From: Anaerolineae bacterium
Lineage (GTDB): Bacteria; Chloroflexota; Anaerolineae; B4-G1; DUEL01
Direction: 5' to 3'
Assembly (NCBI GenBank): GCA_049972045.1
Contig: JBMFKS010000001.1
Coordinates: 11,536 to 75,535 of the forward strand
Length of the DNA: 64,000 nucleotides
Both the position numbers and the translations under genes were made by a program. This document shows positions 1 to 64,000 of the stretch, piece by piece; positions within the stretch are counted from its first letter, which is position 1; each line of letters starts with the position of its first letter. The notes under the pieces were generated by a model. The model searched no databases. It had not been told where the DNA came from and was given only the letters and a program-made list of their open reading frames with translations.

Positions 1-232
1 CCGCCACGCCGATCAGTCCGAAGGCCAGGAAGAAGAGGACGTCGCGCCCGCCGAGCCGCAGGGAGGCCCGGTCCTGCCAGAGAAGGATCAGGAAGAGCGC
101 CAGGGCCGCAATTCCCGCGCGGAAGAAGACAATGGTCAACAGGGGGAGGCCGGAGGCCGCCAGCCCCTTGTAAAAGAGACCCAGCGTGGCCCAGAGGGTT
201 GCGGCCACCAGGACCAGGCCGTAGCCCCCCAT
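1..232 (-). CDS. EamA/DMT-family transporter, N-terminal part (gene runs off window start)
   Basis: Minus-strand translation from ATG at 232: MGGYGLVLVAATLWATLGLFYKGLAASGLPLLTIVFFRAGIAALALFLILLW... is multi-TM and EamA-like. It starts 6 nt after the OCD-like stop. Confidence 0.5.
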   Translation of the reverse strand, partial: MGGYGLVLVAATLWATLGLFYKGLAASGLPLLTIVFFRAGIAALALFLILLWQDRASLRLGGRDVLFFLAFGLIGVA

Positions 233-237
233 GTGCC

Positions 238-1221
238 TCACAGGGCGACCTCAACCCCCAGGTTCTGCCGACGGGCCGCCTCCAGGACGGCCGCGGCCGC
301 GGCCACGTCCTGGACCGCCACCCCCACCGACTTGAAGAGGGTCACCTCTTCTGGAGACATGCGCCCCGGCCGGAGACCGGCGGCAATCTCCCCCAGTTCG
401 GCCCAGATGTGCTCCTCCGTCATCCGGCCTTCCCGGATGGGGATGAGCAAGTCGCCGGCCTCGGCCAGGCTGGCGGTCCGGTGGTCAATGACCACGCGCG
501 CCCGCAGGACGGTCTCCGTGGGCACCTCCCGCATCTGGGGGGTGTACGCGCCGACGGCATTGATGTGGGTGCCGGGGCGGACGTCGGCGTCGTCAAAGAC
601 GGGGGTGGTGGAGGTGGTGGCGGTGCAGACCACGTCCGCCTGCCGGACCGCCTCGGCGGGGCTGGCCGCGACGTGGACCGGTATCCCCAACTGTCCGCCC
701 ATCTCCCGGGCATACGCCTGCGCCCGCTGCGGGTCGGTGTCGTAGACCCAGGCCTCCCGGATGGGCCGCACCGCGCAGACGGCTTCCAGTTGGGTCCGCC
801 CCTGCACCCCGGCCCCGAAGACGGCCGCAACGGCGGCATCCGGGCGAGCCAGCAGGTCGGTGGCCGCGCCGGAGGCGGCTCCCGTCCTGAGCGCCGTCAG
901 CGACGCGCCCTCTATCGCCGCCACGGGCGCCCCCGTCTGGGCGTCTATGACCACCACCAGGGCGTGGATGAGAGGCAGGCCCCGGGCCGGGTTGTCGTTG
1001 AAGACGGAGACGATCTTGACCGCCATCTGGTCATCCGCAGCCAGGTAGGCGGGCATGAAGAGGGTGAGGCCGTTGTGCCGGGGGACGTGGAGCGGCACTC
1101 GCAGCGGCACTTCGGCCTGTCCGGTGGAGAGTTGGGCAAAAGCCCGCTTCATGGCCTCCACGGCCTCTCGCATCGGCAGCGCCCGCCGAACATCGGGATG
1201 GGAGAGGATGAGGATGCGCAT
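238..1221 (-). CDS. ornithine cyclodeaminase / mu-crystallin family protein
   Basis: MRILILSHPDVRRALPMREAVEAMKRAF... has a Rossmann GAGVQGR motif, typical of the OCD/AlaDH family. Start chosen at MRILIL (GGAGG RBS) rather than the ORF-track start at 1260. Confidence 0.8.
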   Translation of the reverse strand: MRILILSHPDVRRALPMREAVEAMKRAFAQLSTGQAEVPLRVPLHVPRHNGLTLFMPAYLAADDQMAVKIVSVFNDNPARGLPLIHALVVVIDAQTGAPVAAIEGASLTALRTGAASGAATDLLARPDAAVAAVFGAGVQGRTQLEAVCAVRPIREAWVYDTDPQRAQAYAREMGGQLGIPVHVAASPAEAVRQADVVCTATTSTTPVFDDADVRPGTHINAVGAYTPQMREVPTETVLRARVVIDHRTASLAEAGDLLIPIREGRMTEEHIWAELGEIAAGLRPGRMSPEEVTLFKSVGVAVQDVAAAAAVLEAARRQNLGVEVAL

Positions 1222-1243
1222 AGGTACCTCCGGAAGTCTTCCA

Positions 1244-2494
1244 TCACAGCAACACAGCAACGGGCCGGCCCAGGGCGTGCGAGAGGTCCTCCGGCCGCAT
1301 CTCGTCCAGCGACTGGCCCTCCGGGCCGCGAAACATCACGGCGGGCAGGACAACCGGTCCCTGCTGCGGACGCTCCCGCAGGTGGGCTACCACGTCCTGA
1401 CCGGTCAGGAGGCCGGCTACCGTCACCGTCTCGCCGAAGAAGCGGTTGGGGACCGGGACGACTTCGGCCCGGATGCCGGTACGGTCGGCGAATTTCGTCG
1501 CCAGCCCTTCCAGCACCGGCGCCATCAACTCCCCCGTGACCCATGTCTGGGATGGGCCTCCGAGGGCGGATAACGTCCGTTCCACGCTCCGCCACCGGTC
1601 CAGCAGCGACCGTACCAGCCCTACCCCGTTCTCCCGCAGGTCCAGGCCGTCGTAGGCCGCGCGCGGGGGGACGGCCTCCCCCAGCCGGAGATACCACTCG
1701 TCGCTCAGATAGACGAAGCGGACGCCCAGCCGACGCCGCAGTCGCCGCTGCCAGGCCGTGACCTGCTCCCAGACCCCGCGCATCTCCTGGACGGTGTACG
1801 GTCGGCATCCGCCCCGGTGGTGCTTCGTCAGCCCCACCGGGACCACGCTGACGGAGCGGACGGAGGGGTAGAGGTCCGCCAGGTCACCGACGGAGCGGTC
1901 CAGAGGGGGGCCGTCGTTCAGGCCCGGCACCAGGACCAGTTGGGTATGGACCTCAATGCCCATACGGGCCAGACGGCGCAGTCCCTCCATCACGTCGGGG
2001 GCGCGGGAGTTGCCCAGCACCCGCCGCCGGAGGTCGGGGTCGGTCGCGTGGACGGAGACGTAAAGAGGGCTCAAGTGTTGCTCCCCGATGCGGGCCCAGT
2101 CCTCCTCCGTCAGATTGGTCAGGGTGATGTAACTGCCAAAGAGGAAAGAGTAGCGGTAATCGTCATCCTTGATGTACAGGGACGGGCGCAGTCCCCGGGG
2201 CATCTGGGTGACGAAGCAGAATTCGCAGCGGTTGGGGCAGCGGCGGATGTCATCAAAGGTGGGTCGGGAGAAATCCAGGCCCAGGGGCTCGTCGTACCGG
2301 CGGCGCGCCCGGAAGGTCTGTTCTTCTCCCTCCCGGCGGACGCGCAGGGTCAGCCGCTCCTCCGCCCCGTAGAACTGGACGTCTATGATGTCCCGCAGGG
2401 GGTGGCCGTTGATCTCCAGCAATTCATCGCCGGGGCGCAGGCCCAACCGCGCGGCCAGACTATGGGGTTGGACAGCAGAGATGATGCCGGCCAT
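1244..2494 (-). CDS. radical SAM protein, DUF512 family with N-terminal PDZ domain
   Basis: N-terminal PDZ-like segment (GLRPGDELLEINGHPL) followed by the radical-SAM cysteine motif CPNRCEFCF; length 416 aa. Confidence 0.8.
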   Translation of the reverse strand: MAGIISAVQPHSLAARLGLRPGDELLEINGHPLRDIIDVQFYGAEERLTLRVRREGEEQTFRARRRYDEPLGLDFSRPTFDDIRRCPNRCEFCFVTQMPRGLRPSLYIKDDDYRYSFLFGSYITLTNLTEEDWARIGEQHLSPLYVSVHATDPDLRRRVLGNSRAPDVMEGLRRLARMGIEVHTQLVLVPGLNDGPPLDRSVGDLADLYPSVRSVSVVPVGLTKHHRGGCRPYTVQEMRGVWEQVTAWQRRLRRRLGVRFVYLSDEWYLRLGEAVPPRAAYDGLDLRENGVGLVRSLLDRWRSVERTLSALGGPSQTWVTGELMAPVLEGLATKFADRTGIRAEVVPVPNRFFGETVTVAGLLTGQDVVAHLRERPQQGPVVLPAVMFRGPEGQSLDEMRPEDLSHALGRPVAVLL

Positions 2495-2503
2495 AGGTGG
2501 GGG

Positions 2504-2971
2504 TTATTCCGCCTCCGGTGACGGCGACCAGCGGTAACTCAGTTTGTAACTGCGGGCAATCATCAGCGTCTGGGTGGAGCGGACACCGGGAATCTGATGA
2601 ATCTGCTGGAGAAGAAAGTCGGTCAGGTGGCTCAGGTCGCGACAGAAGACCTCCATAACCAGGTCAAAGGCTCCCAGCGTCATGACCAGGTAACTGACTT
2701 CGGAGAGTTCGGCGATCCGGCGGGCTACCTCGTCCACTTGCCCGGGGGCGACGGTAACGCCGACGATGGCCGGGGCCTGGAAGCCCAGCGCGTAGGGGTC
2801 CACAATTCCCACGGTTCGGATCACCCCCGCCTCCACCAGGGCGCGGTAGCGGAGGCGGACCGTCGTCTCGGAGACGCCGGCCTGGCGGGCGATGTGGGTA
2901 AAGGGTGTCCGTCCGTCCTGCTGGAGGGACTGGAGGATCAAACGGTCCAGGTCATCCATTTGAGCCTGCAT
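2504..2971 (-). CDS. Lrp/AsnC family transcriptional regulator
   Basis: MQAQMDDLDRLILQSLQQDGRTPFTHIARQAGVSETTVRLRY is an HTH_AsnC domain followed by a RAM domain. AGGAGG RBS before the ATG at 2971. Confidence 0.8.
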   Translation of the reverse strand: MQAQMDDLDRLILQSLQQDGRTPFTHIARQAGVSETTVRLRYRALVEAGVIRTVGIVDPYALGFQAPAIVGVTVAPGQVDEVARRIAELSEVSYLVMTLGAFDLVMEVFCRDLSHLTDFLLQQIHQIPGVRSTQTLMIARSYKLSYRWSPSPEAE

Positions 2972-3486
2972 AATGCCTCCTGTTTTGCGTCTATGATACC
3001 CCAACTTGTCCGGTTTGCAAAGGCATGAAATGTGGTAGCAAAGGGACACCGTAACCAGCAGAACAACTGGCGGTGGACAAACCTGCGGTCGGCCAGCAAG
3101 ACGACCTCCAGTCCGACGGGCAGGATGCTCCGCGCTGCATCCAGCACGGGCTGATAGTCGGCATAGCCCACTGTCGCGCTGGCATGACGGATCACCCGCC
3201 AGGCGAGGGGGATTGCCCGCCCCCGATAGATGAGCGATACCCTGATCAGCACGAAGGGACTTCCTTTGAGCACAGACGTGTCCAACGCCAGGGATACGCG
3301 GCCGACCGTTTCCCAGTGCCTCAGTGCCGCACGAACCAACGGCTCGTACAAGGACTGCACCCGGACATGCGGATTACCAGCGTTGGAAGTAGCGAGGTCG
3401 GCTGCCTGCCACCAAGGTGGCCACCCCCTCGGGACCGGTGGTCCCGCTCTCCAGCACGCCACCGAGGAGAAACTCCTCTCATTCAT
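2938..3486 (-). pseudogene. IS4/IS701-like DDE transposase remnant (truncated)
   Basis: LALDTSVLK...GRAIPLAWRVI...LLADRRF carries the first two DDE motifs but no C-terminal E region. The ORF runs into the Lrp gene. Confidence 0.5.
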
Positions 3487-3788
3487 CGGGCCACCTCCTT
3501 ATTCGCCGGAATGCAAATCTGGGGAAAGACGGAGCCGCGCAGCCCTGTTGCCAAATCAACCGTTCTATGTTATCTTATCCATCGGTTTGATAGGTTATGG
3601 CTTGCGTTTCTGTTACAGTTCATTGACGGGGGGGAGGGCAGGAAGGGGGAGGAGGGGGGTGCGGCAGCGGCCTTCGGCCGCTGCCGCACCCCCAACCCCA
3701 TTCCCTCCGTTTGGTCTTTGTCCGAACGGGGCGCAGGCTGAGAGGCGACGCTCTGTACCCCCAAACGCTTTCCCACAGAGGAGGACTG

Positions 3789-4130
3789 ATGGCAAAAAGA
3801 CGGATGATGCCCGGCGGATTCGGCGCCCCCGGCGACATGCTGCGCCGGCTGCAGAGCCTGCAGGACGACCTGATGAAGGCCCAGGAGGAGATTGCAGCGA
3901 TGACGATCACCGCCACGGCCGGTGGCGGGGCCGTCACCGCGGTGATTTCCGGCGATCGGCGCCTGAAATCGCTGCAGATTCAGCCCGACGTCGTGGACCC
4001 CAACGACGTGGAGATGCTCCAGGACCTGATTGTGGCCGCGATCAACCAGGGGCTGGAGCAGGCGGAGAAGGCCGCCGCGGAGCGGATGAGCGCAGTGACC
4101 GGCGGCCTGGGGCTGGATTTGGGGTTGTAG
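3789..4130 (+). CDS. ybaB: YbaB/EbfC nucleoid-associated protein
   Basis: MAKRRMMPGGFGAPGDMLRRLQSLQDDLMKAQEEI...; RBS GAGGAGG. It sits immediately upstream of recR, the classic ybaB-recR arrangement. Confidence 0.85.
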   Translation: MAKRRMMPGGFGAPGDMLRRLQSLQDDLMKAQEEIAAMTITATAGGGAVTAVISGDRRLKSLQIQPDVVDPNDVEMLQDLIVAAINQGLEQAEKAAAERMSAVTGGLGLDLGL

Positions 4131-4145
4131 GAGGACCCTACCCGG

Positions 4146-4745
4146 ATGTCTGCCCTCCCGCCCTCGGTGTTGCGGCTGATAGAGACCTTCTCTGAACTCC
4201 CCGGCATCGGGCCCAAGACGGCCTCGCGGCTGACCTTCTTCCTGCTGCGGGGGGAGTCGGACCTGGCGCTGCGGCTGGCCCAAGCCCTGCAGGACCTCCG
4301 GACACAGACGCGCCTCTGCTCTGTCTGCTACAACATCACCGAACAGGACCCCTGCCCCATCTGCCGCGACCCGACGCGCGATCGGGCGACCATCTGCGTG
4401 GTGGAGGAGCCGCTGGACGTGGTGGCGATTGAGCGGACGGAGCACTACCGGGGGCTGTATCACGTCCTCCACGGGGCGCTGGCCCCGATGGAGGGGGTAT
4501 TTGCCGAAAACCTGCGGATCGCCGAATTGCTGCAACGGGTAGAAGGCGGCACAGTGCGCGAAGTCATCCTGGCGACGAATCCCACCAGTGAAGGGGACTA
4601 CACCGCCGCCTACCTGGTGGCCAAACTCCGTCCCCTGGGGGTCCGGGTGACCCGCCTGGGGCGAGGGCTTCCGGTGGGCGGCGACCTGGAATACGCCGAT
4701 CAGGTCACGCTGACCAACGCCCTGGAGGGGCGGCGCGAAATCTAA
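4146..4745 (+). CDS. recR: recombination protein RecR
   Basis: HhH (LPGIGPKTASRL), C4 zinc finger (CSVCYNITEQDPCPICRD) and Toprim domain; 199 aa. Confidence 0.9.
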   Translation: MSALPPSVLRLIETFSELPGIGPKTASRLTFFLLRGESDLALRLAQALQDLRTQTRLCSVCYNITEQDPCPICRDPTRDRATICVVEEPLDVVAIERTEHYRGLYHVLHGALAPMEGVFAENLRIAELLQRVEGGTVREVILATNPTSEGDYTAAYLVAKLRPLGVRVTRLGRGLPVGGDLEYADQVTLTNALEGRREI

Positions 4746-4747
4746 CC

Positions 4748-5395
4748 GTGTCGGGAACCCGCTGGCGCATTACCTACGCCGTTGACGGTCCCCTGCGCTA
4801 CGTCTCCCACCTGGAGCAGGTGCAGGTGTGGGAGCGGGCCATCCGGCGGGCCGCCCTGCCCCTGGCCTACAGCGGTGGCTTCACCCCCCGCCCCCGCCTT
4901 CAGGTCGCGCTGCCCCTGCCCCTGGGCTTCGCAGCGGAGGCGGAGTGGCTGGACCTTTGGCTGGAGCAACCGGTGGGGCCGGAGCGCATCGTCCAGGCCC
5001 TGACCGGTACCCTCCCCGAGGGACTGGCGATCCGGGGTATAGAGGAAGTCCCCCTGAATGCCCCCTCGCTTCCTGCACAGGTCCGGGCCGCTGAGTACGC
5101 GGTGACGGTGGAGACAACGGTTCCGGCGGATGAAATCCGGCGGCGGATAGAGGAACTGCTGGCGGCCGGGACGCTCCCCCGGGAGCGCCGGGGCCGCCCC
5201 TACGACCTGCGCCCCCTGATCCTGGACCTTTGCCTGGAGGAGGCCTATGCGGGTGGGTGCGTGCTGACGATGCTCCTCTCGGCCCGCGAGGGGGCCACAG
5301 GCCGACCGGAGGAAGTGCTGGACGCGCTGGGCCTGGCGGACGGCTTCTTCCAGGTCACCCGGCGGAGGATTCTATCCACGAATGGACACGAATGA
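4748..5395 (+). CDS. TIGR03936-family radical-SAM-associated protein (DUF2344)
   Basis: MSGTRWRITYAVDGPLRYVSHLEQVQVWERAIRRAALPLAYSGGFTPRP is a characteristic N-terminus. The usual partner TIGR03960 radical SAM is at 53112-55073. Confidence 0.65.
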   Translation: MSGTRWRITYAVDGPLRYVSHLEQVQVWERAIRRAALPLAYSGGFTPRPRLQVALPLPLGFAAEAEWLDLWLEQPVGPERIVQALTGTLPEGLAIRGIEEVPLNAPSLPAQVRAAEYAVTVETTVPADEIRRRIEELLAAGTLPRERRGRPYDLRPLILDLCLEEAYAGGCVLTMLLSAREGATGRPEEVLDALGLADGFFQVTRRRILSTNGHE

Positions 5396-5478
5396 CACGA
5401 AGCAAAAGGGGAAACCACGGATTTCACGGATGACACGGATTGATGGCGAAAAAATCCGTGGAATCCGTGGTTTGTACG
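5395..5478. repeat. CACGRAW / AATCCGTG degenerate repeat cluster with inverted copies
   Basis: cacgaatggacacgaatgacacgaag...ccacggatttcacggatgacacggatt...aaaatccgtggaatccgtgg. Related clusters occur at 27908-27990 and 53040-53100. Confidence 0.5.
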
Positions 5479-5487
5479 GTTGCCGTG

Positions 5488-6006
5488 CTATGGAGCCCTC
5501 CATAGCCCCTGCCAGGTAAACAGCAGGATCATCATCACCCCCAGAACCATCTGGATGAGGCCGGAAAGAAGGCATCCTGCCAGCCATCCGGTGCCCGCGC
5601 GGGCGGCCTCCCTCCAGTCCTTCCGGCGGCGATACTCCGCCAGCAAAATACCGGCCAGAGCCCCGACCAGCCCTCCCGGCACGGCCCCGATGCCTCCCAC
5701 CGCCATGCCGACAACGAACCCCACCGCGCCGAGTCCCAGGCCGACCAGCAGCGCCTGCCAGGACGCCCCACCCAGACGGCTGCCCAAGTGGCTGGCCCAA
5801 ATGTTGGCCGTGATGCCGATAGCGGCCAGCACCGTCAGCGCGGCGAAGGTCAGCGGGTCAATCGTGGCGAACCGCTCGGCAATCGCATAGACCAGCGCGG
5901 CCAGCCAGATCAGTTCCAACCCGGGCAGAATGGGGATCAACGTCCCCACCAGCCCCACCACCATTACGCCCAGTGTCAGCCAGAAGGCCCACTCCGGTAG
6001 GGGCAT
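5488..6006 (-). CDS. DUF456-family membrane protein
   Basis: 172 aa, four TM segments, Gly-rich helices. Family assignment by sequence pattern recall only. Confidence 0.5.
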   Translation of the reverse strand: MPLPEWAFWLTLGVMVVGLVGTLIPILPGLELIWLAALVYAIAERFATIDPLTFAALTVLAAIGITANIWASHLGSRLGGASWQALLVGLGLGAVGFVVGMAVGGIGAVPGGLVGALAGILLAEYRRRKDWREAARAGTGWLAGCLLSGLIQMVLGVMMILLFTWQGLWRAP

Positions 6007-6072
6007 TTCGCTCCTCTCTGAACGGAAAAAACCCTCCCGCAGGTCCCGCAGTCTGCAGGAGGGTGATGCAAT

Positions 6073-6150
6073 CTGGTGAGCCGTGCAGGATTTGAACCTG
6101 CGGCCAAGGGCTTAAAAGGCCCCTGCTCTACCTGACTGAGCTAACGGCCC
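6073..6150 (-). tRNA. tRNA-Lys (anticodon UUU)
   Basis: Reverse complement GGGCCGTTAGCTCAGTCAGGTAGAGCAGGGGCCTTTTAAGCCCTTGGCCGCAGGTTCAAATCCTGCACGGCTCACCA folds as a cloverleaf. Anticodon loop CTTTTAA, T-loop GGTTCAAATCC, encoded CCA. Confidence 0.85.
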
Positions 6151-6209
6151 CTTTAGTAGAAAGTATAACACGGGAGCAGGGGATTGTCAAATAGAAACCC
6201 CCTGCCTGA

Positions 6210-6238
6210 TTGACACAATCGGGACAGCCGCATATAAT
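6210..6238 (+). promoter_or_regulatory. consensus sigma70-type promoter TTGACA-N17-TATAAT
   Basis: ttgacacaatcgggacagccgcatataat, about 70 nt upstream of the MOP-like gene start. Perfect -35 and -10 hexamers with a 17-nt spacer. Confidence 0.55.
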
Positions 6239-6297
6239 CTCGTCCGTGGTCTGTCGTCCGTCGTCCGTGGTCTGTCGTCCGTCGTCCATGGTCCATT
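6239..6297. repeat. STRR-like heptanucleotide tandem repeat (GTCGTCC/GTCTGTC)x8
   Basis: cgtccgtggtctgtcgtccgtcgtccgtggtctgtcgtccgtcgtccatggtccat lies in the 5' UTR of the MOP-like gene. Same family at 44667-44702, 55956-55982 and 63245-63278. Confidence 0.65.
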
Positions 6298-6309
6298 CTG
6301 GAGGCCTCT

Positions 6310-9030
6310 ATGCCCCCTCTGCAGATGACCGTCAACGGCCAGGCAGTGAGCCTGGATGTGCCCGAGGGCCGTACTCTCGCCGACGTCCTCCGCTATGATT
6401 TGGGCCTCACCGGCACCAAAATCGGCTGCGGCGAAGGGGCCTGTGGCGCTTGCACCGTGCTGGTGAATGACAAACCCGTCCGCTCGTGCCGCTTCCCGGC
6501 CCTCCGGGCCCAGGGCGCCCAGGTCCTCACTATTGAGGGTGTCGCGCAGGGCGGCGTCCTCCACCCCCTCCAGGAAGCCTTCATTCGCTACGGCGCGCTC
6601 CAGTGCGGCTTCTGTACCCCTGGGATGGTGATGACCGCGCTGGGCCTCCTCCTGCGCAACCCCACCCCCACCGACGAGGAGATATTCGCCGCGCTGCGGC
6701 ACAACCTCTGCCGATGTACCGGCTACCGGAGCATCGTGGAAGCCGTCCGCGCGGCCGCCGGACGGGGCGGCGAGCCGTTGGTCCCCGCCACCCGCCCGCC
6801 GGGGCGCGTGGTGGGCCGGCCCCTCCCCCGCCCGGACGCCGTCGCCAAAGTGACCGGCGCCGCCCGCTACGCCGACGACCTGACCTTCCCCGGCATGCTC
6901 CACGGCGCCGTCCTGCGGGCCGGCATCCCCCATGCCCGCATCCGCCGCATAGACGTCTCCGAGGCCCGCGCGCTCCCCGGCGTCCACGCCGTTCTCACCG
7001 GGGAGAACGTCCCCGGCGAGAACCGCCACGGACTGGTCCACCGGGACTGGCCCGTCCTCTGCACCGACAAAGTCCGCTACGTGGGGGATGCGGTCGCGCT
7101 GGTGGCAGCGGAGAGCCCAGAGGCCGCCCGGCAGGCGCTGGAGCACATCCAGGTGGAATACGAGCCGCTGCCGGTGGTGGCGGACGTCTTCCAGGCCCGT
7201 CGTCCGGATGCCCCGCGCGTCCACGAAGACCACCCCGCCGGCAACCTGCTGGCGGAACTTCACGTCCGCCGGGGCGATCCGGAGCGGGGCTTTGCCGAAG
7301 CGGACAAGGTGATAGAGCGGACGTACCAGACTCCGGCTATAGACCACGCCTTTCTGGAGCCGGAGTGTGCGGTCGCCCGGCGCGGGGAGGACGGGCGGAT
7401 GGAGGTGTACGTCGGTTCGCAGATTCCCCATGCCGACCGGGCCCAGATCGCCGCCGCGCTGGGGGAGGACGTCCGGGTGATCGCCACGACGATGGGCGGC
7501 GGGTTCGGCGGCAAGGAGGACATCGCCGGGCAGATTCACGCCGCGCTGCTGGCCCAGGCCACCAGCCGGCCCGTCAAGCTCCGTTACAGCCGGGCCGAAT
7601 CGCTGCTGGCCCACCCCAAGCGGCACGCGATGGTCATCCGGGTGCGATTGGGCGCCCGGCGGGACGGTCGCCTGGTCGCCCTGGAGAGCGAAATCTGGGC
7701 CGACACGGGCGCCTACGCCAGCCTGGGGACAAAGGTGCTGGCCCGCGCCGTCAGCCACGCCGGGGGGCCATACGAGGTCCCCAACGTCCGCATAGACGGC
7801 TATCTCTACTACACCAACAACCCACCCGCCGGGGCATTTCGCGGCTTCGGTGTCCCTCAGGTCGCCTTCGCCCTGGAGAGCGCGCTGGACGAACTGGCCC
7901 ACGAACTGGGGATGGACCCCATCGCCATCCGGCGGCGGAACCTCCTGCGGGTGGGCTCCGTCACCTGCACCGGGCAACGGCTGCGGGAGAGTGTGGGGCT
8001 GGAGGAGTGCCTGGACCGGGTGGAGGCGGAGATTCGCCGGGAGCAGGGGCTGGGGCCGGGGGAGCCGCTCCGCTGGGGGTGGCGGGAGGGGGAGCGGGCG
8101 CTGGGCTGGGGGATCGCGCTGGCCTACAAGAACACCGGCCTGGGCGGCGGCGCCGCCGATTTCGCCATTGCCGAGGTGGAATTGACCGAAGAGGGCGGGG
8201 CCGAAGTGCGCGTCGGTTCGGCGGAGATGGGGCAGGGGCTACCCACGGTCCTGGCGGCCATCGTCGCCGAGGAACTGGGCGTGCCCCCCGAACGGGTTCG
8301 GGTCGTCCCGCCGGATACAGACCGGACCCCCGACGGCGGTCCCACCACCGCCTCCCGCCAGACCTTCGTCTCCGGCAACGCGGTGCGGCTGGCGGCGGTC
8401 CGGCTGCGGGAGCAGATCGCCGCCGTGGTGAGCGAACGGCTGGACCTCCCGCCGGAAGCGCTGGAGTTCCGGGACGGGGCCGTCGCCACGCCGCGCGGGG
8501 AAATCCCGCTGGGGGAGGCCGTCCGGTGGGCGCGGGCGGAAGGGCACCCCACCCTCATCCGACACCGGTACGACATGCCGCCCACCCGGCCCGTGGACCA
8601 GGAGGGGGATACCTACGTGGCCTACAGTTTCGCCGCCCACGCCGCGCTGGTGGAAGTAGACGAGGGGAAGGGCACCCTTCGGGTGCGGAAGATGGTCGTC
8701 GCCCACGACGTGGGGCGGGCGATCAACCCGCTGGCGCTGGAGGGGCAGATTGAGGGCGGGATCGTCATGGGGCTGGGGATGGCGCTGAAGGAGGCGTTCG
8801 TCCTGGAGGGCGGCGTCCCCCGGACGCGCAAACTGGCCGATTGTCGCCTGCCCACGCTGGCGGACGTGCCGGAGATCGTCTCATTCGTCGTGGAGCATCC
8901 CCGTTCGGAGGGGCCCTACGGGGCCAAGGGGGTCGGCGAACTGCCGACGATTCCGGTGGCCCCGGCGGTCGCCAACGGGGTCTATCATGCGGTGGGGGCC
9001 CGCATCCGGCGGTTGCCGCTGAAGCCGTAG
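6310..9030 (+). CDS. xanthine dehydrogenase-family molybdoenzyme with fused N-terminal [2Fe-2S] domain (MOP-like aldehyde oxidoreductase)
   Basis: The N-terminus carries two 2Fe-2S motifs (CGEGACGACTV; CGFCTPGMVM...CRCTGY). It is followed by ~740 aa of molybdopterin-binding aldehyde oxidase/XDH domains. 906 aa, no FAD subunit gene adjacent. Confidence 0.85.
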   Translation: MPPLQMTVNGQAVSLDVPEGRTLADVLRYDLGLTGTKIGCGEGACGACTVLVNDKPVRSCRFPALRAQGAQVLTIEGVAQGGVLHPLQEAFIRYGALQCGFCTPGMVMTALGLLLRNPTPTDEEIFAALRHNLCRCTGYRSIVEAVRAAAGRGGEPLVPATRPPGRVVGRPLPRPDAVAKVTGAARYADDLTFPGMLHGAVLRAGIPHARIRRIDVSEARALPGVHAVLTGENVPGENRHGLVHRDWPVLCTDKVRYVGDAVALVAAESPEAARQALEHIQVEYEPLPVVADVFQARRPDAPRVHEDHPAGNLLAELHVRRGDPERGFAEADKVIERTYQTPAIDHAFLEPECAVARRGEDGRMEVYVGSQIPHADRAQIAAALGEDVRVIATTMGGGFGGKEDIAGQIHAALLAQATSRPVKLRYSRAESLLAHPKRHAMVIRVRLGARRDGRLVALESEIWADTGAYASLGTKVLARAVSHAGGPYEVPNVRIDGYLYYTNNPPAGAFRGFGVPQVAFALESALDELAHELGMDPIAIRRRNLLRVGSVTCTGQRLRESVGLEECLDRVEAEIRREQGLGPGEPLRWGWREGERALGWGIALAYKNTGLGGGAADFAIAEVELTEEGGAEVRVGSAEMGQGLPTVLAAIVAEELGVPPERVRVVPPDTDRTPDGGPTTASRQTFVSGNAVRLAAVRLREQIAAVVSERLDLPPEALEFRDGAVATPRGEIPLGEAVRWARAEGHPTLIRHRYDMPPTRPVDQEGDTYVAYSFAAHAALVEVDEGKGTLRVRKMVVAHDVGRAINPLALEGQIEGGIVMGLGMALKEAFVLEGGVPRTRKLADCRLPTLADVPEIVSFVVEHPRSEGPYGAKGVGELPTIPVAPAVANGVYHAVGARIRRLPLKP

Positions 9031-9088
9031 GGGGTGCGGCGGCGGCCCTGCGGGCCGCCGCCGCAAAAACTCGGGGAGGCCAACAAGG

Positions 9089-9667
9089 TTACTCCCCCTT
9101 CCCGGCCTGCTCCTGGGCATAGTCAGTGGGGTGAATCCGCGCGTCATACGAGGCCGGACGGCGCAGTTTCTCCAGGTTCAGCAGCAGGTCGGCCCGGTCA
9201 AACGCGGCAATCTCTATCTCGTGCCCCATCTTGATGGCGTCAAAGGGGCAGAACTCCGCGCAGAAGCCACAGTTCATGCAGATGCTGATGTCCACGTAGA
9301 ACTCCGCCGGTTCCCGCAGCGGCTTTCCCGTCTGCGGGTCCGTGGCGCGGACGATCCAGATGCACTGGGGCGGGCAGACCCGCGCGCAGGTCCCACAGGC
9401 CGTACAGCGCAGTTTCCCCGTCTCGTCGTCATAGACCAGGAAGGGGAAGCCCCGGAACCGTTCCGGCAGCGGCAGCCGCTCCGCCGGATACTGCACCGTG
9501 AAGATGCCCCGCTTGGTCAGGGGGTGCTGACGGACCGGTAACGTCTCCGGCGTGTACCGTTTCCCGAAGCCCTTCGTGAACAGCCACTTCAGGTCGTCTA
9601 TGTAGGTCTCCACGAACCGGCGGAAGGTGATCCAGAGAGCCTTGAGGATGTTCCATCCGATGTACAT
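9089..9667 (-). CDS. nuoI: NADH-quinone oxidoreductase subunit I (2x[4Fe-4S] ferredoxin)
   Basis: MYIGWNILKALWITFRRF...CTACGTCARVCP...CMNCGFCAEFCP is the typical NuoI/TYKY fold. Start chosen at MYIGW. Confidence 0.8.
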   Translation of the reverse strand: MYIGWNILKALWITFRRFVETYIDDLKWLFTKGFGKRYTPETLPVRQHPLTKRGIFTVQYPAERLPLPERFRGFPFLVYDDETGKLRCTACGTCARVCPPQCIWIVRATDPQTGKPLREPAEFYVDISICMNCGFCAEFCPFDAIKMGHEIEIAAFDRADLLLNLEKLRRPASYDARIHPTDYAQEQAGKGE

Positions 9668-9687
9668 AGGTCTAACCTCGCACAGAA

Positions 9688-10230
9688 TCAGTAGGGGGAG
9701 GAATTTTCCGGCGCGATTTCCTGCAACTTCTTCCACGCTTCTTCCCCAGTCAGCCCCACCATCTCTTCCCAGGGCACTTTCGCCCGCTCTCTCCGGATAA
9801 CCTCCCGGAGTTCGGGCGTGGCACGGCTCTCCATCTCCGTGAGAAAGCGCAACATCTCGTCCACCATCTCCTGGCTGACCCTCACCGTCTCTCCCTTTCC
9901 GTCCAGCAGGGCTTCTACAGCAGGCGAGTATAGATCAATGACCCGCCAGGTCAGCCGATACATCGTTGCATCGTACCAGATCAGCCGGACCAATTCGTCC
10001 CAGTAGGTATGGCCGAGGTTCATGTAATGCTGCCCGGTGGGATTGGAGGCAAGGAGTTCGCTGCGGAAGCGATCAAAGAGATGACCCGTTCGGACAATTT
10101 TGTCAATGGGAGGGATGCATATCTCCCCCTCGGCATACAGGCGAGGCAGGGGGAGCATCCATCCCAGAAGGATCCCCAGAAAGATCAGCCCAAAGGCCGA
10201 GAATATCCTCTTCCATCTGCGCGGGAGCAT
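9688..10230 (-). CDS. hypothetical membrane-anchored protein
   Basis: MLPRRWKRIFSAFGLIFLGILLGW N-terminal TM then a soluble domain; GGAAAGGGGGA RBS. No recognisable family. Sits between nuoCD and nuoI. Confidence 0.45.
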   Translation of the reverse strand: MLPRRWKRIFSAFGLIFLGILLGWMLPLPRLYAEGEICIPPIDKIVRTGHLFDRFRSELLASNPTGQHYMNLGHTYWDELVRLIWYDATMYRLTWRVIDLYSPAVEALLDGKGETVRVSQEMVDEMLRFLTEMESRATPELREVIRRERAKVPWEEMVGLTGEEAWKKLQEIAPENSSPY

Positions 10231-10272
10231 CTTGTCCCCCTTTCCACACCGGAAGCAGAAGGCCATCCGGCA

Positions 10273-12030
10273 CTACCGGTCCACCTCACCCAGCGTAATG
10301 TCAATGCTGGCCAGAATGATGACCACGTCAGCGATGAGGTGGCCTCGGCAGATTTCCCCCATCACGCCCAGGTTGACGAACGAGGGGGCGCGGATGTGGT
10401 AGCGGTACGGGTTGGGGCCGCCGTCGGAGACCACGTAGAAGCCCAATTCGCCCTTCGGGGCCTCAATGCGACCGTACGCCTCCCCCGCCGGGACCTTGAG
10501 GGTCGCCGACTTCTTCCCGGCCATGATGGGCCCATCGGGCAGGCGGTTGAGGGCCTGCTGGAGGATGCGCAGGCTCTGGCGCATCTCCCCCAGCCGCACC
10601 AGATACCGGGCATAGACATCGCCGTCCGGTGCCGTGATGATGTCAAAATCAAAATCGTCGTAAGCCGCATAGGGTTCGGCCCGCCGGACGTCATAGGGGA
10701 TGCCCGAACCCCGCAGCATGGGCCCCGTGCAGCCGTAGGCGACGGCCATCTCCGGTGGCAGGACCCCCACGCCCACGGTCCGGGCCCGGAAGATTTCGTT
10801 GTCCGTCAGGTACTGGTCCACCATGTCCACCACCCGCGGCAACCGCTCAAAGGCCAGCGCGCGGGCCAGAGCCACCGCCTCCTCGCTCATATCGTGGGCC
10901 ACCCCGCCGAAGCGCATGTAGTTGGACATCAGTCGGGAGCCAGCGACCATCTCAAAGAGGTCCAGGATATGCTCCCGCTCCTCCAGGGCGTAGAGCATCA
11001 GGGTAAAGTAGACCCCCATATCGTTGCACATAAAGCCGACGGAGACGGCGTGGTTGAGGAAGCGGGTGAATTCGGACATGATGACCCGGATGTATTGGGC
11101 CCGGGGCGGCGGCTCCACCCCCAGCAGTTTCTCCACCGCCAGGACGTAGGGGAGTTCGTTGGTCATACAACAGACGTAGTCCAGCCGGTCGGTGTAGGGG
11201 ATGTTGCCCAGCCAGAGGTTGCGCTCGCCGATTTTCTCGTGGCAGCGGTGGAGGAAACCCATCATCGGCTCCAGTTTGACGATGCGCTCCCCCTCCAGAG
11301 TCGCCAGCAGGCGAAGAACGCCGTGAGTGGAGGGATGATGGGGCCCCATGTTGAGCACCACCCGCTCCGCCGGATGGTCGGGGTTCTCCTGCCGGGCCAG
11401 TTCGTCGTGGGGCCCGTATCCCCAGACGTCCACCAGCGGGCGCCAATCGCGCGGCGACCAGCCGGGCGGATAGCGGAGATTATCGCCGAAGGGGCTGCGG
11501 CTCTCCGCCGGCACGGGGCGCCCTTCCGGGAAGCGACTGCTGAAGGGCTTGTGCTCTTCCTCGTAGTAGACCTCCTTCCAATCCTTTCGCAGGGGATGCC
11601 CGTCAAACCCCTCCCAGAGGAGGATACGGCGCAGGTCCGGATGCCCCTCAAAGCGGACCCCCATCAGGTCCCAGGCCTCCCGCTCCTGAACAAGGGCGGA
11701 AGGGAAGAGAGGGGATAGAGAAGGGACAACGGGGTTCTCCCGGTCGGCGTGGACGTGGAGGGTGAGCGGCCCCCCCCGGCCCTGGAAGAAGTGGTAGACC
11801 ACGTCGTAGCAGGCGGGCATCCCGTTCATGGGCTGGGGGTAGTCCACCGCGGTGACGTTGGAGAGATACAGGTATCCCAGTTCATCCCGCAGGTACGCGG
11901 CGACCTCCCGCAAGTGCTCCCTTGCCACGACAGCCCCCTGGTAGGGCGATGGGGCGGGCTGTACGGCATCCGGGAATCGTTCCTGAAGGTGGGTGATGAG
12001 GTCGGTAACAGGCCCGATGGATTCGTTCAT
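10273..12030 (-). CDS. nuoD: fused NADH-quinone oxidoreductase subunits C/D (NuoCD)
   Basis: 585 aa. The N-terminal 30-kDa (NuoC) domain is followed by a 49-kDa domain (LNMGPHHPSTHGVLRL, C-terminal ...RAPSFVNL). No NiFe cysteine motifs, so not a hydrogenase large subunit. Confidence 0.85.
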   Translation of the reverse strand: MNESIGPVTDLITHLQERFPDAVQPAPSPYQGAVVAREHLREVAAYLRDELGYLYLSNVTAVDYPQPMNGMPACYDVVYHFFQGRGGPLTLHVHADRENPVVPSLSPLFPSALVQEREAWDLMGVRFEGHPDLRRILLWEGFDGHPLRKDWKEVYYEEEHKPFSSRFPEGRPVPAESRSPFGDNLRYPPGWSPRDWRPLVDVWGYGPHDELARQENPDHPAERVVLNMGPHHPSTHGVLRLLATLEGERIVKLEPMMGFLHRCHEKIGERNLWLGNIPYTDRLDYVCCMTNELPYVLAVEKLLGVEPPPRAQYIRVIMSEFTRFLNHAVSVGFMCNDMGVYFTLMLYALEEREHILDLFEMVAGSRLMSNYMRFGGVAHDMSEEAVALARALAFERLPRVVDMVDQYLTDNEIFRARTVGVGVLPPEMAVAYGCTGPMLRGSGIPYDVRRAEPYAAYDDFDFDIITAPDGDVYARYLVRLGEMRQSLRILQQALNRLPDGPIMAGKKSATLKVPAGEAYGRIEAPKGELGFYVVSDGGPNPYRYHIRAPSFVNLGVMGEICRGHLIADVVIILASIDITLGEVDR

Positions 12031-12110
12031 TCTCAGAACTCCTCGGATAGGGATAAGGGATCAGGCTTCCTGCAACAACTTTTGGAGAAGAGCGGCGTCC
12101 GGTTTACACT

Positions 12111-13115
12111 CTACGTAGATGACCACGACTCCTTGTCCACCAGAAGGTGAAGGTTGAAGAAAATGTCGGCTAAGTCCAGGTCTAACACCTTTTCCAGTTC
12201 TTCTTTCCCCGCAATGGGTCTGACCATTGTCTGGTCTTCCCGGAAGTACGTCACGAAAACAGCCAACTCTTCCGCCGGTGTTTTCTCCAGGAGAGGGATC
12301 AGAAGGTAAGGATTGTGGGTGGAGATGAAGTACTGATTGGAATCATCCAGCGCGATGCGCTCCGCCAGGTATTTGGTGTAGTACGGGAAGGCGTGGGATT
12401 CCGGCTCCTCAAGGATCAGGACCGATTCCTGATTGGTCTCCATCGCGGCGAGATAAAAGGCTATCCGGCGGAGCGTGTCCGAGACTATGGTGTAGGGAAG
12501 GGAAACAATGACCTCTCCCACTTCTTTTTGGACACTCAACTGGTCTCCCCGGTATCCAACCACCAGCCTTAAATTGAAGGGAGCGAACAGGTCTCCAAGG
12601 GACTTCCGCAACTCCGGGTTGACCAGCAAAAGATAGGGCAGGTTCTCCCCATAGGGTGGAAGAAGGAAAGAGGCAGGTATCCGCCGAAACTGGGATGTGG
12701 GGGAAAAACGGTAAAACTTATGCGGATTATGCGGAGAAAGCACCGGAAATATGCTTACTCTGCGATCGGTAAAATCAAAATTATAAGGAACAGCCTCAGC
12801 ACCTATAAAGGTTTCCAACTCCATCTCTCCCTTAGAGGTGCCTTCCCGTTCATTAAAACGAAGATGGAAAGAAGATTGCCCCGCCCGAATGGTGATTTCG
12901 TCTCGCAAATTATGGTTGTAGAACAGATCCGTCATCTCCTCCATGCGGACGAAATCTCCGAAGTCTCCCGTGAAGGGCGCGGAGAATATCCCCAGGCTTT
13001 CCAGGATATTGGACTTGCCGGTGTTGGGCTCGCCGATGAAGACGTTGACCCGCCGGCAGTCTATCCGCAGATGCCGGATGGATTTGAAGTTCTGGATTTC
13101 CAGTGTTTGAATCAT
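12111..13115 (-). CDS. stand-alone AAA/ABC-type P-loop ATPase (OLD/RecF/AAA_21-like)
   Basis: MIQTLEIQNFKSIRHLRIDCRRVNVFIGEPNTGKSNILESLGIF is a Walker A; C-terminal VLILEEPESHAFP is a Walker B/D-loop region. Noticeably lower GC than its flanks. Confidence 0.6.
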   Translation of the reverse strand: MIQTLEIQNFKSIRHLRIDCRRVNVFIGEPNTGKSNILESLGIFSAPFTGDFGDFVRMEEMTDLFYNHNLRDEITIRAGQSSFHLRFNEREGTSKGEMELETFIGAEAVPYNFDFTDRRVSIFPVLSPHNPHKFYRFSPTSQFRRIPASFLLPPYGENLPYLLLVNPELRKSLGDLFAPFNLRLVVGYRGDQLSVQKEVGEVIVSLPYTIVSDTLRRIAFYLAAMETNQESVLILEEPESHAFPYYTKYLAERIALDDSNQYFISTHNPYLLIPLLEKTPAEELAVFVTYFREDQTMVRPIAGKEELEKVLDLDLADIFFNLHLLVDKESWSST

Positions 13116-13186
13116 AGACCGACCTGAGCCGGGCCGGAATCCGGGCGTCCGCTGTACCCGGGCCTGCACCACTACCGCAGGCGGAT

Positions 13187-13807
13187 TTACCCCTCCGCTT
13201 CCTGCGGCATCGCCTCTATCTGTTCCGTCAATCGCCAGTCCACCAGGTCGGGGCCCAATTCGGGGACGGGGATGGGCTCCGGAGCCACGCCCTTCTTGTA
13301 CCAACGCAGGTCGCGGAGGGACTCCTTCTCCATCTTGGCGTGAATGGTCAAGAAGCCATGGAGCAGCGCTTCGGGGCGGGGCGGGCAGCCGGGGACGTAG
13401 ACATCTACCGGGAGATATTTGTCGATGCCGGAGACGACGTTATACCCTTCCTTGAAGGGGCCGCCGGAGATGGCGCAGGCGCCCATCACCAGGACGTACT
13501 TCGGCTCCGGCATCTGATTGTAGAGGCGGACCACCTGGGGGAGCATCTTCTTCGTCACCGTGCCGTTGATAATCATCAGGTCGGCCTGGCGGGGACTGGC
13601 CCGCATGATTTCCATCCCGAAGCGGGAGGGGTCAAAGCGGGCGGCGAAGGTGCCGATCATCTCAAAGGCACAGCAGGCCAGGCCGAAGAAGATGGGCCAG
13701 AGGGAGCGCCTGCGCGCCCAGTTGTAGATGACATCTATGGGGGTGATGTGAACAGTACCGACCAGTTCGGGGGGAATTTCCGGCAACTCTCTCTTGCGGG
13801 GTGACAT
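13187..13807 (-). CDS. nuoB: NADH-quinone oxidoreductase subunit B (20 kDa, [4Fe-4S] N2)
   Basis: ...LWPIFFGLACCAFEM...GACAISGGPF...VYVPGCPPRPEALL are canonical NuoB cysteines. GGAGGAAAC RBS before the ATG at 13807. Confidence 0.85.
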   Translation of the reverse strand: MSPRKRELPEIPPELVGTVHITPIDVIYNWARRRSLWPIFFGLACCAFEMIGTFAARFDPSRFGMEIMRASPRQADLMIINGTVTKKMLPQVVRLYNQMPEPKYVLVMGACAISGGPFKEGYNVVSGIDKYLPVDVYVPGCPPRPEALLHGFLTIHAKMEKESLRDLRWYKKGVAPEPIPVPELGPDLVDWRLTEQIEAMPQEAEG

Positions 13808-13997
13808 TGGGACGTTTCCTCCGGTTGAGATAGATCGGGTCGGCTCAAACGGGTTATATTTTACATCGGAGTTCCCAAACGCGCAACTGCCGACGAGATC
13901 CGTCGCCAGCGCCCCTTGCCCCCGCCGATTCCCCATGGTATAATCCGGCCATCCGAGAAAAGTCGCAGACCGAGCATCCCCATCCGAAAGGAGTCCT

Positions 13998-14657
13998 GTG
14001 GAAGCAATAGAAACCGCCATCGTGGAATTTCTTCATTCTGTGCTCAATGCTATCGGCTGGCCAGGAGTCGTGCTGATTATGGCGCTGGAGAGCGCCAACA
14101 TTCCCATCCCCAGCGAAGTGACGATGCCGCTGGCCGGATGGATGCTGGTTCAGGCGAAAGGACTCCCCTTCTGGCGCGCGGCGCTGGACGGCGGCCTGTT
14201 CGGCGCGCTGGGATGCACCATCGGCTCCATCGCTTCCTACTTGCTGGGGCTGTGGGGAGGGCGGCCTTTCCTCCAACGGTGGGGCTGGTACATCCTCATC
14301 TCCCCGCACGACCTGGAGCAGGCCGACCGCTGGTTTGCCCGCTGGGGCGACTGGGCCGTCTTCATCTCCCGCCTCCTGCCCATCGTGCGCACATTCATCT
14401 CCTTCCCGGCCGGCATTGTCCGGGTTCCGTTCGTCCGGTTCACCGTTCTCAGTTTCATCGGCTCCTTCATCTGGTGCGCGGCGCTGGCCATCGCAGGCTA
14501 CGCCTTCGGGAGCGAGTGGGAACGCATCCGGGAAATCATGCGCCCCTTTGATATTCCCATCGCCATCGCTATGCTGGCCGGCCTGGGTTATTACATCTAC
14601 CGGCACATCCGCCGGGCTCAAACCCCTCTTCTCCCCGAAGAGGGCGAACCGGCGTAA
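13998..14657 (+). CDS. DedA/SNARE-associated family membrane protein
   Basis: 219 aa, multi-TM, with the conserved DedA core motifs (LESANIPIPSEV...RLLPIVRTFISFPAG). Confidence 0.8.
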   Translation: MEAIETAIVEFLHSVLNAIGWPGVVLIMALESANIPIPSEVTMPLAGWMLVQAKGLPFWRAALDGGLFGALGCTIGSIASYLLGLWGGRPFLQRWGWYILISPHDLEQADRWFARWGDWAVFISRLLPIVRTFISFPAGIVRVPFVRFTVLSFIGSFIWCAALAIAGYAFGSEWERIREIMRPFDIPIAIAMLAGLGYYIYRHIRRAQTPLLPEEGEPA

Positions 14658-14748
14658 CCCTCCTCACCCCAACTCTTGGCTAACGGCTAACCAAGCCACT
14701 TGACACTTTTGTGCGCCGCTCACCACTCCGCCGCCCGGATGGTCATGG

Positions 14749-14821
14749 CGAGCCGCCCGAAGGGCGGCGAAGCGATCTCCAAAGCGCATCGGAGATTGCT
14801 TCGGGCGCTTCGCGCCCTCGC
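14749..14821. repeat. ~75-bp palindrome-containing repeat element (copy 1)
   Basis: gcgagccgcccgaagggcggcgaagcgatctcc...ggagattgcttcgggcgcttcgcgccctcgc. A second copy is at 52977-53052. Confidence 0.55.
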
Positions 14822-14887
14822 AATGACCCCTCCAGAGAAAACTGTCAGGTGGCTAGACGGCTAACCACTATCGGCTAACGGCTCATC

Positions 14888-15703
14888 ATGAACATCCTCC
14901 AGCACCTGCGAGAACTCTGGCAGTATCGGGACCTGGTCCGCAACCTGGTCATTCGGGACCTGAAGGCCCGTTATAAAAACTCCGTCCTGGGGGTGGCCTG
15001 GTCGTGGGTCAACCCCCTGATGATGATGGTGGTCTACACCGTTGTCTTTAACATCCTGGCGGGCCGTTCCAACCTCCGGAATTATCCGGTCTTCATCCTC
15101 TGTGCCCTATTGCCCTGGAACTTCTTTGCCAACGCCGTCTCCCAGGCGACCAATAGCATCGTGGACGCGGCACCTCTGGTCAAAAAAGTCTATTTCCCCC
15201 GGGAGGTACTCCCCCTCTCCGCCGTACTGAGCAACATGGTTCATTTCCTCATCTCCCTTCCCGTCTTCTTCCTCCTGGCCCTGGCGATGGGGAATCCGCT
15301 GACTGGCTGGGCCCTCCTCTTCCCCATCACCCTCGCAATTCAGGTGATGTTCACCGTCGGCGTCAGTTTCATCACCGCCACCCTGAATGTCTTCTACCGG
15401 GACACCCGGCTGATTATGGACGTGCTCCTGCTGGCCTGGTTCTTCCTCACCCCCATCTTCTACCCCCTCACCACGGTGCCGGAGCAGTACGTCCTCTGGG
15501 GCGTCTCCATCAACGTGCGGGCATGGCTGTTGCGGCTGAACCCGATGGCCTCCATCATCTCCTCATACCGCGACCTTCTGTACTGGGGAGTCTCCACTGC
15601 CTGGGACTTTCTTCTGCGGACGGCGGTGACATCGCTCATCGTCCTGGTCATTGGCTACCTGATCTTCCTGCGGTACAGTCCCCGGTTCGGGGAAGAGGTG
15701 TGA
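14888..15703 (+). CDS. ABC-2 type transporter permease (polysaccharide/teichoic-acid exporter-like)
   Basis: 271 aa, 6 TM. The N-terminal motif LKARYKNSVLGVAWSWVNPL is typical of the KpsM/TagG/Wzm family. No cognate ATPase adjacent. Confidence 0.75.
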   Translation: MNILQHLRELWQYRDLVRNLVIRDLKARYKNSVLGVAWSWVNPLMMMVVYTVVFNILAGRSNLRNYPVFILCALLPWNFFANAVSQATNSIVDAAPLVKKVYFPREVLPLSAVLSNMVHFLISLPVFFLLALAMGNPLTGWALLFPITLAIQVMFTVGVSFITATLNVFYRDTRLIMDVLLLAWFFLTPIFYPLTTVPEQYVLWGVSINVRAWLLRLNPMASIISSYRDLLYWGVSTAWDFLLRTAVTSLIVLVIGYLIFLRYSPRFGEEV

Positions 15704-15720
15704 CAAAGATCGCCTCTAGT

Positions 15721-15848
15721 GGTCAGTCAAGTTTGTACTTATGGGTCCGAATGGCCGACGCGGCCAGGGGCCCACCAGGCGTAGGGCAACTGTGAGCAGT
15801 TGCCCTCCTGGAGGGCGCAAAGACCCACAAAAGGGCGGTTGACAAACC
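15721..15848 (+). repeat. MITE-like ~128-bp repeat element, copy A
   Basis: ggtcagtcaagtttgtacttatgggtccgaatggccgacgcggcc...GGGCAACTGtgagCAGTTGCCC...gacccacaaaagggcggttgacaaacc contains a perfect 9-bp hairpin and a terminal TTGACA. Copies at 32086-32185 (-) and 63305-63432 (+). Confidence 0.65.
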
Positions 15849-15984
15849 ATTAGACACAGAAAGAGTTCTGGGTACAGGATACCCGACTTGCTGGTGGAGC
15901 GCAGGGGGCGGTATGAGTGTTCGGGACTTTTACCCGTACGCCTTTATGGGATTCAACACACCCTTTGAGGTTCCCCAACTCCGC

Positions 15985-16692
15985 TCAGCGGACCTGCCGG
16001 ATGACCATCACCACCTTGCCCTGAATCTGTACCTGGCGGGGGTCGTCTATGTAGAGGGGTTCCATCGTGGGGTTGGCGGGCTGAAGGCGCACCCGTCCCC
16101 CCTCCCAGTAGACCCGCTTCAGGGTTGCCTCCTCCCGGTCCCGCAGCCAGACGGCCGCCATCTCCCCGTTCGCGACTTCCTCGGCGGGGCGCATAATGAC
16201 AATGTCGCCGTCGTGGACCATCGCATCTATCATAGAATTCCCCCGGACGCGCAGGGCGTAGAGGTCTCCGGGGTCTCCCACGATGCTGCGCGTTAACTCA
16301 ATCGTCTCCTCCACACCCAGCAGGGAGAAGTCTGAGGAAGGGACGGGGATCGGTTCGCCCGCGGCGATATAACCCAAAATAGGAACCAAGACGACTTCGC
16401 CGAGCCCCAGCCATCGCGCGCCCGCTGCAGTGAGACGAATGCTCCGGGAAGAGCGCGGGTCCCGCTCTATCCATCTCGCCTGTTCCAACCGCTTCAGGTA
16501 ATAATCCACCACCGAGGTGGAAGACATCCTCAGTTCCCGGACGATGTCCCGGACGGTGGGAGGGTAACCCCGTTCCTGGATGAAATCCCGAATGCACTCC
16601 AGAATGCGCCGCTCCTGCTCCTCTACCCCTTCCTGTTTTCTGTTCACCGCCGCCTCCCGAGGTGGGTTTCTCTTTTTATTATAGACGAACAT
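15985..16692 (-). CDS. lexA: LexA repressor (S24 peptidase)
   Basis: N-terminal wHTH, cleavage-site region ...VPILGYIAAGEP..., catalytic RGNSMIDA (Ser) and ...LKRV (Lys). Confidence 0.85.
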   Translation of the reverse strand: MFVYNKKRNPPREAAVNRKQEGVEEQERRILECIRDFIQERGYPPTVRDIVRELRMSSTSVVDYYLKRLEQARWIERDPRSSRSIRLTAAGARWLGLGEVVLVPILGYIAAGEPIPVPSSDFSLLGVEETIELTRSIVGDPGDLYALRVRGNSMIDAMVHDGDIVIMRPAEEVANGEMAAVWLRDREEATLKRVYWEGGRVRLQPANPTMEPLYIDDPRQVQIQGKVVMVIRQVR

Positions 16693-16699
16693 CCGTTCG
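16686..16699. promoter_or_regulatory. LexA box (Cheo-box type) CGAACATCCGTTCG
   Basis: A perfect CGAAC-N4-GTTCG palindrome overlapping the lexA start codon (cat at 16690-16692). It lies in the divergent lexA / M1-peptidase promoter region. Confidence 0.55.
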
Positions 16700-16743
16700 G
16701 TGTCAAATTTGGAATTCCCGTTTTTTGTTGTACAATATAGCCG

Positions 16744-18258
16744 ATGAGCGGCTCAACCCCATTCACCGGCCGTGGGCACCCACGAGCATTCCCCCTTCGC
16801 CTTTCCCGGGCCCTTGCCCCGGTTGGGCTGCTGGTTGTGCTCATTTCCTGCCTGCCACTGACGCCTTTGCCCTCGCCCACCCCCGCAATGGCTACTCCCC
16901 GTCCCCTTCCCACCGCCGCGCCGATGGATACCCCCCCGCCCCCAGACGCCCTCTCTCTAGCTCCCCAATACGCCATTTCCTTGACGGTGGACGTCGCTCG
17001 TTCGCAAGTGGTGGGAGAGCAGACGGTCCGCTTCACCAACGCCGAAGAGGCCCCTCTGCGCGACCTCTACCTCCGCCTCTTCCCCAACACCCCTGGCTAC
17101 GGCGGCAAGATGAGGGTGAGTTCCATTCGCCTGAACGGGAAGCCCGCCAGCCCGGAGGTCCGCCTGGGCGGGTCGGCCCTGCGTCTCCTGCTCAATCCGC
17201 CCCTGGCCCCGATGGAGACGGTCACCCTCAGCCTGGCCTTCACCGCCACCGTCCCCCTGACCGATGAGATAGACTACGCCCAGTTCTCCTTCGTGCGCGG
17301 CGTGATGGCCCTCCCCGAAGTCTACCCCCTGATCCCCGTCTACGACGACGAGGGCTGGAACGTGGAGGTCGCGCCCGAGTACGGTGACGCCGTCTACTCC
17401 GACGTCGCTTTCTATCAGGTGGAGGTGACCGCGCCACCGACGATGACCTTGGTGGCCTCCGGGACGTGCGCGGCGGGGGAGGCCGGGCATTGGTCCTGCC
17501 GGGCCGGTCCGGTCCGGGATTTCGCCCTCATCCTGGGCGACGACTACCAGGTCGCCAGCCAGGTCGCCGAAGGAGTCGTCGTCAACAGTTATTTCTACTC
17601 TGCCCATCGGGAGGGCGGGGAGCAGGTTCTGAGAATCGCGGTGGACGCCCTCACCCTCTACTCCCGCCTCTTCGGGCCGTACCCGTACGAGGAACTGGAC
17701 GTGGTGGAGACGCCGACGCGGGCCGGCGGGATTGAGTACCCCACGCTGGTGGTCATCTCCGACCGGCTCTATACCGGCCATCCTCGCCTGAAGTGGGTGG
17801 TGGCGCACGAGGTGGCCCATCAGTGGTGGTACGGCGTGGTGGGGAGCGACCAGGTGGACGAGCCCTGGCTGGATGAGGCGCTGACGCAGTACACCACCCT
17901 GCTCTACCACGAGTTCCTCTACGGCCCCGATACTGCCACCAGGATTCTGAAGGACGACTTTCAGGCCACCTACGACCGGCTGGTAAAGGAAGGGAACGAT
18001 ATGCCTGCTGGATTGCCGGTCGCTGCCTATCCCCGGGATCTCTACGGCCCGGTGGTCTACCGGAAAGGGGCCCTTTATTTTCACGCCCTGCGGGGGCGGG
18101 TGGGGGACGAGAACTTCTTTGCCCTGCTGCGGGCATACTACCGCCGTCACCGTTACGGGATTGCCACCCCGGACTCTTTTCTGGCAACGGTGAAAGCGGT
18201 GACGGGGAGCGAGCACCGCGACCTTTATGAGCGCTGGATTCTGGGGGTCTCGCGGTGA
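16744..18258 (+). CDS. M1-family zinc metallopeptidase (aminopeptidase N-like), secreted/lipoprotein
   Basis: Signal/lipobox-like N-terminus (VVLISCLP). Zinc motif HEVAHQWWYG...EALTQY (HEXXH + E). Confidence 0.8.
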   Translation: MSGSTPFTGRGHPRAFPLRLSRALAPVGLLVVLISCLPLTPLPSPTPAMATPRPLPTAAPMDTPPPPDALSLAPQYAISLTVDVARSQVVGEQTVRFTNAEEAPLRDLYLRLFPNTPGYGGKMRVSSIRLNGKPASPEVRLGGSALRLLLNPPLAPMETVTLSLAFTATVPLTDEIDYAQFSFVRGVMALPEVYPLIPVYDDEGWNVEVAPEYGDAVYSDVAFYQVEVTAPPTMTLVASGTCAAGEAGHWSCRAGPVRDFALILGDDYQVASQVAEGVVVNSYFYSAHREGGEQVLRIAVDALTLYSRLFGPYPYEELDVVETPTRAGGIEYPTLVVISDRLYTGHPRLKWVVAHEVAHQWWYGVVGSDQVDEPWLDEALTQYTTLLYHEFLYGPDTATRILKDDFQATYDRLVKEGNDMPAGLPVAAYPRDLYGPVVYRKGALYFHALRGRVGDENFFALLRAYYRRHRYGIATPDSFLATVKAVTGSEHRDLYERWILGVSR

Positions 18259-18286
18259 AGAACGGGCCGGGCACGTTCGCGGCCGC

Positions 18287-18314
18287 TTGACAACTTCCGC
18301 TTTCCGGATACAAT
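18287..18314 (+). promoter_or_regulatory. near-consensus sigma70-type promoter TTGACA-N16-TACAAT
   Basis: cttgacaacttccgctttccggatacaat. It is followed by a ~370-nt leader with several strong hairpins before the PTS EIIB start. Confidence 0.45.
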
Positions 18315-18681
18315 ATCGCCGCCACAGACCCTCTGGGGGCAGGACAACGGCTCACCGTTGTCCCGCTTCTGGGCTGTGAGCCGATGACCACCGGTGCGGT
18401 GGGCCAGGGCGGTTCTGGACCGAAGGCCCTTTCAAAACCGCAGAGGGCGCGAAGAGCGCAAAGAAATCTGAAAAATCTTTGCGCCCTTTGCGTTCTTCGC
18501 GGTGAAAACGAAAACATGTTCGCACTCCCACCGGGTCTGAACCTGCGGGGAGAGCAAGAGAGTTGCCCCGATGTCTTCCGCACCATTTCCCGGTGCCGCT
18601 GGGATCGCCGATGCGACCGAGACGGCAGAGGGGAAATGTCCCTCTGCTGTTTCCCCGATTTCTCAACCGAAAGCCGTGCGA

Positions 18682-19221
18682 ATGAGCCAGGAATGGGGAT
18701 TGGTCCGGATTGACGACCGGTTGATTCACGGGCAGGTGATTGCCGTCTGGTGCAAACACCGCCCCTTTACCCGCATCGTGATCGTGGACGACGAGGTCGC
18801 TGCCGACCCCTTCATGCAGGAGGTGATGCGGCTGGCCGCGCCCCCTGGCCTGGGGGTGGATGTCCTGTCGCTGGCGGAGGCCGTTCGCCGTCTGCCGCAG
18901 GACTCCCACCCCCCAGAGACCACGATGTTGCTTCTGCGATCCCCCCAGGCGGCCTTGCGCCTCTACGAGGGAGGAGTCCGGTATACGGCGCTGAACGTGG
19001 GCGGGATGGGAATCGGCCCGGGCCGCCGGCCGCTCTTCCGCCACATCGCTGCCTCGGACGAAGAGATTGCCGCCCTGAAGACCCTGGCAGAGCAGGGAGT
19101 GGAGATCACATTTCTGACGGTGCCGGGGGAGAAAGCCCGGTCGTTTCAAGATCTTCTCTTTAAACCGCAGAGCACGCCGAGAGCGCACGATTGCGGTTCG
19201 CAGTCAGGCACAAAGCGATAG
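18682..19221 (+). CDS. PTS mannose/fructose/sorbose-family EIIB component
   Basis: MSQEWGLVRIDDRLIHGQV is the signature of the PTS_IIB_man phosphorylation site. Start chosen at MSQEW (18682) rather than the ORF-track start at 18571. Confidence 0.75.
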   Translation: MSQEWGLVRIDDRLIHGQVIAVWCKHRPFTRIVIVDDEVAADPFMQEVMRLAAPPGLGVDVLSLAEAVRRLPQDSHPPETTMLLLRSPQAALRLYEGGVRYTALNVGGMGIGPGRRPLFRHIAASDEEIAALKTLAEQGVEITFLTVPGEKARSFQDLLFKPQSTPRAHDCGSQSGTKR

Positions 19222-19299
19222 CGGAGTGCCGTCTGGGGTGGCAAAAGGCCGAAGGAACTGACCGTTGTTCAACCACAAATTCCCTGTTCGGAGGAAACC

Positions 19300-21084
19300 A
19301 TGCGCCTATCCAGAAAATCCGTCGTCATCGCCATACTGGTCAATCTGGCCCTGATGGGGGTGGGCGCCGTCGCCGCTCGCGCTGCACCGACGGCGCAGCC
19401 AGAGCCGGTGCGGATGAGTTTCCCCCTCGCGGCGGCCGTCGGCATCCTCTACTACCTGGCCTGGTCTCCCTGGTTTGCCAACCTGGGCTTCACCGTTCTC
19501 TACCGCCCGCTGGTCGCCGGGACCCTGGTCGGGGCAGTGATGGGGCGGGTGGCGGAGGGGGTGGCTATCGGCGCCCACATCAACGTCCTCTACCTGGGGT
19601 GGATCACCGCCGGCGGCTCCTTCCCCGGCGACCCGGGCCTGGCGGGCTACCTGGGGACGGCGCTGGCGCTGGGGGGCGGGCTGGACGTCCAGGCGGCCCT
19701 GGCGCTGGCCGCTCCGCTGGGCCTGCTGGGCGGCCTGACGTACTCGCTGCGGATGTCCGTCTGCTCGGTGATCCCCCACTGGGCCGACCGCTTCGCCGAA
19801 GAGGGGGACATCAAGGCCGTCGCCCGCAGCAACTACATTTACTCTCAGCCTTTCCTGTTCGTCCTGTACGCGGTGCCGGTCGCCCTGGCGGCATATCTGG
19901 GCGCGCCAGCCGTGGGTGCGGCGCTGGGGTGGATCGCTCAGCACGCCATCTGGGTGATGAACGGGTTGTTCGTCGCCAGCGGGATGCTGGCCGCGCTGGG
20001 CATCGCCCTGAACCTGAAATTCCTGTTTCGCGGGAACACCTGGCCCTACTTCTTCATCGGATTCGCCGTCACTTCTTTGATGGCAGGCAAGGTCAACCTG
20101 GTGGTCCTGGCCATTATCGGGGTGTGCGTGGCCTACATTCACGTCCTCTTCACGGCCCGGGAGGGTGAGGAGCAACCGACGCCTCCGGCGGAGCGACGGG
20201 CCGGCCCGGGCCTGCTCACCCGTCGGGACGTCTTTCGCGCCTGGCTGCGCTGGCTCTTCTTCTCCCACTCCTGCTACAACTGGGAACGCATGCAGGGGCT
20301 GGGCTTCGCCCACAGTATGACGCCCATCATTGAGAAATTGTACAAAAAGCAGGAGGACATCCGCGCGGCGCTGAAGCGACACCTGGTCTTCTTCAACACC
20401 CAGCCGGATATCGGGGGCGTCATTCACGGCATCGTGATCGCGATGGAGGAGGAGCGGGCCGCCGGAGCCGACATCAGCGACGACGCCATCAACGGGGTCA
20501 AGACCGGGTTGATGGGCCCGATGGCGGGCATCGGCGATACTCTTCAGCAGGGCATCGTCATTCCCATTGCGCTGGCGCTGGGCATTGGCATCGCCACCGG
20601 CGGCGCTGTTGGGACGGCGACGCGGGGGAGCATCCTGGGCCCCCTCTTCTACCTGGTCGCCGTGGCGGCCTTCATCTGGGGCGTGGGCTGGTGGGTCTGG
20701 TGGCAGGGATATGTCCGGGGGCGCGCGGCGGTGACGTCCATCCTCCGCACCGGTGCCATCGCACGCATCATTCTGGGTGCGGGGGTACTGGGCAACTTCA
20801 TCATGGGCGCGCTGGCGGTCCAGTTCGTCCGTCTCTCCACCCCGGTGGCCTTTATGGTCGGTGGGAGTCCGTTCCGCCTGCAGGCCATCCTGGATAGTCT
20901 GATGCCCAACCTGCTACCCTTGTTGCTGGTGCTGCTGGTGTGGTGGCTGGTGGCCCGGAAGAACGTCTCCCCCACCAGGGTGATGGCGGCCATCATCCTC
21001 CTCGGCATCCTCAGCGCGTACCCGATCTGGCCGGGGCTGAACGAGGCCGGTGAGGCGATTCGGGTGGGACTGTTCGGGGGGTGA
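19300..21084 (+). CDS. PTS mannose-family fused EIIC-EIID membrane component
   Basis: The N-terminal half is EIIC-like multi-TM. The C-terminal half carries the EIID signature WLRWLFFSHSCYNWERMQGLGFAHSMTPIIEKLY. Confidence 0.75.
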   Translation: MRLSRKSVVIAILVNLALMGVGAVAARAAPTAQPEPVRMSFPLAAAVGILYYLAWSPWFANLGFTVLYRPLVAGTLVGAVMGRVAEGVAIGAHINVLYLGWITAGGSFPGDPGLAGYLGTALALGGGLDVQAALALAAPLGLLGGLTYSLRMSVCSVIPHWADRFAEEGDIKAVARSNYIYSQPFLFVLYAVPVALAAYLGAPAVGAALGWIAQHAIWVMNGLFVASGMLAALGIALNLKFLFRGNTWPYFFIGFAVTSLMAGKVNLVVLAIIGVCVAYIHVLFTAREGEEQPTPPAERRAGPGLLTRRDVFRAWLRWLFFSHSCYNWERMQGLGFAHSMTPIIEKLYKKQEDIRAALKRHLVFFNTQPDIGGVIHGIVIAMEEERAAGADISDDAINGVKTGLMGPMAGIGDTLQQGIVIPIALALGIGIATGGAVGTATRGSILGPLFYLVAVAAFIWGVGWWVWWQGYVRGRAAVTSILRTGAIARIILGAGVLGNFIMGALAVQFVRLSTPVAFMVGGSPFRLQAILDSLMPNLLPLLLVLLVWWLVARKNVSPTRVMAAIILLGILSAYPIWPGLNEAGEAIRVGLFGG

Positions 21085-21120
21085 TCGGTAAGGACAAGCC
21101 CCGCCCCGCATGGGAATCGG

Positions 21121-21375
21121 ATGCCCGAAATAGAGGTAACGGTCAGACATCCGGAGGGGTTGCATGCCCGACCGGCGGCCCGTTTCGTCCAGACGGCGCG
21201 GCGGTTCCACAGCCGGGTGCGCGTCCTCTACGGCGGCCGGGAGGCGGACGCGAAGAGCCTGCTGAGCCTGCTGGCCCTGGGGGTAGAACCGGAGGCGGTG
21301 ATCACCATCCAAGCCGAAGGGGAGGACGCGGAAGAGGCGCTGGCCGCGCTGGAAGGGGTGGCAACAGGGCAGTAA
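21121..21375 (+). CDS. ptsH: phosphocarrier protein HPr
   Basis: MPEIEVTVRHPEGLHARPAARFV has the His15 active-site motif GLHARPA; 84 aa. Confidence 0.8.
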   Translation: MPEIEVTVRHPEGLHARPAARFVQTARRFHSRVRVLYGGREADAKSLLSLLALGVEPEAVITIQAEGEDAEEALAALEGVATGQ

Positions 21376-21415
21376 GGACGCCTTCCGCAGGTTCCAACCT
21401 GCGGGAGGCGTCCGG

Positions 21416-22918
21416 TTAGCGGCCATACACCGCCAGTACGATGGCCGGTGTGAGGGAAACCTCCACGGCGGCCGCCAAGGCCAGCAGGGGCACCACGACG
21501 GCCAGAAAGACCTTCACAAAGTCGGCCAGCGCCTGGATCCATCCCTCGCCGACGGTCAGCCCCCGGGGTGGGGCGATGAGGGTCGCGCCCAGGCGCACCG
21601 CCAGCGCGGTGGCGATGAGGGCGGCGGGCAGTTCCAACACGCCGTGGGGCATCACAAACGTCAACACAAATGTCAGCGGGTCATATCCCGCCCAGGCGAC
21701 CTGGAAAGCGGCATAGGCAATGATGGCGACCGGAGCCATCAGCAGGATAATCGCCAGGGACCCGAAAGAAAACGTCCCCAGGATGGCGGCCAGCGTTAAG
21801 GAACGGACGTTGTTGCCCAGGACTCCCCAGACCGTAAAAGCGGGCAGCCAGGAAATCGCAGAGGCCTGCTGGAATACCTCTTCGGTCACCTGATCCAGCG
21901 GGATGGATTCGGCCGGAAGCCGAAAGCGGACAGCGACTCCCCAGCCCACCCCCACTGCGCCCGCCAGGGAGACCAGGACCAAGGCCAGCGCCAGATGGGA
22001 ACGGGCCAGAACCCGGGGGATATCCCGCAGATACAGCCCGGTCCAGGTGCTCAGCCAGCGCAGACGAGGGGGTAGCCTTTCCGGTGGCCATCCGAAGAGC
22101 CACCGTTCCCAGACAAAATGCCGCCGAAACATCCGCCAGACGTTGCGCAGATTCGGTTCGTCAATTTCCCGCCCCAGCAACTCCTCCCGGTTGAAGAGCC
22201 GAATCCCCATCCGGACCAGCATCACATCCGCCACCAGCAGGAAGAGCAGGATGTACCAGAGGACCTGGTTGCCGCCCTGGAGGAGGATGAGGCTCTCCTG
22301 CTGGAGCAACAGGGAGACCGGAACGATGATGAAACTGGCCAGGAGGTTGGCGGCCCGGACACTGGTAGTCTGGCTGGAGACGACAACGGCCGCGGAGACC
22401 ATCACGAGGGCCTTCCCAATGGTCAAAAGAAAAACCTGTAACAGGGTCAAGGGGGTCGGCCGTGCCTCTATGGGCAGGATGAGCAAATAAAAGGCAATGC
22501 CGACGGTGCCCGCCATCAGTGGAAGGGTCAAGGCAGCCACCGTCTTCCCCAGATAGAGTTGCAGGTCGGAGAGCGGCGTCGCCAGGAGGGGCTCCAGGCT
22601 CATCCGCTCCTTCTCCCCCACGAAGGATTCCAGCGCGATGACCAGGGAGATGGAGACAGGGAGAAACCCCACCAGCAGGAGCATAAGGGGCAGCAAGCGG
22701 GTCGTCACTCCCTCCGCTCCCCAGCGTTCGTAGAAGGAACCCTCCAGATAGCCGGTCACGAAGCGCATCAGAAGGGGGAAGAGGAGCGTCAGGGCGAAAA
22801 TGGGGAACAGAATGCGCCAATCCCGCAGGTAATCCCGCAGTTCCCGCCCCATCAGAAGCCAGACCTGGCGGAACCAGTGGGCTTGGATGGTTCCCTGAAC
22901 GAATGGGATTTCCCTCAT
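21416..22918 (-). CDS. ABC-2 family transporter permease (large, ~12 TM)
   Basis: 500-aa polytopic membrane protein directly downstream of, and translationally coupled to, the ABC ATPase at 22923-23864. Confidence 0.65.
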   Translation of the reverse strand: MREIPFVQGTIQAHWFRQVWLLMGRELRDYLRDWRILFPIFALTLLFPLLMRFVTGYLEGSFYERWGAEGVTTRLLPLMLLLVGFLPVSISLVIALESFVGEKERMSLEPLLATPLSDLQLYLGKTVAALTLPLMAGTVGIAFYLLILPIEARPTPLTLLQVFLLTIGKALVMVSAAVVVSSQTTSVRAANLLASFIIVPVSLLLQQESLILLQGGNQVLWYILLFLLVADVMLVRMGIRLFNREELLGREIDEPNLRNVWRMFRRHFVWERWLFGWPPERLPPRLRWLSTWTGLYLRDIPRVLARSHLALALVLVSLAGAVGVGWGVAVRFRLPAESIPLDQVTEEVFQQASAISWLPAFTVWGVLGNNVRSLTLAAILGTFSFGSLAIILLMAPVAIIAYAAFQVAWAGYDPLTFVLTFVMPHGVLELPAALIATALAVRLGATLIAPPRGLTVGEGWIQALADFVKVFLAVVVPLLALAAAVEVSLTPAIVLAVYGR

Positions 22919-22922
22919 TCTA

Positions 22923-23864
22923 TCACCATTGGGTTGCAGGCTGAAGCCCGCGCTCCGATTCCACCACCCGCAAATAGACCGCTTCCAGGCTGCGCGGGAC
23001 CTCGCCCAGGGTCACCACCGGGATGCCCGCTTCGGCCAGAGAGCGCACGATCGCCGGATTGACCGTCTCCGGCGATTCCACCTGGTAGCGAATCCAGTTC
23101 GGGCCTTCTTCCACGACCGGAGCCCAGCGAGCGACCAGGGGACGGGCTCCGTCAATGGAGGATGCCACCCGGAGTTCCATCAACGGGGGGCCCAGCAGTT
23201 GTCGCTTCAATTCCGCCGGTGTCCCCATGGCCACAATCCGCCCGCGCCGGATGATGGCAATTTCGTCCGCCAGCAGTTCCGCCTCCGCCAGGTTGTGCGT
23301 GCAGACCAGTATGGTGTGCCGTTCATCCCGCAGCGAGAGGATGGCGTCCCGCACCAGTTTGGCGCTGTGGGGGTCCATCGCCGATGTGGGTTCATCCAGC
23401 AGGAGGACAGGCGGGTCGTGGAGCAAGGCACGCACCAGGGCCAGTTTCTGACGCATCCCTTTGGAGTACTCCCCGATACGCCGGTCCCAGGCCTCCGGCA
23501 TGGCGAACCGGTCCAGCCACTCCCGGGCCCGTCGTCGGCAGGTCTCCGGGTCCAGGCCGTAAAGTCGGCCAAAGAACTCCAGGTATTCCCCTCCACCCAT
23601 CCGCAGGTAGAGGCCCGGCTGTTCGGTCAGCAGCCCCACCTGCTGGCGGACGGCGATGGGGTCCTGGCGGGTGTCGTGCCCGGCGACCACCGCTCGGCCC
23701 TCGGTGGGCATCAGGATGGCCGCCAGCATCCGCACGGTAGTGGTCTTCCCGGCCCCGTTGGGACCCAAAAGGGCCAGGATCCGTCCCGGTCGGACGGTCA
23801 ACGTGACCCCATCCACGGCGGTGAAGTCGTCAAATCGTTTGGTGAGGTGTTCGGTGTGGATCAT
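22923..23864 (-). CDS. ABC transporter ATP-binding protein
   Basis: Walker A (GPNGAGKTTT), signature (YSKGMRQKLAL), Walker B (LLLDEPTSAMD), H-loop. Confidence 0.85.
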   Translation of the reverse strand: MIHTEHLTKRFDDFTAVDGVTLTVRPGRILALLGPNGAGKTTTVRMLAAILMPTEGRAVVAGHDTRQDPIAVRQQVGLLTEQPGLYLRMGGGEYLEFFGRLYGLDPETCRRRAREWLDRFAMPEAWDRRIGEYSKGMRQKLALVRALLHDPPVLLLDEPTSAMDPHSAKLVRDAILSLRDERHTILVCTHNLAEAELLADEIAIIRRGRIVAMGTPAELKRQLLGPPLMELRVASSIDGARPLVARWAPVVEEGPNWIRYQVESPETVNPAIVRSLAEAGIPVVTLGEVPRSLEAVYLRVVESERGLQPATQW

Positions 23865-23915
23865 CGGTTCGTCTGGACTGTCGCCGATAACCGTTATGCC
23901 GAAATGAATTTCGGC

Positions 23916-26900
23916 CTATCCCGCTACCGGCAGGGTGAAGGTAAACGTGCTTCCTTTACCTGGCTCGCTCTCCACCCAAATTTGACCGCCCTGGAGTTCC
24001 ACCAGACTCCGGGTGATGACCAGCCCCAGACCGGTGCCGGGCACGCTCCGCACCATCGGATGCTGGGAGCGGAAAAACTTGGTGAACAGTCGCTCCTGCT
24101 CCTCAGGTGAAATACCGATGCCCGTATCGGAAACGGAACAGACCACAAATCCGCCGTCCGGATGAACGGTTACCCGGATGTGGCCTTCCTCGGGGGTGTA
24201 CTTGTACGCGTTACTCAGCAGATTGGTCAGAATCTGCACCACCCGGTTCCGGTCCGCCTTCACGGGAGGCAACGGTTCCGCGATTTCCACCTCCAGCGTC
24301 TGCCGTTTGGCCTCTACCTCCTGGCGGATCATCCGAACGGCCTCCTCTACGGCCTCCCGCAACGCGACCTGCCCGATTTCCAGCCGCAGTCGCCCCGCCT
24401 CAATCCGGGACATATCCAGCAGTTCCTGCACCATTGTGTCCATCCGGTTCACGTTGGAACGGATGACTTCCAGGAACGACCGCTGGGTCTCGGTCAGGTC
24501 GCCCGCCAACCCCTTGACCAGCAGGTCGGTGTAGCCCTTGATCGCCGTCATCGGCTGTTTCAGTTCGTGGGAGACGAAGGAGATGAATTCCGTCTTGGCC
24601 TGGTTGGCGGCCTCCACCGCGGCGAAGAGGCGGGCGTTCTCTATCGCGATGGCCGCGTGATCGGCCAGGCGAACGACGAAATCCAGGGCATCCTGGTCAA
24701 ATTGTCCCGGCCGGGCGCTCTCCAGCACGATGACACCGATAATCCGTTCCTCTCGCCAGATGGGCACCGTCATCTGGGCAACCATTCCGTCCACAGCGGC
24801 CACGTAATCGGGGTCGTTGCGAACATCGGAGACCAGTTCGGGCCGACCCGTCCGGGCTATCCGTCCCACGATGCCCCGGTCCAGCGGCCAGAGGGTCTCC
24901 CGGTACGGCTCCACGGAGTCCGGGGGGTAGCCCCGGTAGGCCAGAAGCCGCAGGCCCCGCCGGCCGTCCTCCTCGTCCAAGACGGCCAGCAACCCGACAT
25001 CGGCGCCCGTCCGCTGAATGGCCCATTCCAGAGCCGTTTCCATCGTCTGCTGATAATCCAGCGTGGCGTTCAATTCCCGGTCAATCCGCTGCATCATGGA
25101 GAGTTCCTCCACCCGGGCCGCCAGCGCCTGGTCGGTCATGGCGAAGAGACGGGCGTTCTGGATGGCCACGGCCGCCTGCGCGGCCAGAGCGGTCAGCAAT
25201 CGTTCGTCGTCCTCATCAAAGGGGCGACCGTCCCGCCGATTGAGCATCTCCAGGGCGCCGATGACCGTCCCGTGAGCCGTCATGGGAGCACAGAGGAGCG
25301 AACGGGTGACAAACCGGGAGCGGCGGTCTACGTCCGCATACCAGTGCTTGTCCTGCCGGACATCGTCCACCCGGATGGGGCGGTTCTCCCGGACGACCTG
25401 TCCGGCGATGCCGGCACCGGCGGTCAGGCGGGTACCGGCGAGGTCGGGCGCGCCCACGGCGACCTGAAAGACCAGATCTCCGCTCTCTTCGTCCACCAGC
25501 AAGAGGGAGCCCGCCTCCGCCTGCAGGAGGTCTACCGCTTTCCGGATGGTCAGGTCCAGCAGGCTGTTCAGGTCCAGCGTAGACGCCAGGAGATGGCCCA
25601 CCTCATTCAGCCCCTCCAGCCGCCGGGCCCATTTTTCCGTCTCCTGATAGAGGCGGGCCTTATCCAGAATGGCCGCGGCCTGGTCGGCGATGACCTGGAA
25701 CACCCGCACCTGCTCCGCTGTATACGTCACATCGGGGTCAAAACTGGAGATATTGATGACGCCCAGGATGCGGTCCTGGGAGATGAGAGGCATACCCATC
25801 CAGGCTTTGCCCGGTCGGCCCCCCGGCCGGACCCCCCGACGCTGGCACTCGGCCAGGTAGTCATCGGTCACGATGGGCTGACCGGTGCGGACGATGAGGC
25901 CGGTCAGCCCCTCCGTATCGGACCAGATGTCTTCGGGATACCGCCGTTCACCGTTCTCCACGTAGAAGGCGAAGCGCAGGGTCCGGGTCGGGGGATCGTA
26001 GAGCGCAATGTAGAAGTTGCGAGCGTCCAGTACCCGATTGGTCTGGGTATAGATCAGTTCCATCAGGTCGTCCGGCTGGACGGAGAAGCCCACGGACTGG
26101 GCAATCGTGCCCACCGCTTCCAGTTCCTGGACCCGGCGCTCCAGGTCCGCGATCAAGCGGACGCGGTCCAGCGCGGCGGTGATCTGGGGGGATAGCATCT
26201 CCAGGAACCAGGCATCGCGGGCACGGAAGCGCTCCAGGCGGGTGGGACCGACGGTCAGCCATCCCCATCCGGGCAGGGGGACGAAGAGGGCCGGCCCCAG
26301 GACAGCCAGCCGCTCTTCCTCCTCTTCCAGGTCGGAGGGAAGGATGTCCTCCACCGCAAGGTAAAGAGGACGGGTATCGCCGCTCATCCGACGGGCCAGT
26401 GGTCCGTCGGGGCGAAAAGATGGCAGGGAAGAGGACGAGGCATCACCGAAAACCCGGGGAACGTACAATCCACTGCGCGGGCTGGCCAGGTAGAAGATCA
26501 CAGAACGGGGTGCCAGTACCTGCCCGATGACATCGGCGACGGCCGCTATCACCTCATCCACAGAACGTACGGTGGCCACCCGGTTTCCGAACTCCCGCAG
26601 GGCCCGCTCCGGGGCCATCCGCCGCCCCAGCAACAAACGGTCTATCGCGCGGGTCAGCAGCCCGCGCAGGGGCAGAATTCCCATCCCCACCACCAGCACC
26701 AGCAGGGCCAGCACCAGCGGCTGAAAGGGGAGAATGGTCAGGTGGAACCACCGGCCCAGGAGGGCCAGGAGCAGGGCAAATATGCCCACCACGGCCAGCG
26801 TCAGGAGAAGGTAAATCGCCGCGTTGCGGACCACCCAGTCAATGTTCAGTGTGCGGGGGAAGAGAATGGCGTAGGCGATGGCCAGGGGGAAGAAGACAAA

Positions 26901-27881
26901 GGACGGCAGCAGCAGGCTGGGCTGGAAGGGGAAGCCGGGCCGGAAGGCAAAGGGAATCCAGACCATTATCGGGAAGAAAGAAAGCAGAGCCCCCAGCAGG
27001 ACAATGTAGGTCTGGGCCCGGATGATGGGGGAGCGGGAGAAGAGCCGGTGGTAGGCCATCAGGCCGATGAGCACCAGCCCGCCGATGCCCGCCCAGGCCC
27101 GCCCCCATCGCCAGGGAGCGAAGTAGGCGATGGGGTGGGCCATGTCCGCCGTGGTGAGCCACCCGGCGACCGTCAGTCCCAGCGCGGGCAGGTAGACCAG
27201 CAGACGCAGCCACGGGAACCGTCGCAGCACAGGAGGCGGCTGGGGGAAAACCAGAGCCAGGTGGGCCGCCGCGCTTCCGGCCAGCGGCACCGCGGCAACC
27301 CAGACCGGGAACAGGCGATGAGTGGTGTACAGGTCAAAAAAGAGGCCCGTCACCAGCGCGATGAAGATGCAGAAGAGGGCAAAAATCTGCCCCGACTCTT
27401 CCCGCCCCCGCCGCCAGAGCATCACTCCCCCGGCGGCCAGATAGAACAGGCCCAGGGCATAAGGAATGATGAAGAAGTCCCAGAGGACCAGCCGGGGGAG
27501 GGAAGTCAGGGAGACCCGAACCTGACGGACGGCGCCCGTCTCCGCGTGGCGCGCGGTGAAGGTGACAGTCTCTCCGACCTGGCGATGATGCAGAGCCTCT
27601 ATCAGCGCGGGGGGACGGTCCAGCGGCTCCCCATCTATGGCGACCAGTTGTTCGGGCAGGCTCAGGCCGGCCGCGTACCCGCCCCAGGACATAGAGCCGA
27701 TGTTGTTCACTACCAGCGTCGGTTCGGTGAAGAGGCCGGGGAAAGGGAGGCGGACGGTCTGGAGCGCCAGCACGGCGGCCCAGACCAGGATGACAGCGGA
27801 GAAGGCCGAGAGGGCCGCCAGGAACCCGCGGACCAGTTGCCGGAAAGGAGTCTTCGGGAAGTCAGAACCCGAATGGGCCAT
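23916..27881 (-). CDS. multi-domain sensor histidine kinase (PDZ-like, ~10 TM, multiple GAF, HisKA, HATPase_c)
   Basis: It starts with a PDZ-like segment and hydrophobic helices, then several GAF domains. It ends with HisKA (SHELKQPMTAIKGYTDLL) and HATPase (GTGLGLVITRSLVELQGG). An alternative upstream start at 28016 is possible. Confidence 0.8.
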   Translation of the reverse strand: MAHSGSDFPKTPFRQLVRGFLAALSAFSAVILVWAAVLALQTVRLPFPGLFTEPTLVVNNIGSMSWGGYAAGLSLPEQLVAIDGEPLDRPPALIEALHHRQVGETVTFTARHAETGAVRQVRVSLTSLPRLVLWDFFIIPYALGLFYLAAGGVMLWRRGREESGQIFALFCIFIALVTGLFFDLYTTHRLFPVWVAAVPLAGSAAAHLALVFPQPPPVLRRFPWLRLLVYLPALGLTVAGWLTTADMAHPIAYFAPWRWGRAWAGIGGLVLIGLMAYHRLFSRSPIIRAQTYIVLLGALLSFFPIMVWIPFAFRPGFPFQPSLLLPSFVFFPLAIAYAILFPRTLNIDWVVRNAAIYLLLTLAVVGIFALLLALLGRWFHLTILPFQPLVLALLVLVVGMGILPLRGLLTRAIDRLLLGRRMAPERALREFGNRVATVRSVDEVIAAVADVIGQVLAPRSVIFYLASPRSGLYVPRVFGDASSSSLPSFRPDGPLARRMSGDTRPLYLAVEDILPSDLEEEEERLAVLGPALFVPLPGWGWLTVGPTRLERFRARDAWFLEMLSPQITAALDRVRLIADLERRVQELEAVGTIAQSVGFSVQPDDLMELIYTQTNRVLDARNFYIALYDPPTRTLRFAFYVENGERRYPEDIWSDTEGLTGLIVRTGQPIVTDDYLAECQRRGVRPGGRPGKAWMGMPLISQDRILGVINISSFDPDVTYTAEQVRVFQVIADQAAAILDKARLYQETEKWARRLEGLNEVGHLLASTLDLNSLLDLTIRKAVDLLQAEAGSLLLVDEESGDLVFQVAVGAPDLAGTRLTAGAGIAGQVVRENRPIRVDDVRQDKHWYADVDRRSRFVTRSLLCAPMTAHGTVIGALEMLNRRDGRPFDEDDERLLTALAAQAAVAIQNARLFAMTDQALAARVEELSMMQRIDRELNATLDYQQTMETALEWAIQRTGADVGLLAVLDEEDGRRGLRLLAYRGYPPDSVEPYRETLWPLDRGIVGRIARTGRPELVSDVRNDPDYVAAVDGMVAQMTVPIWREERIIGVIVLESARPGQFDQDALDFVVRLADHAAIAIENARLFAAVEAANQAKTEFISFVSHELKQPMTAIKGYTDLLVKGLAGDLTETQRSFLEVIRSNVNRMDTMVQELLDMSRIEAGRLRLEIGQVALREAVEEAVRMIRQEVEAKRQTLEVEIAEPLPPVKADRNRVVQILTNLLSNAYKYTPEEGHIRVTVHPDGGFVVCSVSDTGIGISPEEQERLFTKFFRSQHPMVRSVPGTGLGLVITRSLVELQGGQIWVESEPGKGSTFTFTLPVAG

Positions 27882-28047
27882 CCGATGCTCCGGGCACGTT
27901 GTTTCTTTTCCAACAACCACGAAAAACCACGAAGGACCCGAAGGGACACGGATTTTCTGCCCCCTCAGGATTCTTCGTGTCCTTTGTGGACTCTTTACGC
28001 CCTTGGTAGCAGGCAATTGTTAAATTGTAGCACATTATCGCCAGGCG

Positions 28048-29085
28048 TCAACGGCCAAAAAGTACCCAGGACATCCCTAAAGCCAGCAAGGTATTGAAGA
28101 GCGTGGCCGCCAGGTACACCAGGAGCGGGCGAAGGCCGATTTTCCGCAGTTCGCCGAAGGAGAGTTGCCAGCCGATGCCGATGAAGGCCAGGGTGAACGC
28201 CCAGTTGCGCAGAGCGGTGATGTCTTTCACCTGGGCTTTAGTGAAAAGCCCCACCGAGGCCAGCACCGATACGGCGAGAAACCCCAGGACGAACTTGGGG
28301 AAGCGCTCCCAGATCATCCGCGCGCTGGGGCGACCGGCGGTAGCCCCTTCCTCCTTGGCCACCCAGTACAGGGCCAGGAGAAACGCCACCACACCGATCA
28401 GGGCGTTCTGGGCCATTTTGACGATGGACGCCACCCTGACGGCCTCCTCGCCGTAGATGGCTCCGGCGCCGACCACGGCGGCGGTGGTGTCTATGTTGCC
28501 GCCGAACCAGGCCCCGGCCCAGGCAGGGGACATGCCGGTCGCCGCAGCAATCCAGGGCATCAGCACCATCATCGGCAGAGCGGTGACGATGACCAGCGCG
28601 GTCACGTAGGCCAGTTGCTCCCTTTTGGCAAGAACGGCACCTGCGGCGGCGATGGCCGCCGAGACGCCGCAGATGGAGACCGCGGCACACATCAACGCCC
28701 GCAACTTCTTTTCCAATTGGAGTCGTCCGCCCAGCCACCAGGTAAAGGCGAAGACCAGGGAGACCAAGGCCAGGGCTTGAACCACCCCCCGTGCGCCAAC
28801 GCTGAGAATCTCCCCCAGATTGACGGCTGCGCCCAGCAGGACCAGGCCAATTTTCAGGAAGAGTTCGGCCCGGAAGGCCCTGCCCAGCCGTTCTTTCACT
28901 CCCGCCGCGGCGGCGATGGCGCCCGTCACGAATCCCAGCAGGGCGGCCCACAGGGGATACTCCAGGGCTTTCGGACTGATGGTGGCCAGGCGATGGGTCG
29001 CCCAGGCCAGCGCGACCAGCAAAACCAGTGAGGCGACGAGCCATAATGCCTGTGTCCAGCGGACTGAGAGATGGGAAGAGCCCAT
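28048..29085 (-). CDS. YeiH/UPF0324-family putative sulfate-exporter-like membrane protein
   Basis: 345 aa, ~10 TM, Ala/Gly-rich helices typical of the UPF0324 (PSE) family. Confidence 0.65.
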   Translation of the reverse strand: MGSSHLSVRWTQALWLVASLVLLVALAWATHRLATISPKALEYPLWAALLGFVTGAIAAAAGVKERLGRAFRAELFLKIGLVLLGAAVNLGEILSVGARGVVQALALVSLVFAFTWWLGGRLQLEKKLRALMCAAVSICGVSAAIAAAGAVLAKREQLAYVTALVIVTALPMMVLMPWIAAATGMSPAWAGAWFGGNIDTTAAVVGAGAIYGEEAVRVASIVKMAQNALIGVVAFLLALYWVAKEEGATAGRPSARMIWERFPKFVLGFLAVSVLASVGLFTKAQVKDITALRNWAFTLAFIGIGWQLSFGELRKIGLRPLLVYLAATLFNTLLALGMSWVLFGR

Positions 29086-29101
29086 ATCTACCTCTTCGCT
29101 A

Positions 29102-29233
29102 TCACCAGGGAACAGGCCCCAGAATTCCCAGAACCACCAGCAGGATCAGCAGCAGCCCCACAATGATGGCCCATTCGTCCTCGCCCAGGCGGGAGAAAAA
29201 CGGTTTTTGCACCGGAGACGGAGACTCTCTCAT
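29102..29233 (-). CDS. small 43-aa single-TM protein (not in ORF track)
   Basis: MRESPSPVQKPFFSRLGEDEWAIIVGLLLILLVVLGILGPVPW*. ATG at 29233 and stop 16 nt before the YeiH-like start, co-directional. Confidence 0.35.
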   Translation of the reverse strand: MRESPSPVQKPFFSRLGEDEWAIIVGLLLILLVVLGILGPVPW

Positions 29234-29258
29234 CTATGCCCCCTTACAGGTTGGAGCA

Positions 29259-31307
29259 TTATGCCATCTGCTGCGCCACCAGTTCCACCACATCCAGCAC
29301 CCGGACGCGCAACTTCTCCTGCCGGGCCGCACCGGCCAGCGTCCGCTTGCACTGCTGGCAGGCGGAGAGCAGAATCTTCGCCCCCGTGGCCTGCACCTCG
29401 CCGATGCGCCGCTTCGCCACCGCCGCAACCAGGTCCTTATCCGCCATCTCCACGTCCCCGCCGCCGCCGCAGCAGAGGGAGTACTGGTGGTGATGCTCCA
29501 TCTCCACCAGCGTCACCCCGGGGATGGCCCGGATGACCGCCCGGGGCGCTTCGTACACGCCACTGGTCCGCCCCAGATCACAGGGGTCATGGTAGGTGAC
29601 CGTCTCCTCCAGCGGCCGCAGGGGGATGCGCCCCTCGGCCAGCAGTTCCGCCAGCAGTTCCGTCAGGTGCAGGACCTCCAAGCCCAGCGGCTCGCCCAGG
29701 ACGCGCGGGTAGTCGTGTTTCCAGGTGTGGTAGCAGGACGGGCAGGCCGCGACCAGCCGCCGCGCCCCCGTCCGGCGGACCGCGTCCAGGTTGTGCCGCA
29801 TGGTCTCCACCGCCACGTCGCCCATTCCGGCAATGACCAGCGGGAAGCCGCAGCACCACTCCTCCCCACCCAGCGTCAAGTAGTCCACCCCGGCCCGCTC
29901 CAGTACCTGCACCGCGTTCTGGGGGATGGAGTAGGACTGGGGGTAGAAGGACGCGACACATCCTACGAAGAAGACCACCTCCGCCTGCGTCTTCTTGCCG
30001 ACCCCCTCCGGGATTTCGGGCAGGTTCTGGCTCCAGATGAGCCGGTTGGCGTTGTCGTCACCGGAGATGTTGTGGGCCGTCAGGAAAGTCTCCCGGAGAC
30101 GGTCAAAGACCGCCGGGTAGGCGCCCTGCCGGACCAGGTCCTGGCGCATGGCGATCCAGAGTTCGCGGGTTTGGATGTGGGCTGGGCAAACGACGGCGCA
30201 ACGCCCGCAGAGGGTGCAGTCGTACGTGCCGGTGGAGTGGGTCTGGAGCGCCTCCGGCTGGAGCGGGCGGGGGCCGAAGAGCCGGGCCAGAAGCCCGTAC
30301 TGGCCCCGGATGAACCGCCGCACCGCCTCAATCTTGCGCAGCGGCGTGATGGCGTCCAGGTCTGGCTTCTCGGTAAAGGTCGGACACCAGAGGACGCACT
30401 CCCCACAGCGGGTGCAGGCGTCCAGCGCCAGCAGTTCCCGGAAGGTGTAGAGAGCGGGGTCAGGCCGGGACTGGGTACCTCCTATCGCCGGAGCGGTCTC
30501 CGCCTCCTGTACCCGATTCACCGTGGCGGTCAATGCCGTGGCGACCGCGTGCAGAAACTTGGAGTACGGAATGGTGACGATGACGAGAGAGACCAGCAGG
30601 CCGTGGCCCACGTAGAATCCGTCGGCGAGATGTTCCCAGGGGAGATTCCAGCCCGCCAGCAGGCGGGCGAGGGGGTAGCCGATAAACGCCATATAGGGCG
30701 CGGGGCCGTCATAGCGGGCGTTCAGGCGGACAACCTCCGCAATCCAGCCCGTGAGCAGAATCAGCCCCAGCGCGACCACCATCCAGGTATCCATCGCGCC
30801 GGTCCGAAGTTGGGAGGGGCGGGCCAGATACCGCCGGACGATGTAGAAGATCAGGCCGGCAGTCATCATCAACCCACCGATCTCATTGAGGAGCGCGGTA
30901 ACCGGGTGGTCAGCGGTGTACCACATGGCTATCCAGGGGATATGCCCCAGGTGGAACAAGTGGTAGAGCACCTTTTCCGAGAGGGCGGCCAGACCGGAGA
31001 GCGTCATCAGCAGGAGAAATCCGTTCAGCAAGAGAAAGTGGCTTGCCCACCGCCAGCGGCTGGTCCGCCAAAGGCGGCGGTTGAACCAGGCTTCGGTGAT
31101 AAAGGCTTTCAGAATAGCGGGGAACTGGCGGCTGAAGATGGCCCGCAGTGCCCGGTTCAGCAAGCTCAGAAATTTTCGCCAGGCCGAGACGGTGTTGCTC
31201 CCTTCCACCCGTCCCTGAAGCCAGATGCCCACCACATCGGCCAGGCCGATCAGGAAGAGGAGCATCAGGGGAAGATGGATCACCCAGAAAAGGGTTTCAA
31301 CGTTCAC
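29259..31307 (-). CDS. HdrE/NarI-like membrane domain fused to HdrD-like Fe-S/CCG-domain oxidoreductase
   Basis: ~260-aa polytopic N-terminal domain. Then 2x[4Fe-4S] motifs (CTRCGECVLWCP; CTLCGRCAVVCP) and two CCG domains (VGCVASFYP...WCCGFP; CPSCYHTWK...HDPCDL...CCGGGG). Confidence 0.75.
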   Translation of the reverse strand: MNVETLFWVIHLPLMLLFLIGLADVVGIWLQGRVEGSNTVSAWRKFLSLLNRALRAIFSRQFPAILKAFITEAWFNRRLWRTSRWRWASHFLLLNGFLLLMTLSGLAALSEKVLYHLFHLGHIPWIAMWYTADHPVTALLNEIGGLMMTAGLIFYIVRRYLARPSQLRTGAMDTWMVVALGLILLTGWIAEVVRLNARYDGPAPYMAFIGYPLARLLAGWNLPWEHLADGFYVGHGLLVSLVIVTIPYSKFLHAVATALTATVNRVQEAETAPAIGGTQSRPDPALYTFRELLALDACTRCGECVLWCPTFTEKPDLDAITPLRKIEAVRRFIRGQYGLLARLFGPRPLQPEALQTHSTGTYDCTLCGRCAVVCPAHIQTRELWIAMRQDLVRQGAYPAVFDRLRETFLTAHNISGDDNANRLIWSQNLPEIPEGVGKKTQAEVVFFVGCVASFYPQSYSIPQNAVQVLERAGVDYLTLGGEEWCCGFPLVIAGMGDVAVETMRHNLDAVRRTGARRLVAACPSCYHTWKHDYPRVLGEPLGLEVLHLTELLAELLAEGRIPLRPLEETVTYHDPCDLGRTSGVYEAPRAVIRAIPGVTLVEMEHHHQYSLCCGGGGDVEMADKDLVAAVAKRRIGEVQATGAKILLSACQQCKRTLAGAARQEKLRVRVLDVVELVAQQMA

Positions 31308-31402
31308 AAAACACCCCCGTAGAGCGAGATGGGATGCCCCAATAGCGCGCTCAATTATCCCCCCAGAGGCACCTTTGGGAGTACTGTCCGCGACGGGCTG
31401 GA

Positions 31403-31834
31403 CTACCCCAGCAGGCTCTTGTACTTTGCCGCCTCCTCTTCAATGAAGGCGCGAAATTCGGGGGAATCCGCCCGGAAAAGGTTGTTCAGTTCCGCCGGGT
31501 TGGACATCTCAATCTTGACCAGCCAGCCCTGGTCAAAGGGAGACTGGTTGATCAGAGAGGGCTCAAATTCCAGTTCCTCGTTGACGGCGACGATCTTGCC
31601 GCTGACGAGCGCGGGGACACGCCCAACCCACTTGCCGGACTCCATAGACATAAAGGTCTGGCCCTGGGTGACGGCTTTCCCCACGGGGGGGATTTCCACG
31701 TAGACAATCTCCTTGGCGATGCGCTGACCGAAATCGGTCAAGCCCTGGACCACGATGTTGCCCTCCACCCGGGCCCAGTTGTGCTGTTTGTCGTAGTAGA
31801 GGTCATCGGGAAATTCAATACCGGCGATCTGCAT
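31403..31834 (-). CDS. gcvH: glycine-cleavage H-protein-like lipoyl carrier
   Basis: The NWARVEGN...GLTDFGQ...SMESGKWVG lipoyl-lysine region fits the GcvH fold. No gcvT/gcvP in the window. Confidence 0.75.
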   Translation of the reverse strand: MQIAGIEFPDDLYYDKQHNWARVEGNIVVQGLTDFGQRIAKEIVYVEIPPVGKAVTQGQTFMSMESGKWVGRVPALVSGKIVAVNEELEFEPSLINQSPFDQGWLVKIEMSNPAELNNLFRADSPEFRAFIEEEAAKYKSLLG

Positions 31835-32085
31835 GGCGCGCCTCCTATTTCAGGTTGATCCAGGCATTTTTATACCCGGACAAGCCGAATTGTCAAGCCT
31901 GGCACTCCCGAGGTTTATCCCACATGCGACGCACCGTACAGTGCGTCGCATTTTGCGACTTCGCCCTCCACCGATGCCCGCCGGCCCTGTGGGTGTTCAA
32001 AGAAAGGCCGATTCCCTATCGCGCCCGTGTTGGCGGGAGAGCCTGCCCCGAATCAGACCCGAATTTTGACGGCACACCCCTACTG

Positions 32086-32185
32086 GTTTGTCAACCGCAC
32101 TTTTGTGGGTCTTTGCGCCCTCCAGTAGGGCAACTGCGAGCAGTTGCCCTACGCTTCGGACCCATCAGCATAAACTTGACTGACC
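32086..32185 (-). repeat. MITE-like repeat element, copy B (shorter, internally deleted)
   Basis: The reverse complement matches copies A/C, including GGGCAACTGctcgCAGTTGCCC, ...gacccacaaaagtgcggttgacaaacc and ggtcagtcaagttta. It lacks the ~27-bp tggccgacgcggcc segment. Confidence 0.55.
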
Positions 32186-32186
32186 C

Positions 32187-33455
32187 CTACGACCGCCCGC
32201 CCGCGGGCAGGAAGCGCCGCACCGTGCGCAGCAGGTGGTCGGGGTCTATGGGTTTGCTGATCCAAGCATCTATCGGGATATGCAGATCGTCGGGCAGAAG
32301 GCCGGCATACTGACTGCTGTCTATGCTGGAGACCATCACCACTGGGATGGTCCGCAGTATCAGGTCGGCGGCCATCTCCTGCGCGACGGCGACACCTTCC
32401 AGCGGTGTCGCCATCATCACGTCCAGCAACACCAGGTCCGGCTTCTCCTCCCGCATCACCCGCAAGGCTTCCGCTCCGTCACGAGCCGCGCTGACCCGGT
32501 AACCGGCCTGGACGAGAATCCGGCGGCTCAGGTCCACGAAGTCCGGGTCGTCGTCCACCACCAGAATCCGCGGCGCTACGCCTGGTTTGACCTCTACTTT
32601 CTTCTTCGGCCGCAAGTAGCTGAACCAGTAGGTCAATCCGACAAGCCCGGCGCCGCCGATGATGTTCCCGATGGTCACCGGCAGGAGGTTCCGCAGGAAG
32701 AAAGCCCCCCAGGTCAGCGCCGCGAAGTCGGCCGGGGTCTTCCCCACCGTCTCCCAGAAGGCTGACGGTGCCCACGCCTTGATGAATAGGCCGATGGGGA
32801 TCAGGTACATGTTGGCTACACTGTGCTCAAACCCGGCGGCCACAAAGGCTGTGATGGGGAAGATAATGGCGAGAATCTTGTCGGTGGTGGAGCGAGCCGA
32901 CGCGCAGAGCCACACGGCCAGACAGACCAGTGCGTTACACATCACGCCCAGCGCAAGGGCCTGCAGGAAGCCCAGGCTGCATTTCGCGCTGGCGATGCTC
33001 AGCGCGTTGAGCCCGATCGCTCCGGAGGCAAAGGTATACTGCCCGGTGAGGAACATCAGCAAAGCGGTCAGAACGGACCCGACGAAGTTGCCCAGGTAGA
33101 CGATGCTCCAGTTGCGCAGCAGTTGGGCCGTGGTGACTCGGCGACTGGCATAGGCCATCACGATGAGGTTGTTGCCGGTGAAGAGTTCGGCCCCGGCCAC
33201 CACGACGGCGATCAGGCCGAGGCAGAAGACCAGACCGCCGACCAGCCGGATCAGCCCGTAAGGAACACCGGCCGCGCCGAGGCCCGTTGTGACTGTCGTC
33301 AGGAAAATGCCCCCCGTGGCGATAAACGCGCCGGCAAGAACCGCCAGGGAGAACATCGTCCAGAAATCCAGATTCGCCTTCGTGACGCCGACTTCTTCCA
33401 TTCGGCTGGCCATCTTCGCCGGTGGGTAGGCATCAATCTGCAATTCGTTGCTCAT
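32187..33455 (-). CDS. formate/nitrite transporter (FNT) family channel fused to C-terminal response-regulator receiver (REC) domain
   Basis: N-terminal FNT signature ...GGLVFCLGLIAVVVAGAELFTGNNLI... with 6 TM. C-terminal CheY-like REC (ILVVDDDPDFV...DLVLLDVMM...ISKP). GGAGGAG RBS before the ATG at 33455. Confidence 0.75.
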   Translation of the reverse strand: MSNELQIDAYPPAKMASRMEEVGVTKANLDFWTMFSLAVLAGAFIATGGIFLTTVTTGLGAAGVPYGLIRLVGGLVFCLGLIAVVVAGAELFTGNNLIVMAYASRRVTTAQLLRNWSIVYLGNFVGSVLTALLMFLTGQYTFASGAIGLNALSIASAKCSLGFLQALALGVMCNALVCLAVWLCASARSTTDKILAIIFPITAFVAAGFEHSVANMYLIPIGLFIKAWAPSAFWETVGKTPADFAALTWGAFFLRNLLPVTIGNIIGGAGLVGLTYWFSYLRPKKKVEVKPGVAPRILVVDDDPDFVDLSRRILVQAGYRVSAARDGAEALRVMREEKPDLVLLDVMMATPLEGVAVAQEMAADLILRTIPVVMVSSIDSSQYAGLLPDDLHIPIDAWISKPIDPDHLLRTVRRFLPAGGRS

Positions 33456-33881
33456 AGGTCTCCTCCTGTTCTGGGATTGCCTATCCGACAGGCTCCCCTG
33501 GGGAAAGCCCCCTGAGGATACGAAGCATTGACGTGATCCCATCGTGTTTGTCAAAGCCATTCGTCTCTCTTCGGATAGCCCGAAGAACTTCGCTGAATCA
33601 GCCCGACGGTTGACCGTCGGGCGAAAAAGGGCATCCCCGATAACATTGGGGTACCAACGGCGTAAGTCCTACGGGAAACAACAGGGACGGTGTTCCTCTC
33701 TTCATAATATCCTGAATTGCCTCATGGGCAAGTGACAATGATCCATCTGATGGATGACGTTTATCCTTGCGGCCCTTCGTCTCGCTCGGGTAGTAGGACA
33801 AGGTAGTAGGACAAGGCTGAGCCTTGTCCTACGGTGTTTCGGCGCTTGACAATCCCCCCGCCCCTGTTAAAATGAGAACCG

Positions 33882-35684
33882 ATGGGCCAGGAAACCATCC
33901 GCAACTTCTGCATCATCGCTCACATAGACCACGGCAAATCCACACTGGCCGACCGGCTCCTGGAACTGACCGGCACCATCTCCCCGCGGGAGATGGCCGA
34001 GCAGGTGCTGGACTCTATGGACCTGGAGCGGGAGCGGGGGATCACCATCAAGGCGTCGGCGGTGCGGATGACCTACCGCGCCGCCAACGGCCAGGCCTAC
34101 GAACTGAACCTGATAGATACCCCCGGCCACGTGGACTTCTCCTACGAGGTGAGCCGCGCGCTGGCGGCCTGCGAGGGTGCCCTTCTGGTGGTGGACGCCT
34201 CCCAGGGTATAGAGGCCCAGACCATGGCCAATCTCTACCTGGCCCTGGACGCCGGGCTGGAAATCATCCCCGTCGTCAACAAAATAGACCTTCTCGCCGC
34301 CCGGCCCGACGAAGTGGCGGCGGAGGTGGCTGACCTGCTGGGCGTCCCCGCCGAGGAGGTCCTGCGGGTCTCTGCCAAAGAGGGGACTAACATCCCCGCA
34401 GTGCTGGAGGCAGTTGTCCGGAGAATCCCCCCACCCTCCGGCCGTCCCGATGCCCCCCTGAGAGCCCTCATCTTTGACTCCCACTACGACCCCTACAAGG
34501 GCGTTGTCGCCTACGTACGCGTGGTGGACGGCGCGGTGGAGAAAGGGCGTCGGCTGATGCTGATGTCCTCCGGCCTGGAGACGGAACCGGTGGAAATCGG
34601 CATCTTCACCCCCGGTATGCAGCCGACAGGCCGCCTGGAGACCGGCGAGGTCGGCTACATCGCCACCGGCCTGAAAACCGTCCGCGAGTGCCGGGTCGGC
34701 GATACACTGACCGATGCCGCCCGTCCGGCCGAAGAGCCCCTCCCCGGCTACCGCCCGGCCAAGCCCATGGTCTTCGCCAGCCTGTATCCGGTGGAGGCGG
34801 AGGAGTATCAGAACCTGCGGGACGCGCTGGAGAAACTCCGCCTCAACGACGCCGCCCTGACCTTTGAGCCGGAGACGTCGCAGGCCCTGCAATTCGGCTT
34901 CCGCTGCGGCTTCCTGGGCCTCTTCCACATGGAGATCGTCCAGGAACGGCTGGAGCGGGAGTATGGCCTGGACCTCATCGCCACCGCCCCCAGTGTGGCT
35001 TACCAGGTCGTCACCACCCGGGGAGAAGTGCTGGAGGTCTCCCGCCCTGCCGACCTGCCTGACCCGTCGGTCATCCGGGAAATCCGGGAGCCGTGGATGA
35101 AGGTGCAGATTTTCACCCCCGCCGCCTCCATCGGCCCGGTGATGGAACTGGTCACCCGCCGCCGGGGCCAGTACGAGACGACAGAGTACCTGGATAGCCA
35201 GCGGGTGGTGCTGACATTCCATATGCCCCTCTCCGAGATGATCGTGGACCTCCACGACCGGCTGAAATCGGCCACGCGGGGCTACGCCTCTATGGACTAC
35301 ACCTTTGAGGGCTACCGGCCCGGCGACCTGGTGAAGATGGACATTCTGGTCAACGAACAGCCGGTGGACGCGCTGGCGCTCATTGTCCACCGGGACCAGG
35401 CCTACGAGAAGGGGTCGGCGCTGGTGCGGAAGATGAAAGAAGTCATCCCCCGCCAGTTGTTCCCCGTGCCCATCCAGGCGGCCATCGGGGGGCGCGTCAT
35501 CGCCCGGGAAACGGTGCGGGCGCTCCGGAAGGACGTGCTGGCGAAGTGCTACGGCGGCGACGTCACTCGCAAGCGGAAACTGTTGGAGAAGCAGAAGGCG
35601 GGGAAGAAACGGCTCAAACAGTTCGGGCAGGTGGTGCTTCCTCAGGAAGCGTTCCTGGCCATCCTGAGGTTGGAAGAAGAATAA
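33882..35684 (+). CDS. lepA: elongation factor 4 (LepA)
   Basis: [20 protein letters not shown]...[12 protein letters not shown]...NKIDL GTPase motifs and the LepA C-terminal domain; 600 aa. Confidence 0.9.
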
Positions 35685-35743
35685 GCGTTCGCCACCAAGT
35701 CGCCAGGGAACGGTAAGCCCCCATTCCTTTCAGCCTCCTCGTC

Positions 35744-36595
35744 TTGGGCCTGGCATGGCACCAACTGGTGGAAGGCGCAATGGAAGGCGGACTGGTCTGT
35801 CGGTATTGTGGCCGCCCGATCGCGGTGCCGGCCTCTAACTGCCCCTGGTGCGGGCGGACCATTATGGTCATCTGCGCTCACTGCAAGCAGTACACCGATG
35901 ACCAGGGGACAGTCTGTGAGCACTGCGGCGCTCCGCTGGAGCCGGACCGGCTGGAATCGCTCCGCATCGGGGTCGGAGTGGATAGCCGGACGGCCCAATG
36001 GATTGCCGACTGCCAGCGCGCCCGCCTGGTGGCCAGTGGTGTGATAGCCCTCCATCTCCCCGACTTCTTTTATGCCGATGCCCAGCGCCGGACCGTTCTG
36101 GTGGACCTCTTTGGCCCCTCTCTGACCCCCCAACGGGAAGCCGCGGCCCTGCTGTTTGCCGCGGTTGCCTATCTGATCCAACATGGGTACTGCGCGCTTC
36201 AGCCCGCTGGGGAGGGTGAATCCCCGCTCTGGGCCGAAGTCCGGCCGTGGGATGGGCAAATTCTCAGCCTGGAGGGCGCGCTGGCCCGGCAGGCCGGCCT
36301 GGGCCAGACTCTGACCCAATCCCTCCGGCAGGCCGTGGCGGAAGGGGCGGGCATCACCCCGGAGCAGGAGCGGCCTGCTGGCCGGCAGAGACGGCCCACG
36401 GCCGCACCGTTCGCCCGTCCTGTCGCCGAAGCGGTGGTGGAGGCGGCCCGCCGCACCGTCCTCCCCGAGCACCAGGAGAAAGAGGCATGCCGGGAGATTT
36501 ACCGGTTACTGCTCCAGTTTGTCCAGCATGACCCCGCCCGGGCCCGCCGCATCGCCGGGGAGGTTCTGGAGGCCCTGGCCTGGTTTCCGGCTTGA
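35744..36595 (+). CDS. hypothetical protein with N-terminal double zinc-ribbon
   Basis: CRYCGRPI...CPWCGR...CAHCKQ...CEHCGAPL are paired CxxC motifs. The remainder is Ala/Arg-rich with no recognised family. Confidence 0.45.
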   Translation: MGLAWHQLVEGAMEGGLVCRYCGRPIAVPASNCPWCGRTIMVICAHCKQYTDDQGTVCEHCGAPLEPDRLESLRIGVGVDSRTAQWIADCQRARLVASGVIALHLPDFFYADAQRRTVLVDLFGPSLTPQREAAALLFAAVAYLIQHGYCALQPAGEGESPLWAEVRPWDGQILSLEGALARQAGLGQTLTQSLRQAVAEGAGITPEQERPAGRQRRPTAAPFARPVAEAVVEAARRTVLPEHQEKEACREIYRLLLQFVQHDPARARRIAGEVLEALAWFPA

Positions 36596-36762
36596 CAAAT
36601 CAGCCAGTTGGGCTATAAATAAAACCAGCAGGTGAAGCCAGCCACGAGGTAAAAGGAGGTGCGCAGGGGGAAAAGAACAGACTCCGTTGATCCACAACCT
36701 GTCCTCTCCATCCATATTTTACATTTTACTCCACTGTTCCCAAATCCTGAAAGGAGGAGAAA

Positions 36763-37917
36763 ATGCTCCGGAAGATCCTGCTGTTGGCGCTCGCTGCCAT
36801 CCTGGTGCTGCCGCTTTTTGCCGGGTGTAAGCCCAAAGAGGCTGGCCCCATCAAAATCGGCGTGGAACTTCCGCTGACGGGGGACTACGCCTACGAGGGG
36901 CAGGGGATGCTGAAGTCCATCCAGTTGCTGGTGGACCAGACCAATGCGGCTGGTGGGCTGCTGGGCCGCAAGGTGGAACTGGTGGTGGAGGACGACGCCG
37001 GGGATGCCGGCCAGGCCTCTCAGGTAGCCCAGAAACTGGTGGACGCGGGAGTGATCGCCGTCATTGGCGCCTACAACTCCAGCGCCACCGAACCGGCCTC
37101 CGTCATTTACAATCAGGCGGGCATTCTCCACATCACCCCCTCCTCCACCGCCACTCGGCTCACCGAGAAGGGCTTCCAGCGTTTCTTCCGCGTCTGCTTC
37201 CTGGATGACCGGCAGGGGCTCTTCGCGGCCAAGTTCATGAAAGAGGTATTGGGCGCCCAGAAAATCGGCATCCTCCACGACAACTCCACTTACGCCCAGG
37301 GCCTGGCGGAGCACACCAAGCGGTATGCCGAGCAGTTGGGAATGAACGTGGCCTTCTACGACGCCATCAACCCGGCCGATAAGGACTTCACACCCACCCT
37401 GACCCGCATCGGCGGCGCCGGCCTGGATGCCATCTACTTCACCGGTTACCATGCCCAGGGCGGCTTGCTCCTGAAGCAGTCCGGCGACCTGGGGCTGAAA
37501 CTCCGGTGGGTGATGGGCAACGCCTGCAACAACCCGGAGTTGATCCAGATTGCCGGGGTGGAGAACGCGGCGGGGACCTACGTCACCACCGAGCCGCTGC
37601 CGAAGGACGTGAACGTCCCCGAGGCCAAGAAGTACGTGGAGGACTTCAAGGCCCGCTACGGCGAGGAGCCGGCCAGCGTCTGGTGGATGATGGCCGCCGA
37701 GGCCTTCAATGTCATCCGCTACGCGATTGAACAGACCAAGTCCACCGACCCGAAGGTGCTGGCGGAGTTCCTCCATCAGGCCAAGAACATCAACGGCATC
37801 ACCGGCCCCATCCTGGGCTGGGATGAGAAGGGCGACCGCCTGGGCACCATCCATGTGGCCTACATCATCAACGAGAAGGGCGAGTTCATCCTGAACCCGC
37901 AGCAGCCGTCACCGTAG
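36763..37917 (+). CDS. livK: branched-chain amino acid ABC transporter substrate-binding lipoprotein (LivK/LivJ family)
   Basis: Lipoprotein signal (LPLFAGC). Type I periplasmic binding fold motifs (IKIGVELPLTGDYAYEGQ). Confidence 0.85.
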   Translation: MLRKILLLALAAILVLPLFAGCKPKEAGPIKIGVELPLTGDYAYEGQGMLKSIQLLVDQTNAAGGLLGRKVELVVEDDAGDAGQASQVAQKLVDAGVIAVIGAYNSSATEPASVIYNQAGILHITPSSTATRLTEKGFQRFFRVCFLDDRQGLFAAKFMKEVLGAQKIGILHDNSTYAQGLAEHTKRYAEQLGMNVAFYDAINPADKDFTPTLTRIGGAGLDAIYFTGYHAQGGLLLKQSGDLGLKLRWVMGNACNNPELIQIAGVENAAGTYVTTEPLPKDVNVPEAKKYVEDFKARYGEEPASVWWMMAAEAFNVIRYAIEQTKSTDPKVLAEFLHQAKNINGITGPILGWDEKGDRLGTIHVAYIINEKGEFILNPQQPSP

Positions 37918-38013
37918 GCGTTGTGCCCGCCGGGGGGAGTTCGGGGGAGCCCCCGGACTCCCCCCTTTTTGGTATGGGGCACATCCGAGTTGCCGTTCAG
38001 GAGGGCAAATTTC

Positions 38014-38922
38014 ATGCAACAATTGCTCCAGCAACTCATCAATGGCATTACCATCGGCTCTTTCTACGCCCTGGTCGCCCTGGGCTATACGATGGTGTAC
38101 GGCGTGCTGAAACTGATCAACTTCGCCCACGGCGACCTTTTTATGTGGGGGGCTTACATCGGGCTGACCGGACTGAGCATCCTGGTAGCCCTGCTGGGCC
38201 AGGGTGGCCCTCTCTCCATTTTCCCGGTTGCTGTCATTGTGATGGTCACCATCGCGCTGATCGGCGTCCTGATAGAGCGCGTCGCCTACCGCCCCCTTCG
38301 TTCTGCAGGACGCCTGGCGCCGGTCATTTCGGCCCTGGGGGCGGCCTTCATCCTGGAGAGTCTGGCCCGCAACATCTACGGCGCCAGTTGGAAGACCTAT
38401 CCCCCGGGGCTGGTGCCTGCCGGCAAAGTCGCCCTGGTCGGGGGTGTCCGGATCAGCGTGATGCAGGTGTTGGTCCTGGCCGTCTCCTTCCTGCTCATGG
38501 CGCTCCTCTACCTGTTCGTCTACCGCACCCGTATCGGCACCGCTATGCGCGCCGTCTCCCTGGATCACGAGGTCTCCCGGCTGATGGGGATAGATGTGGA
38601 CGGCATCATTGCCACCGTCTTCCTGATCGGCCCGGGCCTGGGCGGGCTGGCAGGGATGATTGTGGCCCTCTACTACGGCTCCTTTGACTTCACCCTGGGC
38701 TGGGTATTCGGGCTGAAGGCCTTTATTTCGGCCATTCTGGGCGGCATCGGCAACATCCCCGGCGCGATGCTGGGCGGGATGATTCTGGGTATCATAGAGA
38801 CGCTGGGGGCCGGATACGTCTCCCCTCAGTGGAAAGATGTCATTGCGTACGTGATCCTCATCCTGATTCTCATCTTCCGCCCCACCGGTCTGTTGGGCGA
38901 GCGCGTGGCGGAGAAACTGTAG
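38014..38922 (+). CDS. livH: branched-chain amino acid ABC transporter permease LivH
   Basis: MQQLLQQLINGITIGSFYALVALGYTMVYGVLKLINFAHGD is the canonical LivH N-terminus. Confidence 0.85.
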   Translation: MQQLLQQLINGITIGSFYALVALGYTMVYGVLKLINFAHGDLFMWGAYIGLTGLSILVALLGQGGPLSIFPVAVIVMVTIALIGVLIERVAYRPLRSAGRLAPVISALGAAFILESLARNIYGASWKTYPPGLVPAGKVALVGGVRISVMQVLVLAVSFLLMALLYLFVYRTRIGTAMRAVSLDHEVSRLMGIDVDGIIATVFLIGPGLGGLAGMIVALYYGSFDFTLGWVFGLKAFISAILGGIGNIPGAMLGGMILGIIETLGAGYVSPQWKDVIAYVILILILIFRPTGLLGERVAEKL

Positions 38923-38934
38923 CGGGAGGGAACA

Positions 38935-39897
38935 ATGGAGAATCTGAGGGAACGTCTTCGGAGGAATCCGCTGATATGGCAGGTCGGCCTGCTGGCCCTG
39001 GCCGTCCTGCTTCCGCTCCCGCTGAACGACTATTACCGCGCGGTGCTCTGGCGCACCGGCATCTATGCCATTCTGGGGTTGAGCCTGAACATCATCGTCG
39101 GCTACGCGGGGCTGTTCCAACTGGGCCACGCCGCTTTCTACGCGCTGGGCGCGTACACGTCGGCGCTCCTCAACCTCTACTTTCACGTCCCCCTCGTCCT
39201 GACCTGGCCCATCAGCATCCTGGTGGCCGCGTTCTTCGGCTACCTGATCTCCCGTCCTATCCTGCACCTGCGCGGCGACTATCTCTGTATCGTGACCATC
39301 GCTTTCGGCGAAGTGGTCCGGCTGGCTCTGGTCAACAACATCTTCGGCATTACCGGCGGGGCCAACGGGCTGAGCGGCATTGACCAGACCGTCCTCTTCG
39401 GCCTGACGCTGCGGACTCCCCTCCACCACTACTACCTGGTCCTCTTCTTCCTGGTCCTGACCCTCTTCGCGGTCCGGCGGCTGGAGAACTCCCGCCTGGG
39501 GCGGGCCTGGATGTATGTCCGGGAGGACGAGACGGCGGCCGAGGCGATGGGGATAGACACGACGTGGGCGAAACTGCTGGCTTTCGTGCTGGGCTCCGGG
39601 TGGGCCGGCCTGGCCGGGGCGCTCTACGTGGCCCGCATCCCTGTCGTCTCCCCGGACCTGGCCCGCTTCATTGAGTCGGTCGTGATGTTCTGCATCGTCG
39701 TCCTGGGCGGTACGGGCTCCATCCCCGGCGTCTTCGTCGGCACCCTGGGGATGATCACCCTGCCGGAAATTTTCCGCTTCCTGAAGACCTGGCGGGATGC
39801 CTGGATGGGCGTGGCGATGGTCGCTATGATGATCGCCCGCCCCGAGGGCCTGTGGCCCAGCCGCCGCATCCGGATGGAGATTCGGGAGGAAGAGTAA
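38935..39897 (+). CDS. livM: branched-chain amino acid ABC transporter permease LivM
   Basis: Polytopic; motifs GYAGLFQLGHAAFYALGAYT are typical of LivM. Confidence 0.85.
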   Translation: MENLRERLRRNPLIWQVGLLALAVLLPLPLNDYYRAVLWRTGIYAILGLSLNIIVGYAGLFQLGHAAFYALGAYTSALLNLYFHVPLVLTWPISILVAAFFGYLISRPILHLRGDYLCIVTIAFGEVVRLALVNNIFGITGGANGLSGIDQTVLFGLTLRTPLHHYYLVLFFLVLTLFAVRRLENSRLGRAWMYVREDETAAEAMGIDTTWAKLLAFVLGSGWAGLAGALYVARIPVVSPDLARFIESVVMFCIVVLGGTGSIPGVFVGTLGMITLPEIFRFLKTWRDAWMGVAMVAMMIARPEGLWPSRRIRMEIREEE

Positions 39898-39918
39898 GCG
39901 CGCAATGAGGGAGGATAG

Positions 39919-40779
39919 ATGGCGCTTCTGGAAATCCGCAACCTGACCAAACAATTCGGCGGCCTGACCGCCGTGGACAACGTCAGTTTCTCCCTGGACG
40001 AGGGGGAGATTCTGGGTCTTATCGGCCCGAACGGGGCCGGGAAGACCACCATCTTCAACCTGATCACTGGGATCTACACCCCGACAGAGGGGGAAATTTT
40101 CTTTAACGGCCACCGGATCGCGCATCCGCCGCTGGGCGCCCGGAAGTTCATCACCCCCGTCTGGTGGTTGCAGGGGGTGCCGGCCCGGTCGGTCCGGGAA
40201 CGATGGGACCAACTGCGGACGCTGCGGCCCCACGAGGTCACCGAACTGGGCATCGCCCGGACGTTCCAGACCATCCGGCTGTTCAAGAATATGACCGTCC
40301 TGGAAAACGTGATGGCGGGCGTCCACCACCGGACCCGGGCCGGTGTCTGGGGGGCCATCTTCCGCCCACCGGCGCAGCGGGAGGAAGAAGCGTTGATCGC
40401 CCGGGAGGCGGAACAGCACATCCGCTTTATGGGGCTTGCGGACTACCGGGACGAACTGGCGAAGAACCTCCCCTATGGCCATCAACGGCGGCTGGAGATC
40501 GCCCGCGCGCTGGCGGCCCGGCCCCGTCTGCTCATCCTGGACGAGCCGGCGGCCGGCCTGAACGAGCAGGAGACGCTGGAACTGATGGACCTCATCCGGC
40601 AGATTCGGGATTCGGGCATCACCGTCCTGCTCATTGAGCATGATATGAAGGTGGTGATGGGCATTTGCGAGCGGATTGTCGTCCTGGACTACGGCAGGAA
40701 GATCGCCGAGGGGACGCCGGAAGAGGTGCAGCGGAACCCGCGCGTCATCCAGGCCTACCTGGGAGAAGAGGGGGTGTGA
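39919..40779 (+). CDS. livG: branched-chain amino acid ABC transporter ATP-binding protein LivG (with ~30-aa insertion)
   Basis: Walker A GPNGAGKTT, Q-loop, signature, Walker B ILDEPAAGLN. An extra segment ITPVWWLQGVPARSVRERWDQLRTLRPHEV sits between Walker A and the Q-loop. Confidence 0.85.
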   Translation: MALLEIRNLTKQFGGLTAVDNVSFSLDEGEILGLIGPNGAGKTTIFNLITGIYTPTEGEIFFNGHRIAHPPLGARKFITPVWWLQGVPARSVRERWDQLRTLRPHEVTELGIARTFQTIRLFKNMTVLENVMAGVHHRTRAGVWGAIFRPPAQREEEALIAREAEQHIRFMGLADYRDELAKNLPYGHQRRLEIARALAARPRLLILDEPAAGLNEQETLELMDLIRQIRDSGITVLLIEHDMKVVMGICERIVVLDYGRKIAEGTPEEVQRNPRVIQAYLGEEGV

Positions 40780-40781
40780 CG

Positions 40782-41495
40782 ATGCCACTCCTGAGGATAG
40801 AGAACCTGCACACTTACTACGGCCATGTCCACGCGCTGAAGGGGATTGACCTGGAGGTGGAGGAGGGGGAGATCGTCACCCTCATCGGGGCCAACGGGGC
40901 CGGCAAAAGCACTACGCTCCGCACCATCTCCGGCCTGGTCCGCCCGCGCGAGGGCCGCGTGGAGTTCAACGGGCAGGTCATCAACCACGTTCCGGCTCAT
41001 CAGATCGTCCAGATGGGGGTCTGCCATGTCCCCGAGGGCCGCCGCATCTTCACCACCCTGACGGTGATGGAGAACCTGATGATGGGGGCCTACACGGTCA
41101 AGGACGAGAGGACGATTCGGGAAAACCTCCAGCGGGTCTTTGACCTGTTCCCTCGTCTGGCAGAGCGGAAGAACCAGTTGGGGGGCACCCTCTCCGGCGG
41201 CGAGCAGCAGATGCTGACTATCGGGCGGGCGCTGATGTCCCGGCCGCGGCTCCTACTGCTGGACGAGCCGTCCCTGGGGCTGGCGCCTCTGCTGGTCAAG
41301 GCCATCTTTGAGACCATCCGGGAGATCAACGCGCGCGGCACCACCATCCTGTTGGTGGAGCAGAATGCCCGCGCCGCGCTGAAGATTGCCCATCGGGCCT
41401 ACGTCCTGGAGACCGGGCGGGTCATCCTCTCCGGACCGGCGCAGGAACTGATGCGGGATGAGCGGGTGAGGAAGGCATATTTGGGGGAAAGATAG
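40782..41495 (+). CDS. livF: branched-chain amino acid ABC transporter ATP-binding protein LivF
   Basis: MPLLRIENLHTYYGHVHALKGIDLEVEEGEIVTLIGANGAGKST...LSGGEQQML...LLLDEP. Confidence 0.85.
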   Translation: MPLLRIENLHTYYGHVHALKGIDLEVEEGEIVTLIGANGAGKSTTLRTISGLVRPREGRVEFNGQVINHVPAHQIVQMGVCHVPEGRRIFTTLTVMENLMMGAYTVKDERTIRENLQRVFDLFPRLAERKNQLGGTLSGGEQQMLTIGRALMSRPRLLLLDEPSLGLAPLLVKAIFETIREINARGTTILLVEQNARAALKIAHRAYVLETGRVILSGPAQELMRDERVRKAYLGER

Positions 41496-41500
41496 GGAGT

Positions 41501-42877
41501 ATGGAGTATGGGGTAGGAAGTAGGATGATGAGTCAGGCGGTGTTGTTTGAAGTGGAGGCCGAGTACGCGGGGGCCGAAGCCCGGAGGCTGGAGCAGAAAT
41601 ATGCCCATCGGATGCGGGAGGAGCTGCGGATGGGCCCCCTGGTCTCGTATGTGGGCAACAAGGAGGTTCCCCTTCTCCGTCTCTACCGCTACAAAGAGGC
41701 CTTCACATTCCGGTTCGTGGACGAGTGGCTCACCCGCTTCGGGGTGAATCGGGAAGACACCGTCTTTGACCCCTTCTGTGGAATGGGCACCACGCTGCTG
41801 GCGGCATCTTGTCGTGGGATATCCGCCATCGGCACCGATCGTCTGCCGGTGGCGGTGCTCATCGCCCGCACGCTGCCGCTTTTCTTTCAGGTCCGCCCGG
41901 GAGAACTGACTCGCATCTTTGAGTGCTTGCAGCACATTGTCCCTTCCGCCGAACCGGCCCCCGTCGCGGCCGACGTGGCCATTATGGGCGTCGCGTTCTC
42001 CCCGGATACTCTGCTGGCCCTGCGGCGCTGGAAGGCCGCCATTGACGGCCTGGAATCGCCGTTCCGGGAGATTTTCCTGCTCCTCTTTTTCTCGGTCCTG
42101 GAGCCCTGTAGTTACACATCTAAAGACGGCCAGTTCCTGCGGTTGAAGCGCACCAAGCGGCCAGCGGATCCGGAGGAGGCGCTGGCGGGAAAAGTGCAGG
42201 AGGCCGAAACGGACATCCGGTGGGTTCGGGAATTGGGCTGGGACATCGCCTTCCGGCCGTTCCGGGTCATTCTCGGCGACACCCGGCGGCTGGACGAGGT
42301 CCCCTTTGATCGCCCTCCGACGGTTATCATCACCTCTCCACCCTATGCCAATCGGTACGACTATACCCGGACCTACTCCCTGGAGCTCTGTTTCCACTTC
42401 GTCCGGAACTTTGACGAACTGAGGGAACTGCGGCACAGCCTGCTCCGTTCCCACATTGAGGCCCGACTTTCGCCTACGGAAGAAGCCCCCCATCCGGCCG
42501 TGCGGGAACTGGTGGACTTTCTGCGAGCGCGCGGCAAAGCGCTGAACAACCCCCGAATCCCGGATATGTTAACCGCGTACTTTGTGGACATGCAGAAAGC
42601 CATCCGGGAGTGGAGGAGAGTGTTGGCCCCTTCGGCACGTGTGGCGATGGTTGTGGACAATGTACGCTTTGAGGGCCGGATGCTTCCGGTGGATCTGATC
42701 CTTTCTGAAATGGCCGAGGAAGAGGGTTTCGCTGTGGAGGAAATCGTCGTCGCTCGGTACAAGGGGAACAGTTCCCAGCAAATGGGCCGCTACGGGCGCG
42801 TCCCGGTCCGGGAGAGTATCGTTGTCTGGAGGAAGCAGGGATGGCTTCGGACTCCCGACATCAAACCTGGTTTCTAG
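41501..42877 (+). CDS. DNA methyltransferase (amino-MTase; motif I FCGMGTT, motif IV SPPY)
   Basis: DPFCGMGTT at ~aa 90 and ITSPPYANRYDY at ~aa 320, separated by a long TRD-like region. SPPY favours N4-cytosine/N6-adenine amino-MTases. Lower GC than flanks. Confidence 0.7.
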   Translation: MEYGVGSRMMSQAVLFEVEAEYAGAEARRLEQKYAHRMREELRMGPLVSYVGNKEVPLLRLYRYKEAFTFRFVDEWLTRFGVNREDTVFDPFCGMGTTLLAASCRGISAIGTDRLPVAVLIARTLPLFFQVRPGELTRIFECLQHIVPSAEPAPVAADVAIMGVAFSPDTLLALRRWKAAIDGLESPFREIFLLLFFSVLEPCSYTSKDGQFLRLKRTKRPADPEEALAGKVQEAETDIRWVRELGWDIAFRPFRVILGDTRRLDEVPFDRPPTVIITSPPYANRYDYTRTYSLELCFHFVRNFDELRELRHSLLRSHIEARLSPTEEAPHPAVRELVDFLRARGKALNNPRIPDMLTAYFVDMQKAIREWRRVLAPSARVAMVVDNVRFEGRMLPVDLILSEMAEEEGFAVEEIVVARYKGNSSQQMGRYGRVPVRESIVVWRKQGWLRTPDIKPGF

Positions 42878-43776
42878 ACCAACTGACCAAGAGCGAGTTC
42901 TTCCATCAGAAACTCCATGAGTGGAAGATGCTATCGGTAGCCGAAGCCATTGAGGTTTTTAGAGGGGAAACCCTGGAATGGAACCTCTCCGACCTGGGCA
43001 TTTCTCAGTCCGCCTGGAACAGGGTCATCCACAGAGGGATCAGACCGGTCACTGTCTTTGCCCACCCGGATGTGCTGATGAGCATCCCCGGTTCTACGGG
43101 CTATTACCGGATGCTCTCTATGGTCTCCCAGAAATCTATGGCACGGGTGGGCCTGGCCGTGAATGCCTACGAGACGGGCGCATCTGCTCCCGACCGGGCC
43201 GCAGCCGAGCAAATTGCCCGTCATCTGAATCAGATTATCAGTCGCCTAATGGAGTTTGACGAGAAAGTCAATGCCCGGGAGTTTGACCTCTGGCGCGGCA
43301 TGGCAGCGGGAACCCAGGCGCAAGGTTCCTGGCAGAACGCCAAAGGCGAGCGCGCGGAAGCCCTGGTGAAAGGCCTGATCCAGCGGAGACTGCGTGAACG
43401 AGGCTGGGTGGTTGCGGAAAGCGCAGACGGCAGGCGTATGGAACTCTCTGACGGTCGCCTGGTTACCGTTGGCGACGAGCCCGATATCGCGTTCTACAAG
43501 GGAGGCCGAATTCGGGCGGCGGTAGAAGTCAAAGGCGGCATAGACCCCGCGGGCATTCTGGAACGTTTGGGTGCGGCAATGAAAAGTCTGGCCCGGGCCC
43601 GGGAAGAGAACCCCACTGCCGTGACCATCATGGTCGTTCAAGGTGCATCGCTCACCGATAGAGCCCGGGCGGACCTGGACCTCAACCGCCATATCATCAC
43701 CCACTGGTTTACCGTAGAGCGCCTTCTGACCGAAGAGGCCACCCGGGCCGAGGTTTTTGAACTATTGAATATCTAA
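42841..43776 (+). CDS. putative type II restriction endonuclease (PD-(D/E)xK-like)
   Basis: Overlaps the MTase 3' end by 37 nt. Candidate nuclease motif ...VTVGDEPDIAFYKGGRIRAAVEVKGG (D...E-V-K). No other family match recognisable. Confidence 0.5.
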   Translation: MASDSRHQTWFLDQLTKSEFFHQKLHEWKMLSVAEAIEVFRGETLEWNLSDLGISQSAWNRVIHRGIRPVTVFAHPDVLMSIPGSTGYYRMLSMVSQKSMARVGLAVNAYETGASAPDRAAAEQIARHLNQIISRLMEFDEKVNAREFDLWRGMAAGTQAQGSWQNAKGERAEALVKGLIQRRLRERGWVVAESADGRRMELSDGRLVTVGDEPDIAFYKGGRIRAAVEVKGGIDPAGILERLGAAMKSLARAREENPTAVTIMVVQGASLTDRARADLDLNRHIITHWFTVERLLTEEATRAEVFELLNI

Positions 43777-43849
43777 CCACGGAACAGGTAATACCCATTG
43801 CGTTTGTTTCGGCCAGCGCCGATCGCCCGGACGTAAACATCCGGGCTCA

Positions 43850-44060
43850 TCATGCGAAGCCCCTCGGGGCGAGCCCCGTCGGCCACGCCGCGAGCGGCGC
43901 CTCGGGCGAGCCTCGGCGTGGCCCTCGCCGCGCCACGCGCCGAAGGCCTTGGCCCGAAGGGCCTTCGGCCCGAGGGCGCTCGCGCCGAGGCCTTGGGCCG
44001 AGGGCCCCGCGGCCCGAGGGCGTGGCGGGGCGTGGCCCTTCGGGCTTTTTGAGAGCCCCC
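43850..44060 (-). repeat. GC-rich ~150-200 bp repeat (R family), copy 1
   Basis: The reverse complement shares ~60 bp near-identical with 57920-58090 (ccacgccctcgggccgcggggccctcggcccaaggcctcggcgcgagcgcccctcggg). It creates spurious Arg/Pro/Ala ORFs. Confidence 0.5.
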
Positions 44061-44149
44061 ATGGGGGCTTCGCTGTGTTGAGCCTGGCGGTTTACCGCCA
44101 GGCGAGAATGGCCAAAATAAACCCACTTGGTATAACACGGGATACGTCC

Positions 44150-44668
44150 ATGTCCGAACCTCTTCGTTGCATCAACCACCCCAACGTGGAAACCTACCTG
44201 CGCTGTGCCCGGTGCGGAGTGCCCATCTGCCCCCGCTGCGCGGTGCCGATAGAGGTGGGCTACATCTGCCCGGCCTGCCGCAACCGCCAGCAGCAGGTCT
44301 TCTACGCTGAATTCCGTCCGGTCTACTATCTGGTCGCGGCGGCGGTGGCGCTGCCCTTGGCCTTCATCGCGGGCTGGATCATCCCTGCCTCCGGCTGGCT
44401 GGCGATCTTCCTCGGCCCTTTGGCCGGGACGGGCATCGCCGAGGCGGTCCGCCGGGCCATCCGCCGTCGGCGCGGCCGCTATACCTGGCTGGTCGTCGCC
44501 GCCTGCATCCTGGTCGGCGCCCTGCCCTGGATGCTGGCCCTCCTCCTCCCCAGTCTGGACGCCCCCATCGCTGCCGCGTCCCTCACCGGCATCGCCTGGC
44601 CCCTCCTCTGGGCCATCATCTACTTGGCCGGGGCCATCGGCGCCGCCATCGCTCGGCTGCGGATTTGA
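44150..44668 (+). CDS. B-box-type zinc-finger membrane protein (hypothetical)
   Basis: MSEPLRCINHPNVETYLRCARCGVPICPRCAVPIEVGYICPACRNRQ followed by ~4 TM helices. Confidence 0.5.
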   Translation: MSEPLRCINHPNVETYLRCARCGVPICPRCAVPIEVGYICPACRNRQQQVFYAEFRPVYYLVAAAVALPLAFIAGWIIPASGWLAIFLGPLAGTGIAEAVRRAIRRRRGRYTWLVVAACILVGALPWMLALLLPSLDAPIAAASLTGIAWPLLWAIIYLAGAIGAAIARLRI

Positions 44669-44702
44669 CGACGGACGACGGACGACAGACGACGGACCAC
44701 CG
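44667..44702. repeat. STRR-like heptanucleotide tandem repeat (GACGACG/GACGACA)x5
   Basis: gacgacggacgacggacgacagacgacggaccacc, between the B-box protein stop and the recN start. Confidence 0.6.
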
Positions 44703-44747
44703 TTCATTGTTAATTTTTTAATTGTTCATTTGTCTTTGTGGGAGCTT

Positions 44748-46574
44748 ATGCTCTCCGAACTCCACATCCGCGATTTCGCCATCATAGACGAACTCCACCT
44801 CTCCCTGCCCTCCGGCTTCATCGTCCTGACCGGAGAGACGGGCGCGGGGAAGTCCATCATCATTGACGCCGTCGGCCTGGTGCTGGGGGGACGGGCCGAC
44901 CCCACCGTCGTGCGCGCCGGCGCCGACCGGGCCCTGGTGGAGGCCGTCTTCCGGCTGAGTCCGGCCCATCAGGCCGCCCTGCGCCCCCTCCTGGAGCGAG
45001 AGGGCCTGGAGGGTGACGAACCCGACCTCCTCATCCTCTCCCGCGAAGTGCGAGCCGAAGGGCGGAGCATCTGCCGGGTCAACGGTCGGGCGGTCACCCT
45101 GGCCCTCATGCGGGAGGTGGCCGAGGGGCTGGTGGACATCCACGGCCAGAGCGAGCATCTCTCCCTCCTGCGGGTGCGGGAGCACATCCACATGCTGGAC
45201 CGGTTCGCCGGCCTGGAGGAGGCCCGGGCCCGCGTGGCCGACCTGGTCGCCCAAGTGCGGGCCGTCCGGCGGGAGCGGGCCGGCCTGGAGCAGGACGAGC
45301 AGGAGCGGGCCCGCCGCATAGATCTCCTCCAGTACCAGATGGCCGAGATTGAGGCCGCCGGCCTCCGCCCCGGCGAAGAGGAGGAACTGGCCGAGGAGCG
45401 GGTGCGGCTGGCCAACGCCGAACAACTCTCCCTCCTTCTGGCCGACGCGCTGCGGGCGCTGGACGAGGGCGGCGAAGCGGGCCGCCCTGCCACCGACCAG
45501 TTGGGCCACGCCCTGCGGGCCTTAGAGGGACTGGCCCGCATAGATAGCACCCTCGCCCTTCGCCAGCAGGAGGCCGAAGAACTCCTCTACCGCCTCCAGG
45601 ACCTGGCCGACAGTCTGCGGGAATACCGGAATCGGGTGGAATTCAACCCGCGTCGGTTGGCCGAAGTGGAGGAACGGCTGGACCTCATCCGTCGCCTGAA
45701 ACGCAAATACGGCGCCACCGTTGCCGAAGTGCTGGAATACGCCCGTCGGGCGGCGGCGGAACTGGAGACCCTCGCCCACAGCGAGGAGCGCATCGCCGAA
45801 CTGGCCGCCCGGGAAGCCCAACTCCTGGACAAACTGGCCCGTGCGGCGCTGGACCTCTCCGCCCGCCGTCGGGAGGCCGCAAGACGGCTAGCAGCGGGCA
45901 TTGAGGCCGAACTCCAGGACCTGCGCATGTCCGGTGCCCGCTTTGCCGTGGATTTCCGCTGGACCGCCGACCCCGAGGGCGTCCCGCTGGACCCTGAAGA
46001 CGTCGCGGCGGCGGGCATAGACGTGGGCGATTTCCCTCTTCCGGCCCGCGTCGGTTTTGATGCTACCGGCATAGACCGGGTGGAGTTTCTCGTCTCCCCC
46101 AACCCGGGCGAACCCCTCAAGCCGTTGACCAAAATCGCCTCCGGCGGCGAGACCTCCCGGCTTATGCTGGCCCTCAAGGCCGTTCTCTCCCGCGTGGACG
46201 AGACCCCCACGCTCATTTTTGACGAGATTGACCAGGGCATCGGCGGACGGGTGGGCGCGACGGTGGGGGAGAAACTCTGGCGGCTCACGGTAGCCGATAT
46301 CAACGGCGGCGTGGCCCATCAGGTCCTCTGCGTCACCCACCTGCCACAACTGGCCAGTTTCGGCGACGCCCACCTGCGGGTGGAGAAAATCCCCCTGGAG
46401 GGTCGCACCGTCACCCGGCTGACGGTCCTGGAGGGGCCGGCACGGGTGGAGGAACTGGCCCAGATGCTGGGCGCCAGCGGCGAATCCGCCTACCGGAGCG
46501 CGAGGGAGATTCTGGAGGAAGCGGGAAGCCGGAAGGGCATTGTACAAACGGTGGAACAATGTTATAAACGATGA
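44748..46574 (+). CDS. recN: DNA repair protein RecN
   Basis: MLSELHIRDFAIIDELHLSL...GFIVLTGETGAGKSIIIDA (Walker A), long coiled coil, C-terminal ...LIFDEIDQGIGG (Walker B). Confidence 0.85.
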   Translation: MLSELHIRDFAIIDELHLSLPSGFIVLTGETGAGKSIIIDAVGLVLGGRADPTVVRAGADRALVEAVFRLSPAHQAALRPLLEREGLEGDEPDLLILSREVRAEGRSICRVNGRAVTLALMREVAEGLVDIHGQSEHLSLLRVREHIHMLDRFAGLEEARARVADLVAQVRAVRRERAGLEQDEQERARRIDLLQYQMAEIEAAGLRPGEEEELAEERVRLANAEQLSLLLADALRALDEGGEAGRPATDQLGHALRALEGLARIDSTLALRQQEAEELLYRLQDLADSLREYRNRVEFNPRRLAEVEERLDLIRRLKRKYGATVAEVLEYARRAAAELETLAHSEERIAELAAREAQLLDKLARAALDLSARRREAARRLAAGIEAELQDLRMSGARFAVDFRWTADPEGVPLDPEDVAAAGIDVGDFPLPARVGFDATGIDRVEFLVSPNPGEPLKPLTKIASGGETSRLMLALKAVLSRVDETPTLIFDEIDQGIGGRVGATVGEKLWRLTVADINGGVAHQVLCVTHLPQLASFGDAHLRVEKIPLEGRTVTRLTVLEGPARVEELAQMLGASGESAYRSAREILEEAGSRKGIVQTVEQCYKR

Positions 46575-46795
46575 GAAAAAGTAAGATGTATTCAGCGACG
46601 ATTTCGTCAAAGTACCAGATTGTCATCCCTCGCGCGGTGCGGAAGCGGTTCGGGTTGAAACCGAAGCAGAAGGTGGTTTTTATCCCCCTGGGAAACACCT
46701 TGCGCCTGGTGGTCGTTCCGCCCATAGAGCATGCTCGGGGGATGTTCCCCGGCATAGATACCGATGTGGCCCGCGAAGAGGATGAGGAGCGATGA
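46571..46795 (+). CDS. AbrB/MazE/SpoVT-family (swapped-hairpin) small DNA-binding protein
   Basis: MYSATISSKYQIVIPRAVRKRFGLKPKQKVVFIPLGNTLRLVV is a looped-hinge-helix motif. No cognate toxin gene follows. Confidence 0.55.
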   Translation: MRKSKMYSATISSKYQIVIPRAVRKRFGLKPKQKVVFIPLGNTLRLVVVPPIEHARGMFPGIDTDVAREEDEER

Positions 46796-48222
46796 ACGGG
46801 ATGGACTCACCAGACTGGCTGGAGTACCTGGCGAACGGCCCCAAGGAGTACCCCCAGTCCGAACCCTTTGACCTTCTTCTCACCGGCGGCTTGCTGGTCA
46901 CCGGAGCGGGCATCCGGCGGGCCGACGTGGGCATCCGCGGCGAGGCCGTCGCCGCCGTTGCCCCGGACCTACAGGGCCACCCCGCCCGCGAAGCCATAGA
47001 CGTGACCGGCCATTACATCCTCCCCGGCGCCATAGACGTCCACGTCCACCCCGTCTACGAGGACGATGTGGAGGCCTGTTCCCGCGTGGCGGCTTACGGC
47101 GGCATCACCACCCTCCTCCACTTCGCCTATGCCCGCACCGGCGAGAGCCTCCTGGAGCAGGTGGAGCGGATGTTAGAGGACGGTCGGGCTCGCTCCCGGC
47201 TGGACTTTGGCCTCCACGGCGGCCTCTTTGAGGCCCCGCGCCAGGTCCCCGAAATCCCCCGGGTGATGGAATTGGGCGTCCGTACCTTCAAATTCTTCCT
47301 GGCCTACGTCAAGCAGAAATGGTACACCGATGACTACCACCTGCTCTGGGCGATGCACCTCCTGGCGGAACGGGGTGGCATGGCGATGGTTCATGCCGAA
47401 AATGGCGGCGGGATTGACTATCTGGAGGACCGCTACTGGGAGGAACTGGGCGGGCCCGATGCAGCGCACTTCTTCAGCGTCTCCCACCCCTCAGCGCTGG
47501 AGGAGGAAGCCGTCTTTCGGGCCATCTGCATGGCCGAAGTGGCCGATTGCCCCCTCTACGTCGCCCATGTGACCTCCGCGCGGGCCCTGCGGCCCATCCG
47601 CCAGGCCCGGGCGGAGGGGCGGCGGGTCTTCGCCGAGACCTGTGCCCAGTACCTGACGCTGACCGAAGATCTTTTGCGAACGCGCGGCGCGCTGGCCAAA
47701 ATCGGCCCGCCGCTGCGCACCGACGCCGATCGGGAGGCCCTCTGGCAGGCCCTGGCCGACGGCACCCTCTCCGTCGTCTCCTCCGACCACGCGCCCAAGC
47801 GCAAAGAACCCTTCGGCGACTTTCGGGAGCAACCCTACGGGTCGCCGGGCCTGGAGACGCTCCTGGTCGTCACCCACGACGAGGGCGTCAACCGGGGACG
47901 CATCTCCCTGGTGCGGCTGGTCCAGGTCCTCGCGGAGAACCCCGCCCGCATCTTCGGCCTTTACCCGAAGAAGGGCACGATTGCCGTCGGCTCCGATGCC
48001 GACATCGTCGTCTTTGACCCCCGACGGGAAAGGACCATCCGGGCCCAGGAGATGCATTCGGGGGCCGGATACACCCTCTACGAAGGCCGGACCGTCCTGG
48101 GCTGGCCCGTGATGTCGTTTCAGCGGGGGCATCGGGTGCTCTGGGAGGGGGAAGTGGTCGCCGAACCGGGGGCGGGGCAGTTTCTGCCCCTCCTGGAATC
48201 TCCCCCGACCGCGCCCCTTTAG
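46792..48222 (+). CDS. cyclic amidohydrolase (dihydropyrimidinase/D-hydantoinase-like)
   Basis: ILPGAIDVHVHPV (HxH metal site) plus other amidohydrolase-fold motifs (carboxylated Lys region, VSSDHAP). 476 aa. Confidence 0.75.
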   Translation: MNGMDSPDWLEYLANGPKEYPQSEPFDLLLTGGLLVTGAGIRRADVGIRGEAVAAVAPDLQGHPAREAIDVTGHYILPGAIDVHVHPVYEDDVEACSRVAAYGGITTLLHFAYARTGESLLEQVERMLEDGRARSRLDFGLHGGLFEAPRQVPEIPRVMELGVRTFKFFLAYVKQKWYTDDYHLLWAMHLLAERGGMAMVHAENGGGIDYLEDRYWEELGGPDAAHFFSVSHPSALEEEAVFRAICMAEVADCPLYVAHVTSARALRPIRQARAEGRRVFAETCAQYLTLTEDLLRTRGALAKIGPPLRTDADREALWQALADGTLSVVSSDHAPKRKEPFGDFREQPYGSPGLETLLVVTHDEGVNRGRISLVRLVQVLAENPARIFGLYPKKGTIAVGSDADIVVFDPRRERTIRAQEMHSGAGYTLYEGRTVLGWPVMSFQRGHRVLWEGEVVAEPGAGQFLPLLESPPTAPL

Positions 48223-48232
48223 AGCAGAAAGA

Positions 48233-48264
48233 TCGGCGGCGGGCGGCTTCGCCGCCCGCCGCCA
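48233..48264. terminator. perfect GC palindrome GGCGGCGGGCGGC-ttcg-GCCGCCCGCCGCC (bidirectional terminator candidate)
   Basis: It lies between the convergent hydantoinase and miaA genes. A near-identical hairpin recurs at 60151-60187. Confidence 0.45.
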
Positions 48265-48310
48265 ACTCCCAAACAAAACAGGGGGCCGAGGGCGTCGCCG
48301 TCGGCCATCC

Positions 48311-49240
48311 TCACCTCAGCCATTCCCGGACCGCTGCCAGAATCTCCTCCGGCGGCGTCCGGGCGGCGTCAAACCAGCGGATGCGCGGGTCGCTGGGGCG
48401 GAACCAGTTGTACTGGTGGCGGATGAACCGCCGGGTGTCCCGCCGAATGTGCGCCAGCACTTCCTCCAGCGTCGCCCGGCCCTCAAAGTACGGACGGAAC
48501 TGCCGGTAATTGAGGGCCGACATGGCCGGCAGATCCCAGCCGTATCCGGCCTCCAACAATCCCCGGATTTCCTCCACCAGCCCCGCTCGGACCATCTCCT
48601 CCAGCCGCGCGTCGGCGCGGGCATAGAGGGCCGGCCGGTCCATCGTCAGTCCGATCTGGAGGGCGTCGTAGGGTGGGGGGATTCGGCCCGGCCTCGCGGG
48701 GCCGGCGCGCAGGGCAACCTCCAGCGCTCGCACGACCCGGCGGGGGTTGCGAGGGTCCACGCGGGCGGCGGCCTCGGGGTCCAGCGCGGCCAGGCGGGCC
48801 AGGAGGGCTTCCAGCCCCTCCCGGCGGGTCTGCTCCTCCAGTTCGGCCCGCAGGGCGGGGTCCGGGGGGACGGCGGGGGGAGTCCAGCCCTCCACCAGCG
48901 CGCGGATGTACTGTCCGGTCCCGCCCACCACAATGGGCAGACGGCCGCGCGCGCGGATGTCGGCAATGGCCGCCTGCGCCAGGCGCAAAAAACGGGCCAG
49001 CCCCACCGTGTCATCAGGGTCCGTGATGTCTATCAGGTGGTGGGGGACCCTGGCCCGTTCCTCCGGGGTCGGCTTGGCCGTGCCGATGTCCATCCCCCGG
49101 TAGAAGAGGCGGGAATCGGCAGAGACCACCTCTCCCTCCAGACGTTCGGCCAGGTAGAGGGAGAGGGCGGTCTTGCCCACTGCCGTCGGCCCCACGATGA
49201 CCAGGACCTTAGCCGACGGTCCGGGAATGGAATCGGACAT
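48311..49240 (-). CDS. miaA: tRNA dimethylallyltransferase MiaA
   Basis: VLVIVGPTAVGKTALSLYLAERLEGEVVSADSRLFYRGMDIGTAKPT is the canonical MiaA P-loop and N-terminus. Confidence 0.85.
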   Translation of the reverse strand: MSDSIPGPSAKVLVIVGPTAVGKTALSLYLAERLEGEVVSADSRLFYRGMDIGTAKPTPEERARVPHHLIDITDPDDTVGLARFLRLAQAAIADIRARGRLPIVVGGTGQYIRALVEGWTPPAVPPDPALRAELEEQTRREGLEALLARLAALDPEAAARVDPRNPRRVVRALEVALRAGPARPGRIPPPYDALQIGLTMDRPALYARADARLEEMVRAGLVEEIRGLLEAGYGWDLPAMSALNYRQFRPYFEGRATLEEVLAHIRRDTRRFIRHQYNWFRPSDPRIRWFDAARTPPEEILAAVREWLR

Positions 49241-49637
49241 AGGTCAGCGTGCGGGTGATCAACTCCTTGGCCAGGAACAGTCCCTGCAAGTCGCGGGCCA
49301 GCACCTGTCCGACGGCGAGGGTATCCTTCGCCCCCTGCAGGGGAAGCCCGATCGCATCCAAGCGGAGCAGGCTGGGCTCTCCTTCCTCCCCCACCAGCAG
49401 AGTATCGATCCGGGCGGCGATTTTCCGCTCCGTGGGCGTCCCGCTGTAGCGCTTCCAGAGCACGTACAGCAGATAGGCGTAGAGGCCGTTCACGTGGAGG
49501 ATGTTCAGGAACTTGGAGACGGTGTGGGCGATCTCCTCCCCGCTCAGCCGGTCTTCCATCCTCAGGCCGTCCACGATGCGACGGGCATAATCGGCGCAGT
49601 AAAAGTCCAGGTTTTCCACCGCTTGTTGAACGCCCAT
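49209..49637 (-). CDS. Cmr5/Cas11-like small alpha-helical subunit
   Basis: 142 aa, all-helical. ...VSKFLNILHVNGLYAYLLYVLWK matches the conserved Cmr5 core (P.MILSNGLLQTLAFLLAK pattern). AAGGAGGGAAC RBS. Its 3' end overlaps the miaA start by 32 nt. Confidence 0.55.
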   Translation of the reverse strand: MGVQQAVENLDFYCADYARRIVDGLRMEDRLSGEEIAHTVSKFLNILHVNGLYAYLLYVLWKRYSGTPTERKIAARIDTLLVGEEGEPSLLRLDAIGLPLQGAKDTLAVGQVLARDLQGLFLAKELITRTLTYVRFHSRTVG

Positions 49638-49640
49638 CGT

Positions 49641-49720
49641 TCCCTCCTTATCCCTACTCCCTACTTCCTACTCCCTACTTCCTACTCCCTACTTCCTACT
49701 CCCTACCCTCTACTCCCAGA
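49641..49720. repeat. purine heptamer tandem repeat (mRNA sense GGAGUAG/GAAGUAG, 9 units) spanning the cmr4 stop and cmr5 RBS
   Basis: Plus strand has ctactcc/ctacttc x9 from 49654 to 49716. Every unit carries UAG and a GGAG-like SD. Confidence 0.7.
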
Positions 49721-50703
49721 TTCAACACCCGCAGCCGTCCCATCCCCCGGGTGTTTTTGCCGCCGATACCCAGGTATTCCACATAGTGCAGTCCTTTCTC
49801 CACCTGAGCCTGCACCCAGGCGATGTCCTGAGGGATGGGCTGACCGTCCAGCAGGAAGTCGCGCGGGTTCTTGTAGACCATCTGGAAGGAGAAGAGGGTA
49901 GCACGCGGGATCGCCTCGTAGGTGTAGAGGGCGCCGGTCAGCGCCGCGCCTGTGGAGCGGTCAATCGCCGTGGACGTGCGCACTTCCAGGTTATTGTTGA
50001 CCACCTGGGAGAACAGTTCGTCCGGCACCAGCACCAGTCGGTTCAGTATCTCCTCCGGCACGTTCGCTTTCTTCAGGCGGGCCACCCCCGAGGGGGTCAG
50101 CGGGGAGGTGGGGACGGCGACCGGCAACAGGAGCCAACCCAGGTTCAGCCGACGGCCCGGGAGCCCCGTCTGCAGGCGGAAGCCGTGCTCCGGCTTCAAC
50201 TGGATGTCCACATCTTTCGCGTCCAGCGCGCCTGACTGGACCAGTTCCTTCAGCCGCTCCGGCGAGGTCACCCAGACCGGCCCGAGCATGGAGGGGGCGG
50301 GGAAGAAGAGGGGGAAGCCGTCAAAGGCCTGGACCATGCTGGGGGAGGTGCGGCCCCCGGGCTGGAGGAAGCCGTACGGGATACAGACAGGGCAATCCAC
50401 CCGGCCGCAGGCCCCGTCTTTTCTGCCCGTGGGGCCGGTCTGGTCGGCGCAACTGGCATAGCCGACCACGCCCGGCTTCACCTCCACCGGTCGGCGGTAC
50501 TTCTCCGGGTAGTGCATAGCGGTGTAGGTCCGGGCGACGCCGGCCAGACTGGTCGCCGGGATTTTGGGCAAGTTGGTGGCCGCGTCCCGGACGATGGGAT
50601 TATCCACCCGCCCCATCTGCATCTCCCCGCTGCCAATGTGGACGGGGTCCAGGGCCAGCGCGTAATACGTTTTCCGCAGATACGGCATGCTCACTTCGGC
50701 CAT
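49696..50703 (-). CDS. cmr4: Cmr4-like RAMP (Cas7 family) with zinc-finger insertion
   Basis: It aligns motif-by-motif with P. furiosus Cmr4: LDPVHIGSGE...GRVDNPIVRD (catalytic Asp position), IPATSLAGVARTY, YTYEAIPRATLF, G-rich loop YLGIGGKNTRGMG. An extra CADQTGPTGRKDGACGRVDCPVC insertion is present. Confidence 0.8.
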   Translation of the reverse strand: MAEVSMPYLRKTYYALALDPVHIGSGEMQMGRVDNPIVRDAATNLPKIPATSLAGVARTYTAMHYPEKYRRPVEVKPGVVGYASCADQTGPTGRKDGACGRVDCPVCIPYGFLQPGGRTSPSMVQAFDGFPLFFPAPSMLGPVWVTSPERLKELVQSGALDAKDVDIQLKPEHGFRLQTGLPGRRLNLGWLLLPVAVPTSPLTPSGVARLKKANVPEEILNRLVLVPDELFSQVVNNNLEVRTSTAIDRSTGAALTGALYTYEAIPRATLFSFQMVYKNPRDFLLDGQPIPQDIAWVQAQVEKGLHYVEYLGIGGKNTRGMGRLRVLNLGVEGRE

Positions 50704-50715
50704 CTCTCTCCTCTC

Positions 50716-51801
50716 TCAGGCAGGGATTCCCAGTAACCGGTCCAGCGCATCGGACAGGGCCGCCAGGGTGGGGAAGGTCTGCCACCCTACGTCTTTCAGG
50801 ACCACTACCCCCTCCGGTTCATCCACCCCGGAGACCTTCAGGTGGGCCTGACCGAAGCCGCGAGTGCTCTTGCTGGAGAAACCGTGGACGCGCAGCATCA
50901 GCACGATGGCCTCCCCCAGAGCCCGCAGGTCCTCCCGGACTTCCGGAAGGGCTTCTTCCGCCGTCCGGTCCATCAGGTCAAAGGGGAGGTAGAGGAGGGT
51001 GAAGACGCCCGAAGCGCCGGGCGGTACCGTCTCCAGGAGAACGGGCACCGTTCCGGCGCGGGTCCTGCGGCTGTGGGGGTTGATCACTTCCAGTCCGATG
51101 CGGTCAAAGTAGGTGGGGTAGGGACGGATCCGCCCCAGCATATTCCCCTCTTCGGCCAGTTCCTCCTCCTCATCCCGGGCCTGCCCGAAGAGGCGAAGGA
51201 GCAGCGGCGACGCCTCCCCTTCCGGCAACTGGCGGGTCAGGACGGTGCGCAGGATGCCTTTCCAGGTGCTGGCCCGGATCATGGGGACCTTGAAGACGCT
51301 GTCTTTCATCACCGGATTTTCGTGGATGTAGAACTCGTCGTCGTCCTTGCTGTAGAAGGAGCGGGCCAGTGTGAAGCGGAACTGGATGTAGGCCGAAAAG
51401 GGCGGCAGGTCCTGGAGGTTGATGCGGGGCGGGTAGATGCCCAGCCGGGCCAGTTGCTCCAGCCCGGGGCGGATGACTCCTTCTATGTACGGGGAGTCGC
51501 CCTTGCGCCGATACACCACTCCTTTATATCCGCCGCCGAAGCGGGGATGTCCGCTGCGGGCGAACTCCTTGACGTCGCTGGTCAGCCCCTGGGCCAGCAG
51601 GGAGACCTGGGCATAGGGCCAGACCAGTTCCCGATACGGCTCCTTATGATCGCCGACGATGCGGCGGACGTCGTCCTGGGTTTCGCAGGGGTAAGCGGCG
51701 TAGAAGTCGTAGGGGGGTCGGCGCTCCCCCGGCGGGGCCGGTCGGCGATTCCCCTCGCCCCGGGACGGGGGGCCAGATTGGGGTCGCGGTTTAGAGTTCA
51801 T
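50716..51801 (-). CDS. Cmr6-like RAMP (Cas7 family)
   Basis: VPMIRASTWKGILRTV (RAMP GSSxKG-type motif) and C-terminal G-rich loop GFSSKSTRGFG. Start chosen at MNSKPRPQ (GGAGG RBS), overlapping the upstream gene's stop by 11 nt. Confidence 0.6.
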   Translation of the reverse strand: MNSKPRPQSGPPSRGEGNRRPAPPGERRPPYDFYAAYPCETQDDVRRIVGDHKEPYRELVWPYAQVSLLAQGLTSDVKEFARSGHPRFGGGYKGVVYRRKGDSPYIEGVIRPGLEQLARLGIYPPRINLQDLPPFSAYIQFRFTLARSFYSKDDDEFYIHENPVMKDSVFKVPMIRASTWKGILRTVLTRQLPEGEASPLLLRLFGQARDEEEELAEEGNMLGRIRPYPTYFDRIGLEVINPHSRRTRAGTVPVLLETVPPGASGVFTLLYLPFDLMDRTAEEALPEVREDLRALGEAIVLMLRVHGFSSKSTRGFGQAHLKVSGVDEPEGVVVLKDVGWQTFPTLAALSDALDRLLGIPA

Positions 51802-52669
51802 CCAACACCTCCCCTCCGGTACGGGTGTCCGAAACGCCCAGCCGCTGGAGGGTCGCCATAACCTTCTCCAGCATCTCCCGGTCCCGGGCATATCCCCAGA
51901 AGCGGTGGACGGTCTGGAAAGAGAAGACCTTCTTGCTCACCCCGCGCCGTCCGCTGAGGAAGCCCGATGGGTCCACCCGGACCAGTTCGTTGACCTGGCT
52001 CAGGTCCAGATAGCGCCCGGTGTTGAAGAAGAAGAGGCGCAGGTCAGGCCATTCCGGTGGGGCCCGACGAAGCCGCTCCTGCATACGGGAAGAGTTATCC
52101 AGGATGCGAGCCAGCCATGCCTGGACGTCCTTCCGGGTGATGTTGGTGGGGAGGCGCAGCGGGGAGGCCAGCGTCACCAGGCCGTAATCCGGCTGAGGCG
52201 GCTTGAGGGTCGTCTTGCCGCCCAAGGAGCCGTAGCGGGTGATGAGCCAGACCGCCTTCGCCAACAACCAGCGCTCCTCCGCTTCGGTGGGCTTTACCTC
52301 CACGAAATTCATCGTGAAGGAGATGCCGGGCTGGCTGAGGTTGACCTCGTACCCGCCCTCCCCGTCGGTGAGGAGGAGGCGCAGTTTGCTGCTCCAGCCG
52401 CTGCATCCGAAGAGTCGACAGGCCGGACAGACATCCCGCAGGCCATCTTCCGGTTCGCCGGTCCGGCCGTAGGCCACTTCGTCAAAGGAGCACCGCTCGT
52501 CCCCGGTGGGGTCGCAGGCGTATCCGCCCAGACCCCGGATCAACGCCTCTGTCCACCAGCGGACGGAGCCCATCAGGCTACTCTCCTTTGCCTGCTCTGA
52601 CGTGCGCTCCACGTCCCCGGTCCAAATCGGGGCTAACGTTCGCAGGCTCACCACAATAGTTCGGGGCAT
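51791..52669 (-). CDS. Cmr1-like RAMP (Cas7 family) with zinc-finger
   Basis: PIWTGD...LMGSVRWWTEALIRG matches the Cmr1 SxxxKGxxRWWxRAL motif. CDPTGDERC...CPACRLFGC forms a treble-clef. AAGGAG RBS before the ATG at 52669. The ORF-track start at 52768 is a TTG. Confidence 0.6.
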   Translation of the reverse strand: MPRTIVVSLRTLAPIWTGDVERTSEQAKESSLMGSVRWWTEALIRGLGGYACDPTGDERCSFDEVAYGRTGEPEDGLRDVCPACRLFGCSGWSSKLRLLLTDGEGGYEVNLSQPGISFTMNFVEVKPTEAEERWLLAKAVWLITRYGSLGGKTTLKPPQPDYGLVTLASPLRLPTNITRKDVQAWLARILDNSSRMQERLRRAPPEWPDLRLFFFNTGRYLDLSQVNELVRVDPSGFLSGRRGVSKKVFSFQTVHRFWGYARDREMLEKVMATLQRLGVSDTRTGGEVLDEL

Positions 52670-52976
52670 AGAGGACTCCTTTCCTTGGGAGACAGACAAG
52701 GGGCCACTGAAAGGGATAGTCGTTGGCCTTCCGTGGCGTCTGATATAGTTTAGCATCCAATTATCCAAAAGTCAAGCCAGCAGCACGATGCGAGGATACA
52801 AGCAACCAGCCTCAGCGGTGAATGTCAGTCGGCTATTGGCGTGGTGTGGCAATCATCTGAAGAAAGGGGGAGCCCATCTGGCAATATTGTTGGCCTGAGG
52901 AATTCAGAAGAAAGGACAAGCGCCCTGGAGGGCTATCCAGCCCTTTCACCGGCTTACTAAAATTTGAACAATCACT

Positions 52977-53052
52977 CGCGAGCCGCCGCAGGCGGCGAAG
53001 CGATCTCCCGGCCCGCGGGGGATTGCTTCGGGCACTCCGCCGCCCCGAGGGG
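52977..53052. repeat. ~75-bp palindrome-containing repeat element (copy 2)
   Basis: cgcgagccgccgcaggcggcgaagcgatctcccggcccgcgggggattgcttcgggcactccgcc matches 14749-14821. It is followed by a CACGAAG-type cluster at 53040-53100. Confidence 0.55.
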
Positions 53053-53111
53053 GTGACAGCACGCCCAAGTCTTCGTGTTCTTGGTGTCCTTCGTGGTTTT
53101 CGGACAAGCGC

Positions 53112-55073
53112 TCACAGGCTGGCTTTCGGCGGCGAAGCCGCCGGGTCGGTGGTTGGCGGGGGGCAGACCCACCCCGGGGCCCAGAGGTCGCCAAAGGCGG
53201 CGCCGATGCCGCAGGCCGCGCAGGCGCTCCGACAATCGGGGCGGGTGCGAGCCTCCCGACTCCATTCCCACTCCCGCCACAGGTACCCCTTCCGCACCCC
53301 GATGTCCACCACGTCCCACGGGAAGACCTCCTCTCTGGACCGCTCCCGGTGGGCGTAGAACCCCGGGGAAAGCCCCGCTCGCTCAAAGGCCAGCGTCCAG
53401 GCGGTGAAGTCAAACCACTCGTCCCAGCCGTCAAAGCGGGCCCCTTCCGCCCAGGCCTGCCCGATGACCTCCCCCAGCCGCCGGTCGCCCCGGGAGAGCA
53501 CGGCCTCTATCAGGGTCATGCGCGGGTCGTTCCAACTGGGGTTGAGCCCACCGCCCCGCAGTCGCTCCCGCAGCACTTGCTGACGGGCCCGAATCTCCTC
53601 CAGCGGGGCCAGCGGCGCCCACTGGAAGGGAGTATGAGGCTTGGGGACGAAGGTGCTGATGGTGATGTTGACCTGTGCCTTGCGCCCGTGGACCTTTCGC
53701 CCTTCCGCCAGCACCGCCCGGGCCAGGTCGGCGATCGCCCGCACGTCCTCCGGTTCCTCCCCGGGCAGGCCAATCATGAAGTACAGTTTGACCGTCCGCC
53801 AGCCGCGCTGGAAGACCTCCCGGGCGATCTCCACCATCTGGGCCGCCGGGACCGGCTTGTTGATGGCCCGCCGCAGCCGCTCCGTCCCGGCTTCCGGCGC
53901 GAAGGTGAAGCCCGTCCGCCGCCCGCGACTGATCGCATCCGCCAGGTCCACTGAGAAGGACTCGATCCGCAGGCTGGGCAGGGAGATGGAAAGATGTCGG
54001 TCGGCGTACCGGTCCGCCAGCGCGCCCACCAGTTCGCCGATGCGGGAGTAGTCGGCGGAGGAGAGGGAGAGCAGGGCGATCTCTTCGTAGCCGGTGTGGG
54101 CCAGAATCTCGTCCACTGCCGCCAGGACCTCCTCCAGGGGCCGCTCCCGCAGGGGGCGGGTGACCATTCCGGCGTGGCAGAACCGGCATCCCCGGATGCA
54201 TCCGCGCTGGATCTCCACCACCCCCCGGTCGTGGGCGACGGTGATGTTGGGGACCAGCAGGCGGGTAGGCGGTGGGGGGAGGGCCGGCACCACGCGCCGC
54301 CGAACCGGAAAGGAGACATCCGGACGCAAGGGACGGATGCGGGCAATGGTGCCCTCGGGGTAGTAGTCCACCGCGTAGAAGCGGGGGACGTAGACGCCGG
54401 GGATGCGGGCCAGTGCCTCCAGCTGGGCTTCCCGGCCCTCATGGCGGGTGCGCTCGTAGGCCCGCACCACGTCCCCAATCGCCTCCTCGCCGTCGCCGAT
54501 GACGAAGGCGTCCACAAAATCCGCCACCGGCTCCGGGTTAAAAGCCGCGTGCCCTCCGGCGATGATCAGGGGGTGTCGGGTGTCCCGCTCCGCGCTCCGC
54601 AGGGGCAATCCCGCCAGGTCCAGCGTCTCCAGGAGATTGGTGTAGAGGACTTCGTAGGGGAGGCTGAAGCCCAGAATGTCAAATTCGGCCAGGGGATGGA
54701 AGGATTCCAGGCTGTAGAGGGGGATGGATTCCCGGCGCATGGCCGCGGCCATGTCGGGCCAGGGAGTGTAGGCCCGCTCCGCCAGGACGCCGTCCATCCG
54801 GTTTAGAATGTCGTAGAGGACCTGGATGCCCAGGTTGGACATCCCCAGGTCGTAGAGGTCGGGGAAGATCAGGCAGACACGGGTGGGGGTGGCGTCCCAG
54901 TCCTTGCGGACGGCGTTGACCTCGCCGCCGACGTAGCGGCCGGGGCGCTCCACGCGGGGGAGGATGCGCCCCAGGCGGGCTTTCCAGTGGGGGAGCATAG
55001 AGTTCTTCACCGGACTGAAGAAAATCGTTGTGCTCTCCACGTCCTCTGGGGTGAGTTTTTGCAGGAGATTCAA
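53112..55073 (-). CDS. TIGR03960-family B12-binding-domain radical SAM protein
   Basis: CIRGCRFCHAGM radical-SAM motif after an N-terminal B12-binding-like domain. The conserved C-terminal extension is typical of TIGR03960. 653 aa. Confidence 0.8.
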   Translation of the reverse strand: MNLLQKLTPEDVESTTIFFSPVKNSMLPHWKARLGRILPRVERPGRYVGGEVNAVRKDWDATPTRVCLIFPDLYDLGMSNLGIQVLYDILNRMDGVLAERAYTPWPDMAAAMRRESIPLYSLESFHPLAEFDILGFSLPYEVLYTNLLETLDLAGLPLRSAERDTRHPLIIAGGHAAFNPEPVADFVDAFVIGDGEEAIGDVVRAYERTRHEGREAQLEALARIPGVYVPRFYAVDYYPEGTIARIRPLRPDVSFPVRRRVVPALPPPPTRLLVPNITVAHDRGVVEIQRGCIRGCRFCHAGMVTRPLRERPLEEVLAAVDEILAHTGYEEIALLSLSSADYSRIGELVGALADRYADRHLSISLPSLRIESFSVDLADAISRGRRTGFTFAPEAGTERLRRAINKPVPAAQMVEIAREVFQRGWRTVKLYFMIGLPGEEPEDVRAIADLARAVLAEGRKVHGRKAQVNITISTFVPKPHTPFQWAPLAPLEEIRARQQVLRERLRGGGLNPSWNDPRMTLIEAVLSRGDRRLGEVIGQAWAEGARFDGWDEWFDFTAWTLAFERAGLSPGFYAHRERSREEVFPWDVVDIGVRKGYLWREWEWSREARTRPDCRSACAACGIGAAFGDLWAPGWVCPPPTTDPAASPPKASL

Positions 55074-55183
55074 TCTTCTTTTTCGGGGCCTCGGAATTGT
55101 CCCAATCTGGATGGAAAGAGGCCACAGGCGAAAAACAGGTTCAGGCGTCGGCCGCCCGGCCTGCGACCGGCGAAGCGCCGGTG

Positions 55184-55948
55184 CTACCCTTTAGCGATTC
55201 CTTCTACGACGCACTCCCGCGCGCCGCTATCCACGAAGCCCGCCGATTCGGCCAGGCGGGCGGAAGGTTCATTGCCCTCGGCGACGACGTAGAGGGGGAT
55301 GGCGCCAGAGCGCAGAATCCAGGTGATGCAGGCGTCCAGCACGGCCTTGCCCCAGCCGCGCCGCTGGGCCTCCGGGGCCGTCCGGACGTAGACTTCGGCG
55401 AAGTGGGGGGACTGCCAGTTGATGCCGGCCTCGGCGACGATCTGGGCCTCCTGGGAGCGGATGACGAAGCGGGGGGAGCCGTTGGCCGCCTGGGCCGGGG
55501 TAACCAGGACGTGGATCTCCGGCGCGTAGCGCCTCAGATCCAGGTAGTAGATGCGGTTGAGGCTGACCCGTTCCACCTCCAGCGCCTCCTCGGCGACGCC
55601 CAGCAGGTCAGGGGTGGTCACCAGGTAGTAGGGGCGGCGGGGGAGGCCGCCGCCGGAGGGGGAGAGGCCCCGCTGCAGGAGAGCCTGGGCGACGTCTATA
55701 CGGCGGGCGCGCAGGACGCTGATGGGCCGGAAGAGGTCCCAGCCCGTCTGGCAGATGGCCAGGAATCCCTCCACGCGCGGCCCGCGTTCGGCCACCCAGA
55801 GCCGGGTGCGCGCCGGGTCGTGGTAAAGGACGTAGTAGGCGGCCAGGCCGTCGCGCGGGGCGCTGAGGTCCAGTATCGTCCGCACCTTGCGGCGCAGTTC
55901 CTCCAGGTCCTGGGTGACTTCCTGTTCCTGCGGGGTGAACCAGTCCAT
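55184..55948 (-). CDS. GNAT-family N-acetyltransferase domain protein
   Basis: C-terminal acetyl-CoA-binding motif ...QRRGWGKAVLDACI... (GNAT motif A). Confidence 0.6.
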   Translation of the reverse strand: MDWFTPQEQEVTQDLEELRRKVRTILDLSAPRDGLAAYYVLYHDPARTRLWVAERGPRVEGFLAICQTGWDLFRPISVLRARRIDVAQALLQRGLSPSGGGLPRRPYYLVTTPDLLGVAEEALEVERVSLNRIYYLDLRRYAPEIHVLVTPAQAANGSPRFVIRSQEAQIVAEAGINWQSPHFAEVYVRTAPEAQRRGWGKAVLDACITWILRSGAIPLYVVAEGNEPSARLAESAGFVDSGARECVVEGIAKG

Positions 55949-55955
55949 GGGTCTT

Positions 55956-55982
55956 GACCACTGACGACGGACGACAGACGAG
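55956..55982. repeat. STRR-like heptanucleotide tandem repeat (x4)
   Basis: gaccactgacgacggacgacagacgag, immediately upstream of the GNAT start codon on the opposite strand. Confidence 0.55.
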
Positions 55983-56107
55983 AGGCTATCCTTCCGTCAG
56001 GACGAAATCCCTCTTCAACGATCAGCCTGGCTATTTACGCCAGCACCAAGGCGCGCCCGTGAAGGATTTCTTCGCGGCGCATTGGGCGAATATCGGTTTC
56101 AGTCAGT

Positions 56108-57844
56108 TTATACCTCATCTCCCTCATCTGCGCCCAGCAGCAGGCGGCGCAGGAGTGGGATGGGGGGCGTGCCGTACGAAAGAAAGCGGTCGTGGAACCG
56201 GCGCAGGTCAAAGTTCTCCCCCTCCCGTACCCGGACGTCCTCTCGCAGTTTCAACACCATGAGTTTGCCCAGGGTGTAGTTCAGGTACTGGGGGTCGTAG
56301 GTGCCCCGGATGGCTTCCTCCTCGGCCGGCGCCCGTTCCATGAACGCGTCCTCCACAAAGCGGCGGGTGGCCTCCTCCACCGTCATCCCGGCGGTATGCA
56401 AGCCCAGCGCGCAGACGAAGCGGACGTCCCGCAGCAGGGCCTCGCTCAACTGGCCCAGGCGGGCCCAGAGGTCATCCGGGCAGACCGTCTCCCCCATCAT
56501 CTGTTCACAGTAGTGGGCCCAGCCCTCGGTGAAGGCGTAGGAGCCGAAGGCTTTGGTGACCGCCGACGGGGCGTTGCGGGTGTGCAGGCCGTGCAGGTAG
56601 TGGCCGGGCCAGGCCTCGTGGACGCAGGTGCTCCAGAGGGAGTGGTAGGTGAAGGCAGTCATCCACTCCTCCACTTTCTCGGAGGGCCAGTCCGGCTCCG
56701 GCGGGGTGACGTAGTAGTAGGACTCGCGCGCGGCGGTCTCAAAGGGGCCGGAGGAGTACATCATTGCGAAGGCGTAGCGCAGGAAGGGGGGCGTTTCGGC
56801 GACGATGCAGTTCTCATCGTACGGGACAGAGACGATGCCCCGCGCCAGGACCGTCTGGCGGAGGTCGTCCACCAGCCGTCGGACCTCGGGGATCAGGTCT
56901 TCCGGCGCGGGATGGCGGCGCTTCCCCTCGGCGATGACCTGCTGGGGGTCGCGGCCGGGCCCGCCCAGACGGGCGGCGGTCTCCAGGAACGCCTCCTGAT
57001 TGCGGGTCAGGTCCGCCTCCGCCACCTCCCGCAGGCGGTCCAGAGATATATCCAGGCCCTCGCTCAGGGCCAGCATGCGCGCGAACCGCTCCGCGCCCAG
57101 GGCGAAGTCGTCGGTGGCGCGGGGGGCCAGGTCGTTCTCCAGCCAGGCGACGGCGGCCTCCACTTCCCGAACCGCGTCCCGGATGGCCTCATCCAGTTCG
57201 GCCCGTAGCGCACCGTCTTCCAGGCCGGAGAGGGCGCCGGGGAGATCGTCATGCAGGAAAGAGGCCAGCCCCTTCCCGATGCGCGCGGCCACGCCGACGG
57301 CGGGGCGCATGGGGTGGGTGAGATTCTCCCGCATGGCGGAGAGGACGGCCGGGACATTGCGCAGGTGGGCCAGCAGCGCTCGCGCGCGCACCTCCAGCGG
57401 CGCGTAGGCGCGCAGGATATAGTTGCCCACGTCCAGCGTCTCCAGGTACGGGATGGGGTCCCGTTCCAGTTTGCGCCATTCGGCCAGGGTGAAGGCTTCA
57501 AAGAGGGCCTCGTGGCGCACCACCTGGTAGTCCAGCCAGGCCCGTTCATCCAAGTCGGCGGGGTCTATCTGGTCCAGGTCGTCCAAGAAACGGCGCAGGT
57601 CTGCCAGGCGGGTTTCCAGCGCACGGCGGGAGAGGTCAGGCAGTCGTCCGTCGTATTCGTGGAACCCCAGCCAGACGGCGACGAGGGGATACGTTTCGCA
57701 GTAGGTCCGCAAGTAGGCATCGGCCAGAGTTTGCAGTTCTTGTATGGCGGAGGGAACCACAGAATCCTCCTGAGTGCGCAGGTAGACGTCGGCCGGATAG
57801 GCCCGACGGTAAACCGTCGGGCTGAAACTGAAGAGGACTCTCAC
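56108..57844 (-). CDS. DUF885-family protein (putative metallopeptidase-like)
   Basis: HEAWPGHYLH and surrounding motifs are characteristic of DUF885. 578 aa. Confidence 0.7.
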   Translation of the reverse strand: MRVLFSFSPTVYRRAYPADVYLRTQEDSVVPSAIQELQTLADAYLRTYCETYPLVAVWLGFHEYDGRLPDLSRRALETRLADLRRFLDDLDQIDPADLDERAWLDYQVVRHEALFEAFTLAEWRKLERDPIPYLETLDVGNYILRAYAPLEVRARALLAHLRNVPAVLSAMRENLTHPMRPAVGVAARIGKGLASFLHDDLPGALSGLEDGALRAELDEAIRDAVREVEAAVAWLENDLAPRATDDFALGAERFARMLALSEGLDISLDRLREVAEADLTRNQEAFLETAARLGGPGRDPQQVIAEGKRRHPAPEDLIPEVRRLVDDLRQTVLARGIVSVPYDENCIVAETPPFLRYAFAMMYSSGPFETAARESYYYVTPPEPDWPSEKVEEWMTAFTYHSLWSTCVHEAWPGHYLHGLHTRNAPSAVTKAFGSYAFTEGWAHYCEQMMGETVCPDDLWARLGQLSEALLRDVRFVCALGLHTAGMTVEEATRRFVEDAFMERAPAEEEAIRGTYDPQYLNYTLGKLMVLKLREDVRVREGENFDLRRFHDRFLSYGTPPIPLLRRLLLGADEGDEV

Positions 57845-57919
57845 CTGAGCCTGCCGTTATTATACCAGGTTGGCGGAGGAAGACAACCTCCCCTGATCGT
57901 ATGTCTCATTGCCAGGACT

Positions 57920-58090
57920 TACGCAGTCGGGGGATTGCGCCTCGGGCGAGAAGCCCCCTCGGCCACGCCGCGCCACGCCCTCGGGCCGCGGGGCCCTCGG
58001 CCCAAGGCCTCGGCGCGAGCGCCCCTCGGGCTGAGCCTTCGGGGCGGGGCCCCTCGCTGGGGCTCGGCGCAACGCTGGCGGCCCGCGCTA
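57920..58090 (+). repeat. GC-rich repeat (R family), copy 2
   Basis: Shares ~60 bp with the reverse complement of 43850-44060. A partial third copy lies at 60040-60110. Confidence 0.5.
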
Positions 58091-58227
58091 CAGAGCGTTC
58101 GTAGTCAGGAGCGAAGTGGCGCTCAAACGGCACTTCACTTCGTTCCGTGCTGCACTACGAGCAGCAGGCCCCCTCGCTGCTGCTCGGGGCGGGGCTGGCG
58201 GCCTGCGCTCCATCGCCGTAGCGTAAG

Positions 58228-58258
58228 GTGCGACGCACCTCCCAGGTGCGTCGCACCT
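58228..58258. terminator. perfect hairpin GGTGCGACGCACC-tccca-GGTGCGTCGCACC downstream of the TPP-enzyme gene
   Basis: A 13-bp perfect stem located 13 nt past the stop at 58271 (minus strand). Confidence 0.4.
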
Positions 58259-58270
58259 GCGCCGCAATGC

Positions 58271-59989
58271 CTACTCCGGCAGTTCGCACCCTTCCATCCA
58301 GACCGCGGCCAGGTTCTCCAGGTCGGGCGGGAGCAGGTTGGCCCACGAGTCCACAAGGACGTCCAGCACCGCGGGCTTCCCCGACCGGACGGCCCGTTCC
58401 AGCGCGGGCGTAATCTCCTTCGGGTCCTCCACCCGTTCCCCCCAGCCGCCGCAGGCACGCGCGATCTCGTCGTAGCGGATGTCGGTGAAATCCACGCCGA
58501 TGTAGCGCGCGTCGTAGTTGGCCATCTGCGAGGCCTTGATCATCCCCCACTGCCGGTCGTTGGCGACGACGATGACGACCGGGACCTTGAGCCGTGCGGC
58601 CGTCTCCAGTTCCTGCATGTTCAGCCCGAAAGCGCCGTCGCCGCAGATGGCGTAGACGGGCCGGTCCGGCGCGGCCAGTTGGGCCCCGATGGCGTAGGGG
58701 AGCCCCGTCCCCAGGTGCCCGGAGTCCGCCGCCCAGAGGAACGACCGGGGCGCGTAGACCCGGTTCAGGTAGTGGGCCCAAACGGTGATGTTCCCGCCGT
58801 CCACAACGGTGATGGCCTCGCGCGGGAAGAAGGCCCGCACGTCCCGCACCAGCCGGAGGGGATGGATGGGCTTGGCGTCCGACTCGGCCTGCTTCTGGAA
58901 GTTGGCCAGCCAGGCCTCCTGCGCGGCCCGGTACTCCGCCATCCGGGGCCGCTCCGGAATCGGCGGGGTCAGCCGCCGGATGGCTTCTATCAGTGCGCGC
59001 AGGGTGGCCTTCGCGTCCCCCACCAGCGCCAGGTCCACGGGCCGATTGAGCGCGATGTTCTCCGGCTCAATGTCTATCTGGATGAACTTCTGGACATCCG
59101 GCTCGCCCCACATCGGCGGCTGCCCCCAGAAGTCCACGTCCCCCAGCCGCCCGCCGACCAGGAGCACCACGTCCGCCTCGTTCTGCGCGCCCAGCGCGCC
59201 GTAGCCGCCGGGAATGAGGCAGAGGGGGTGGTCTTCGGGCAGGACACCGCTGGCCCCCATAGAGGTGGTGACGGGCGCGGCGAGGTACTCGGCCAGTTCC
59301 CGGACCTCGTCCCACGCGCCGGAGCGGAGGACGCCACCGCCGGGATGGATGAGGGGACGCTCCGCGTTGACCAGCATGCACGCGGCCTCCTCAATCAGCG
59401 GGGCCGGGGCGACGGGGCGCTCCAGCGCCCGGTACCGCTGGGGCGGCCAGGGGTGATAGGTGAGTTCCGACTCGTCCACCCGTTCCAGCAACACGTCCAC
59501 GTGCAGGTCCAGGTAGACGGGGCCGGGGCGGCCGGAGAGGGCGACGCGGAAGGCCCGCTGGACCAGTTCGGGGATGCGCTGGGGGTGGGTGACGCGGGCC
59601 TGCCACTTGGTGATGGGTGCCATCAGGTCCACCTGGTTGAGGGACTGCATAGAGCCCCGTTCGGGGTAACTCTTCCAGGTCTGGTTCTGGGCGCCCAGGA
59701 CGATGAGGGGGATGGAGTCGGCCCAGGCGGCGTAGACGCCGGGGACCAGGTCGGCCACGCCCGGCCCGACGGTGCCCATGCAGACCCCCGGCTCCCCGCT
59801 GACGCGGGCGTAGGCGTCGGCCATATGCGCCGCGGCCTGCTCGTGGCGGGTCATGACGAATTCCATCCCCGCCGACGGCCCCAGCCGCCGGATGGCATCC
59901 AGGATGGGGCAGAGTTGGCCGCCGGGGATGCCGAAGACGTAGCGGACGTTTTCCTGAATGAGGCATCGGACCAGCAGTTCGGCTCCGAT
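58271..59989 (-). CDS. thiamine-pyrophosphate enzyme (acetolactate synthase large subunit-like)
   Basis: MIGAELLVRCLIQENVRYVFGIPGGQLCPILDAI is the TPP N-terminal domain. The TPP-binding motif GDGAFGLNMQELETA...N is near the C-terminus. Start chosen at MIGAEL (GAAGGGAGGA RBS). Confidence 0.75.
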   Translation of the reverse strand: MGAELLVRCLIQENVRYVFGIPGGQLCPILDAIRRLGPSAGMEFVMTRHEQAAAHMADAYARVSGEPGVCMGTVGPGVADLVPGVYAAWADSIPLIVLGAQNQTWKSYPERGSMQSLNQVDLMAPITKWQARVTHPQRIPELVQRAFRVALSGRPGPVYLDLHVDVLLERVDESELTYHPWPPQRYRALERPVAPAPLIEEAACMLVNAERPLIHPGGGVLRSGAWDEVRELAEYLAAPVTTSMGASGVLPEDHPLCLIPGGYGALGAQNEADVVLLVGGRLGDVDFWGQPPMWGEPDVQKFIQIDIEPENIALNRPVDLALVGDAKATLRALIEAIRRLTPPIPERPRMAEYRAAQEAWLANFQKQAESDAKPIHPLRLVRDVRAFFPREAITVVDGGNITVWAHYLNRVYAPRSFLWAADSGHLGTGLPYAIGAQLAAPDRPVYAICGDGAFGLNMQELETAARLKVPVVIVVANDRQWGMIKASQMANYDARYIGVDFTDIRYDEIARACGGWGERVEDPKEITPALERAVRSGKPAVLDVLVDSWANLLPPDLENLAAVWMEGCELPE

Positions 59990-60150
59990 CATGGGGGTCC
60001 TCCCTTCTATGAACGAATGTGGAATGACTTGGCTGCGCGCTGGGAAGAGGGGGTCCCCTCCCCCTCGGGGCGAGAAGCCCCCTCGGCCCGCGGGCGAGCG
60101 GGAGGGGGAAGGAGGGTAACGGCTCGCGGTTGCCCTACCAGAGGTAGGGA

Positions 60151-60187
60151 GGGATGCGGCGGGCGGCGAAGCCGCCCGCCGCATCCC
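60151..60187. terminator. perfect 16-bp GC palindrome GGGATGCGGCGGGCGGC-gaa-GCCGCCCGCCGCATCCC
   Basis: Directly after the CpXC-protein stop (60188). Same core as the hairpin at 48233-48264. Confidence 0.45.
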
Positions 60188-61570
60188 CTACCCCCGAACC
60201 ATCACCAGGCCGCTGGGGCGCCGGGGCGGGCGCTTTCCCTCCGGCTGGGCTGGCCGCATCGTCCGGGCCATTTCCAGGGCGCGCGCGGCCCTCTGGGCGA
60301 CCTCCTCCCCCCGGGCCTGCATGTCCTGCACGACTCGCTCCAGGAACGCCAGGAACGAGTCGTTGAGCATCTGCGAGTTCGCCTCCAGAACCTGCCGCAT
60401 CGCCTCCTCGTCCGGTGCCTCCAGCAATCCGGTCAGCAAGCGCAGTTCCGGCGGCACCTGCTCCTGCAGCAGGCGCATCACCAGTTGCCAGACCGCCTGC
60501 AGGCGGGAGAGGGTCTCCTGGTCGCCAGCCTGCTGAGCGCCCTCCATCTCGGAGGCCAGGACGTTCAGGAACAGGTCATCCAGTTCCACCAGCCGACGGC
60601 GGGCCAGGAGTTCCGGTTGCTCCGAAGTCAGCAGGTCCCGCAGCAGGCGTAGTTTGGTCTGTACTTCCTCCCGGGCCTGGGCCCGGATTTGCTCCCGAAT
60701 CCCCATGACCTCTTCCCGCAGGGCCTCCAGTCGTTTGCGTGCCTCCTCATCCGTTTCGCTCTCTATGCGACGGGTCAGTTTCTGGAAGAAGAGATAATCC
60801 ACCAACGGCTGCCCGAAGGTGATCAGCACCGCGCGGGTCGCCGGGTCTTCGGTCTCCACCAGTAGGTCCAGCAGTTTCTCCCGGGTGGGCTCGGCCTGCA
60901 GGGCCTGAAGCGTGCGGGAGCGGGCGGCCAGTTTGCGGCCCACCGCCGTCTGCTCCAGGAGCAGCGCGCGCACTTCCATCAGTCGCTGGAAGGCATCGGT
61001 CAGCCCCATCGCGTCGGCCTGCTCCAGGTTGAGGGAGAGGATGCGGAAGAAACTCTCGTCCAGCATCGCCTCGTTTTCCCGGACGAGGGCCATGCGCTCC
61101 TCGGTCGTGGACGCTTCCAGCAGCCGCTTCAGCAGGTCCGCCCGGTCCCGCTGGGCCTGGATCATCTCCGGCGTGACGCCGTCGGCCTCCAGCACCCGGT
61201 TGACCAGACTCTCGTAGGTGAGGAAAACCTGGGGGCTGAGCAGGTAACTCTTCCGCTGCTCCTGGGGGAGCGTGCTCATCACGGCGCGGGAGAGAGCGCC
61301 AATGGCCTGCTGCCGCTCCATGTCGGTCCGTCCGGCCGCCATGGGCATGTAGACCAGCGCCAGTTCCTTGCGCGGGTCATGGTAAATGAAGGGGACCTCC
61401 AGAATGCTGGCGAACCCGCACGCGGGGCAGATGGCCAGGTTGACCTGACCCGCCACCAGGCGGGCTTTGGCCGACGGGTCCATCTCTACATCCAGGACCT
61501 GCTCTATGGGGATACCGAAGGTTGTTCGGCAGTTGGGACAAGTCACTCGGGCCAGAAGTCGTTGAGCCAT
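60188..61570 (-). CDS. CpXC-domain zinc-ribbon protein with long helical C-terminal region (hypothetical)
   Basis: MAQRLLARVTCPNCRTTFGIPIEQ...ICPACGFASILEVPFIYHD has the CpXC-type arrangement. The rest is Leu/Glu/Arg-rich helical. Confidence 0.5.
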   Translation of the reverse strand: MAQRLLARVTCPNCRTTFGIPIEQVLDVEMDPSAKARLVAGQVNLAICPACGFASILEVPFIYHDPRKELALVYMPMAAGRTDMERQQAIGALSRAVMSTLPQEQRKSYLLSPQVFLTYESLVNRVLEADGVTPEMIQAQRDRADLLKRLLEASTTEERMALVRENEAMLDESFFRILSLNLEQADAMGLTDAFQRLMEVRALLLEQTAVGRKLAARSRTLQALQAEPTREKLLDLLVETEDPATRAVLITFGQPLVDYLFFQKLTRRIESETDEEARKRLEALREEVMGIREQIRAQAREEVQTKLRLLRDLLTSEQPELLARRRLVELDDLFLNVLASEMEGAQQAGDQETLSRLQAVWQLVMRLLQEQVPPELRLLTGLLEAPDEEAMRQVLEANSQMLNDSFLAFLERVVQDMQARGEEVAQRAARALEMARTMRPAQPEGKRPPRRPSGLVMVRG

Positions 61571-61657
61571 TTTCCTCCTTTGAAGAGTTCGTTTTCACCC
61601 AAAGGACCCAGAGACAGAAAGCGTTCTTTCCTGGTGCCCTGGCATCTTTGTGGGAGT

Positions 61658-63244
61658 TTAACCGAAAGGCACCGGGAGGCGGTCGCGGGGGGGGCGGGGA
61701 AGGCTAAAGGAGAAGGTGGCGCCTTTCCCCGGCTCACTTTCCACCCAGATACGCCCCCCGTGGGCCTCCACAATGGCCCGGGCCAGGTACAGCCCCAGGC
61801 CAACGCCCCCTGCCTGCCGGACGGGCGCCTCGTCCACCCGGTAGAAGGGATCAAAGATGCGGCCCTGTTCCGTCACGGGGATGCCGATGCCCTCGTCGCT
61901 GACCGAAACGACCACTTCCTCGGGCCGGACCTCCCCCCGGATGCGGATCCGTCCGCCCTCCGGCGAGTACTTGATGGCGTTGGAGACCAGGTTGTTCAGC
62001 ACCTGCTCCAGGCGCAGGGGGTCCCCCTGGACGGTGGGAAAGTCCGGCGGGAAACGGACAGCGATGTCGTGCCGGTCGGTCTGGGGCTGGAACCGCTGGG
62101 CGACCCGTCGGGCCAGTACCTCCAGGTCCACCTCCTCCTGCTGGAGCGGCAACGCCCGGGCCTGGATGCGGGAAGCGTCCAGCAGGTCGGTGATCAGACG
62201 GTCCAGCCGTCGGGCCTCCTCCTGGATGACCCCGGCCAGTTCCCGGACGGTCCCCGCGTCCCACTGGGCGTCCGGGCGGGCCAGGGTCTCGGCGTACCCC
62301 AGAATGGTCGCCACCGGCGTCTTCAGTTCGTGGGAGACGACGGAGACGAAGGTGGACTTGAGCCGGTCCGCCTCCCGGAAGCGGGTGATGTCCCGCACGT
62401 TGGCGATGATGTTGACCAGTTTTCCCTCCCGGTCCAGGAGGGGGGCATAGGTGATGCCCACGCTGAGGACGCCACCGGTCCGACGGCGCAGGTCTCCCTC
62501 CACATAGAGCACCGTCTTCCCGCGGGACTGGGCCAGGGGCCAGCCGCCCGCAGTGGCCCGGCTCAGGTCCATCTCCGTATCCCGCCGCGCCCACTGGATG
62601 ACCTCGTCGTGGTGGCGGCCGATGGCCTCCGCCGCCGACCAGCCGGTCATCTCCGCCAGCGCGCGGTTGAAGACGGTGATGCGCTGGCCGGGGTCCAGGA
62701 TCATCACCCCGTCGGCACTGTGCTCCAGGATGGCGTCCAGACGACGCTTCTCCTGGGCCAGCCGCTGGTACAACTGGGCGTTGTGGACGGCGATGGCGGC
62801 CTGGTCGGCGAAACTGGCCAGGACCTGCCGGTCGTCGGCCGTGAAGGCCGCGCCGTAGGCCCGAATGACGTAGAGGACGCCGATCAGTTCCTGCCCGATG
62901 CGCATCGGCAGGGCGATGATCTGGCTGAAGGGAAGGCCGGTCCGCAGGGCAACCTCTGCCAGTTTCGCCTCCAGGTCGGGGATGTGGAAGAGAAACGGGT
63001 CCACCTGGTTGGGAATGTCTGCCAGGAGGAGGGAAAAGTAGTCCTGGAGGCGAGAGGGAAAGCCGCGCGCGGCGCGAATGGTGAACCGCCCGTCCAGTTC
63101 CCGGACGGCGATGAGGGCCGCCTGCCCGCCCAGCATCTCCATAGCCGCCTTCAGCACCTCCGAGAGGACGGTATCCAGGTCCAGTTGGGCGGTCAGCGCG
63201 CGGCTGATTTTCAGCAGATAGTCCCGCTGGCGAATCCAGTACAT
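61658..63244 (-). CDS. sensor histidine kinase (GAF + PAS + HisKA + HATPase_c)
   Basis: HisKA SHELKTPVATILGYAETL. HATPase N-, G1- and G2-boxes (NNLVSNAIKYS...DEGIGIP...GGVGLGL). Confidence 0.8.
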   Translation of the reverse strand: MYWIRQRDYLLKISRALTAQLDLDTVLSEVLKAAMEMLGGQAALIAVRELDGRFTIRAARGFPSRLQDYFSLLLADIPNQVDPFLFHIPDLEAKLAEVALRTGLPFSQIIALPMRIGQELIGVLYVIRAYGAAFTADDRQVLASFADQAAIAVHNAQLYQRLAQEKRRLDAILEHSADGVMILDPGQRITVFNRALAEMTGWSAAEAIGRHHDEVIQWARRDTEMDLSRATAGGWPLAQSRGKTVLYVEGDLRRRTGGVLSVGITYAPLLDREGKLVNIIANVRDITRFREADRLKSTFVSVVSHELKTPVATILGYAETLARPDAQWDAGTVRELAGVIQEEARRLDRLITDLLDASRIQARALPLQQEEVDLEVLARRVAQRFQPQTDRHDIAVRFPPDFPTVQGDPLRLEQVLNNLVSNAIKYSPEGGRIRIRGEVRPEEVVVSVSDEGIGIPVTEQGRIFDPFYRVDEAPVRQAGGVGLGLYLARAIVEAHGGRIWVESEPGKGATFSFSLPRPPRDRLPVPFG

Positions 63245-63278
63245 AGACCACAGACGATGGACAATGGACGACGGACGG
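63245..63278. repeat. STRR-like heptanucleotide tandem repeat (x5)
   Basis: agaccacagacgatggacaatggacgacggacgg abuts the histidine-kinase start codon (63244). Confidence 0.55.
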
Positions 63279-63304
63279 CTAACCCCTAACGGCTAACGGC
63301 TACT

Positions 63305-63432
63305 GGTCAGTCAAGTTTATACTTATGGGTCCGAATGGCCGACGCGGCCAAGGGCCCACCAGGCGTAGGGCAACTGTGAGCAGTTGCCCTACTGGAGGGC
63401 GCAAAGACCCACAAAAGGGCTGTTGACAAACC
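63305..63432 (+). repeat. MITE-like repeat element, copy C
   Basis: Near-identical to copy A (15721-15848), including GGGCAACTGtgagCAGTTGCCC and the terminal ttgacaaacc. Confidence 0.65.
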
Positions 63433-63444
63433 CCTACACCCCCC

Positions 63445-64000
63445 TCAACGCAGATAGAGCAGAGGGTCCACCGGCACTCCGTTATGGCGAAGTTCAAAGT
63501 GCAGATGCGGGCCGCTGGAGCGGCCGGTACTGCCGGCTGCGCCGATGATCTCCCCCTGACGCACTTCCTGACCGACGATGACGGCAAAGGCCGAGAGATG
63601 GGCGTACCAGGACTGCCAGCCGTCGGCGTGGTCTATGACGACCAGGTTGCCGTAGCCGCCGGAGGCGTCGGCGAAGGAGACCACCCCGTCGGCTGTGGCG
63701 AAGATGGGGTCGTGGAGAGCCGCCGCAATATCCAGCCCGATGTGGCGGGGGTTGGACGGGTCGTGGAAGTACCAGCCCGAGATGGCCCGCCGGGGCGCCG
63801 GCCAGGCGAAGCCGGAACTGCCTGTGGGGAGTTCTTCCAGCGGCCAGCCCGCGGGCGGCCCGCCGCGGTAGACCTCCGGGCGGGTCAGATAGCGCTCCCC
63901 GGATAGGGTGACCAGCAGGGTATAGCGGCCCGGCGTGCCCGAGAGCGCCTCCAGCCGCAGGAGATACGATCCGGTCTGGGGGAGTTCCCGCTCCACGATG
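63445..64000 (-). CDS. M23-family (LytM-type) peptidase, C-terminal part (5' end beyond window)
   Basis: HIGLDIA...GYGNLVVIDHADGWQSWYAHL...GSTGRSSGPHLHFELR carries the M23 HxxxD and HxH motifs. Confidence 0.75.
   Translation of the reverse strand, partial: IVERELPQTGSYLLRLEALSGTPGRYTLLVTLSGERYLTRPEVYRGGPPAGWPLEELPTGSSGFAWPAPRRAISGWYFHDPSNPRHIGLDIAAALHDPIFATADGVVSFADASGGYGNLVVIDHADGWQSWYAHLSAFAVIVGQEVRQGEIIGAAGSTGRSSGPHLHFELRHNGVPVDPLLYLR

Follow-up and report, generated by a model that had tools for sequence, protein, structure and literature searches.

Heptanucleotide tandem arrays, probably long SSRs made by slippage, in intergenic DNA of an Anaerolineae-like member of the Chloroflexota

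Tandem heptanucleotide arrays are present at six intergenic sites of the window, a 64,000-nt stretch of DNA from an Anaerolineae/Thermoflexales-like (Chloroflexota) MAG. The arrays are probably STRR-like long SSRs, made by slippage and confined to UTRs, where they would be dispensable filler between functional elements, without a conserved regulatory role. The evidence consists of their placement outside reading frames, their whole-unit length changes between nearly identical strains and their gain and loss between sister species. Their orientation relative to adjacent gene ends is non-random and is treated separately.

Six intergenic arrays and the genes beside them

GC content of the window is 65%. 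For the RecN protein the source name is 'Anaerolineae bacterium', with one cluster member named 'Thermoflexales bacterium'; relatives of the oxidoreductase described below are from Anaerolineae, Chloroflexi and Caldilineae MAGs. Genes were called by look-up, and the calls were reproduced by a self-trained codon model; on these calls all arrays lie outside ORFs. In an autocorrelation scan (periods 4–13), period-7 arrays were found at six sites, all intergenic, against 0.0 expected from shuffles. The non-coding share of the 64,000 nt, about 10%, holds all six. Arrays of period 8–13 were not found in the window by the same scan, and period-6 arrays are nearly all coding. The two-unit probe GGACGACGGACGAC, with at most two mismatches, has 16 matches in the window versus 0.99 ± 1.08 in 100 dinucleotide-preserving shuffles; 14 of the 16 fall within the arrays T1–T4. 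Heptamer families are GGACGAC/GTCGTCC (four sites, T1–T4), GGRAGTA and TAACGGC.

T1 (6240–6295, plus strand) consists of 8 units of TCGTCCG/TGGTCTG with a 21-nt higher-order period. Its pyrimidine-rich strand is in the sense of the downstream gene for a 906-aa 2Fe-2S/molybdopterin oxidoreductase (6310–9030). The upstream neighbour is tRNA-Lys (6074–6150, minus strand). A sigma-70-type promoter, TTGACA-17-TATAAT, with 12/12 consensus matches, occupies 6210–6238 on the plus strand. T1 starts 1 nt past the −10 hexamer and ends 4 nt ahead of the Shine-Dalgarno (SD) sequence GGAGG (6300–6304, plus strand), followed by the ATG at 6310–6312. With the transcription start placed from the consensus match, T1 is predicted to form nearly the entire 5′ UTR of the oxidoreductase gene.

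T2 (44666–44700, plus strand) has the units TGACGAC, GGACGAC, GGACGAC, AGACGAC and GGACCAC, counted as 4–5, with the purine-rich strand in sense. Its first three bases are the TGA stop of an upstream 172-aa gene, and the ATG of recN (44748) follows 47 nt downstream. T3 (55955–55982, minus strand) has four degenerate units, TGACCAC, TGACGAC, GGACGAC and AGACGAG, and sits 6 nt upstream of the ATG of a GNAT acetyltransferase gene (55184–55948); the pyrimidine strand is in sense and no SD is present. T4 (63245–63279, minus strand) has five degenerate units, AGACCAC, AGACGAT, GGACAAT, GGACGAC and GGACGGC. It directly abuts the ATG of a GAF-PAS histidine kinase gene (61658–63244), likewise with the pyrimidine strand in sense and without an SD. 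A TAACGGC-family array (63280–63300, minus strand; TAACCCC, TAACGGC, TAACGGC) is fused to T4, giving a compound array. From their position directly upstream of start codons, T3 and T4 are presumed to be 5′ leader; no promoter was identified for either.

T5 (41496–41523, plus strand) belongs to the GGRAGTA family, with the units GGAGTAT, GGAGTAT, GGGGTAG and GAAGTAG, which contain an SD-like GGAG. Upstream, an ABC ATPase gene ends with TAG (41493–41495); downstream, a DNA methyltransferase gene that belongs to a restriction-modification pair begins with ATG (41525); T5 fills the whole 29-nt gap that separates them. T6 (49645–49715, minus strand) is about 10 units long and reads GGGAGTA/GGAAGTA in the sense direction, here the minus strand; it reaches from the stop (49696) of a type III RAMP gene as far as the SD of a gene that encodes 142 aa (ATG 49637). 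T2, T5 and T6 are thus in intercistronic or 3′ regions. The genes beside the arrays share no common function.

The four heptamer tracts of the original prediction are present at their places by unit-by-unit reading and by the GGACGACGGACGAC count, and its strand statement, pyrimidine in sense at three loci and purine at recN, is correct. The tracts that it named are all real, but it had missed three arrays: T5, T6 and the TAACGGC-family array. T1–T4 stand 14, 47, 6 and 0 nt from their respective start codons, which corrects the claimed range of about 15–60 nt.

Over the window, Rfam gave tRNA-Lys only and no structured-RNA family at the arrays. Fold z-scores of the tract regions against shuffled sequence are −0.38, 0.22, −0.27, −1.65 and −0.05, indicating no special RNA fold. 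A structured cis-regulatory RNA (riboswitch or leader) was rejected on the missing Rfam match and the ordinary folding energies. Gene bracketing, by pairing of a 5′ pyrimidine array and a 3′ purine array within one mRNA, was likewise rejected: 0 of 4 window genes have both. The idea, after MacGregor, that an SD is absent on account of the repeat proved uninformative, an SD-like motif being absent in 22 of 53 window genes anyway.

Length variation between strains and turnover between sister species

Conspecific assemblies at least 99.6% identical to the window differ from it in copy number by whole-unit steps. Across eight assemblies with identical RecN, T2 has 4 units in three and in the window, 5 in three and 6 in one; a contig that ends inside the tract (L007) was left unscored. 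All remaining aligned bases of this comparison are identical. At T1, GCA_049970195.1 has 11 units (+21 nt), against 8 in the window and in two further assemblies, all with identical flanks; these assemblies were reached through the neighbouring DUF456 protein, the 906-aa oxidoreductase having no exact database record. T6 is longer by 3 units (+21 nt) in JGI 3300041917. T3 is identical in nine assemblies, T4 invariant over two (identical in L017) and T5 identical in three.

In the four cleanest comparisons the sole indels are whole units in arrays. The window and L001 differ over 21,827 aligned nt by 4 mismatches and one indel, 7 nt in T2; the window and L002, over 13,457 nt, by 8 mismatches and one indel, 14 nt in T2; the window and L003, over 9,023 nt, by 7 mismatches and two indels, 7 nt in T2 and 21 nt in T6; the window and L144, over 2,919 nt, by 1 mismatch and one indel, 21 nt in T1. 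The alignments of two shorter contigs (L004, L006) contain some further small gaps. Divergence between strains is about 0.2–0.8 substitutions per kb. Long, pure arrays are indel hot spots that outpace point substitution, and short, degenerate ones are stable, which is typical SSR behaviour. Copy-number variation had been predicted for the tracts; it is found at T1 and T2, and at T6, but T3 and T4 do not vary over the nine and two assemblies compared. A metagenome contig collection that does not hold these contigs, scanned with flank patterns of T1 and T2, gave 0 matches; the T2 pattern itself is valid, with matches in 7 fetched loci.

Length alleles were read off short-read metagenome assemblies, but a read is longer than any of the arrays (28–80 nt). 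That the tracts are chance microsatellites or assembly artefacts is hardly credible. T3 and T4, with just 4–5 degenerate units, and the metagenomic origin of the alleles speak for it; but shuffles give 0 expected arrays, all six of those found are intergenic, and polarity is strong over 17 genomes among the matches listed. Moreover, identical alleles recur in independent assemblies, namely those of 4 and 5 units at T2.

As judged from the pattern of change, whole units would be gained and lost by slipped-strand mispairing in DNA synthesis. The arrays would be part of a population spread over the whole genome and would take up dispensable space bounded by functional elements, namely −10 boxes, SDs or starts, and stops. 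Survival would be restricted to untranslated DNA because 7 is not a multiple of 3; frameshift selection alone, however, leaves the choice of 7 nt over 5, 8 or 10 nt unexplained.

Syntenic loci of sister species (L140/L141 and L142) are about 88% identical to the window at the DNA level. No array was found in 21.8 kb of syntenic DNA of L140/L141. Behind the orthologous TGA stop, at the T2 site, L140 has only two proto-units, and at its GNAT site, orthologous to T3, the array is absent. In L142 a degenerate array fills the gap from the stop to the recN start, and other families occur downstream of recN. T5 is absent at the orthologous sites of L140 and L142, and at the T6 site of L142 only about 2 units are present. 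At two loci orthologous to T1 (L137 and L138, about 90% aa identity, same tRNA neighbour), promoter and SD are kept and the array between them differs, the interval holding 4 or 6 degenerate heptamers. L137 has a second, inverted array upstream of the −35 box. No array was found at the site in oxidoreductase orthologues at 80–82% identity, nor is a heptamer array present upstream of the orthologue P0001 (L139, 91% aa identity), which has a different gene neighbourhood.

The gene call for P0001 exceeds those of its relatives by 35 aa. With no heptamer array in the region upstream of P0001, this extension is not array-related.

Compared in this way, gain, expansion and loss of arrays take place on a speciation time scale, and the arrays are the fastest-changing sites in the genome. 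An array that comes and goes between sister species is not a conserved regulatory element. Locus-specific positioning, as originally proposed, does not hold, since orthologous sister-species sites have no arrays or 2 units; a locus-specific regulatory element finds no support either, with arrays turning over between sister species and neighbours functionally unrelated.

An expression rheostat of the contingency-locus type, in which leader copy number tunes the downstream gene and slippage gives heritable expression variants, is rather unlikely. T1 is suited to such a role, as it lies between promoter and SD, its alleles of 8 and 11 units make leaders that differ by about 21 nt, and arrays persist in its leader across three lineages. 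T5 stands directly before a restriction-modification methyltransferase gene, of a class often phase-variable. The hmw precedent is established by experiment (PMC12721329). At hmw1A and hmw2A of Haemophilus influenzae, (ATCTTTC)n is a transcribed 5′ UTR repeat between promoter and start, and slippage changes its copy number (PMC12721329, PMC8262952). That repeat makes up one arm of a long hairpin, which RNase III processes, and expression falls in inverse proportion to the number of repeats (PMC12721329). T1 is likewise a 7-nt SSR between a predicted promoter and a start, but no such hairpin is predicted here: the leader folds are ordinary (z −0.38 to +0.22), whereas hmw needs the long hairpin cut by RNase III. 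The start-proximal T3 (GNAT) and T4 (kinase) are invariant, none of the genes concerned (oxidoreductase, recN, GNAT, kinase) is of a surface or host-interaction kind, and arrays are missing in sister species. Copy number is polymorphic between assemblies at T1, T2 and T6, as at contingency loci; no window array, however, lies in an ORF or in a −35/−10 spacer, and the phase variation that had been suggested is thus impossible in its classical on/off form. With the arrays read as dispensable filler, an effect on a neighbour gene, if any, would act through leader length and probably be small. Expression may respond to the length of T1 in a graded way, as it does at hmw1A.

Orientation of the arrays relative to gene ends

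One genome per species was scanned for the exact 20-mer GACGACGGACGACGGACGAC, which is present in at least 119 stretches; 53 of these, among the matches listed, are from about 24 Chloroflexota genomes. Chloroflexota carriers among the matches listed are Chloroflexia, Anaerolineales, Caldilineaceae, Ardenticatenaceae and Thermoflexus; other carriers are scattered and include Streptomyces, Kofleriaceae, Omnitrophota, Kiritimatiellia and Acidimicrobiia. The species of the window itself is not among the matches listed. Arrays of the GGACGAC type have 3 to >13 units. The Chloroflexota loci among the matches listed are rich in other families (GATGCGT, ATAGACG, GGATTTT, GGAATGC, GGCAGTA, CCCCAGT), often as compound arrays. 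Nothing relevant to the GGACGAC unit sequence itself was found in the literature.

A census was made of clearly intergenic GGACGAC-family arrays with well-scoring flanking genes at the Chloroflexota loci among the matches listed, the purine strand being written 5′→3′. Genes were called with a home-made self-trained codon model, validated on L001 alone and unreliable in repeat-dense regions. Left out were 47 of 159 arrays, which lie inside long low-scoring ORFs in repeat-dense Chloroflexia loci; such ORFs are probably artefacts because the repeat units contain no stop codons.

The gene boundary on the 5′ side is the nearer one in 38 of the 43 Chloroflexota arrays among the matches listed (38 vs 5, p = 2.5e-7). 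Median boundary distances for these 43 arrays, from the same matches, are 10 nt on the 5′ side and 110 nt on the 3′ side. Among the matches listed, the near boundary is a stop codon in 21/43, within −10 to +3 nt in 16 of these 21, and a start codon in 22/43, at −4 to 18 nt in 11 of these 22, where an SD is often abutted. In stop-abutting arrays TGA or TAG often opens the first unit, as at recN. The bias is present in 15 of 17 Chloroflexota genomes among the matches listed. As a control, the non-Chloroflexota carriers among the matches listed were put through the same pipeline and gave 17 vs 17; the Chloroflexota bias is therefore no by-product of the method (Fisher's exact test between the two groups, p = 3e-4, among the matches listed). 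Gene calls are not needed for neighbouring arrays within 150 nt of each other, which at the Chloroflexota loci among the matches listed are ordered purine–pyrimidine (RY) in 18 cases, YR in 0, RR in 5 and YY in 2. With all heptamer families classed by purine content, RY is 17 and YR 0, again among the matches listed.

Orientation is thus non-random: the purine strand runs 5′→3′ away from the adjacent gene end, so that pyrimidine is read in 5′ leaders and purine after stops. All four GGACGAC-family tracts of the window obey this rule. At T2 the purine strand is opposite to that of the other three because the tract belongs to the upstream stop codon. The non-random placement that had been predicted therefore stands as far as arrays lie against gene boundaries (38/43 among the matches listed), but T2 is set by the upstream TGA stop and not by the recN start. 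A replication-strand cause of the polarity was rejected by argument: start- and stop-abutting arrays of co-oriented genes are oppositely oriented to the fork.

The same rule has been described for unrelated heptamers. GGGNATC/GGGGAYT repeats of Xanthomonas and Nostoc lie nearer to the ORF on their 5′ side, whatever its orientation (Rehm et al. 2015, PMC4692102). Their G-rich strand is coding after stops, overlaps included, and non-coding before starts; they form G-quadruplexes in vitro with 4 units preferred, vary in copy number and have neighbours of no common class (PMC4692102). The arrays of Chloroflexota share with them the polarity, the variable copy number and the functionally unrelated neighbours, but GGACGAC has GG alone in place of GGG runs, and array sizes spread from the short to the long in place of a preferred four units (PMC4692102). 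A unit without GGG runs means that the polarity cannot depend on a canonical G-quadruplex.

Neutral filler alone predicts neither a strong orientation rule nor exact abutment to a stop, SD or start; expansion pushes flanks apart and brings no array nearer to a gene. The rule would fit orientation-dependent UTR modules, recognised by a polar factor (Rho, or an RNA binder of the S1/Csp type) or acting through R-loop-prone purine transcripts, which would serve as directional insulators or terminators after stops and as leader elements before starts. This reading is possible but doubtful. It accounts for the bias of 38 vs 5 in 15/17 genomes and for RY 18 vs YR 0, the latter independent of gene calling (both among the matches listed). 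It also agrees with the promoter of L137, which sits in the spacer of an RY pair, with the placement of T2, which has a stop codon on one side and the upstream region of recN itself on the other, and with the shared rule of the unrelated Xanthomonas and Nostoc heptamers; binding of S1, Csp or CsrA was proposed by MacGregor for start-proximal TAACTGA repeats (PMC4679880). Many unit sequences coexist in one genome, however, which is against a single sequence-specific binder, and sister species do without the arrays. The two modes yield different RNAs (GUCGUCC vs GGACGAC), for which one RNA-level function is hard to formulate, and non-Chloroflexota carriers of the GGACGAC unit show no polarity among the matches listed.

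Hairpin arms, an inverted purine–spacer–pyrimidine pair forming a stem-loop that acts as a terminator, a stabiliser or a mobile foldback element, are a far less probable explanation. The 18 RY pairs within 150 nt in Chloroflexota (matches listed), some with short spacers right after a stop (e.g. L025, L057, L059), have the required geometry. The YR order, however, would form a hairpin equally well and yet never occurs among the matches listed; the spacers have no common core, 0 window arrays have a partner within 150 nt, and the window tract regions fold with ordinary energies.

The broader proposal, that heptamer arrays are orientation-dependent UTR modules arising from an undescribed general process common to unrelated units of Chloroflexota, Xanthomonas and Nostoc, and in Chloroflexota without G-quadruplex potential, is tentative and would hold only with low probability. 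The process could be directional transcription control at gene boundaries or a strand-specific birth of 7-nt repeats.

Relation to known repeats and significance

Bacterial heptanucleotide repeats have, to our knowledge, been known since 1990, with neither the preference for 7 nt nor any function explained. STRR sequences of heterocystous cyanobacteria were reportedly described by Mazel and colleagues in that year. The units of STRR1–3 are CCCCAGT, TTGGTCA and CAACAGT. The present arrays resemble them in being tandem heptamers of several families per genome, at many dispersed and mostly non-coding sites, with an unexplained function; they differ in the Chloroflexota host and in the window units GGACGAC, GGRAGTA and TAACGGC, none of which is of STRR1–3. 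A (CCCCAGT)n array at a Caldilineaceae locus (L037) has the STRR1 unit. The original description as STRR-like heptanucleotide repeats at several dispersed intergenic loci is supported.

The window arrays have head-to-tail units beyond chance and whole-unit length change between strains, as long SSRs do. In the survey of long SSRs with units of 5–11 nt by Mrazek et al. 2007, as given in PMC4679880, the heptamer is the commonest long SSR in bacteria and polymerase slippage is proposed. Likeness to that class extends to a length beyond chance, heptamer dominance, intergenic position and proposed slippage; unlike the present data, the survey is older than most Chloroflexota genomes and, as given there, describes no orientation rule (PMC4679880).

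In marine Beggiatoaceae, cyanobacteria and Bacteroidetes, direct repeats of TAACTGA are found a few nt ahead of start codons, often ones without an SD (MacGregor 2015, PMC4679880). Some overlap the end of the upstream ORF, and strains differ by 7-nt indel steps (PMC4679880). T3 (6 nt) and T4 (0 nt) resemble them as start-proximal arrays without an SD, and strain variation in 7-nt steps is shared, but the unit sequence differs, T1 has an SD and T2 abuts a stop. TAACTGA sets mostly point to a start codon (PMC4679880), whereas GGACGAC arrays of Chloroflexota among the matches listed are 21 stop-abutting versus 22 start-abutting.

Within the phylum, Chloroflexus aurantiacus has scattered heptamer-derived satellites, (GATAGRA)n (Subirana and Messeguer 2019, PMC6749651). 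They are scattered heptamer arrays as here, but class (Chloroflexia) and unit differ. That report gives counts alone, with no analysis of copy-number variation, placement or orientation (PMC6749651).

The arrays are members of an already known class whose function is unexplained; new is a member from a little-studied lineage. The analysis adds a clean case of hypermutability and, for a unit without canonical G-quadruplex potential, independently confirms an orientation rule published earlier. Strains that differ almost solely by array units are a clean natural experiment, and T1, with limits well defined by a consensus promoter and an SD, makes leader-length effects directly testable. In practice, the arrays are useful strain markers and likely break points or sites of start-codon miscalls in metagenome assemblies. 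The orientation rule, holding in a unit without a canonical quadruplex, weakens the quadruplex explanation and points to a more general cause.

Heptamer arrays in other genomes

The comparison loci of this section come from a 20-mer scan of one genome per species. The Chloroflexia MAG SMAG_U8985 alone accounts for more than 20 of the at least 119 matching stretches listed, and compound arrays are present in L034, L041, L054, L102, L113 and L135 of this MAG. Their units follow a recurring order, with (GGACGAC)n closest to the gene boundary, (AGACGAT)n next, and GTGATGC/GTGAAAC or GGCAGTA units beyond that; some of these compound arrays are longer than 100–230 nt. In L083, from a Chitinophagales MAG (Bacteroidota, 47% GC), at least six arrays lie within 622–7508, mixing GGACGAC, GGACCAC and AGACCAC, variants that are common to this locus and the window, and two neighbouring array pairs are in purine-then-pyrimidine order. 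The same order is seen again in L037 (7336–7494; Caldilineaceae MAG JAWKOL010000002.1), where (GGGGACT)n is followed, after a gap of about 65 nt, by (CCCCAGT)n. The latter is the unit of cyanobacterial STRR1; the host here is a member of the Chloroflexota.

Other repeat families of the window

A dispersed element of about 135–140 nt is present in three intergenic copies, at 15716–15855, 63300–63439 and, inverted, at 32080–32154, with mutual identity of 92–94%. A 12-bp hairpin, GTAGGGCAACTG...CAGTTGCCCTAC, is conserved within the element, and TTGACA-like motifs occur close to its ends. Immediately beside the copy at 63300 are the T4 heptamer arrays, which lie between it and the GAF-PAS kinase gene; heptamers are absent from the other copies. 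No match to the element was found in an Rfam search. Possible identities are a MITE and a small RNA gene.

A second, GC-rich family consists of palindromic units of the CCTCGGGC/GCCCGAGG type, with TRF periods of 15–44 nt. Its intergenic sites, 43897–44050 and 57937–58070, are related to each other in direct and also in inverted orientation, the inverted match being 93% complementary over 74 nt.

Gene starts and upstream regions

Two units of the TAACGGC heptamer family, CGGCTAACGGCT, occupy 14866–14887, immediately followed by an ATG at 14888; this two-unit site is under the array threshold. The oxidoreductase homologue P0001, called at 941 aa (L139, 1501–4326), exceeds its relatives by 35 aa, and no heptamer array was found upstream of it in L139. 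An alternative ATG (ATGTCCACG...), preceded by GGGGGAAAGG, lies downstream of the called start, which is probably placed too far upstream.

Between recN and the GGACGAC-family array preceding it lies an AT-rich stretch, TTGTTAATTTTTTAATTGTTCATTTG (44706–44735), about 16 nt of which are missing from the orthologous spacers of the sister-species loci L140 and L142. No sigma-70 consensus was found in the stretch by a simple scan. It may contain a promoter or operator belonging to recN itself.

Upstream of lepA, a 13-nt direct repeat, GGTAGTAGGACAA, present twice, overlaps an 11-bp hairpin, GTAGGACAAGG...CCTTGTCCTAC (33789–33835). Just downstream of these is a promoter-like site, TTGACA-16-TAAAAT (33846–33873), whose end is only 8 nt from the lepA ATG (33882). 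This arrangement may represent an operator combined with a near-leaderless start of lepA.

Follow-up and report, generated by a model that had tools for sequence, protein, structure and literature searches.

A FocA-type formate channel fused to a CheY-like receiver domain in Anaerolineae and its possible control by phosphotransfer

The closest described relatives of the channel discussed here are the FocA proteins of Escherichia coli, Salmonella and Vibrio (PDB 3kcu, 3q7k, 3kly, 9g49). It has long been asked how FocA opens, closes and alternates between exporting and importing, and the answer for E. coli, which involves docking of pyruvate formate-lyase (PFL), is hard to dissect. This docking is described as a post-translational control in a report on the E. 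coli protein, which also places the FocA termini in the cytoplasm and describes the Y278-L279-R280 motif as essential for formate translocation (PMC5572259). The comparison made below also involves the CheY-like receivers, such as DivK, PhoP and Spo0F, and the methanogen Fdh-MvhD-HdrABC complex (PDB 7bkb).

The gene under study, called focA-REC in the following, is located in a 64,000-nucleotide stretch of DNA from an Anaerolineae bacterium (the window; contig JBMFKS010000001.1). It occupies 32187..33455 on the minus strand (422 codons and a TAG stop), within a single frame, 33560..32187, that is open throughout according to the ORF reading of the window. The Shine-Dalgarno-like sequence AGGAGGAG (33460..33467, minus strand), read directly from the sequence, is found 4 nt 5' of the ATG at 33455. 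This start coincides with the N-termini of the homologues (MxNE...), and the same gene is called at 422 aa on public contigs. For these three reasons, the ATG at 33455 is preferred over the one at 33560, and the longer 457-aa ORF starting there was dropped. A scan for promoters and terminators around focA-REC gave nothing better than shuffled sequence, and an Rfam gathering search covering the leader and the downstream repeat yielded no riboswitch or known RNA, the sole match being a tRNA at 6077-6150.

An earlier, sequence-only reading of this DNA had proposed that an FNT (formate/nitrite transporter) channel and a C-terminal receiver (REC) domain are combined in one polypeptide, and had named a sequencing error as something that would refute it. 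The fusion is confirmed to be real, a single gene and no artefact. Both PF01226 and PF00072 match within the uninterrupted frame, and the identical protein is present, with unchanged synteny, on 9 independent contigs (JGI, NCBI, ENA). Both domains are found in all of the best-matching 120 clusters (90% identity clusters), and no fewer than 120 protein clusters and 189 metagenome loci have the architecture, which recurs in hundreds of independent assemblies. In 80 of 90 related loci the fusion is one uninterrupted match, while most of the remaining loci are cut by contig ends, and the FNT/REC junction is conserved in 121 clusters and the 80 loci. That an assembly, frameshift or gene-calling error has joined two separate genes has virtually no chance of being correct. 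Nothing was found in favour of it; L103 alone among the 90 related loci seems to carry a frameshift, and one other (L003) is without the N-terminal part. It is ruled out by the open frame, the 9 identical contigs, which come from four sources, and the intact loci with their conserved junction.

The mean identity to the window protein over 121 sequences is 69% for the REC domain and 78% for the FNT part, and both halves are under purifying selection. The arrangement is common in metagenomes, and no published description or characterisation of it was found in the searchable literature, in line with the earlier view that it is undescribed, although a passing mention in Galperin's response-regulator classification is possible. 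The fusions go unmentioned in a paper on FNT phylogeny (PMC5525234). In public databases, these proteins are annotated merely as 'formate transporter' or 'response regulator'.

The channel half (residues 1-283; 32607..33455, minus strand) is assigned from the FocA equivalog model TIGR04060, the FocA matches and superposition of the AF2 model, and it includes an N-terminal cytoplasmic helix within the same interval. The PF01226 match extends over residues 15-278 (E=3.8e-79, 265.9 bits versus a cutoff of 34.6, profile positions 2-240 of 240). The FNT signature quoted earlier is indeed present, but the quotation was one letter off, the true reading being VVVAGAELFTGNNLI. In the AF2 model of the whole protein (pLDDT 83, pTM 0.74), a helix pattern as in FNT proteins, with breaks in TM2 and TM5, precedes the REC fold; the model fits the six-TM fold that had been claimed. 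In a Foldseek comparison, the FNT half of the model was superposed on the E. coli protein (9g49) with an rmsd of 1.6 Å, 51% identity and a target-normalised TM-score of 0.93. A search of the PDB by fold for a two-domain FNT-REC structure found none, the query-normalised TM-score being at most 0.62.

The pore residues Thr93 (33177-33179, minus strand) and His211 (32823-32825, minus strand), equivalent to T91 and H209 of the E. coli protein, are invariant in 121/121 sequences. The Y280-L281-R282 motif directly after TM6 (32610..32618, minus strand) is conserved in 121/121 (Y), 120/121 (L) and 114/121 (R) of them. The protein hence shares with FocA the pore threonine and histidine, the N-terminal helix, the Y-L-R motif and about 50% identity over the full channel, and by homology it is predicted to form homopentamers, each protomer having six TM helices and cytoplasmic N- and C-termini. 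The difference lies at the C-terminus: E. coli FocA ends 5 residues past Y-L-R, whereas focA-REC adds a receiver extension of 140 residues.

As to the substrate, FocA proteins provide all the best matches, whether sequences or folds are compared. The E. coli and Salmonella proteins match at E about 1e-79 with about 50% identity (47-51%), the FNTs for hydrosulfide and lactate reaching only 26-28%, and the TIGR04060 score of 307.4 bits is a narrow pass of the cutoff of 290.1. With the enterobacterial FocA model NF008069 the score is 299.5, under its cutoff of 440. These two scores, together with the loose selectivity of FNT channels, speak against a firm assignment of formate.

The genes downstream, all on the minus strand, are relevant here. 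A short intergenic repeat with a perfect 12-bp hairpin (32080..32186; families D1, I2 and I4) begins right after the focA-REC stop, as noted earlier; its fold z-score is −3.4, it has no match in Rfam, and the other copies (15716-15855 and 63300-63439) are 92-94% identical. The next gene encodes a GcvH-like lipoyl-carrier protein (31403..31834; PF01597, E=4.5e-37). Then come a membrane-bound HdrD/DsrMK-like protein (29259..31307) with a NarI-like TM domain, 4Fe-4S and two CCG domains (Pfam CCG, Fer4_8 and Nitrate_red_gam), which is 59% identical to the Fer4-CCG protein adjoining focA-REC at the related locus L067, and, taken as context only, a YeiH-family (PF03601) membrane protein (28048..29085). 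No formate dehydrogenase, PFL or hydrogenase was found elsewhere in the window (20 further ORFs). A 585-aa Complex1 30kDa+49kDa protein (10273-12030) was considered as a HycE-type hydrogenase of formate hydrogenlyase and rejected; it is without the CxxC nickel-binding motifs and is therefore a NuoCD fusion.

This gene content would be compatible with a phospho-regulated channel for another anion, that is, hydrosulfide, a sulfite/thiosulfate-related anion, nitrite, lactate, acetate or bicarbonate, serving the adjacent lipoyl-carrier/HdrD-like/YeiH gene set. The GcvH-like protein, the NarI-Fer4-CCG protein and the YeiH-family putative sulfate exporter recall the sulfur-oxidising sHdr/lipoate-binding-protein systems, and among the FNT proteins of known structure are a channel for hydrosulfide and transporters for lactate and bicarbonate. 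We nevertheless consider both such a substrate and such a role improbable. In addition to the FocA matches, their margin in identity and the TIGR04060 score, the Y-L-R motif, described as typical of formate-translocating FNTs (PMC5572259), is present. Furthermore, at the closely related locus L134, where GcvH is 94% identical to that of the window, the same genes are contiguous with HdrCBA-MvhD and fdhA. Of the anions listed in the sequence-only reading (formate, nitrite, hydrosulfide, lactate), formate is the one to which the context in relatives points, although the window itself lacks this context.

In the relatives, focA-REC is often found within clusters containing a selenocysteine formate dehydrogenase, Hdr-like proteins and MvhD. 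At 14 related loci there is an fdhA gene whose FdhF Sec140 motif contains a conserved in-frame TGA; at 7 of these the gene is immediately upstream of focA-REC, and no pfl was seen at the loci examined. The linkage is to formate dehydrogenase/Hdr and histidine kinases, in contrast to the control of E. coli FocA by docking of PFL. The clusters resemble the methanogen Fdh-MvhD-HdrABC complex in that the Sec-containing FdhA of the relatives matches 7bkb_D with E=1e-209, and in that HdrA/B/C-like proteins and MvhD adjoin focA-REC. The hosts, however, are bacterial (Anaerolineae), and fdhA, HdrA and MvhD are all absent from the window. Unlike the methanogen complexes, the Anaerolineae clusters also carry genes for GcvH-like proteins and LplA (one or the other at 10 of the 46 related loci that are informative for neighbour counts), which hints at a protein-bound lipoyl substrate.

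Turning to the cytoplasmic half, a short basic linker of 12 residues (PKKKVEVKPGVA; residues 284-295; 32571..32606, minus strand), delimited by the alignments and modelled as coil by AF2, connects the channel to the CheY-like receiver (residues 296-416; 32208..32570, minus strand). PF00072 matches residues 297-412 (E=5.9e-19, 68.7 bits versus a cutoff of 30.2, profile positions 1-110 of 111), and the ILVVDDDPDF, DLVLLDVMM and KP motifs are present as they had been quoted. The catalytic residues D301, D302, S376, W398, K401 and P402 and the phospho-acceptor Asp345 (32421-32423, minus strand) are invariant in the 121 sequences. The domain thus resembles the known CheY-like receivers in having the full set of phosphorylation residues and, in the AF2 model, predicted beta1-5, alpha1-3 and alpha5. 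The alpha4 segment (residues 377-396) is coil in the model, with pLDDT about 50, and both the alignment and the model place a strongly conserved family-specific loop, SIDSSQYAGLLPDDLHIPID, at this position. Further differences are that the effector is a membrane channel located N-terminal to the REC domain, not a DNA-binding or enzymatic domain, and that the regulated oligomer is presumably pentameric.

That alpha4 is not predicted could be taken to mean that the REC domain is never phosphorylated and has a role in structure, assembly or docking, such as recruiting the formate dehydrogenase/Hdr complex to the channel, by analogy with the docking of PflB on FocA in E. coli. The conserved loop is a possible protein-binding surface, and about half of the informative loci are without an adjacent kinase. 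This option is very unlikely. Pseudo-receivers such as FrzS typically lose the phosphorylation residues, whereas the DD pair, the acceptor D, S, K-P and the aromatic switch residue are all invariant here. All of these except the serine are also kept in 56 independently fused Planctomycetota proteins, and linkage to kinases recurs in two phyla (see below).

The sequence-only reading had pointed to two large GAF kinases nearby as possible partners. One of them, a 1366-aa 3xGAF-HisKA-HATPase histidine kinase by Pfam (23916..28016, minus strand), does lie 4.2 kb and four genes downstream of focA-REC on the same strand, and is a candidate by proximity only. The other, a 528-aa GAF-PAS kinase (61658-63244), is about 28 kb away. 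Comparative genomics implicates neither, but instead a Cache-HAMP kinase and a REC-kinase, orthologues of which were not found in the window, the similarity to the two GAF kinases being limited to the generic kinase core. The 3xGAF kinase has 31-36% identity, in the core only, to the kinases linked to focA-REC in relatives and is non-orthologous to them.

Among the 46 informative related Anaerolineae loci, orthologues of a REC-HisKA-HATPase kinase and of a Cache_3-Cache_2-HAMP kinase occur in 21, and in 17 of these the pair is at most 800 nt from focA-REC on the same strand. NCBIfam and the PDB match the linked kinases in their cores only (AtoS/ZraS-like), so that the family is unnamed. Extra receivers and kinases are abundant at the loci (two REC-kinases, stand-alone RECs, an NtrC-type regulator). 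At the 12 related loci without any panel neighbour, a spot check showed a convergent REC-HD(HD_5) regulator at two and unrelated housekeeping genes at the rest. The intact REC residues and the kinase linkage are what would be expected of a channel that forms part of a two-component pathway. The signal in related Anaerolineae most likely comes from the adjacent periplasmic-sensing Cache-HAMP kinase together with the REC-kinase. Since both kinases and formate dehydrogenase are missing from the window, the partner and the substrate in this organism are extrapolated from relatives (65-88% identical), whose context points to this kinase pair and to formate.

It turns out that the earlier statement that FNT channels are normally stand-alone, while broadly true, is too strong, as REC, PilZ and CBS domains are all found fused to FocA-like channels. 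In Planctomycetota, there are REC-FNT and REC-kinase-FNT fusions, annotated only as formate/nitrite transporters. They share with focA-REC the two domain families, the phospho-acceptor residues and the linkage to a homologous Cache_3-Cache_2-HAMP kinase. The kinases that adjoin the REC-FNT genes are homologous over their full length (33-39% identity) to those linked to focA-REC. The REC domain is N-terminal there, in contrast to the C-terminal one of focA-REC, and is closest to the REC of the REC-kinase family (42-46% identity), which points to an independent fusion event. Some of these proteins keep the whole kinase, as REC-HisKA-like-HATPase-FNT triple fusions with the kinase joined to the channel, whereas the Chloroflexota protein consists of channel and REC only.

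In other FocA-like channels, PilZ and CBS domains occupy the same C-terminal position. Such domains are inputs to the proteins carrying them, which speaks for the channel being the target of regulation. Pairs of CBS domains are also found in channels and transporters such as ClC and MgtE. All of these, the FNT-CBS and FNT-PilZ proteins included, resemble focA-REC in having a soluble regulatory module on the cytoplasmic end of the pore, but the input is nucleotide or c-di-GMP binding, as opposed to covalent His-Asp phosphotransfer. That REC, PilZ and CBS domains have been joined to these channels in parallel suggests that FNT proteins are widely regulated after translation, and that this has been overlooked.

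The direction of control could also be the reverse. The FNT pentamer would then sense formate flux, internal formate or pH and tune the gain or loss of phosphate by the tethered REC domain. In that case, the protein would drain phosphate from, or inform, the Cache-kinase/REC-kinase relay instead of being its output. The Planctomycetota triple fusions are consistent with this, and fit a channel acting as sensor as well as they fit phospho-gating. The surplus receivers and kinases at the loci are typical of branched relays with sink receivers, and hybrid kinases, too, carry REC domains at a C-terminal position. Both the sensing and the draining role seem to us unlikely, given that the PilZ and CBS domains at the same position are ligand-binding inputs, that many focA-REC loci have no kinase nearby, and that a 12-residue tether to the translocation-critical Y-L-R tail suits control of the pore.

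We therefore lean, with some confidence, towards focA-REC being a formate channel in which His-Asp phosphotransfer determines the opening. In such a mechanism, a histidine kinase would phosphorylate Asp345, and the switch in the receiver, in which the family-specific loop would replace the usual alpha4 output face, would reposition the Y-L-R tail at the C-terminus, the pore-guarding cytoplasmic helix at the N-terminus, or both. Passage of formate could thereby be opened or closed within seconds, without new gene expression, and in related Anaerolineae the channel would serve the cytoplasmic selenocysteine formate dehydrogenase/Hdr-like/MvhD redox module.

One point that speaks against phospho-gating is that REC domains usually act by dimerising via alpha4-beta5-alpha5, while in focA-REC alpha4 is not predicted, and five-fold symmetry is awkward for dimers.

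A broader proposal is that a periplasmic Cache_3-Cache_2-HAMP sensor kinase, a REC-kinase and an FNT channel constitute a cross-phylum module, for which the searchable literature yielded no description and whose members are fused differently in Chloroflexota and Planctomycetota, in which phosphotransfer directly gates a pentameric anion pore. At present this could just as well turn out to be right as wrong.

If gating by phosphotransfer holds, focA-REC would be the first response regulator with a membrane channel as its output domain, and two-component signalling would gain a direct membrane output, with control of permeability without transcription. A FocA protein carrying its own chemically triggerable switch, one that BeF3-, acetyl phosphate or D-to-E mutants could drive, would also make FNT gating cleanly accessible to experiment, and the linked Cache-kinase family would become a candidate sensor, possibly for formate. 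For the anaerobic Chloroflexota, it would mean that a redox system of selenocysteine formate dehydrogenase, Hdr-like and lipoyl proteins has its formate exchange controlled on a scale of seconds, and it would tie the regulated exchange of this currency of syntrophy to the selenocysteine formate dehydrogenase/Hdr-like/MvhD module.

The focA-REC gene lies in a single open frame on the minus strand that begins at 33560 and stops with the TAG (32187-32189). The ATG at 33455 is likely the true start, because AGGAGGAG (33460-33467) precedes it and two further lines agree, namely the equivalent MxNE at the N-terminus of homologues and the public gene calls on identical contigs, which give the same 422-aa product. 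Pfam finds both domains at full length, Form_Nir_trans at residues 15-278 (E=3.8e-79) and Response_reg at residues 297-412 (E=5.9e-19). These results confirm that one polypeptide combines a formate/nitrite transporter (FNT) channel with a C-terminal receiver (REC) domain, as the sequence-only reading had proposed with the same start. The motifs cited there are found in the protein, with the FNT motif off by one letter.

A sequencing or fusion artefact, which had been raised as a possible explanation, has practically no probability, as the exact 422-aa sequence is found on 9 contigs (JGI, NCBI and ENA) with the same neighbours, and the whole fusion is one uninterrupted match in 80 of the 90 related loci examined, contig ends cutting most of the others. 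One NCBI example, GCA_049970195.1, is annotated 'formate transporter FocA [Anaerolineae bacterium]'. The suggested domain search and orthologue survey gave both Pfam domains in 120/120 best-scoring 90%-identity clusters (71-91% identical), and a metagenome scan whose query was limited to the junction and REC region yielded 189 confirmed relatives. Among named genomes, those of Thermoflexus, Thermoflexales and Anaerolineae (Chloroflexota) carry the fusion. Clustering at 50% leaves only one full-length C-terminal-fusion representative, P0121 (58% identity), which makes the C-terminal fusion one fairly tight family. Far from being a curiosity, it is conserved and common.

By every sequence test available, the channel half is assigned to the FocA subfamily of the FNT family. 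It scores 307 bits against the FocA equivalog TIGR04060 (cutoff 290), and among solved structures it is closest to FocA of Salmonella, E. coli and Vibrio (E about 1e-79 to 1e-76). An AF2 model based on an alignment of 121 sequences (pLDDT 83, pTM 0.74) gives an rmsd of 1.6 A when superposed on E. coli FocA 9g49, to which it is 51% identical. The pore residues Thr93 and His211 (T91 and H209 in E. coli) are invariant in the 121 sequences, and Y280-L281-R282 is found with Y in 121/121, L in 120/121 and R in 114/121. According to PMC5572259, this tail is required for translocation in E. coli FocA. The 12-residue linker PKKKVEVKPGVA joins it to the first receiver strand.

In the receiver half, D301/D302, the acceptor D345, S376, the switch aromatic W398 and K401-P402 are likewise invariant in the 121 sequences, which makes it very improbable that the domain is a docking module that is not phosphorylated. 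Compared with the window protein, REC averages 69% identity and the channel 78%, which places both halves under purifying selection. AF2 predicts no helix at the alpha4 position, which is filled by the family-specific and strongly conserved loop SIDSSQYAGLLPDDLHIPID. The C-terminal domain thus belongs to the receiver family and departs from it in one respect, the lack of a predicted alpha4.

Gene context was compared in 46 non-redundant related loci, each with at least 2.5 kb on one flank. Kinase orthologues are present in 21, of the REC-HisKA-HATPase type (REC-kinase, ~380 aa) and/or the Cache_3-Cache_2-HAMP-HisKA-HATPase type (Cache-kinase, ~650 aa). In 17 of these 21 a kinase lies at most 800 nt away on the same strand, the typical order being focA-REC, REC-kinase, Cache-kinase, REC-kinase. 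Hdr-like genes (HdrA/B/C-like, Fer4-CCG, MvhD) occur in 18/46 loci, GcvH and/or lipoate-protein ligase in 10, [NiFe] hydrogenase in 4 and an fdhA-like gene in 10 (14 counting shorter loci). At least one kinase, redox or fdhA neighbour is found in 34/46 loci, with kinases and the redox set together in 8; the neighbours in the remaining loci are uninformative. Two focA-REC loci without the kinase pair have a convergent REC-HD (HD_5, HD-GYP-like) response regulator just downstream (L094, 1278-2324 (-); L126, 2769-3986 (-)).

At codon 138 the fdhA-like gene carries a conserved in-frame TGA. The surrounding motif, HCARL-U-HAPTVAGL, is the one around the selenocysteine of E. coli FdhF. The best solved relatives of its product are all formate dehydrogenases: 9t1s (1.6e-247), 7bkb_D from a methanogen Fdh-Hdr complex (1e-209) and FDH-H (8e-185). 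Seven loci have fdhA on the same strand as focA-REC, its end lying 115-655 nt upstream. The close relative L134, whose GcvH is 94% identical to that of the window, has the contiguous order LplA, GcvH, Fer4-CCG, focA-REC, HdrC, HdrB, HdrA, MvhD, then fdhA.

The window has this context in reduced form. Downstream of focA-REC lie a copy of a repeat and then genes for a GcvH-like protein, a membrane protein of the NarI-Fer4-CCG (HdrD/DsrMK-like) type, which shares 59% identity with its counterpart adjoining focA-REC in the related locus L067, a YeiH-family membrane protein and a 1366-aa 3xGAF kinase; no Cache-kinase, REC-kinase, fdhA or hydrogenase is found within the 64 kb. A fused Complex-I 30 kDa and 49 kDa protein (NuoCD-like; 10273-12030 (-)) has no CxxC nickel-binding motifs and was therefore rejected as a group-4 hydrogenase. 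The neighbouring genes are reminiscent of sulfur metabolism, which favours a transported substrate other than formate in this organism, a reading that we nevertheless consider quite unlikely. In Anaerolineae, GcvH-like and lipoate-protein ligase genes recur beside HdrD/HdrABC-like CCG, MvhD and Sec formate dehydrogenase genes (window 29259-31834 (-); L067, L134, L001-L003, L108, L095), and this recurrence suggests that the Hdr-like enzyme acts on a protein-bound lipoyl disulfide. The set resembles the sHdr/lipoate-binding-protein systems of sulfur oxidisers, though formate-linked here.

The intergenic repeat (about 105-140 nt; 32080-32186 (-), 15716-15855 (+), 63300-63439 (+)) has copies 92-94% identical, an embedded TTGACA box and a perfect 12-bp hairpin, GTAGGGCAACTG / CAGTTGCCCTAC, whose loop varies by copy. 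The copy 3' of focA-REC misses an internal 27 nt. It has no match in Rfam and could be a terminator, a REP-like element or a mobile promoter. The window also has defence genes with no relation to focA-REC: two RAMP-superfamily (CRISPR-associated) genes (49696-51891 (-)) and, at 41501-43776 (+), a DNA methylase accompanied by an XcyI-type restriction endonuclease. Two very long ORFs without Pfam match, 37909-40788 (-) (959 aa) and 57251-60652 (+) (1133 aa), have atypical codon-position GC (GC1 > GC3); the former is probably a spurious antisense ORF, because the ABC-transporter genes that it overlaps are called on the opposite strand of identical public contigs.

Other fusions emerged from a survey of FocA-like representatives. 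N-terminal REC-FNT proteins (P0143, P0161, P0181 and at least 50 90% clusters) are all from Planctomycetota where the source is named. Their receivers keep the catalytic residues and are 42-46% identical to the REC of Chloroflexota REC-kinases. Two REC-HisKA-like-HATPase-FNT triple fusions (P0291, P0294; 672-685 aa) align over their N-terminal 370 residues end to end with Chloroflexota REC-kinases (31-36% identity, E 1e-54 to 1e-65). The triple fusions are apparently from Planctomycetota; the example at L072 7001-9058 adjoins a Cache-HAMP kinase, an NtrC-type regulator and a double-REC protein. Of three Planctomycetota loci examined, two carry a Cache_3-Cache_2-HAMP kinase with full-length homology to its Chloroflexota counterpart (33-39% identity, E about 1e-110), together with an NtrC-type regulator and further receivers. 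At L073, an 814-aa protein with REC, 4Fe-4S and pyridine-nucleotide-disulfide oxidoreductase domains (4509-6953), directly upstream of REC-FNT, would be a redox enzyme that is apparently under direct phospho-control. The linkage of Cache-kinase, REC-kinase and channel in both phyla, together with their three modes of fusion, is Rosetta-stone-type evidence that the three act together.

The reading best supported, and one we consider probable, is that focA-REC is a formate channel gated by His-Asp phosphotransfer. Its architecture, conservation, intact catalytic residues and gene linkage are established; phosphorylation, its effect on gating and the sensed signal, and for the window organism the kinase and substrate, we infer. 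The receiver would hang 12 residues below the Y-L-R tail at the cytoplasmic face, alongside the N-terminal helix, and phosphorylation of D345 would act through the conserved beta4-beta5 loop to reposition the tail and/or this helix. The signal may be external formate, sensed through the Cache domain.

The kinase-channel fusions favour another role, with the channel as sensor and REC as a phosphate sink within the relay, which we regard as unlikely. PilZ and CBS domains are ligand-binding inputs; they occupy the same C-terminal position in other FocA-like channels, PilZ in P0125 (Candidatus Magnetominusculus, Nitrospirota) and CBS in six representatives (P0127, P0131, P0168, P0169, P0180, P0213), which argues that the appended domain serves as input and the pore as output. 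They and the REC fusions point to a broader group of FNT channels regulated by ligands; no description of FNT-PilZ or FNT-CBS channels turned up in the literature searched.

The FNT-REC fusion is likewise not described in the full-text literature searched or in the FNT phylogeny paper PMC5525234, in line with the earlier impression of novelty; a passing mention in Galperin's response-regulator classification is possible. Public databases label these sequences only 'formate transporter FocA' or 'response regulator'. Characterised FocA lacks the receiver and the linkage to Fdh/Hdr and kinases; none of the focA-REC loci examined showed a pyruvate formate-lyase gene. Unlike in characterised response regulators, the attached effector is a membrane channel. 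The fusion offers a tractable switch for studying how FNT channels are gated, and it would bring membrane permeability under the direct control of two-component systems as a further output.

Follow-up and report, generated by a model that had tools for sequence, protein, structure and literature searches.

The window, that is the whole stretch of 64 kb that was analyzed, carries four closely spaced genes on the minus strand (positions 49209-52669) in the order cmr1-like, cmr6-like, cmr4-like, and cmr5-like (Table 1). Both the open reading frames and the public gene calls agree with the coordinates that had been assigned in the initial annotation, and all motifs quoted there were found in the translations. 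The start of the cmr6-like gene overlaps the stop of the cmr1-like gene by 11 nt, and 12 nt separate the cmr6 stop from the cmr4 start, which is the site of cas10 in subtype III-C loci. A heptamer repeat (period 7, 9.6 copies) runs across the stop codon of cmr4 and the spacer between cmr4 and cmr5; its copy number ranges from 0 to ~15 between contigs with identical or near-identical Cmr4.

Table 1. Features of the four-gene locus and its surroundings, listed in the direction of transcription (positions refer to the window).
Feature	Position	Strand	Remarks
Candidate sigma-70-like promoter	52747..52775	-	TTGACT, spacer of 17 nt, TAAACT; TG upstream
cmr1-like	51791..52669	-	292 aa; Cas7-group RAMP
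cmr6-like	50716..51801	-	361 aa (length per public gene call)
cmr4-like	49696..50703	-	335 aa; Cas7 backbone subunit, predicted slicer
Heptamer repeat, variable number	49646..49717	-	GTAGGGA/GTAGGAA (sense strand); Tandem Repeats Finder
cmr5-like	49209..49637	-	142 aa; Cas11 small subunit
miaA	48311..49240	-	tRNA isopentenyltransferase; Pfam IPPT PF01715
Terminator-like GC-rich hairpin	48232..48266	-	16-bp stem, 3' of miaA

The only promoter-like site in the region 48000-53300 is located upstream of cmr1, at a distance of ~78 nt from its start codon. Its TTGAC...TAAA(A/C) elements can be aligned across related Thermoflexales loci, which is not the case for the remaining upstream region. miaA and the 3' end of cmr5 share 32 nt. 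In this genome, miaA and the four-gene operon probably form one transcript, and the hairpin after miaA is likely the end of the transcription unit. Further neighbors code for a radical SAM protein, a GNAT protein, and a DUF885 protein; for these, as for miaA, the assignments made initially agree with the public gene calls.

The proposed subunit identities were upheld by profile, profile-profile, and fold comparisons. The Cmr1-like protein scores 47.7 bits with NCBIfam TIGR01894 (cutoff 28.65) and E = 7e-12 with the PADLOC Cmr1 profile, and its alignment to III-C Cmr1 by hhalign has a probability of 100 (E = 1e-69). It has a conserved four-Cys zinc motif (YACDPT..C...CPAC), and the best four Foldseek matches of its AF2 model (pLDDT 92.5) are solved Cmr1 structures, including 9l7c_A, 4l6u, and 4w8x. 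The Cmr6-like protein is matched by two PADLOC Cmr6 profiles (PDLC00988 with 208.7 bits and E = 3e-62, the other with 206.9 bits) and by III-C Cmr6 (hhalign probability 100, E = 1.5e-95); its score with NCBIfam TIGR01898 is 13.8 bits at a cutoff of 51.1. In the alignment, its N-terminal tail is rich in R/G/P. The Cmr4-like protein is recognized by NCBIfam TIGR02580 (107.5 bits, cutoff 87) and by the PADLOC Cmr4 profile (E = 1.5e-41), and the solved chains nearest to it by sequence are Cmr4 (9arw_C, 4rdp, 3x1l_C). Asp34 (in GRVDNP), Glu240/263, and four Cys occur without exception in all 18 four-gene and all 63 III-C Cmr4 sequences compared, and His22 is found in 18/18 and 62/63, respectively. 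For the Cmr5-like protein, the PADLOC Cmr5 (CAS-III-C) profile gives E = 1.5e-17 and hhalign a probability of 99.8 with III-C Cmr5. Its AF2 model is all-helical (pLDDT 93.6) and has the Cmr5 proteins of A. fulgidus, P. furiosus, and T. thermophilus as best Foldseek matches (probability 1.0, TM 0.65). According to hhalign, Cmr3 is not similar to any of the four proteins, with probabilities below 1 for the Cmr1-like and Cmr6-like proteins. At the level of sequence and predicted fold, these comparisons show that the four proteins are orthologues of III-C Cmr1, Cmr6, Cmr4, and Cmr5.

The closest relatives of the locus are subtype III-C loci, which have the gene order cmr1-cmr6-cas10-cmr4-cmr5-cmr3. 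Such an order is found, for example, in locus L018, the Cas10 of which is assigned to PADLOC Cas10c with 832 bits. In total, 64 loci carry cas10 and/or cmr3, and the six-gene order is complete wherever the contig allows. The Cmr4-like protein is placed within the III-C radiation in a neighbor-joining tree computed from corrected identity distances. The initial annotation had pointed out that the gene order differs from that of type III-B; this holds, but the order does have a counterpart among known loci. As judged by its sequences and gene order, the four-gene module is a III-C locus minus cas10 and cmr3: it has Cmr1, Cmr6, Cmr4, and Cmr5 proteins that belong to the III-C lineage and are encoded in the same relative order, and it lacks both Cmr3 (Cas5) and the cyclase-inactive Cas10c that is encoded between cmr6 and cmr4. 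Shared with III-C are also the Asp of Cmr4 and the Cys residues that bind zinc. In Cmr1, the C-terminal domain is ~40-100 residues shorter than in most III-C Cmr1, although the short form also occurs in the III-C loci L059, L061, and L072. An additional difference to III-C is that the Cmr6 of most four-gene lineages has an R/G-rich tail. In the 2015 classification, Methanothermobacter MTH326-like loci are among the examples of III-C.

A GGDD/GGDE motif was found in 0/47 full-length III-C Cas10, most of which have kept the N-terminal HD motif; this agrees with the description of III-C Cas10 as devoid of the GGDD cyclase motif (PMC11229360). The ancestor of the four-gene module would thus already have been without cOA signaling. 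The absence of such signaling is shared with III-C, as are the frequent lack of an array and the housekeeping surroundings.

The reported absence of cas10, cmr3, and arrays holds locally. HMMs for Cas10 (built from 64 III-C Cas10 sequences) and Cmr3 had no match in the 64-kb window nor in ~17 kb of flanking contig, and neither the window nor the contig flanks (L125-L128) contain a CRISPR array. An intact cas10-cmr3 pair with an array next to the module, which the initial annotation had named as incompatible with its view, was thus looked for in window and flanks and not found. None of the best 25 of 81 PADLOC families matched by the 47 other window genes is a Cas family, although weaker matches to Cas6, Cas1, or Cas2 may exist further down, and a search for other RNA families (Rfam) returned one tRNA only. 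The same picture was obtained for ~60 related four-gene contigs: HMM searches over distances of up to 10 kb detected neither cas10 nor cmr3, and no array was present within 10 kb of any four-gene locus. No Cas family was among the PADLOC matches listed for the neighbors, and neither a guide RNA candidate nor adaptation genes nor a defense-island signature was found near the four-gene loci. In contrast, 17/64 III-C loci have an array within 10 kb (Fisher p = 0.03 when lineages are counted, 5e-6 when loci are counted).

The Cas10-Cmr3 foot might be encoded elsewhere in the genome, either as a translocated pair or by another type III locus, so that the complex would be conventional. Of the contig of this MAG (139 kb), the DNA covered comprises ~81 kb (window plus L127), and the contigs of relatives reach ~8 kb further; a Thermoflexus MAG of another species has a complete III-C locus (L067), and the crRNA tag is reported to be read by Cmr3 (PMC4215187). 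We nevertheless regard such a split as unlikely. Because cas10 lies between cmr6 and cmr4 and cmr3 follows cmr5 in each of the 64 III-C loci, two separate excisions would be needed, leaving the 12-nt cmr6-cmr4 junction. The missing genes are not found near any of the ~60 four-gene modules, which form an old clade (divergence down to ~41-47% identity) that occurs in many different neighborhoods, and among the best 80 genome matches there is no genome in which a four-gene and a six-gene locus occur together.

The related contigs represent 15 lineages from Thermoflexales, Anaerolineae, Caldilinea, Latescibacterota, and Poribacteria. The four-gene loci form one bipartition that is recovered in all 100 bootstraps of the Cmr4 tree and likewise of a tree of the four concatenated proteins computed by the same method. 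These trees show the four-gene loci to be monophyletic, with cas10 and cmr3 lost once. All four genes are kept at the divergence given above, and dN/dS is 0.07-0.27 for each of cmr1, cmr6, cmr4, and cmr5. As the sequence comparisons further show, at least 15 lineages belonging to several phyla have retained all four genes since that loss, in intact form, closely linked, and subject to purifying selection. Considering that two subunits regarded as essential are missing and that decay is evident in a few relatives (L025, L115, L118), one might take the module for the functionless remains of a degraded III-C locus. This is strongly disfavored and, in our judgment, very improbable in view of the low dN/dS of all four genes, the intact reading frames in 15 lineages, the invariant catalytic and zinc-binding residues, the gene order retained with tight junctions, and the monophyly at 100% bootstrap. 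The module is dispensable in some lineages, since those three loci have decayed. The initial view of a maintained Cas10-less backbone that is probably functional gains support from monophyly, purifying selection, and the retained catalytic Asp, and the single loss followed by intact retention in many lineages suggests a working RNA-cutting complex.

Compared with type III systems in general, a Cas7-family backbone with catalytic Asp and a Cas11 small subunit are present, while the signature gene cas10, a subunit of the Cas5 group (Cmr3/Csm4) for binding of the crRNA 5' tag, and an associated CRISPR array are lacking at the locus. Type III-B has a cyclase-active Cas10, Cmr3, and the order cmr1-cas10-cmr3-cmr4-cmr5-cmr6, none of which applies to the four-gene module, where cmr6 follows cmr1. 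The III-B proteins of P. furiosus, A. fulgidus, and T. thermophilus are the nearest solved structures for Cmr4, Cmr5, and Cmr1, and the roles predicted here (Cmr4 as slicer, Cmr5 as filament, Cmr1/Cmr6 as cap) are taken over from III-B. Plasmid-borne Cmr4 proteins, all annotated as type III-B, have ~37-39% identity to the Cmr4-like protein.

The parallel drawn initially with III-E (gRAMP/Cas7-11e) is valid for the composition at the locus: both are type III derivatives without Cas10 and Cas5 that are built from Cas7-like and Cas11 modules only, in our case three Cas7-like proteins and a Cas11. However, III-E consists of one polypeptide chain, derived from III-D2, in which four Cas7 domains are fused with a Cas11 domain, whereas here four separate subunits derive from III-C. 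Similarity to Cas7-11 is marginal (NF041225, which represents III-E Cas7-11e, 11.1 bits at a cutoff of 700; NCBIfam E = 0.044; PDB profile E ~9e-4). III-E loci usually have arrays and accessory proteins, namely TPR-CHAT/Csx29, and four-gene loci have neither. III-E cuts RNA by the Cas7 Asp without cOA, and its accessory proteins are classed as regulatory (PMC12669027). The trend towards a streamlined effector that has lost cOA signaling is shared with III-G, III-I, and type VII, and III-G is also array-less and has been proposed to borrow crRNAs in trans. These three retain Cas10 or a remnant of it (Cas14 in type VII), of which the four-gene module has neither. Cas5 is retained in III-G and type VII but not in III-I, the Cas7 domains of which are fused, so that none of the three is a system of separate subunits that is Cas10-less as well as Cas5-less. 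No description of the four-gene variant was found in the 2025 classification or the other literature searched, and the predicted RNA-cutting complex is apparently of an undescribed kind.

A host factor of RNA metabolism or regulation, having no role in immunity and no crRNA, would be another outcome of the loss of cas10 and cmr3; it would bind or cleave cellular RNA either guide-free or with a non-CRISPR guide. The linkage to miaA had been taken as a hint in this direction. The module is indeed situated amid housekeeping genes with its own promoter-like site and probable co-transcription with miaA. The conservation of cmr1-cmr6-cmr4-cmr5-miaA was checked in relatives, and its miaA part proved to be local: the linkage is confined to Thermoflexales lineages and is missing in L010, L012, and L014-L017, and no neighboring gene family is conserved across the 15 lineages. 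miaA is thus outside the conserved module, and its linkage is not supported as a hint to function. The gain of an R/G-rich, RNA-binding-like Cmr6 tail in most lineages is consistent with a cellular function, as is the lack of arrays, adaptation genes, and a defense-island signature near the loci, and the module was found neither on viral contigs nor on plasmids. However, Cas10-bearing III-C loci are also often array-less amid housekeeping genes, and the patchy spread over distant phyla, together with the three decayed loci, is more in line with an accessory or defense-like function than with core RNA metabolism. We thus consider recruitment as a host factor rather improbable.

Our preferred reading, to which we assign a probability of roughly 55%, is that the four genes code for a III-C-derived Cmr complex without Cas10 and Cas5 that has been kept throughout the clade and cuts RNA with guides likely supplied in trans. 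Signs of its autonomy are the promoter-like site, the absence of a conserved neighbor family, and the lack of cas10, cmr3, and arrays nearby. The four proteins would assemble into a Cmr-type ribonucleoprotein in which Cmr4 (Cas7) forms the backbone on the RNA, Cmr5 (Cas11) a parallel filament, and Cmr6 and Cmr1 the cap. The guide would most likely be provided by crRNAs from arrays that belong to other CRISPR-Cas systems of the genome. This is made plausible by the six CRISPR arrays of the cultured relative Thermoflexus hugenholtzii (PMC8129789) and by the lack of own arrays in most III-B/III-C loci (PMC12669027). What counts against guide loading here is that tag recognition by Cmr3 depends on contacts with Cmr2, Cmr4, and Cmr5, as reported in PMC4215187. 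Base-paired complementary RNA would be cut at ~6-nt intervals via Asp34 of Cmr4. Such a complex would be capable neither of cyclic oligoadenylate synthesis nor of using an HD DNase and, because the III-C ancestor was already without a cyclase, the removal of Cas10 may represent the completion of a reductive trend.

The four minus-strand ORFs of the module (see the table below) coincide with the public gene calls of the 139-kb source contig, JBMFNK010000001.1 of MAG GCA_049970195.1, and every motif quoted in the initial annotation was found in their translations. Profile and fold matches confirm the gene assignments made there. Three of the four proteins pass the Pfam RAMPs profile PF03787; in addition, the Cmr4-like protein passes NCBIfam TIGR02580 (107.5 bits, cutoff 87) and the Cmr1-like protein TIGR01894 (47.7 bits, cutoff 28.65). 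PADLOC profiles recover Cmr6 (3e-62), Cmr4 (1.5e-41), Cmr5 (1.5e-17, with a III-C-labelled profile), and Cmr1 (7e-12). The Cmr5-like protein has no Pfam match; its AF2 model (pLDDT 93.6, six helices) resembles, according to Foldseek, the Cmr5 subunits of the A. fulgidus, P. furiosus, and T. thermophilus Cmr complexes (probability 1.0, TM 0.65), and the best four fold matches of the Cmr1-like model (pLDDT 92.5) are Cmr1 structures. Solved Cmr4 chains are the first matches of a Cmr4 profile. The one closest in sequence to the Cmr4 of the window is from PDB entry 9arw, the title of which ('guideless DtCmr Type III CRISPR complex') implies that the structure of a Cmr assembly lacking a guide has been solved.

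Features of the module and its surroundings, with the decayed copies found in related contigs
Feature	Position	Strand	Remarks
Four-gene operon	49209-52669	minus	
cmr1-like	51791-52669	minus	292 aa
cmr6-like	50716-51801	minus	361 aa
cmr4-like	49696-50703	minus	335 aa
cmr5-like	49209-49637	minus	142 aa
Sigma-70-like promoter	52775-52747		TTGACT-17-TAAACT, 5' of cmr1; conserved in relatives
N-terminal tail of Cmr6-like protein	~51712-51801		~30-70 aa; R/G/P-rich, low complexity
Heptamer tandem repeat	49646-49717		GTAGGGA/GTAGGAA (sense strand); spans cmr4 stop codon and spacer before cmr5
Hairpin-like sequence	~52977-53010		5' of cmr1 promoter
GC-rich ~65-nt element	43880-44060		intergenic; inverted relative to the other copy
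GC-rich ~65-nt element	57930-58110		intergenic
Type II R-M pair	~41500-43780		XcyI-like restriction endonuclease and N4/N6 DNA methyltransferase
Small MazE-like antitoxin gene	46571-46795		between recN and amidohydrolase gene
Decayed copy, L025	9272-10981		cmr6 deleted; cmr1 fragment abuts a 414-aa cmr4 ORF
Decayed copy, L115	2279-3172		cmr4 in fragments
Decayed copy, L118	1-738		cmr4 in fragments
Note: Positions are those of the window, except for the decayed copies, for which they refer to the respective locus.

The genes are tightly packed: cmr1 and cmr6 overlap by 11 nt, gaps of 12 nt and 58 nt separate cmr6 from cmr4 and cmr4 from cmr5, and cmr5 overlaps miaA by 32 nt. A strong hairpin is found 3' of miaA. 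The heptamer repeat between cmr4 and cmr5, each unit of which is Shine-Dalgarno-like and contains TAG, also occurs in other retrieved loci (L003, L005, L019-L022, L101, and L105-L108). Since its copy number ranges from 0 to ~15 among contigs with identical or >89% identical Cmr4, it behaves as a hypervariable microsatellite. It was dismissed as a scaffold or guide on three grounds: a period of 7 nt is out of step with the 6-nt register of Cas7, most lineages lack the repeat, and the number of copies differs between 0 and 15.

In agreement with the initial annotation, neither Cas10 nor Cmr3 was matched in the window by HMMs derived from 64 related sequences of Cas10 and Cmr3, nor was an interspaced repeat array found there. 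No Cas family is among the best 25 of 81 PADLOC families for the 47 other genes of the window, and Rfam returned one tRNA and nothing else. Beyond the window, ~9 kb to the left (contig L127) and ~8 kb to the right, the latter viewed through contigs of relatives (L125), carry housekeeping genes alone, and CRISPR arrays were not found in these ~17 kb.

Related loci were collected from the contexts of Cmr4 homologues (47-93% Cmr4 identity in four-gene loci; 49% in L018, the single six-gene locus of this set), from a scan of one genome per species, and from a metagenome scan with a Cmr5 profile, and were classed by ORF calling and family HMMs. The closest genome matches are Thermoflexus and Thermoflexales MAGs (phylum Chloroflexota). 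Exactly cmr1-cmr6-cmr4-cmr5, with no other component of the system, is present on ~60 contigs, corresponding to 15 lineages at 80% Cmr4 identity, from Thermoflexales, Anaerolineae, Caldilinea MAGs, Anaerolineales HSG24/25, Latescibacterota, and Poribacteria. The remaining relatives, 64 bacterial and archaeal loci, all have the order cmr1-cmr6-cas10-cmr4-cmr5-cmr3. They belong to subtype III-C: the Cas10 of L018 scores 832 bits against PADLOC Cas10c (CAS-III-C), and the GGDD/GGDE cyclase motif occurs in 0 of 47 full-length Cas10 sequences, most of which keep the N-terminal HD motif (LHDxGK). That the cyclase motif is lacking is in line with how III-C has been described (PMC11229360). As the gene order of the relatives is unchanged apart from cas10 and cmr3, the module of the window is a III-C module minus these two genes, and the initial view that its order is unrelated to known loci does not hold.

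Profile-profile comparison identified Cmr1, Cmr6, and Cmr5 as full-length orthologues of their III-C counterparts and revealed no similarity of any of the three to Cmr3; that the Cmr1-like or Cmr6-like protein is a cryptic Cas5 was ruled out by hhalign and fold search. In Cmr4, Asp34 (GRVDNP), which by homology to D26 of P. furiosus Cmr4 we take to be the slicer residue, occurs in all 18 four-gene and all 63 III-C sequences, as do Glu240/263 and four Cys, while His22 is present in 18/18 and 62/63, respectively. Cmr5 of the four-gene type makes up a discrete family (~45 clusters at 90% identity) that is set apart by a score gap (163-235 bits, compared to <=89 bits for III-C Cmr5), and "hypothetical protein" is the label of all its members that have a name in the source databases. 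Most four-gene lineages carry the N-terminal tail on Cmr6; L016, L017, and L029 lack it, as does the III-C Cmr6 of L018. This R/G-rich tail may be an acquired RNA-binding extension and is a clade-specific change that may be relevant to recognition of the 5'-tag without Cmr3.

The four-gene loci form one bipartition with 100/100 bootstraps, both in an NJ tree of Cmr4 (81 sequences) and in an NJ tree of the four concatenated proteins (61 loci). There was thus one ancient loss of cas10 and cmr3, followed by maintenance of the remaining genes. All four genes have pairwise dN/dS values of 0.07-0.27, and we therefore reject the notion that the module is a dead remnant of a III-C locus. A split system, with cas10-cmr3 encoded elsewhere in the genome, is disfavoured because it would need two separate excisions and because the clade is old and its contexts are diverse. 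Three decayed copies (L025, L115, and L118) show that the module is not essential everywhere; the split cmr4 of the latter two could be due to frameshifts or to errors of assembly.

CRISPR arrays are absent within up to 10 kb of every four-gene locus; in L011, L014, and L030, chains of CRISPR-like k-mers turned out to be simple tandem repeats without spacers. Arrays of 7-64 repeats lie within 10 kb of 17 of the 64 III-C loci, and this difference in array presence has a Fisher p of 0.03 when lineages are counted and 5e-6 when loci are counted. A guide RNA or mini-array beside the module was also discounted: the upstream region is conserved only at the promoter and RBS, several lineages have almost zero intergenic space on either side, and Rfam was empty. 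Among the PADLOC matches listed for 110 neighbour ORFs of 13 representative loci, none is to a Cas family. No neighbour gene family common to distant four-gene lineages was found, and linkage to miaA, initially taken as a hint at function, is restricted to Thermoflexales lineages, so that this clue was dropped. Exaptation for a host RNA function is compatible with the location among housekeeping genes and the missing arrays; against it stands the patchy cross-phylum distribution, which resembles that of an accessory gene set. Carriage by mobile elements was discarded, as the module has no match in IMG/VR viral contigs, Cmr5 has none in plasmids, and plasmid Cmr4 genes are all distant (37-39%).

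Several III-C loci (e.g., L018) sit amid housekeeping genes, as the four-gene loci do. Near the module, the sole genes of a defence or toxin-antitoxin type that were seen are the R-M pair, ~6 kb away, and the MazE-like antitoxin gene. Both copies of the GC-rich element (…GCGCTCGCGCCGAGGCCTTGGGCCGAGGGCCCCGCGGCCCGAGGGCGTGGCG…) are embedded in short tandem repeats, and the similar hairpin-like sequence 5' of cmr1 is also found 5' of cmr1 in L021; the element has the look of dispersed REP-like repeats.

On the model of homologous Cmr complexes of known structure, a Cmr4 backbone would assemble on RNA, accompanied by a Cmr5 filament and capped by Cmr6-Cmr1, and complementary RNA would be cut via Asp34 of Cmr4. 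Such a complex would be unable to signal through cOA or to act as an HD DNase. As a guide is not encoded beside the module, it must come from elsewhere, the simplest source probably being crRNAs of other CRISPR-Cas systems in the genome. Arrays of their own are missing from most III-B/III-C loci (PMC12669027), and six arrays are present in the cultured relative Thermoflexus hugenholtzii (PMC8129789), a species that was itself not among the genome matches of the module.

In the 2025 classification, the Cas10-less type III is III-E, which is fused and derives from III-D2; III-I has a diverged Cas10, and III-G, III-H, and type VII keep Cas10 or a Cas10 remnant together with Cas5. The initial comparison of a Cas10-less backbone to III-E stands, with the difference that III-E is fused whereas the module has separate Cmr1, Cmr6, Cmr4, and Cmr5 subunits. 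As a III-C derivative, it could arguably qualify as a subtype. We tentatively propose, with a probability of roughly one in three, that it is a type III effector that acts autonomously and belongs to a new subtype, representing a third independent route (after III-E and partly III-I) to an RNA-targeting complex without Cas10 and Cas5, which would be built from separate subunits and load its guide without any Cas5 to read the tag. It might control transcripts of the host or of invaders by means of RNAs that are non-CRISPR or encoded in the chromosome.

No description of a Cas10-less four-gene variant was found in open-access text, including the 2011, 2023, and 2025 classification and discovery papers. 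The variant is absent from an array-anchored terascale-clustering paper (PMC10910872) and from a Cas10-anchored type III survey (PMC11229360), and such loci escape pipelines anchored in either way. They may already be in curated tables, unremarked, as "partial III-B/C". An RNA-targeting complex of four proteins that is small, thermostable, and free of collateral signalling would, if active, be of practical interest.

Type III systems have Cas10 as their signature protein, and recognition of the crRNA tag and nucleation of the complex are ascribed to Cmr3/Cas5. That both were lost while the other four subunits are under purifying selection across phyla suggests that the Cmr backbone works alone or that guide loading proceeds in an unrecognised way. 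The variant without Cas10 is a missing step in a reductive series that leads from III-B to III-C, in which the cyclase is dead, and on to this module, in parallel to the route from III-D to III-E.
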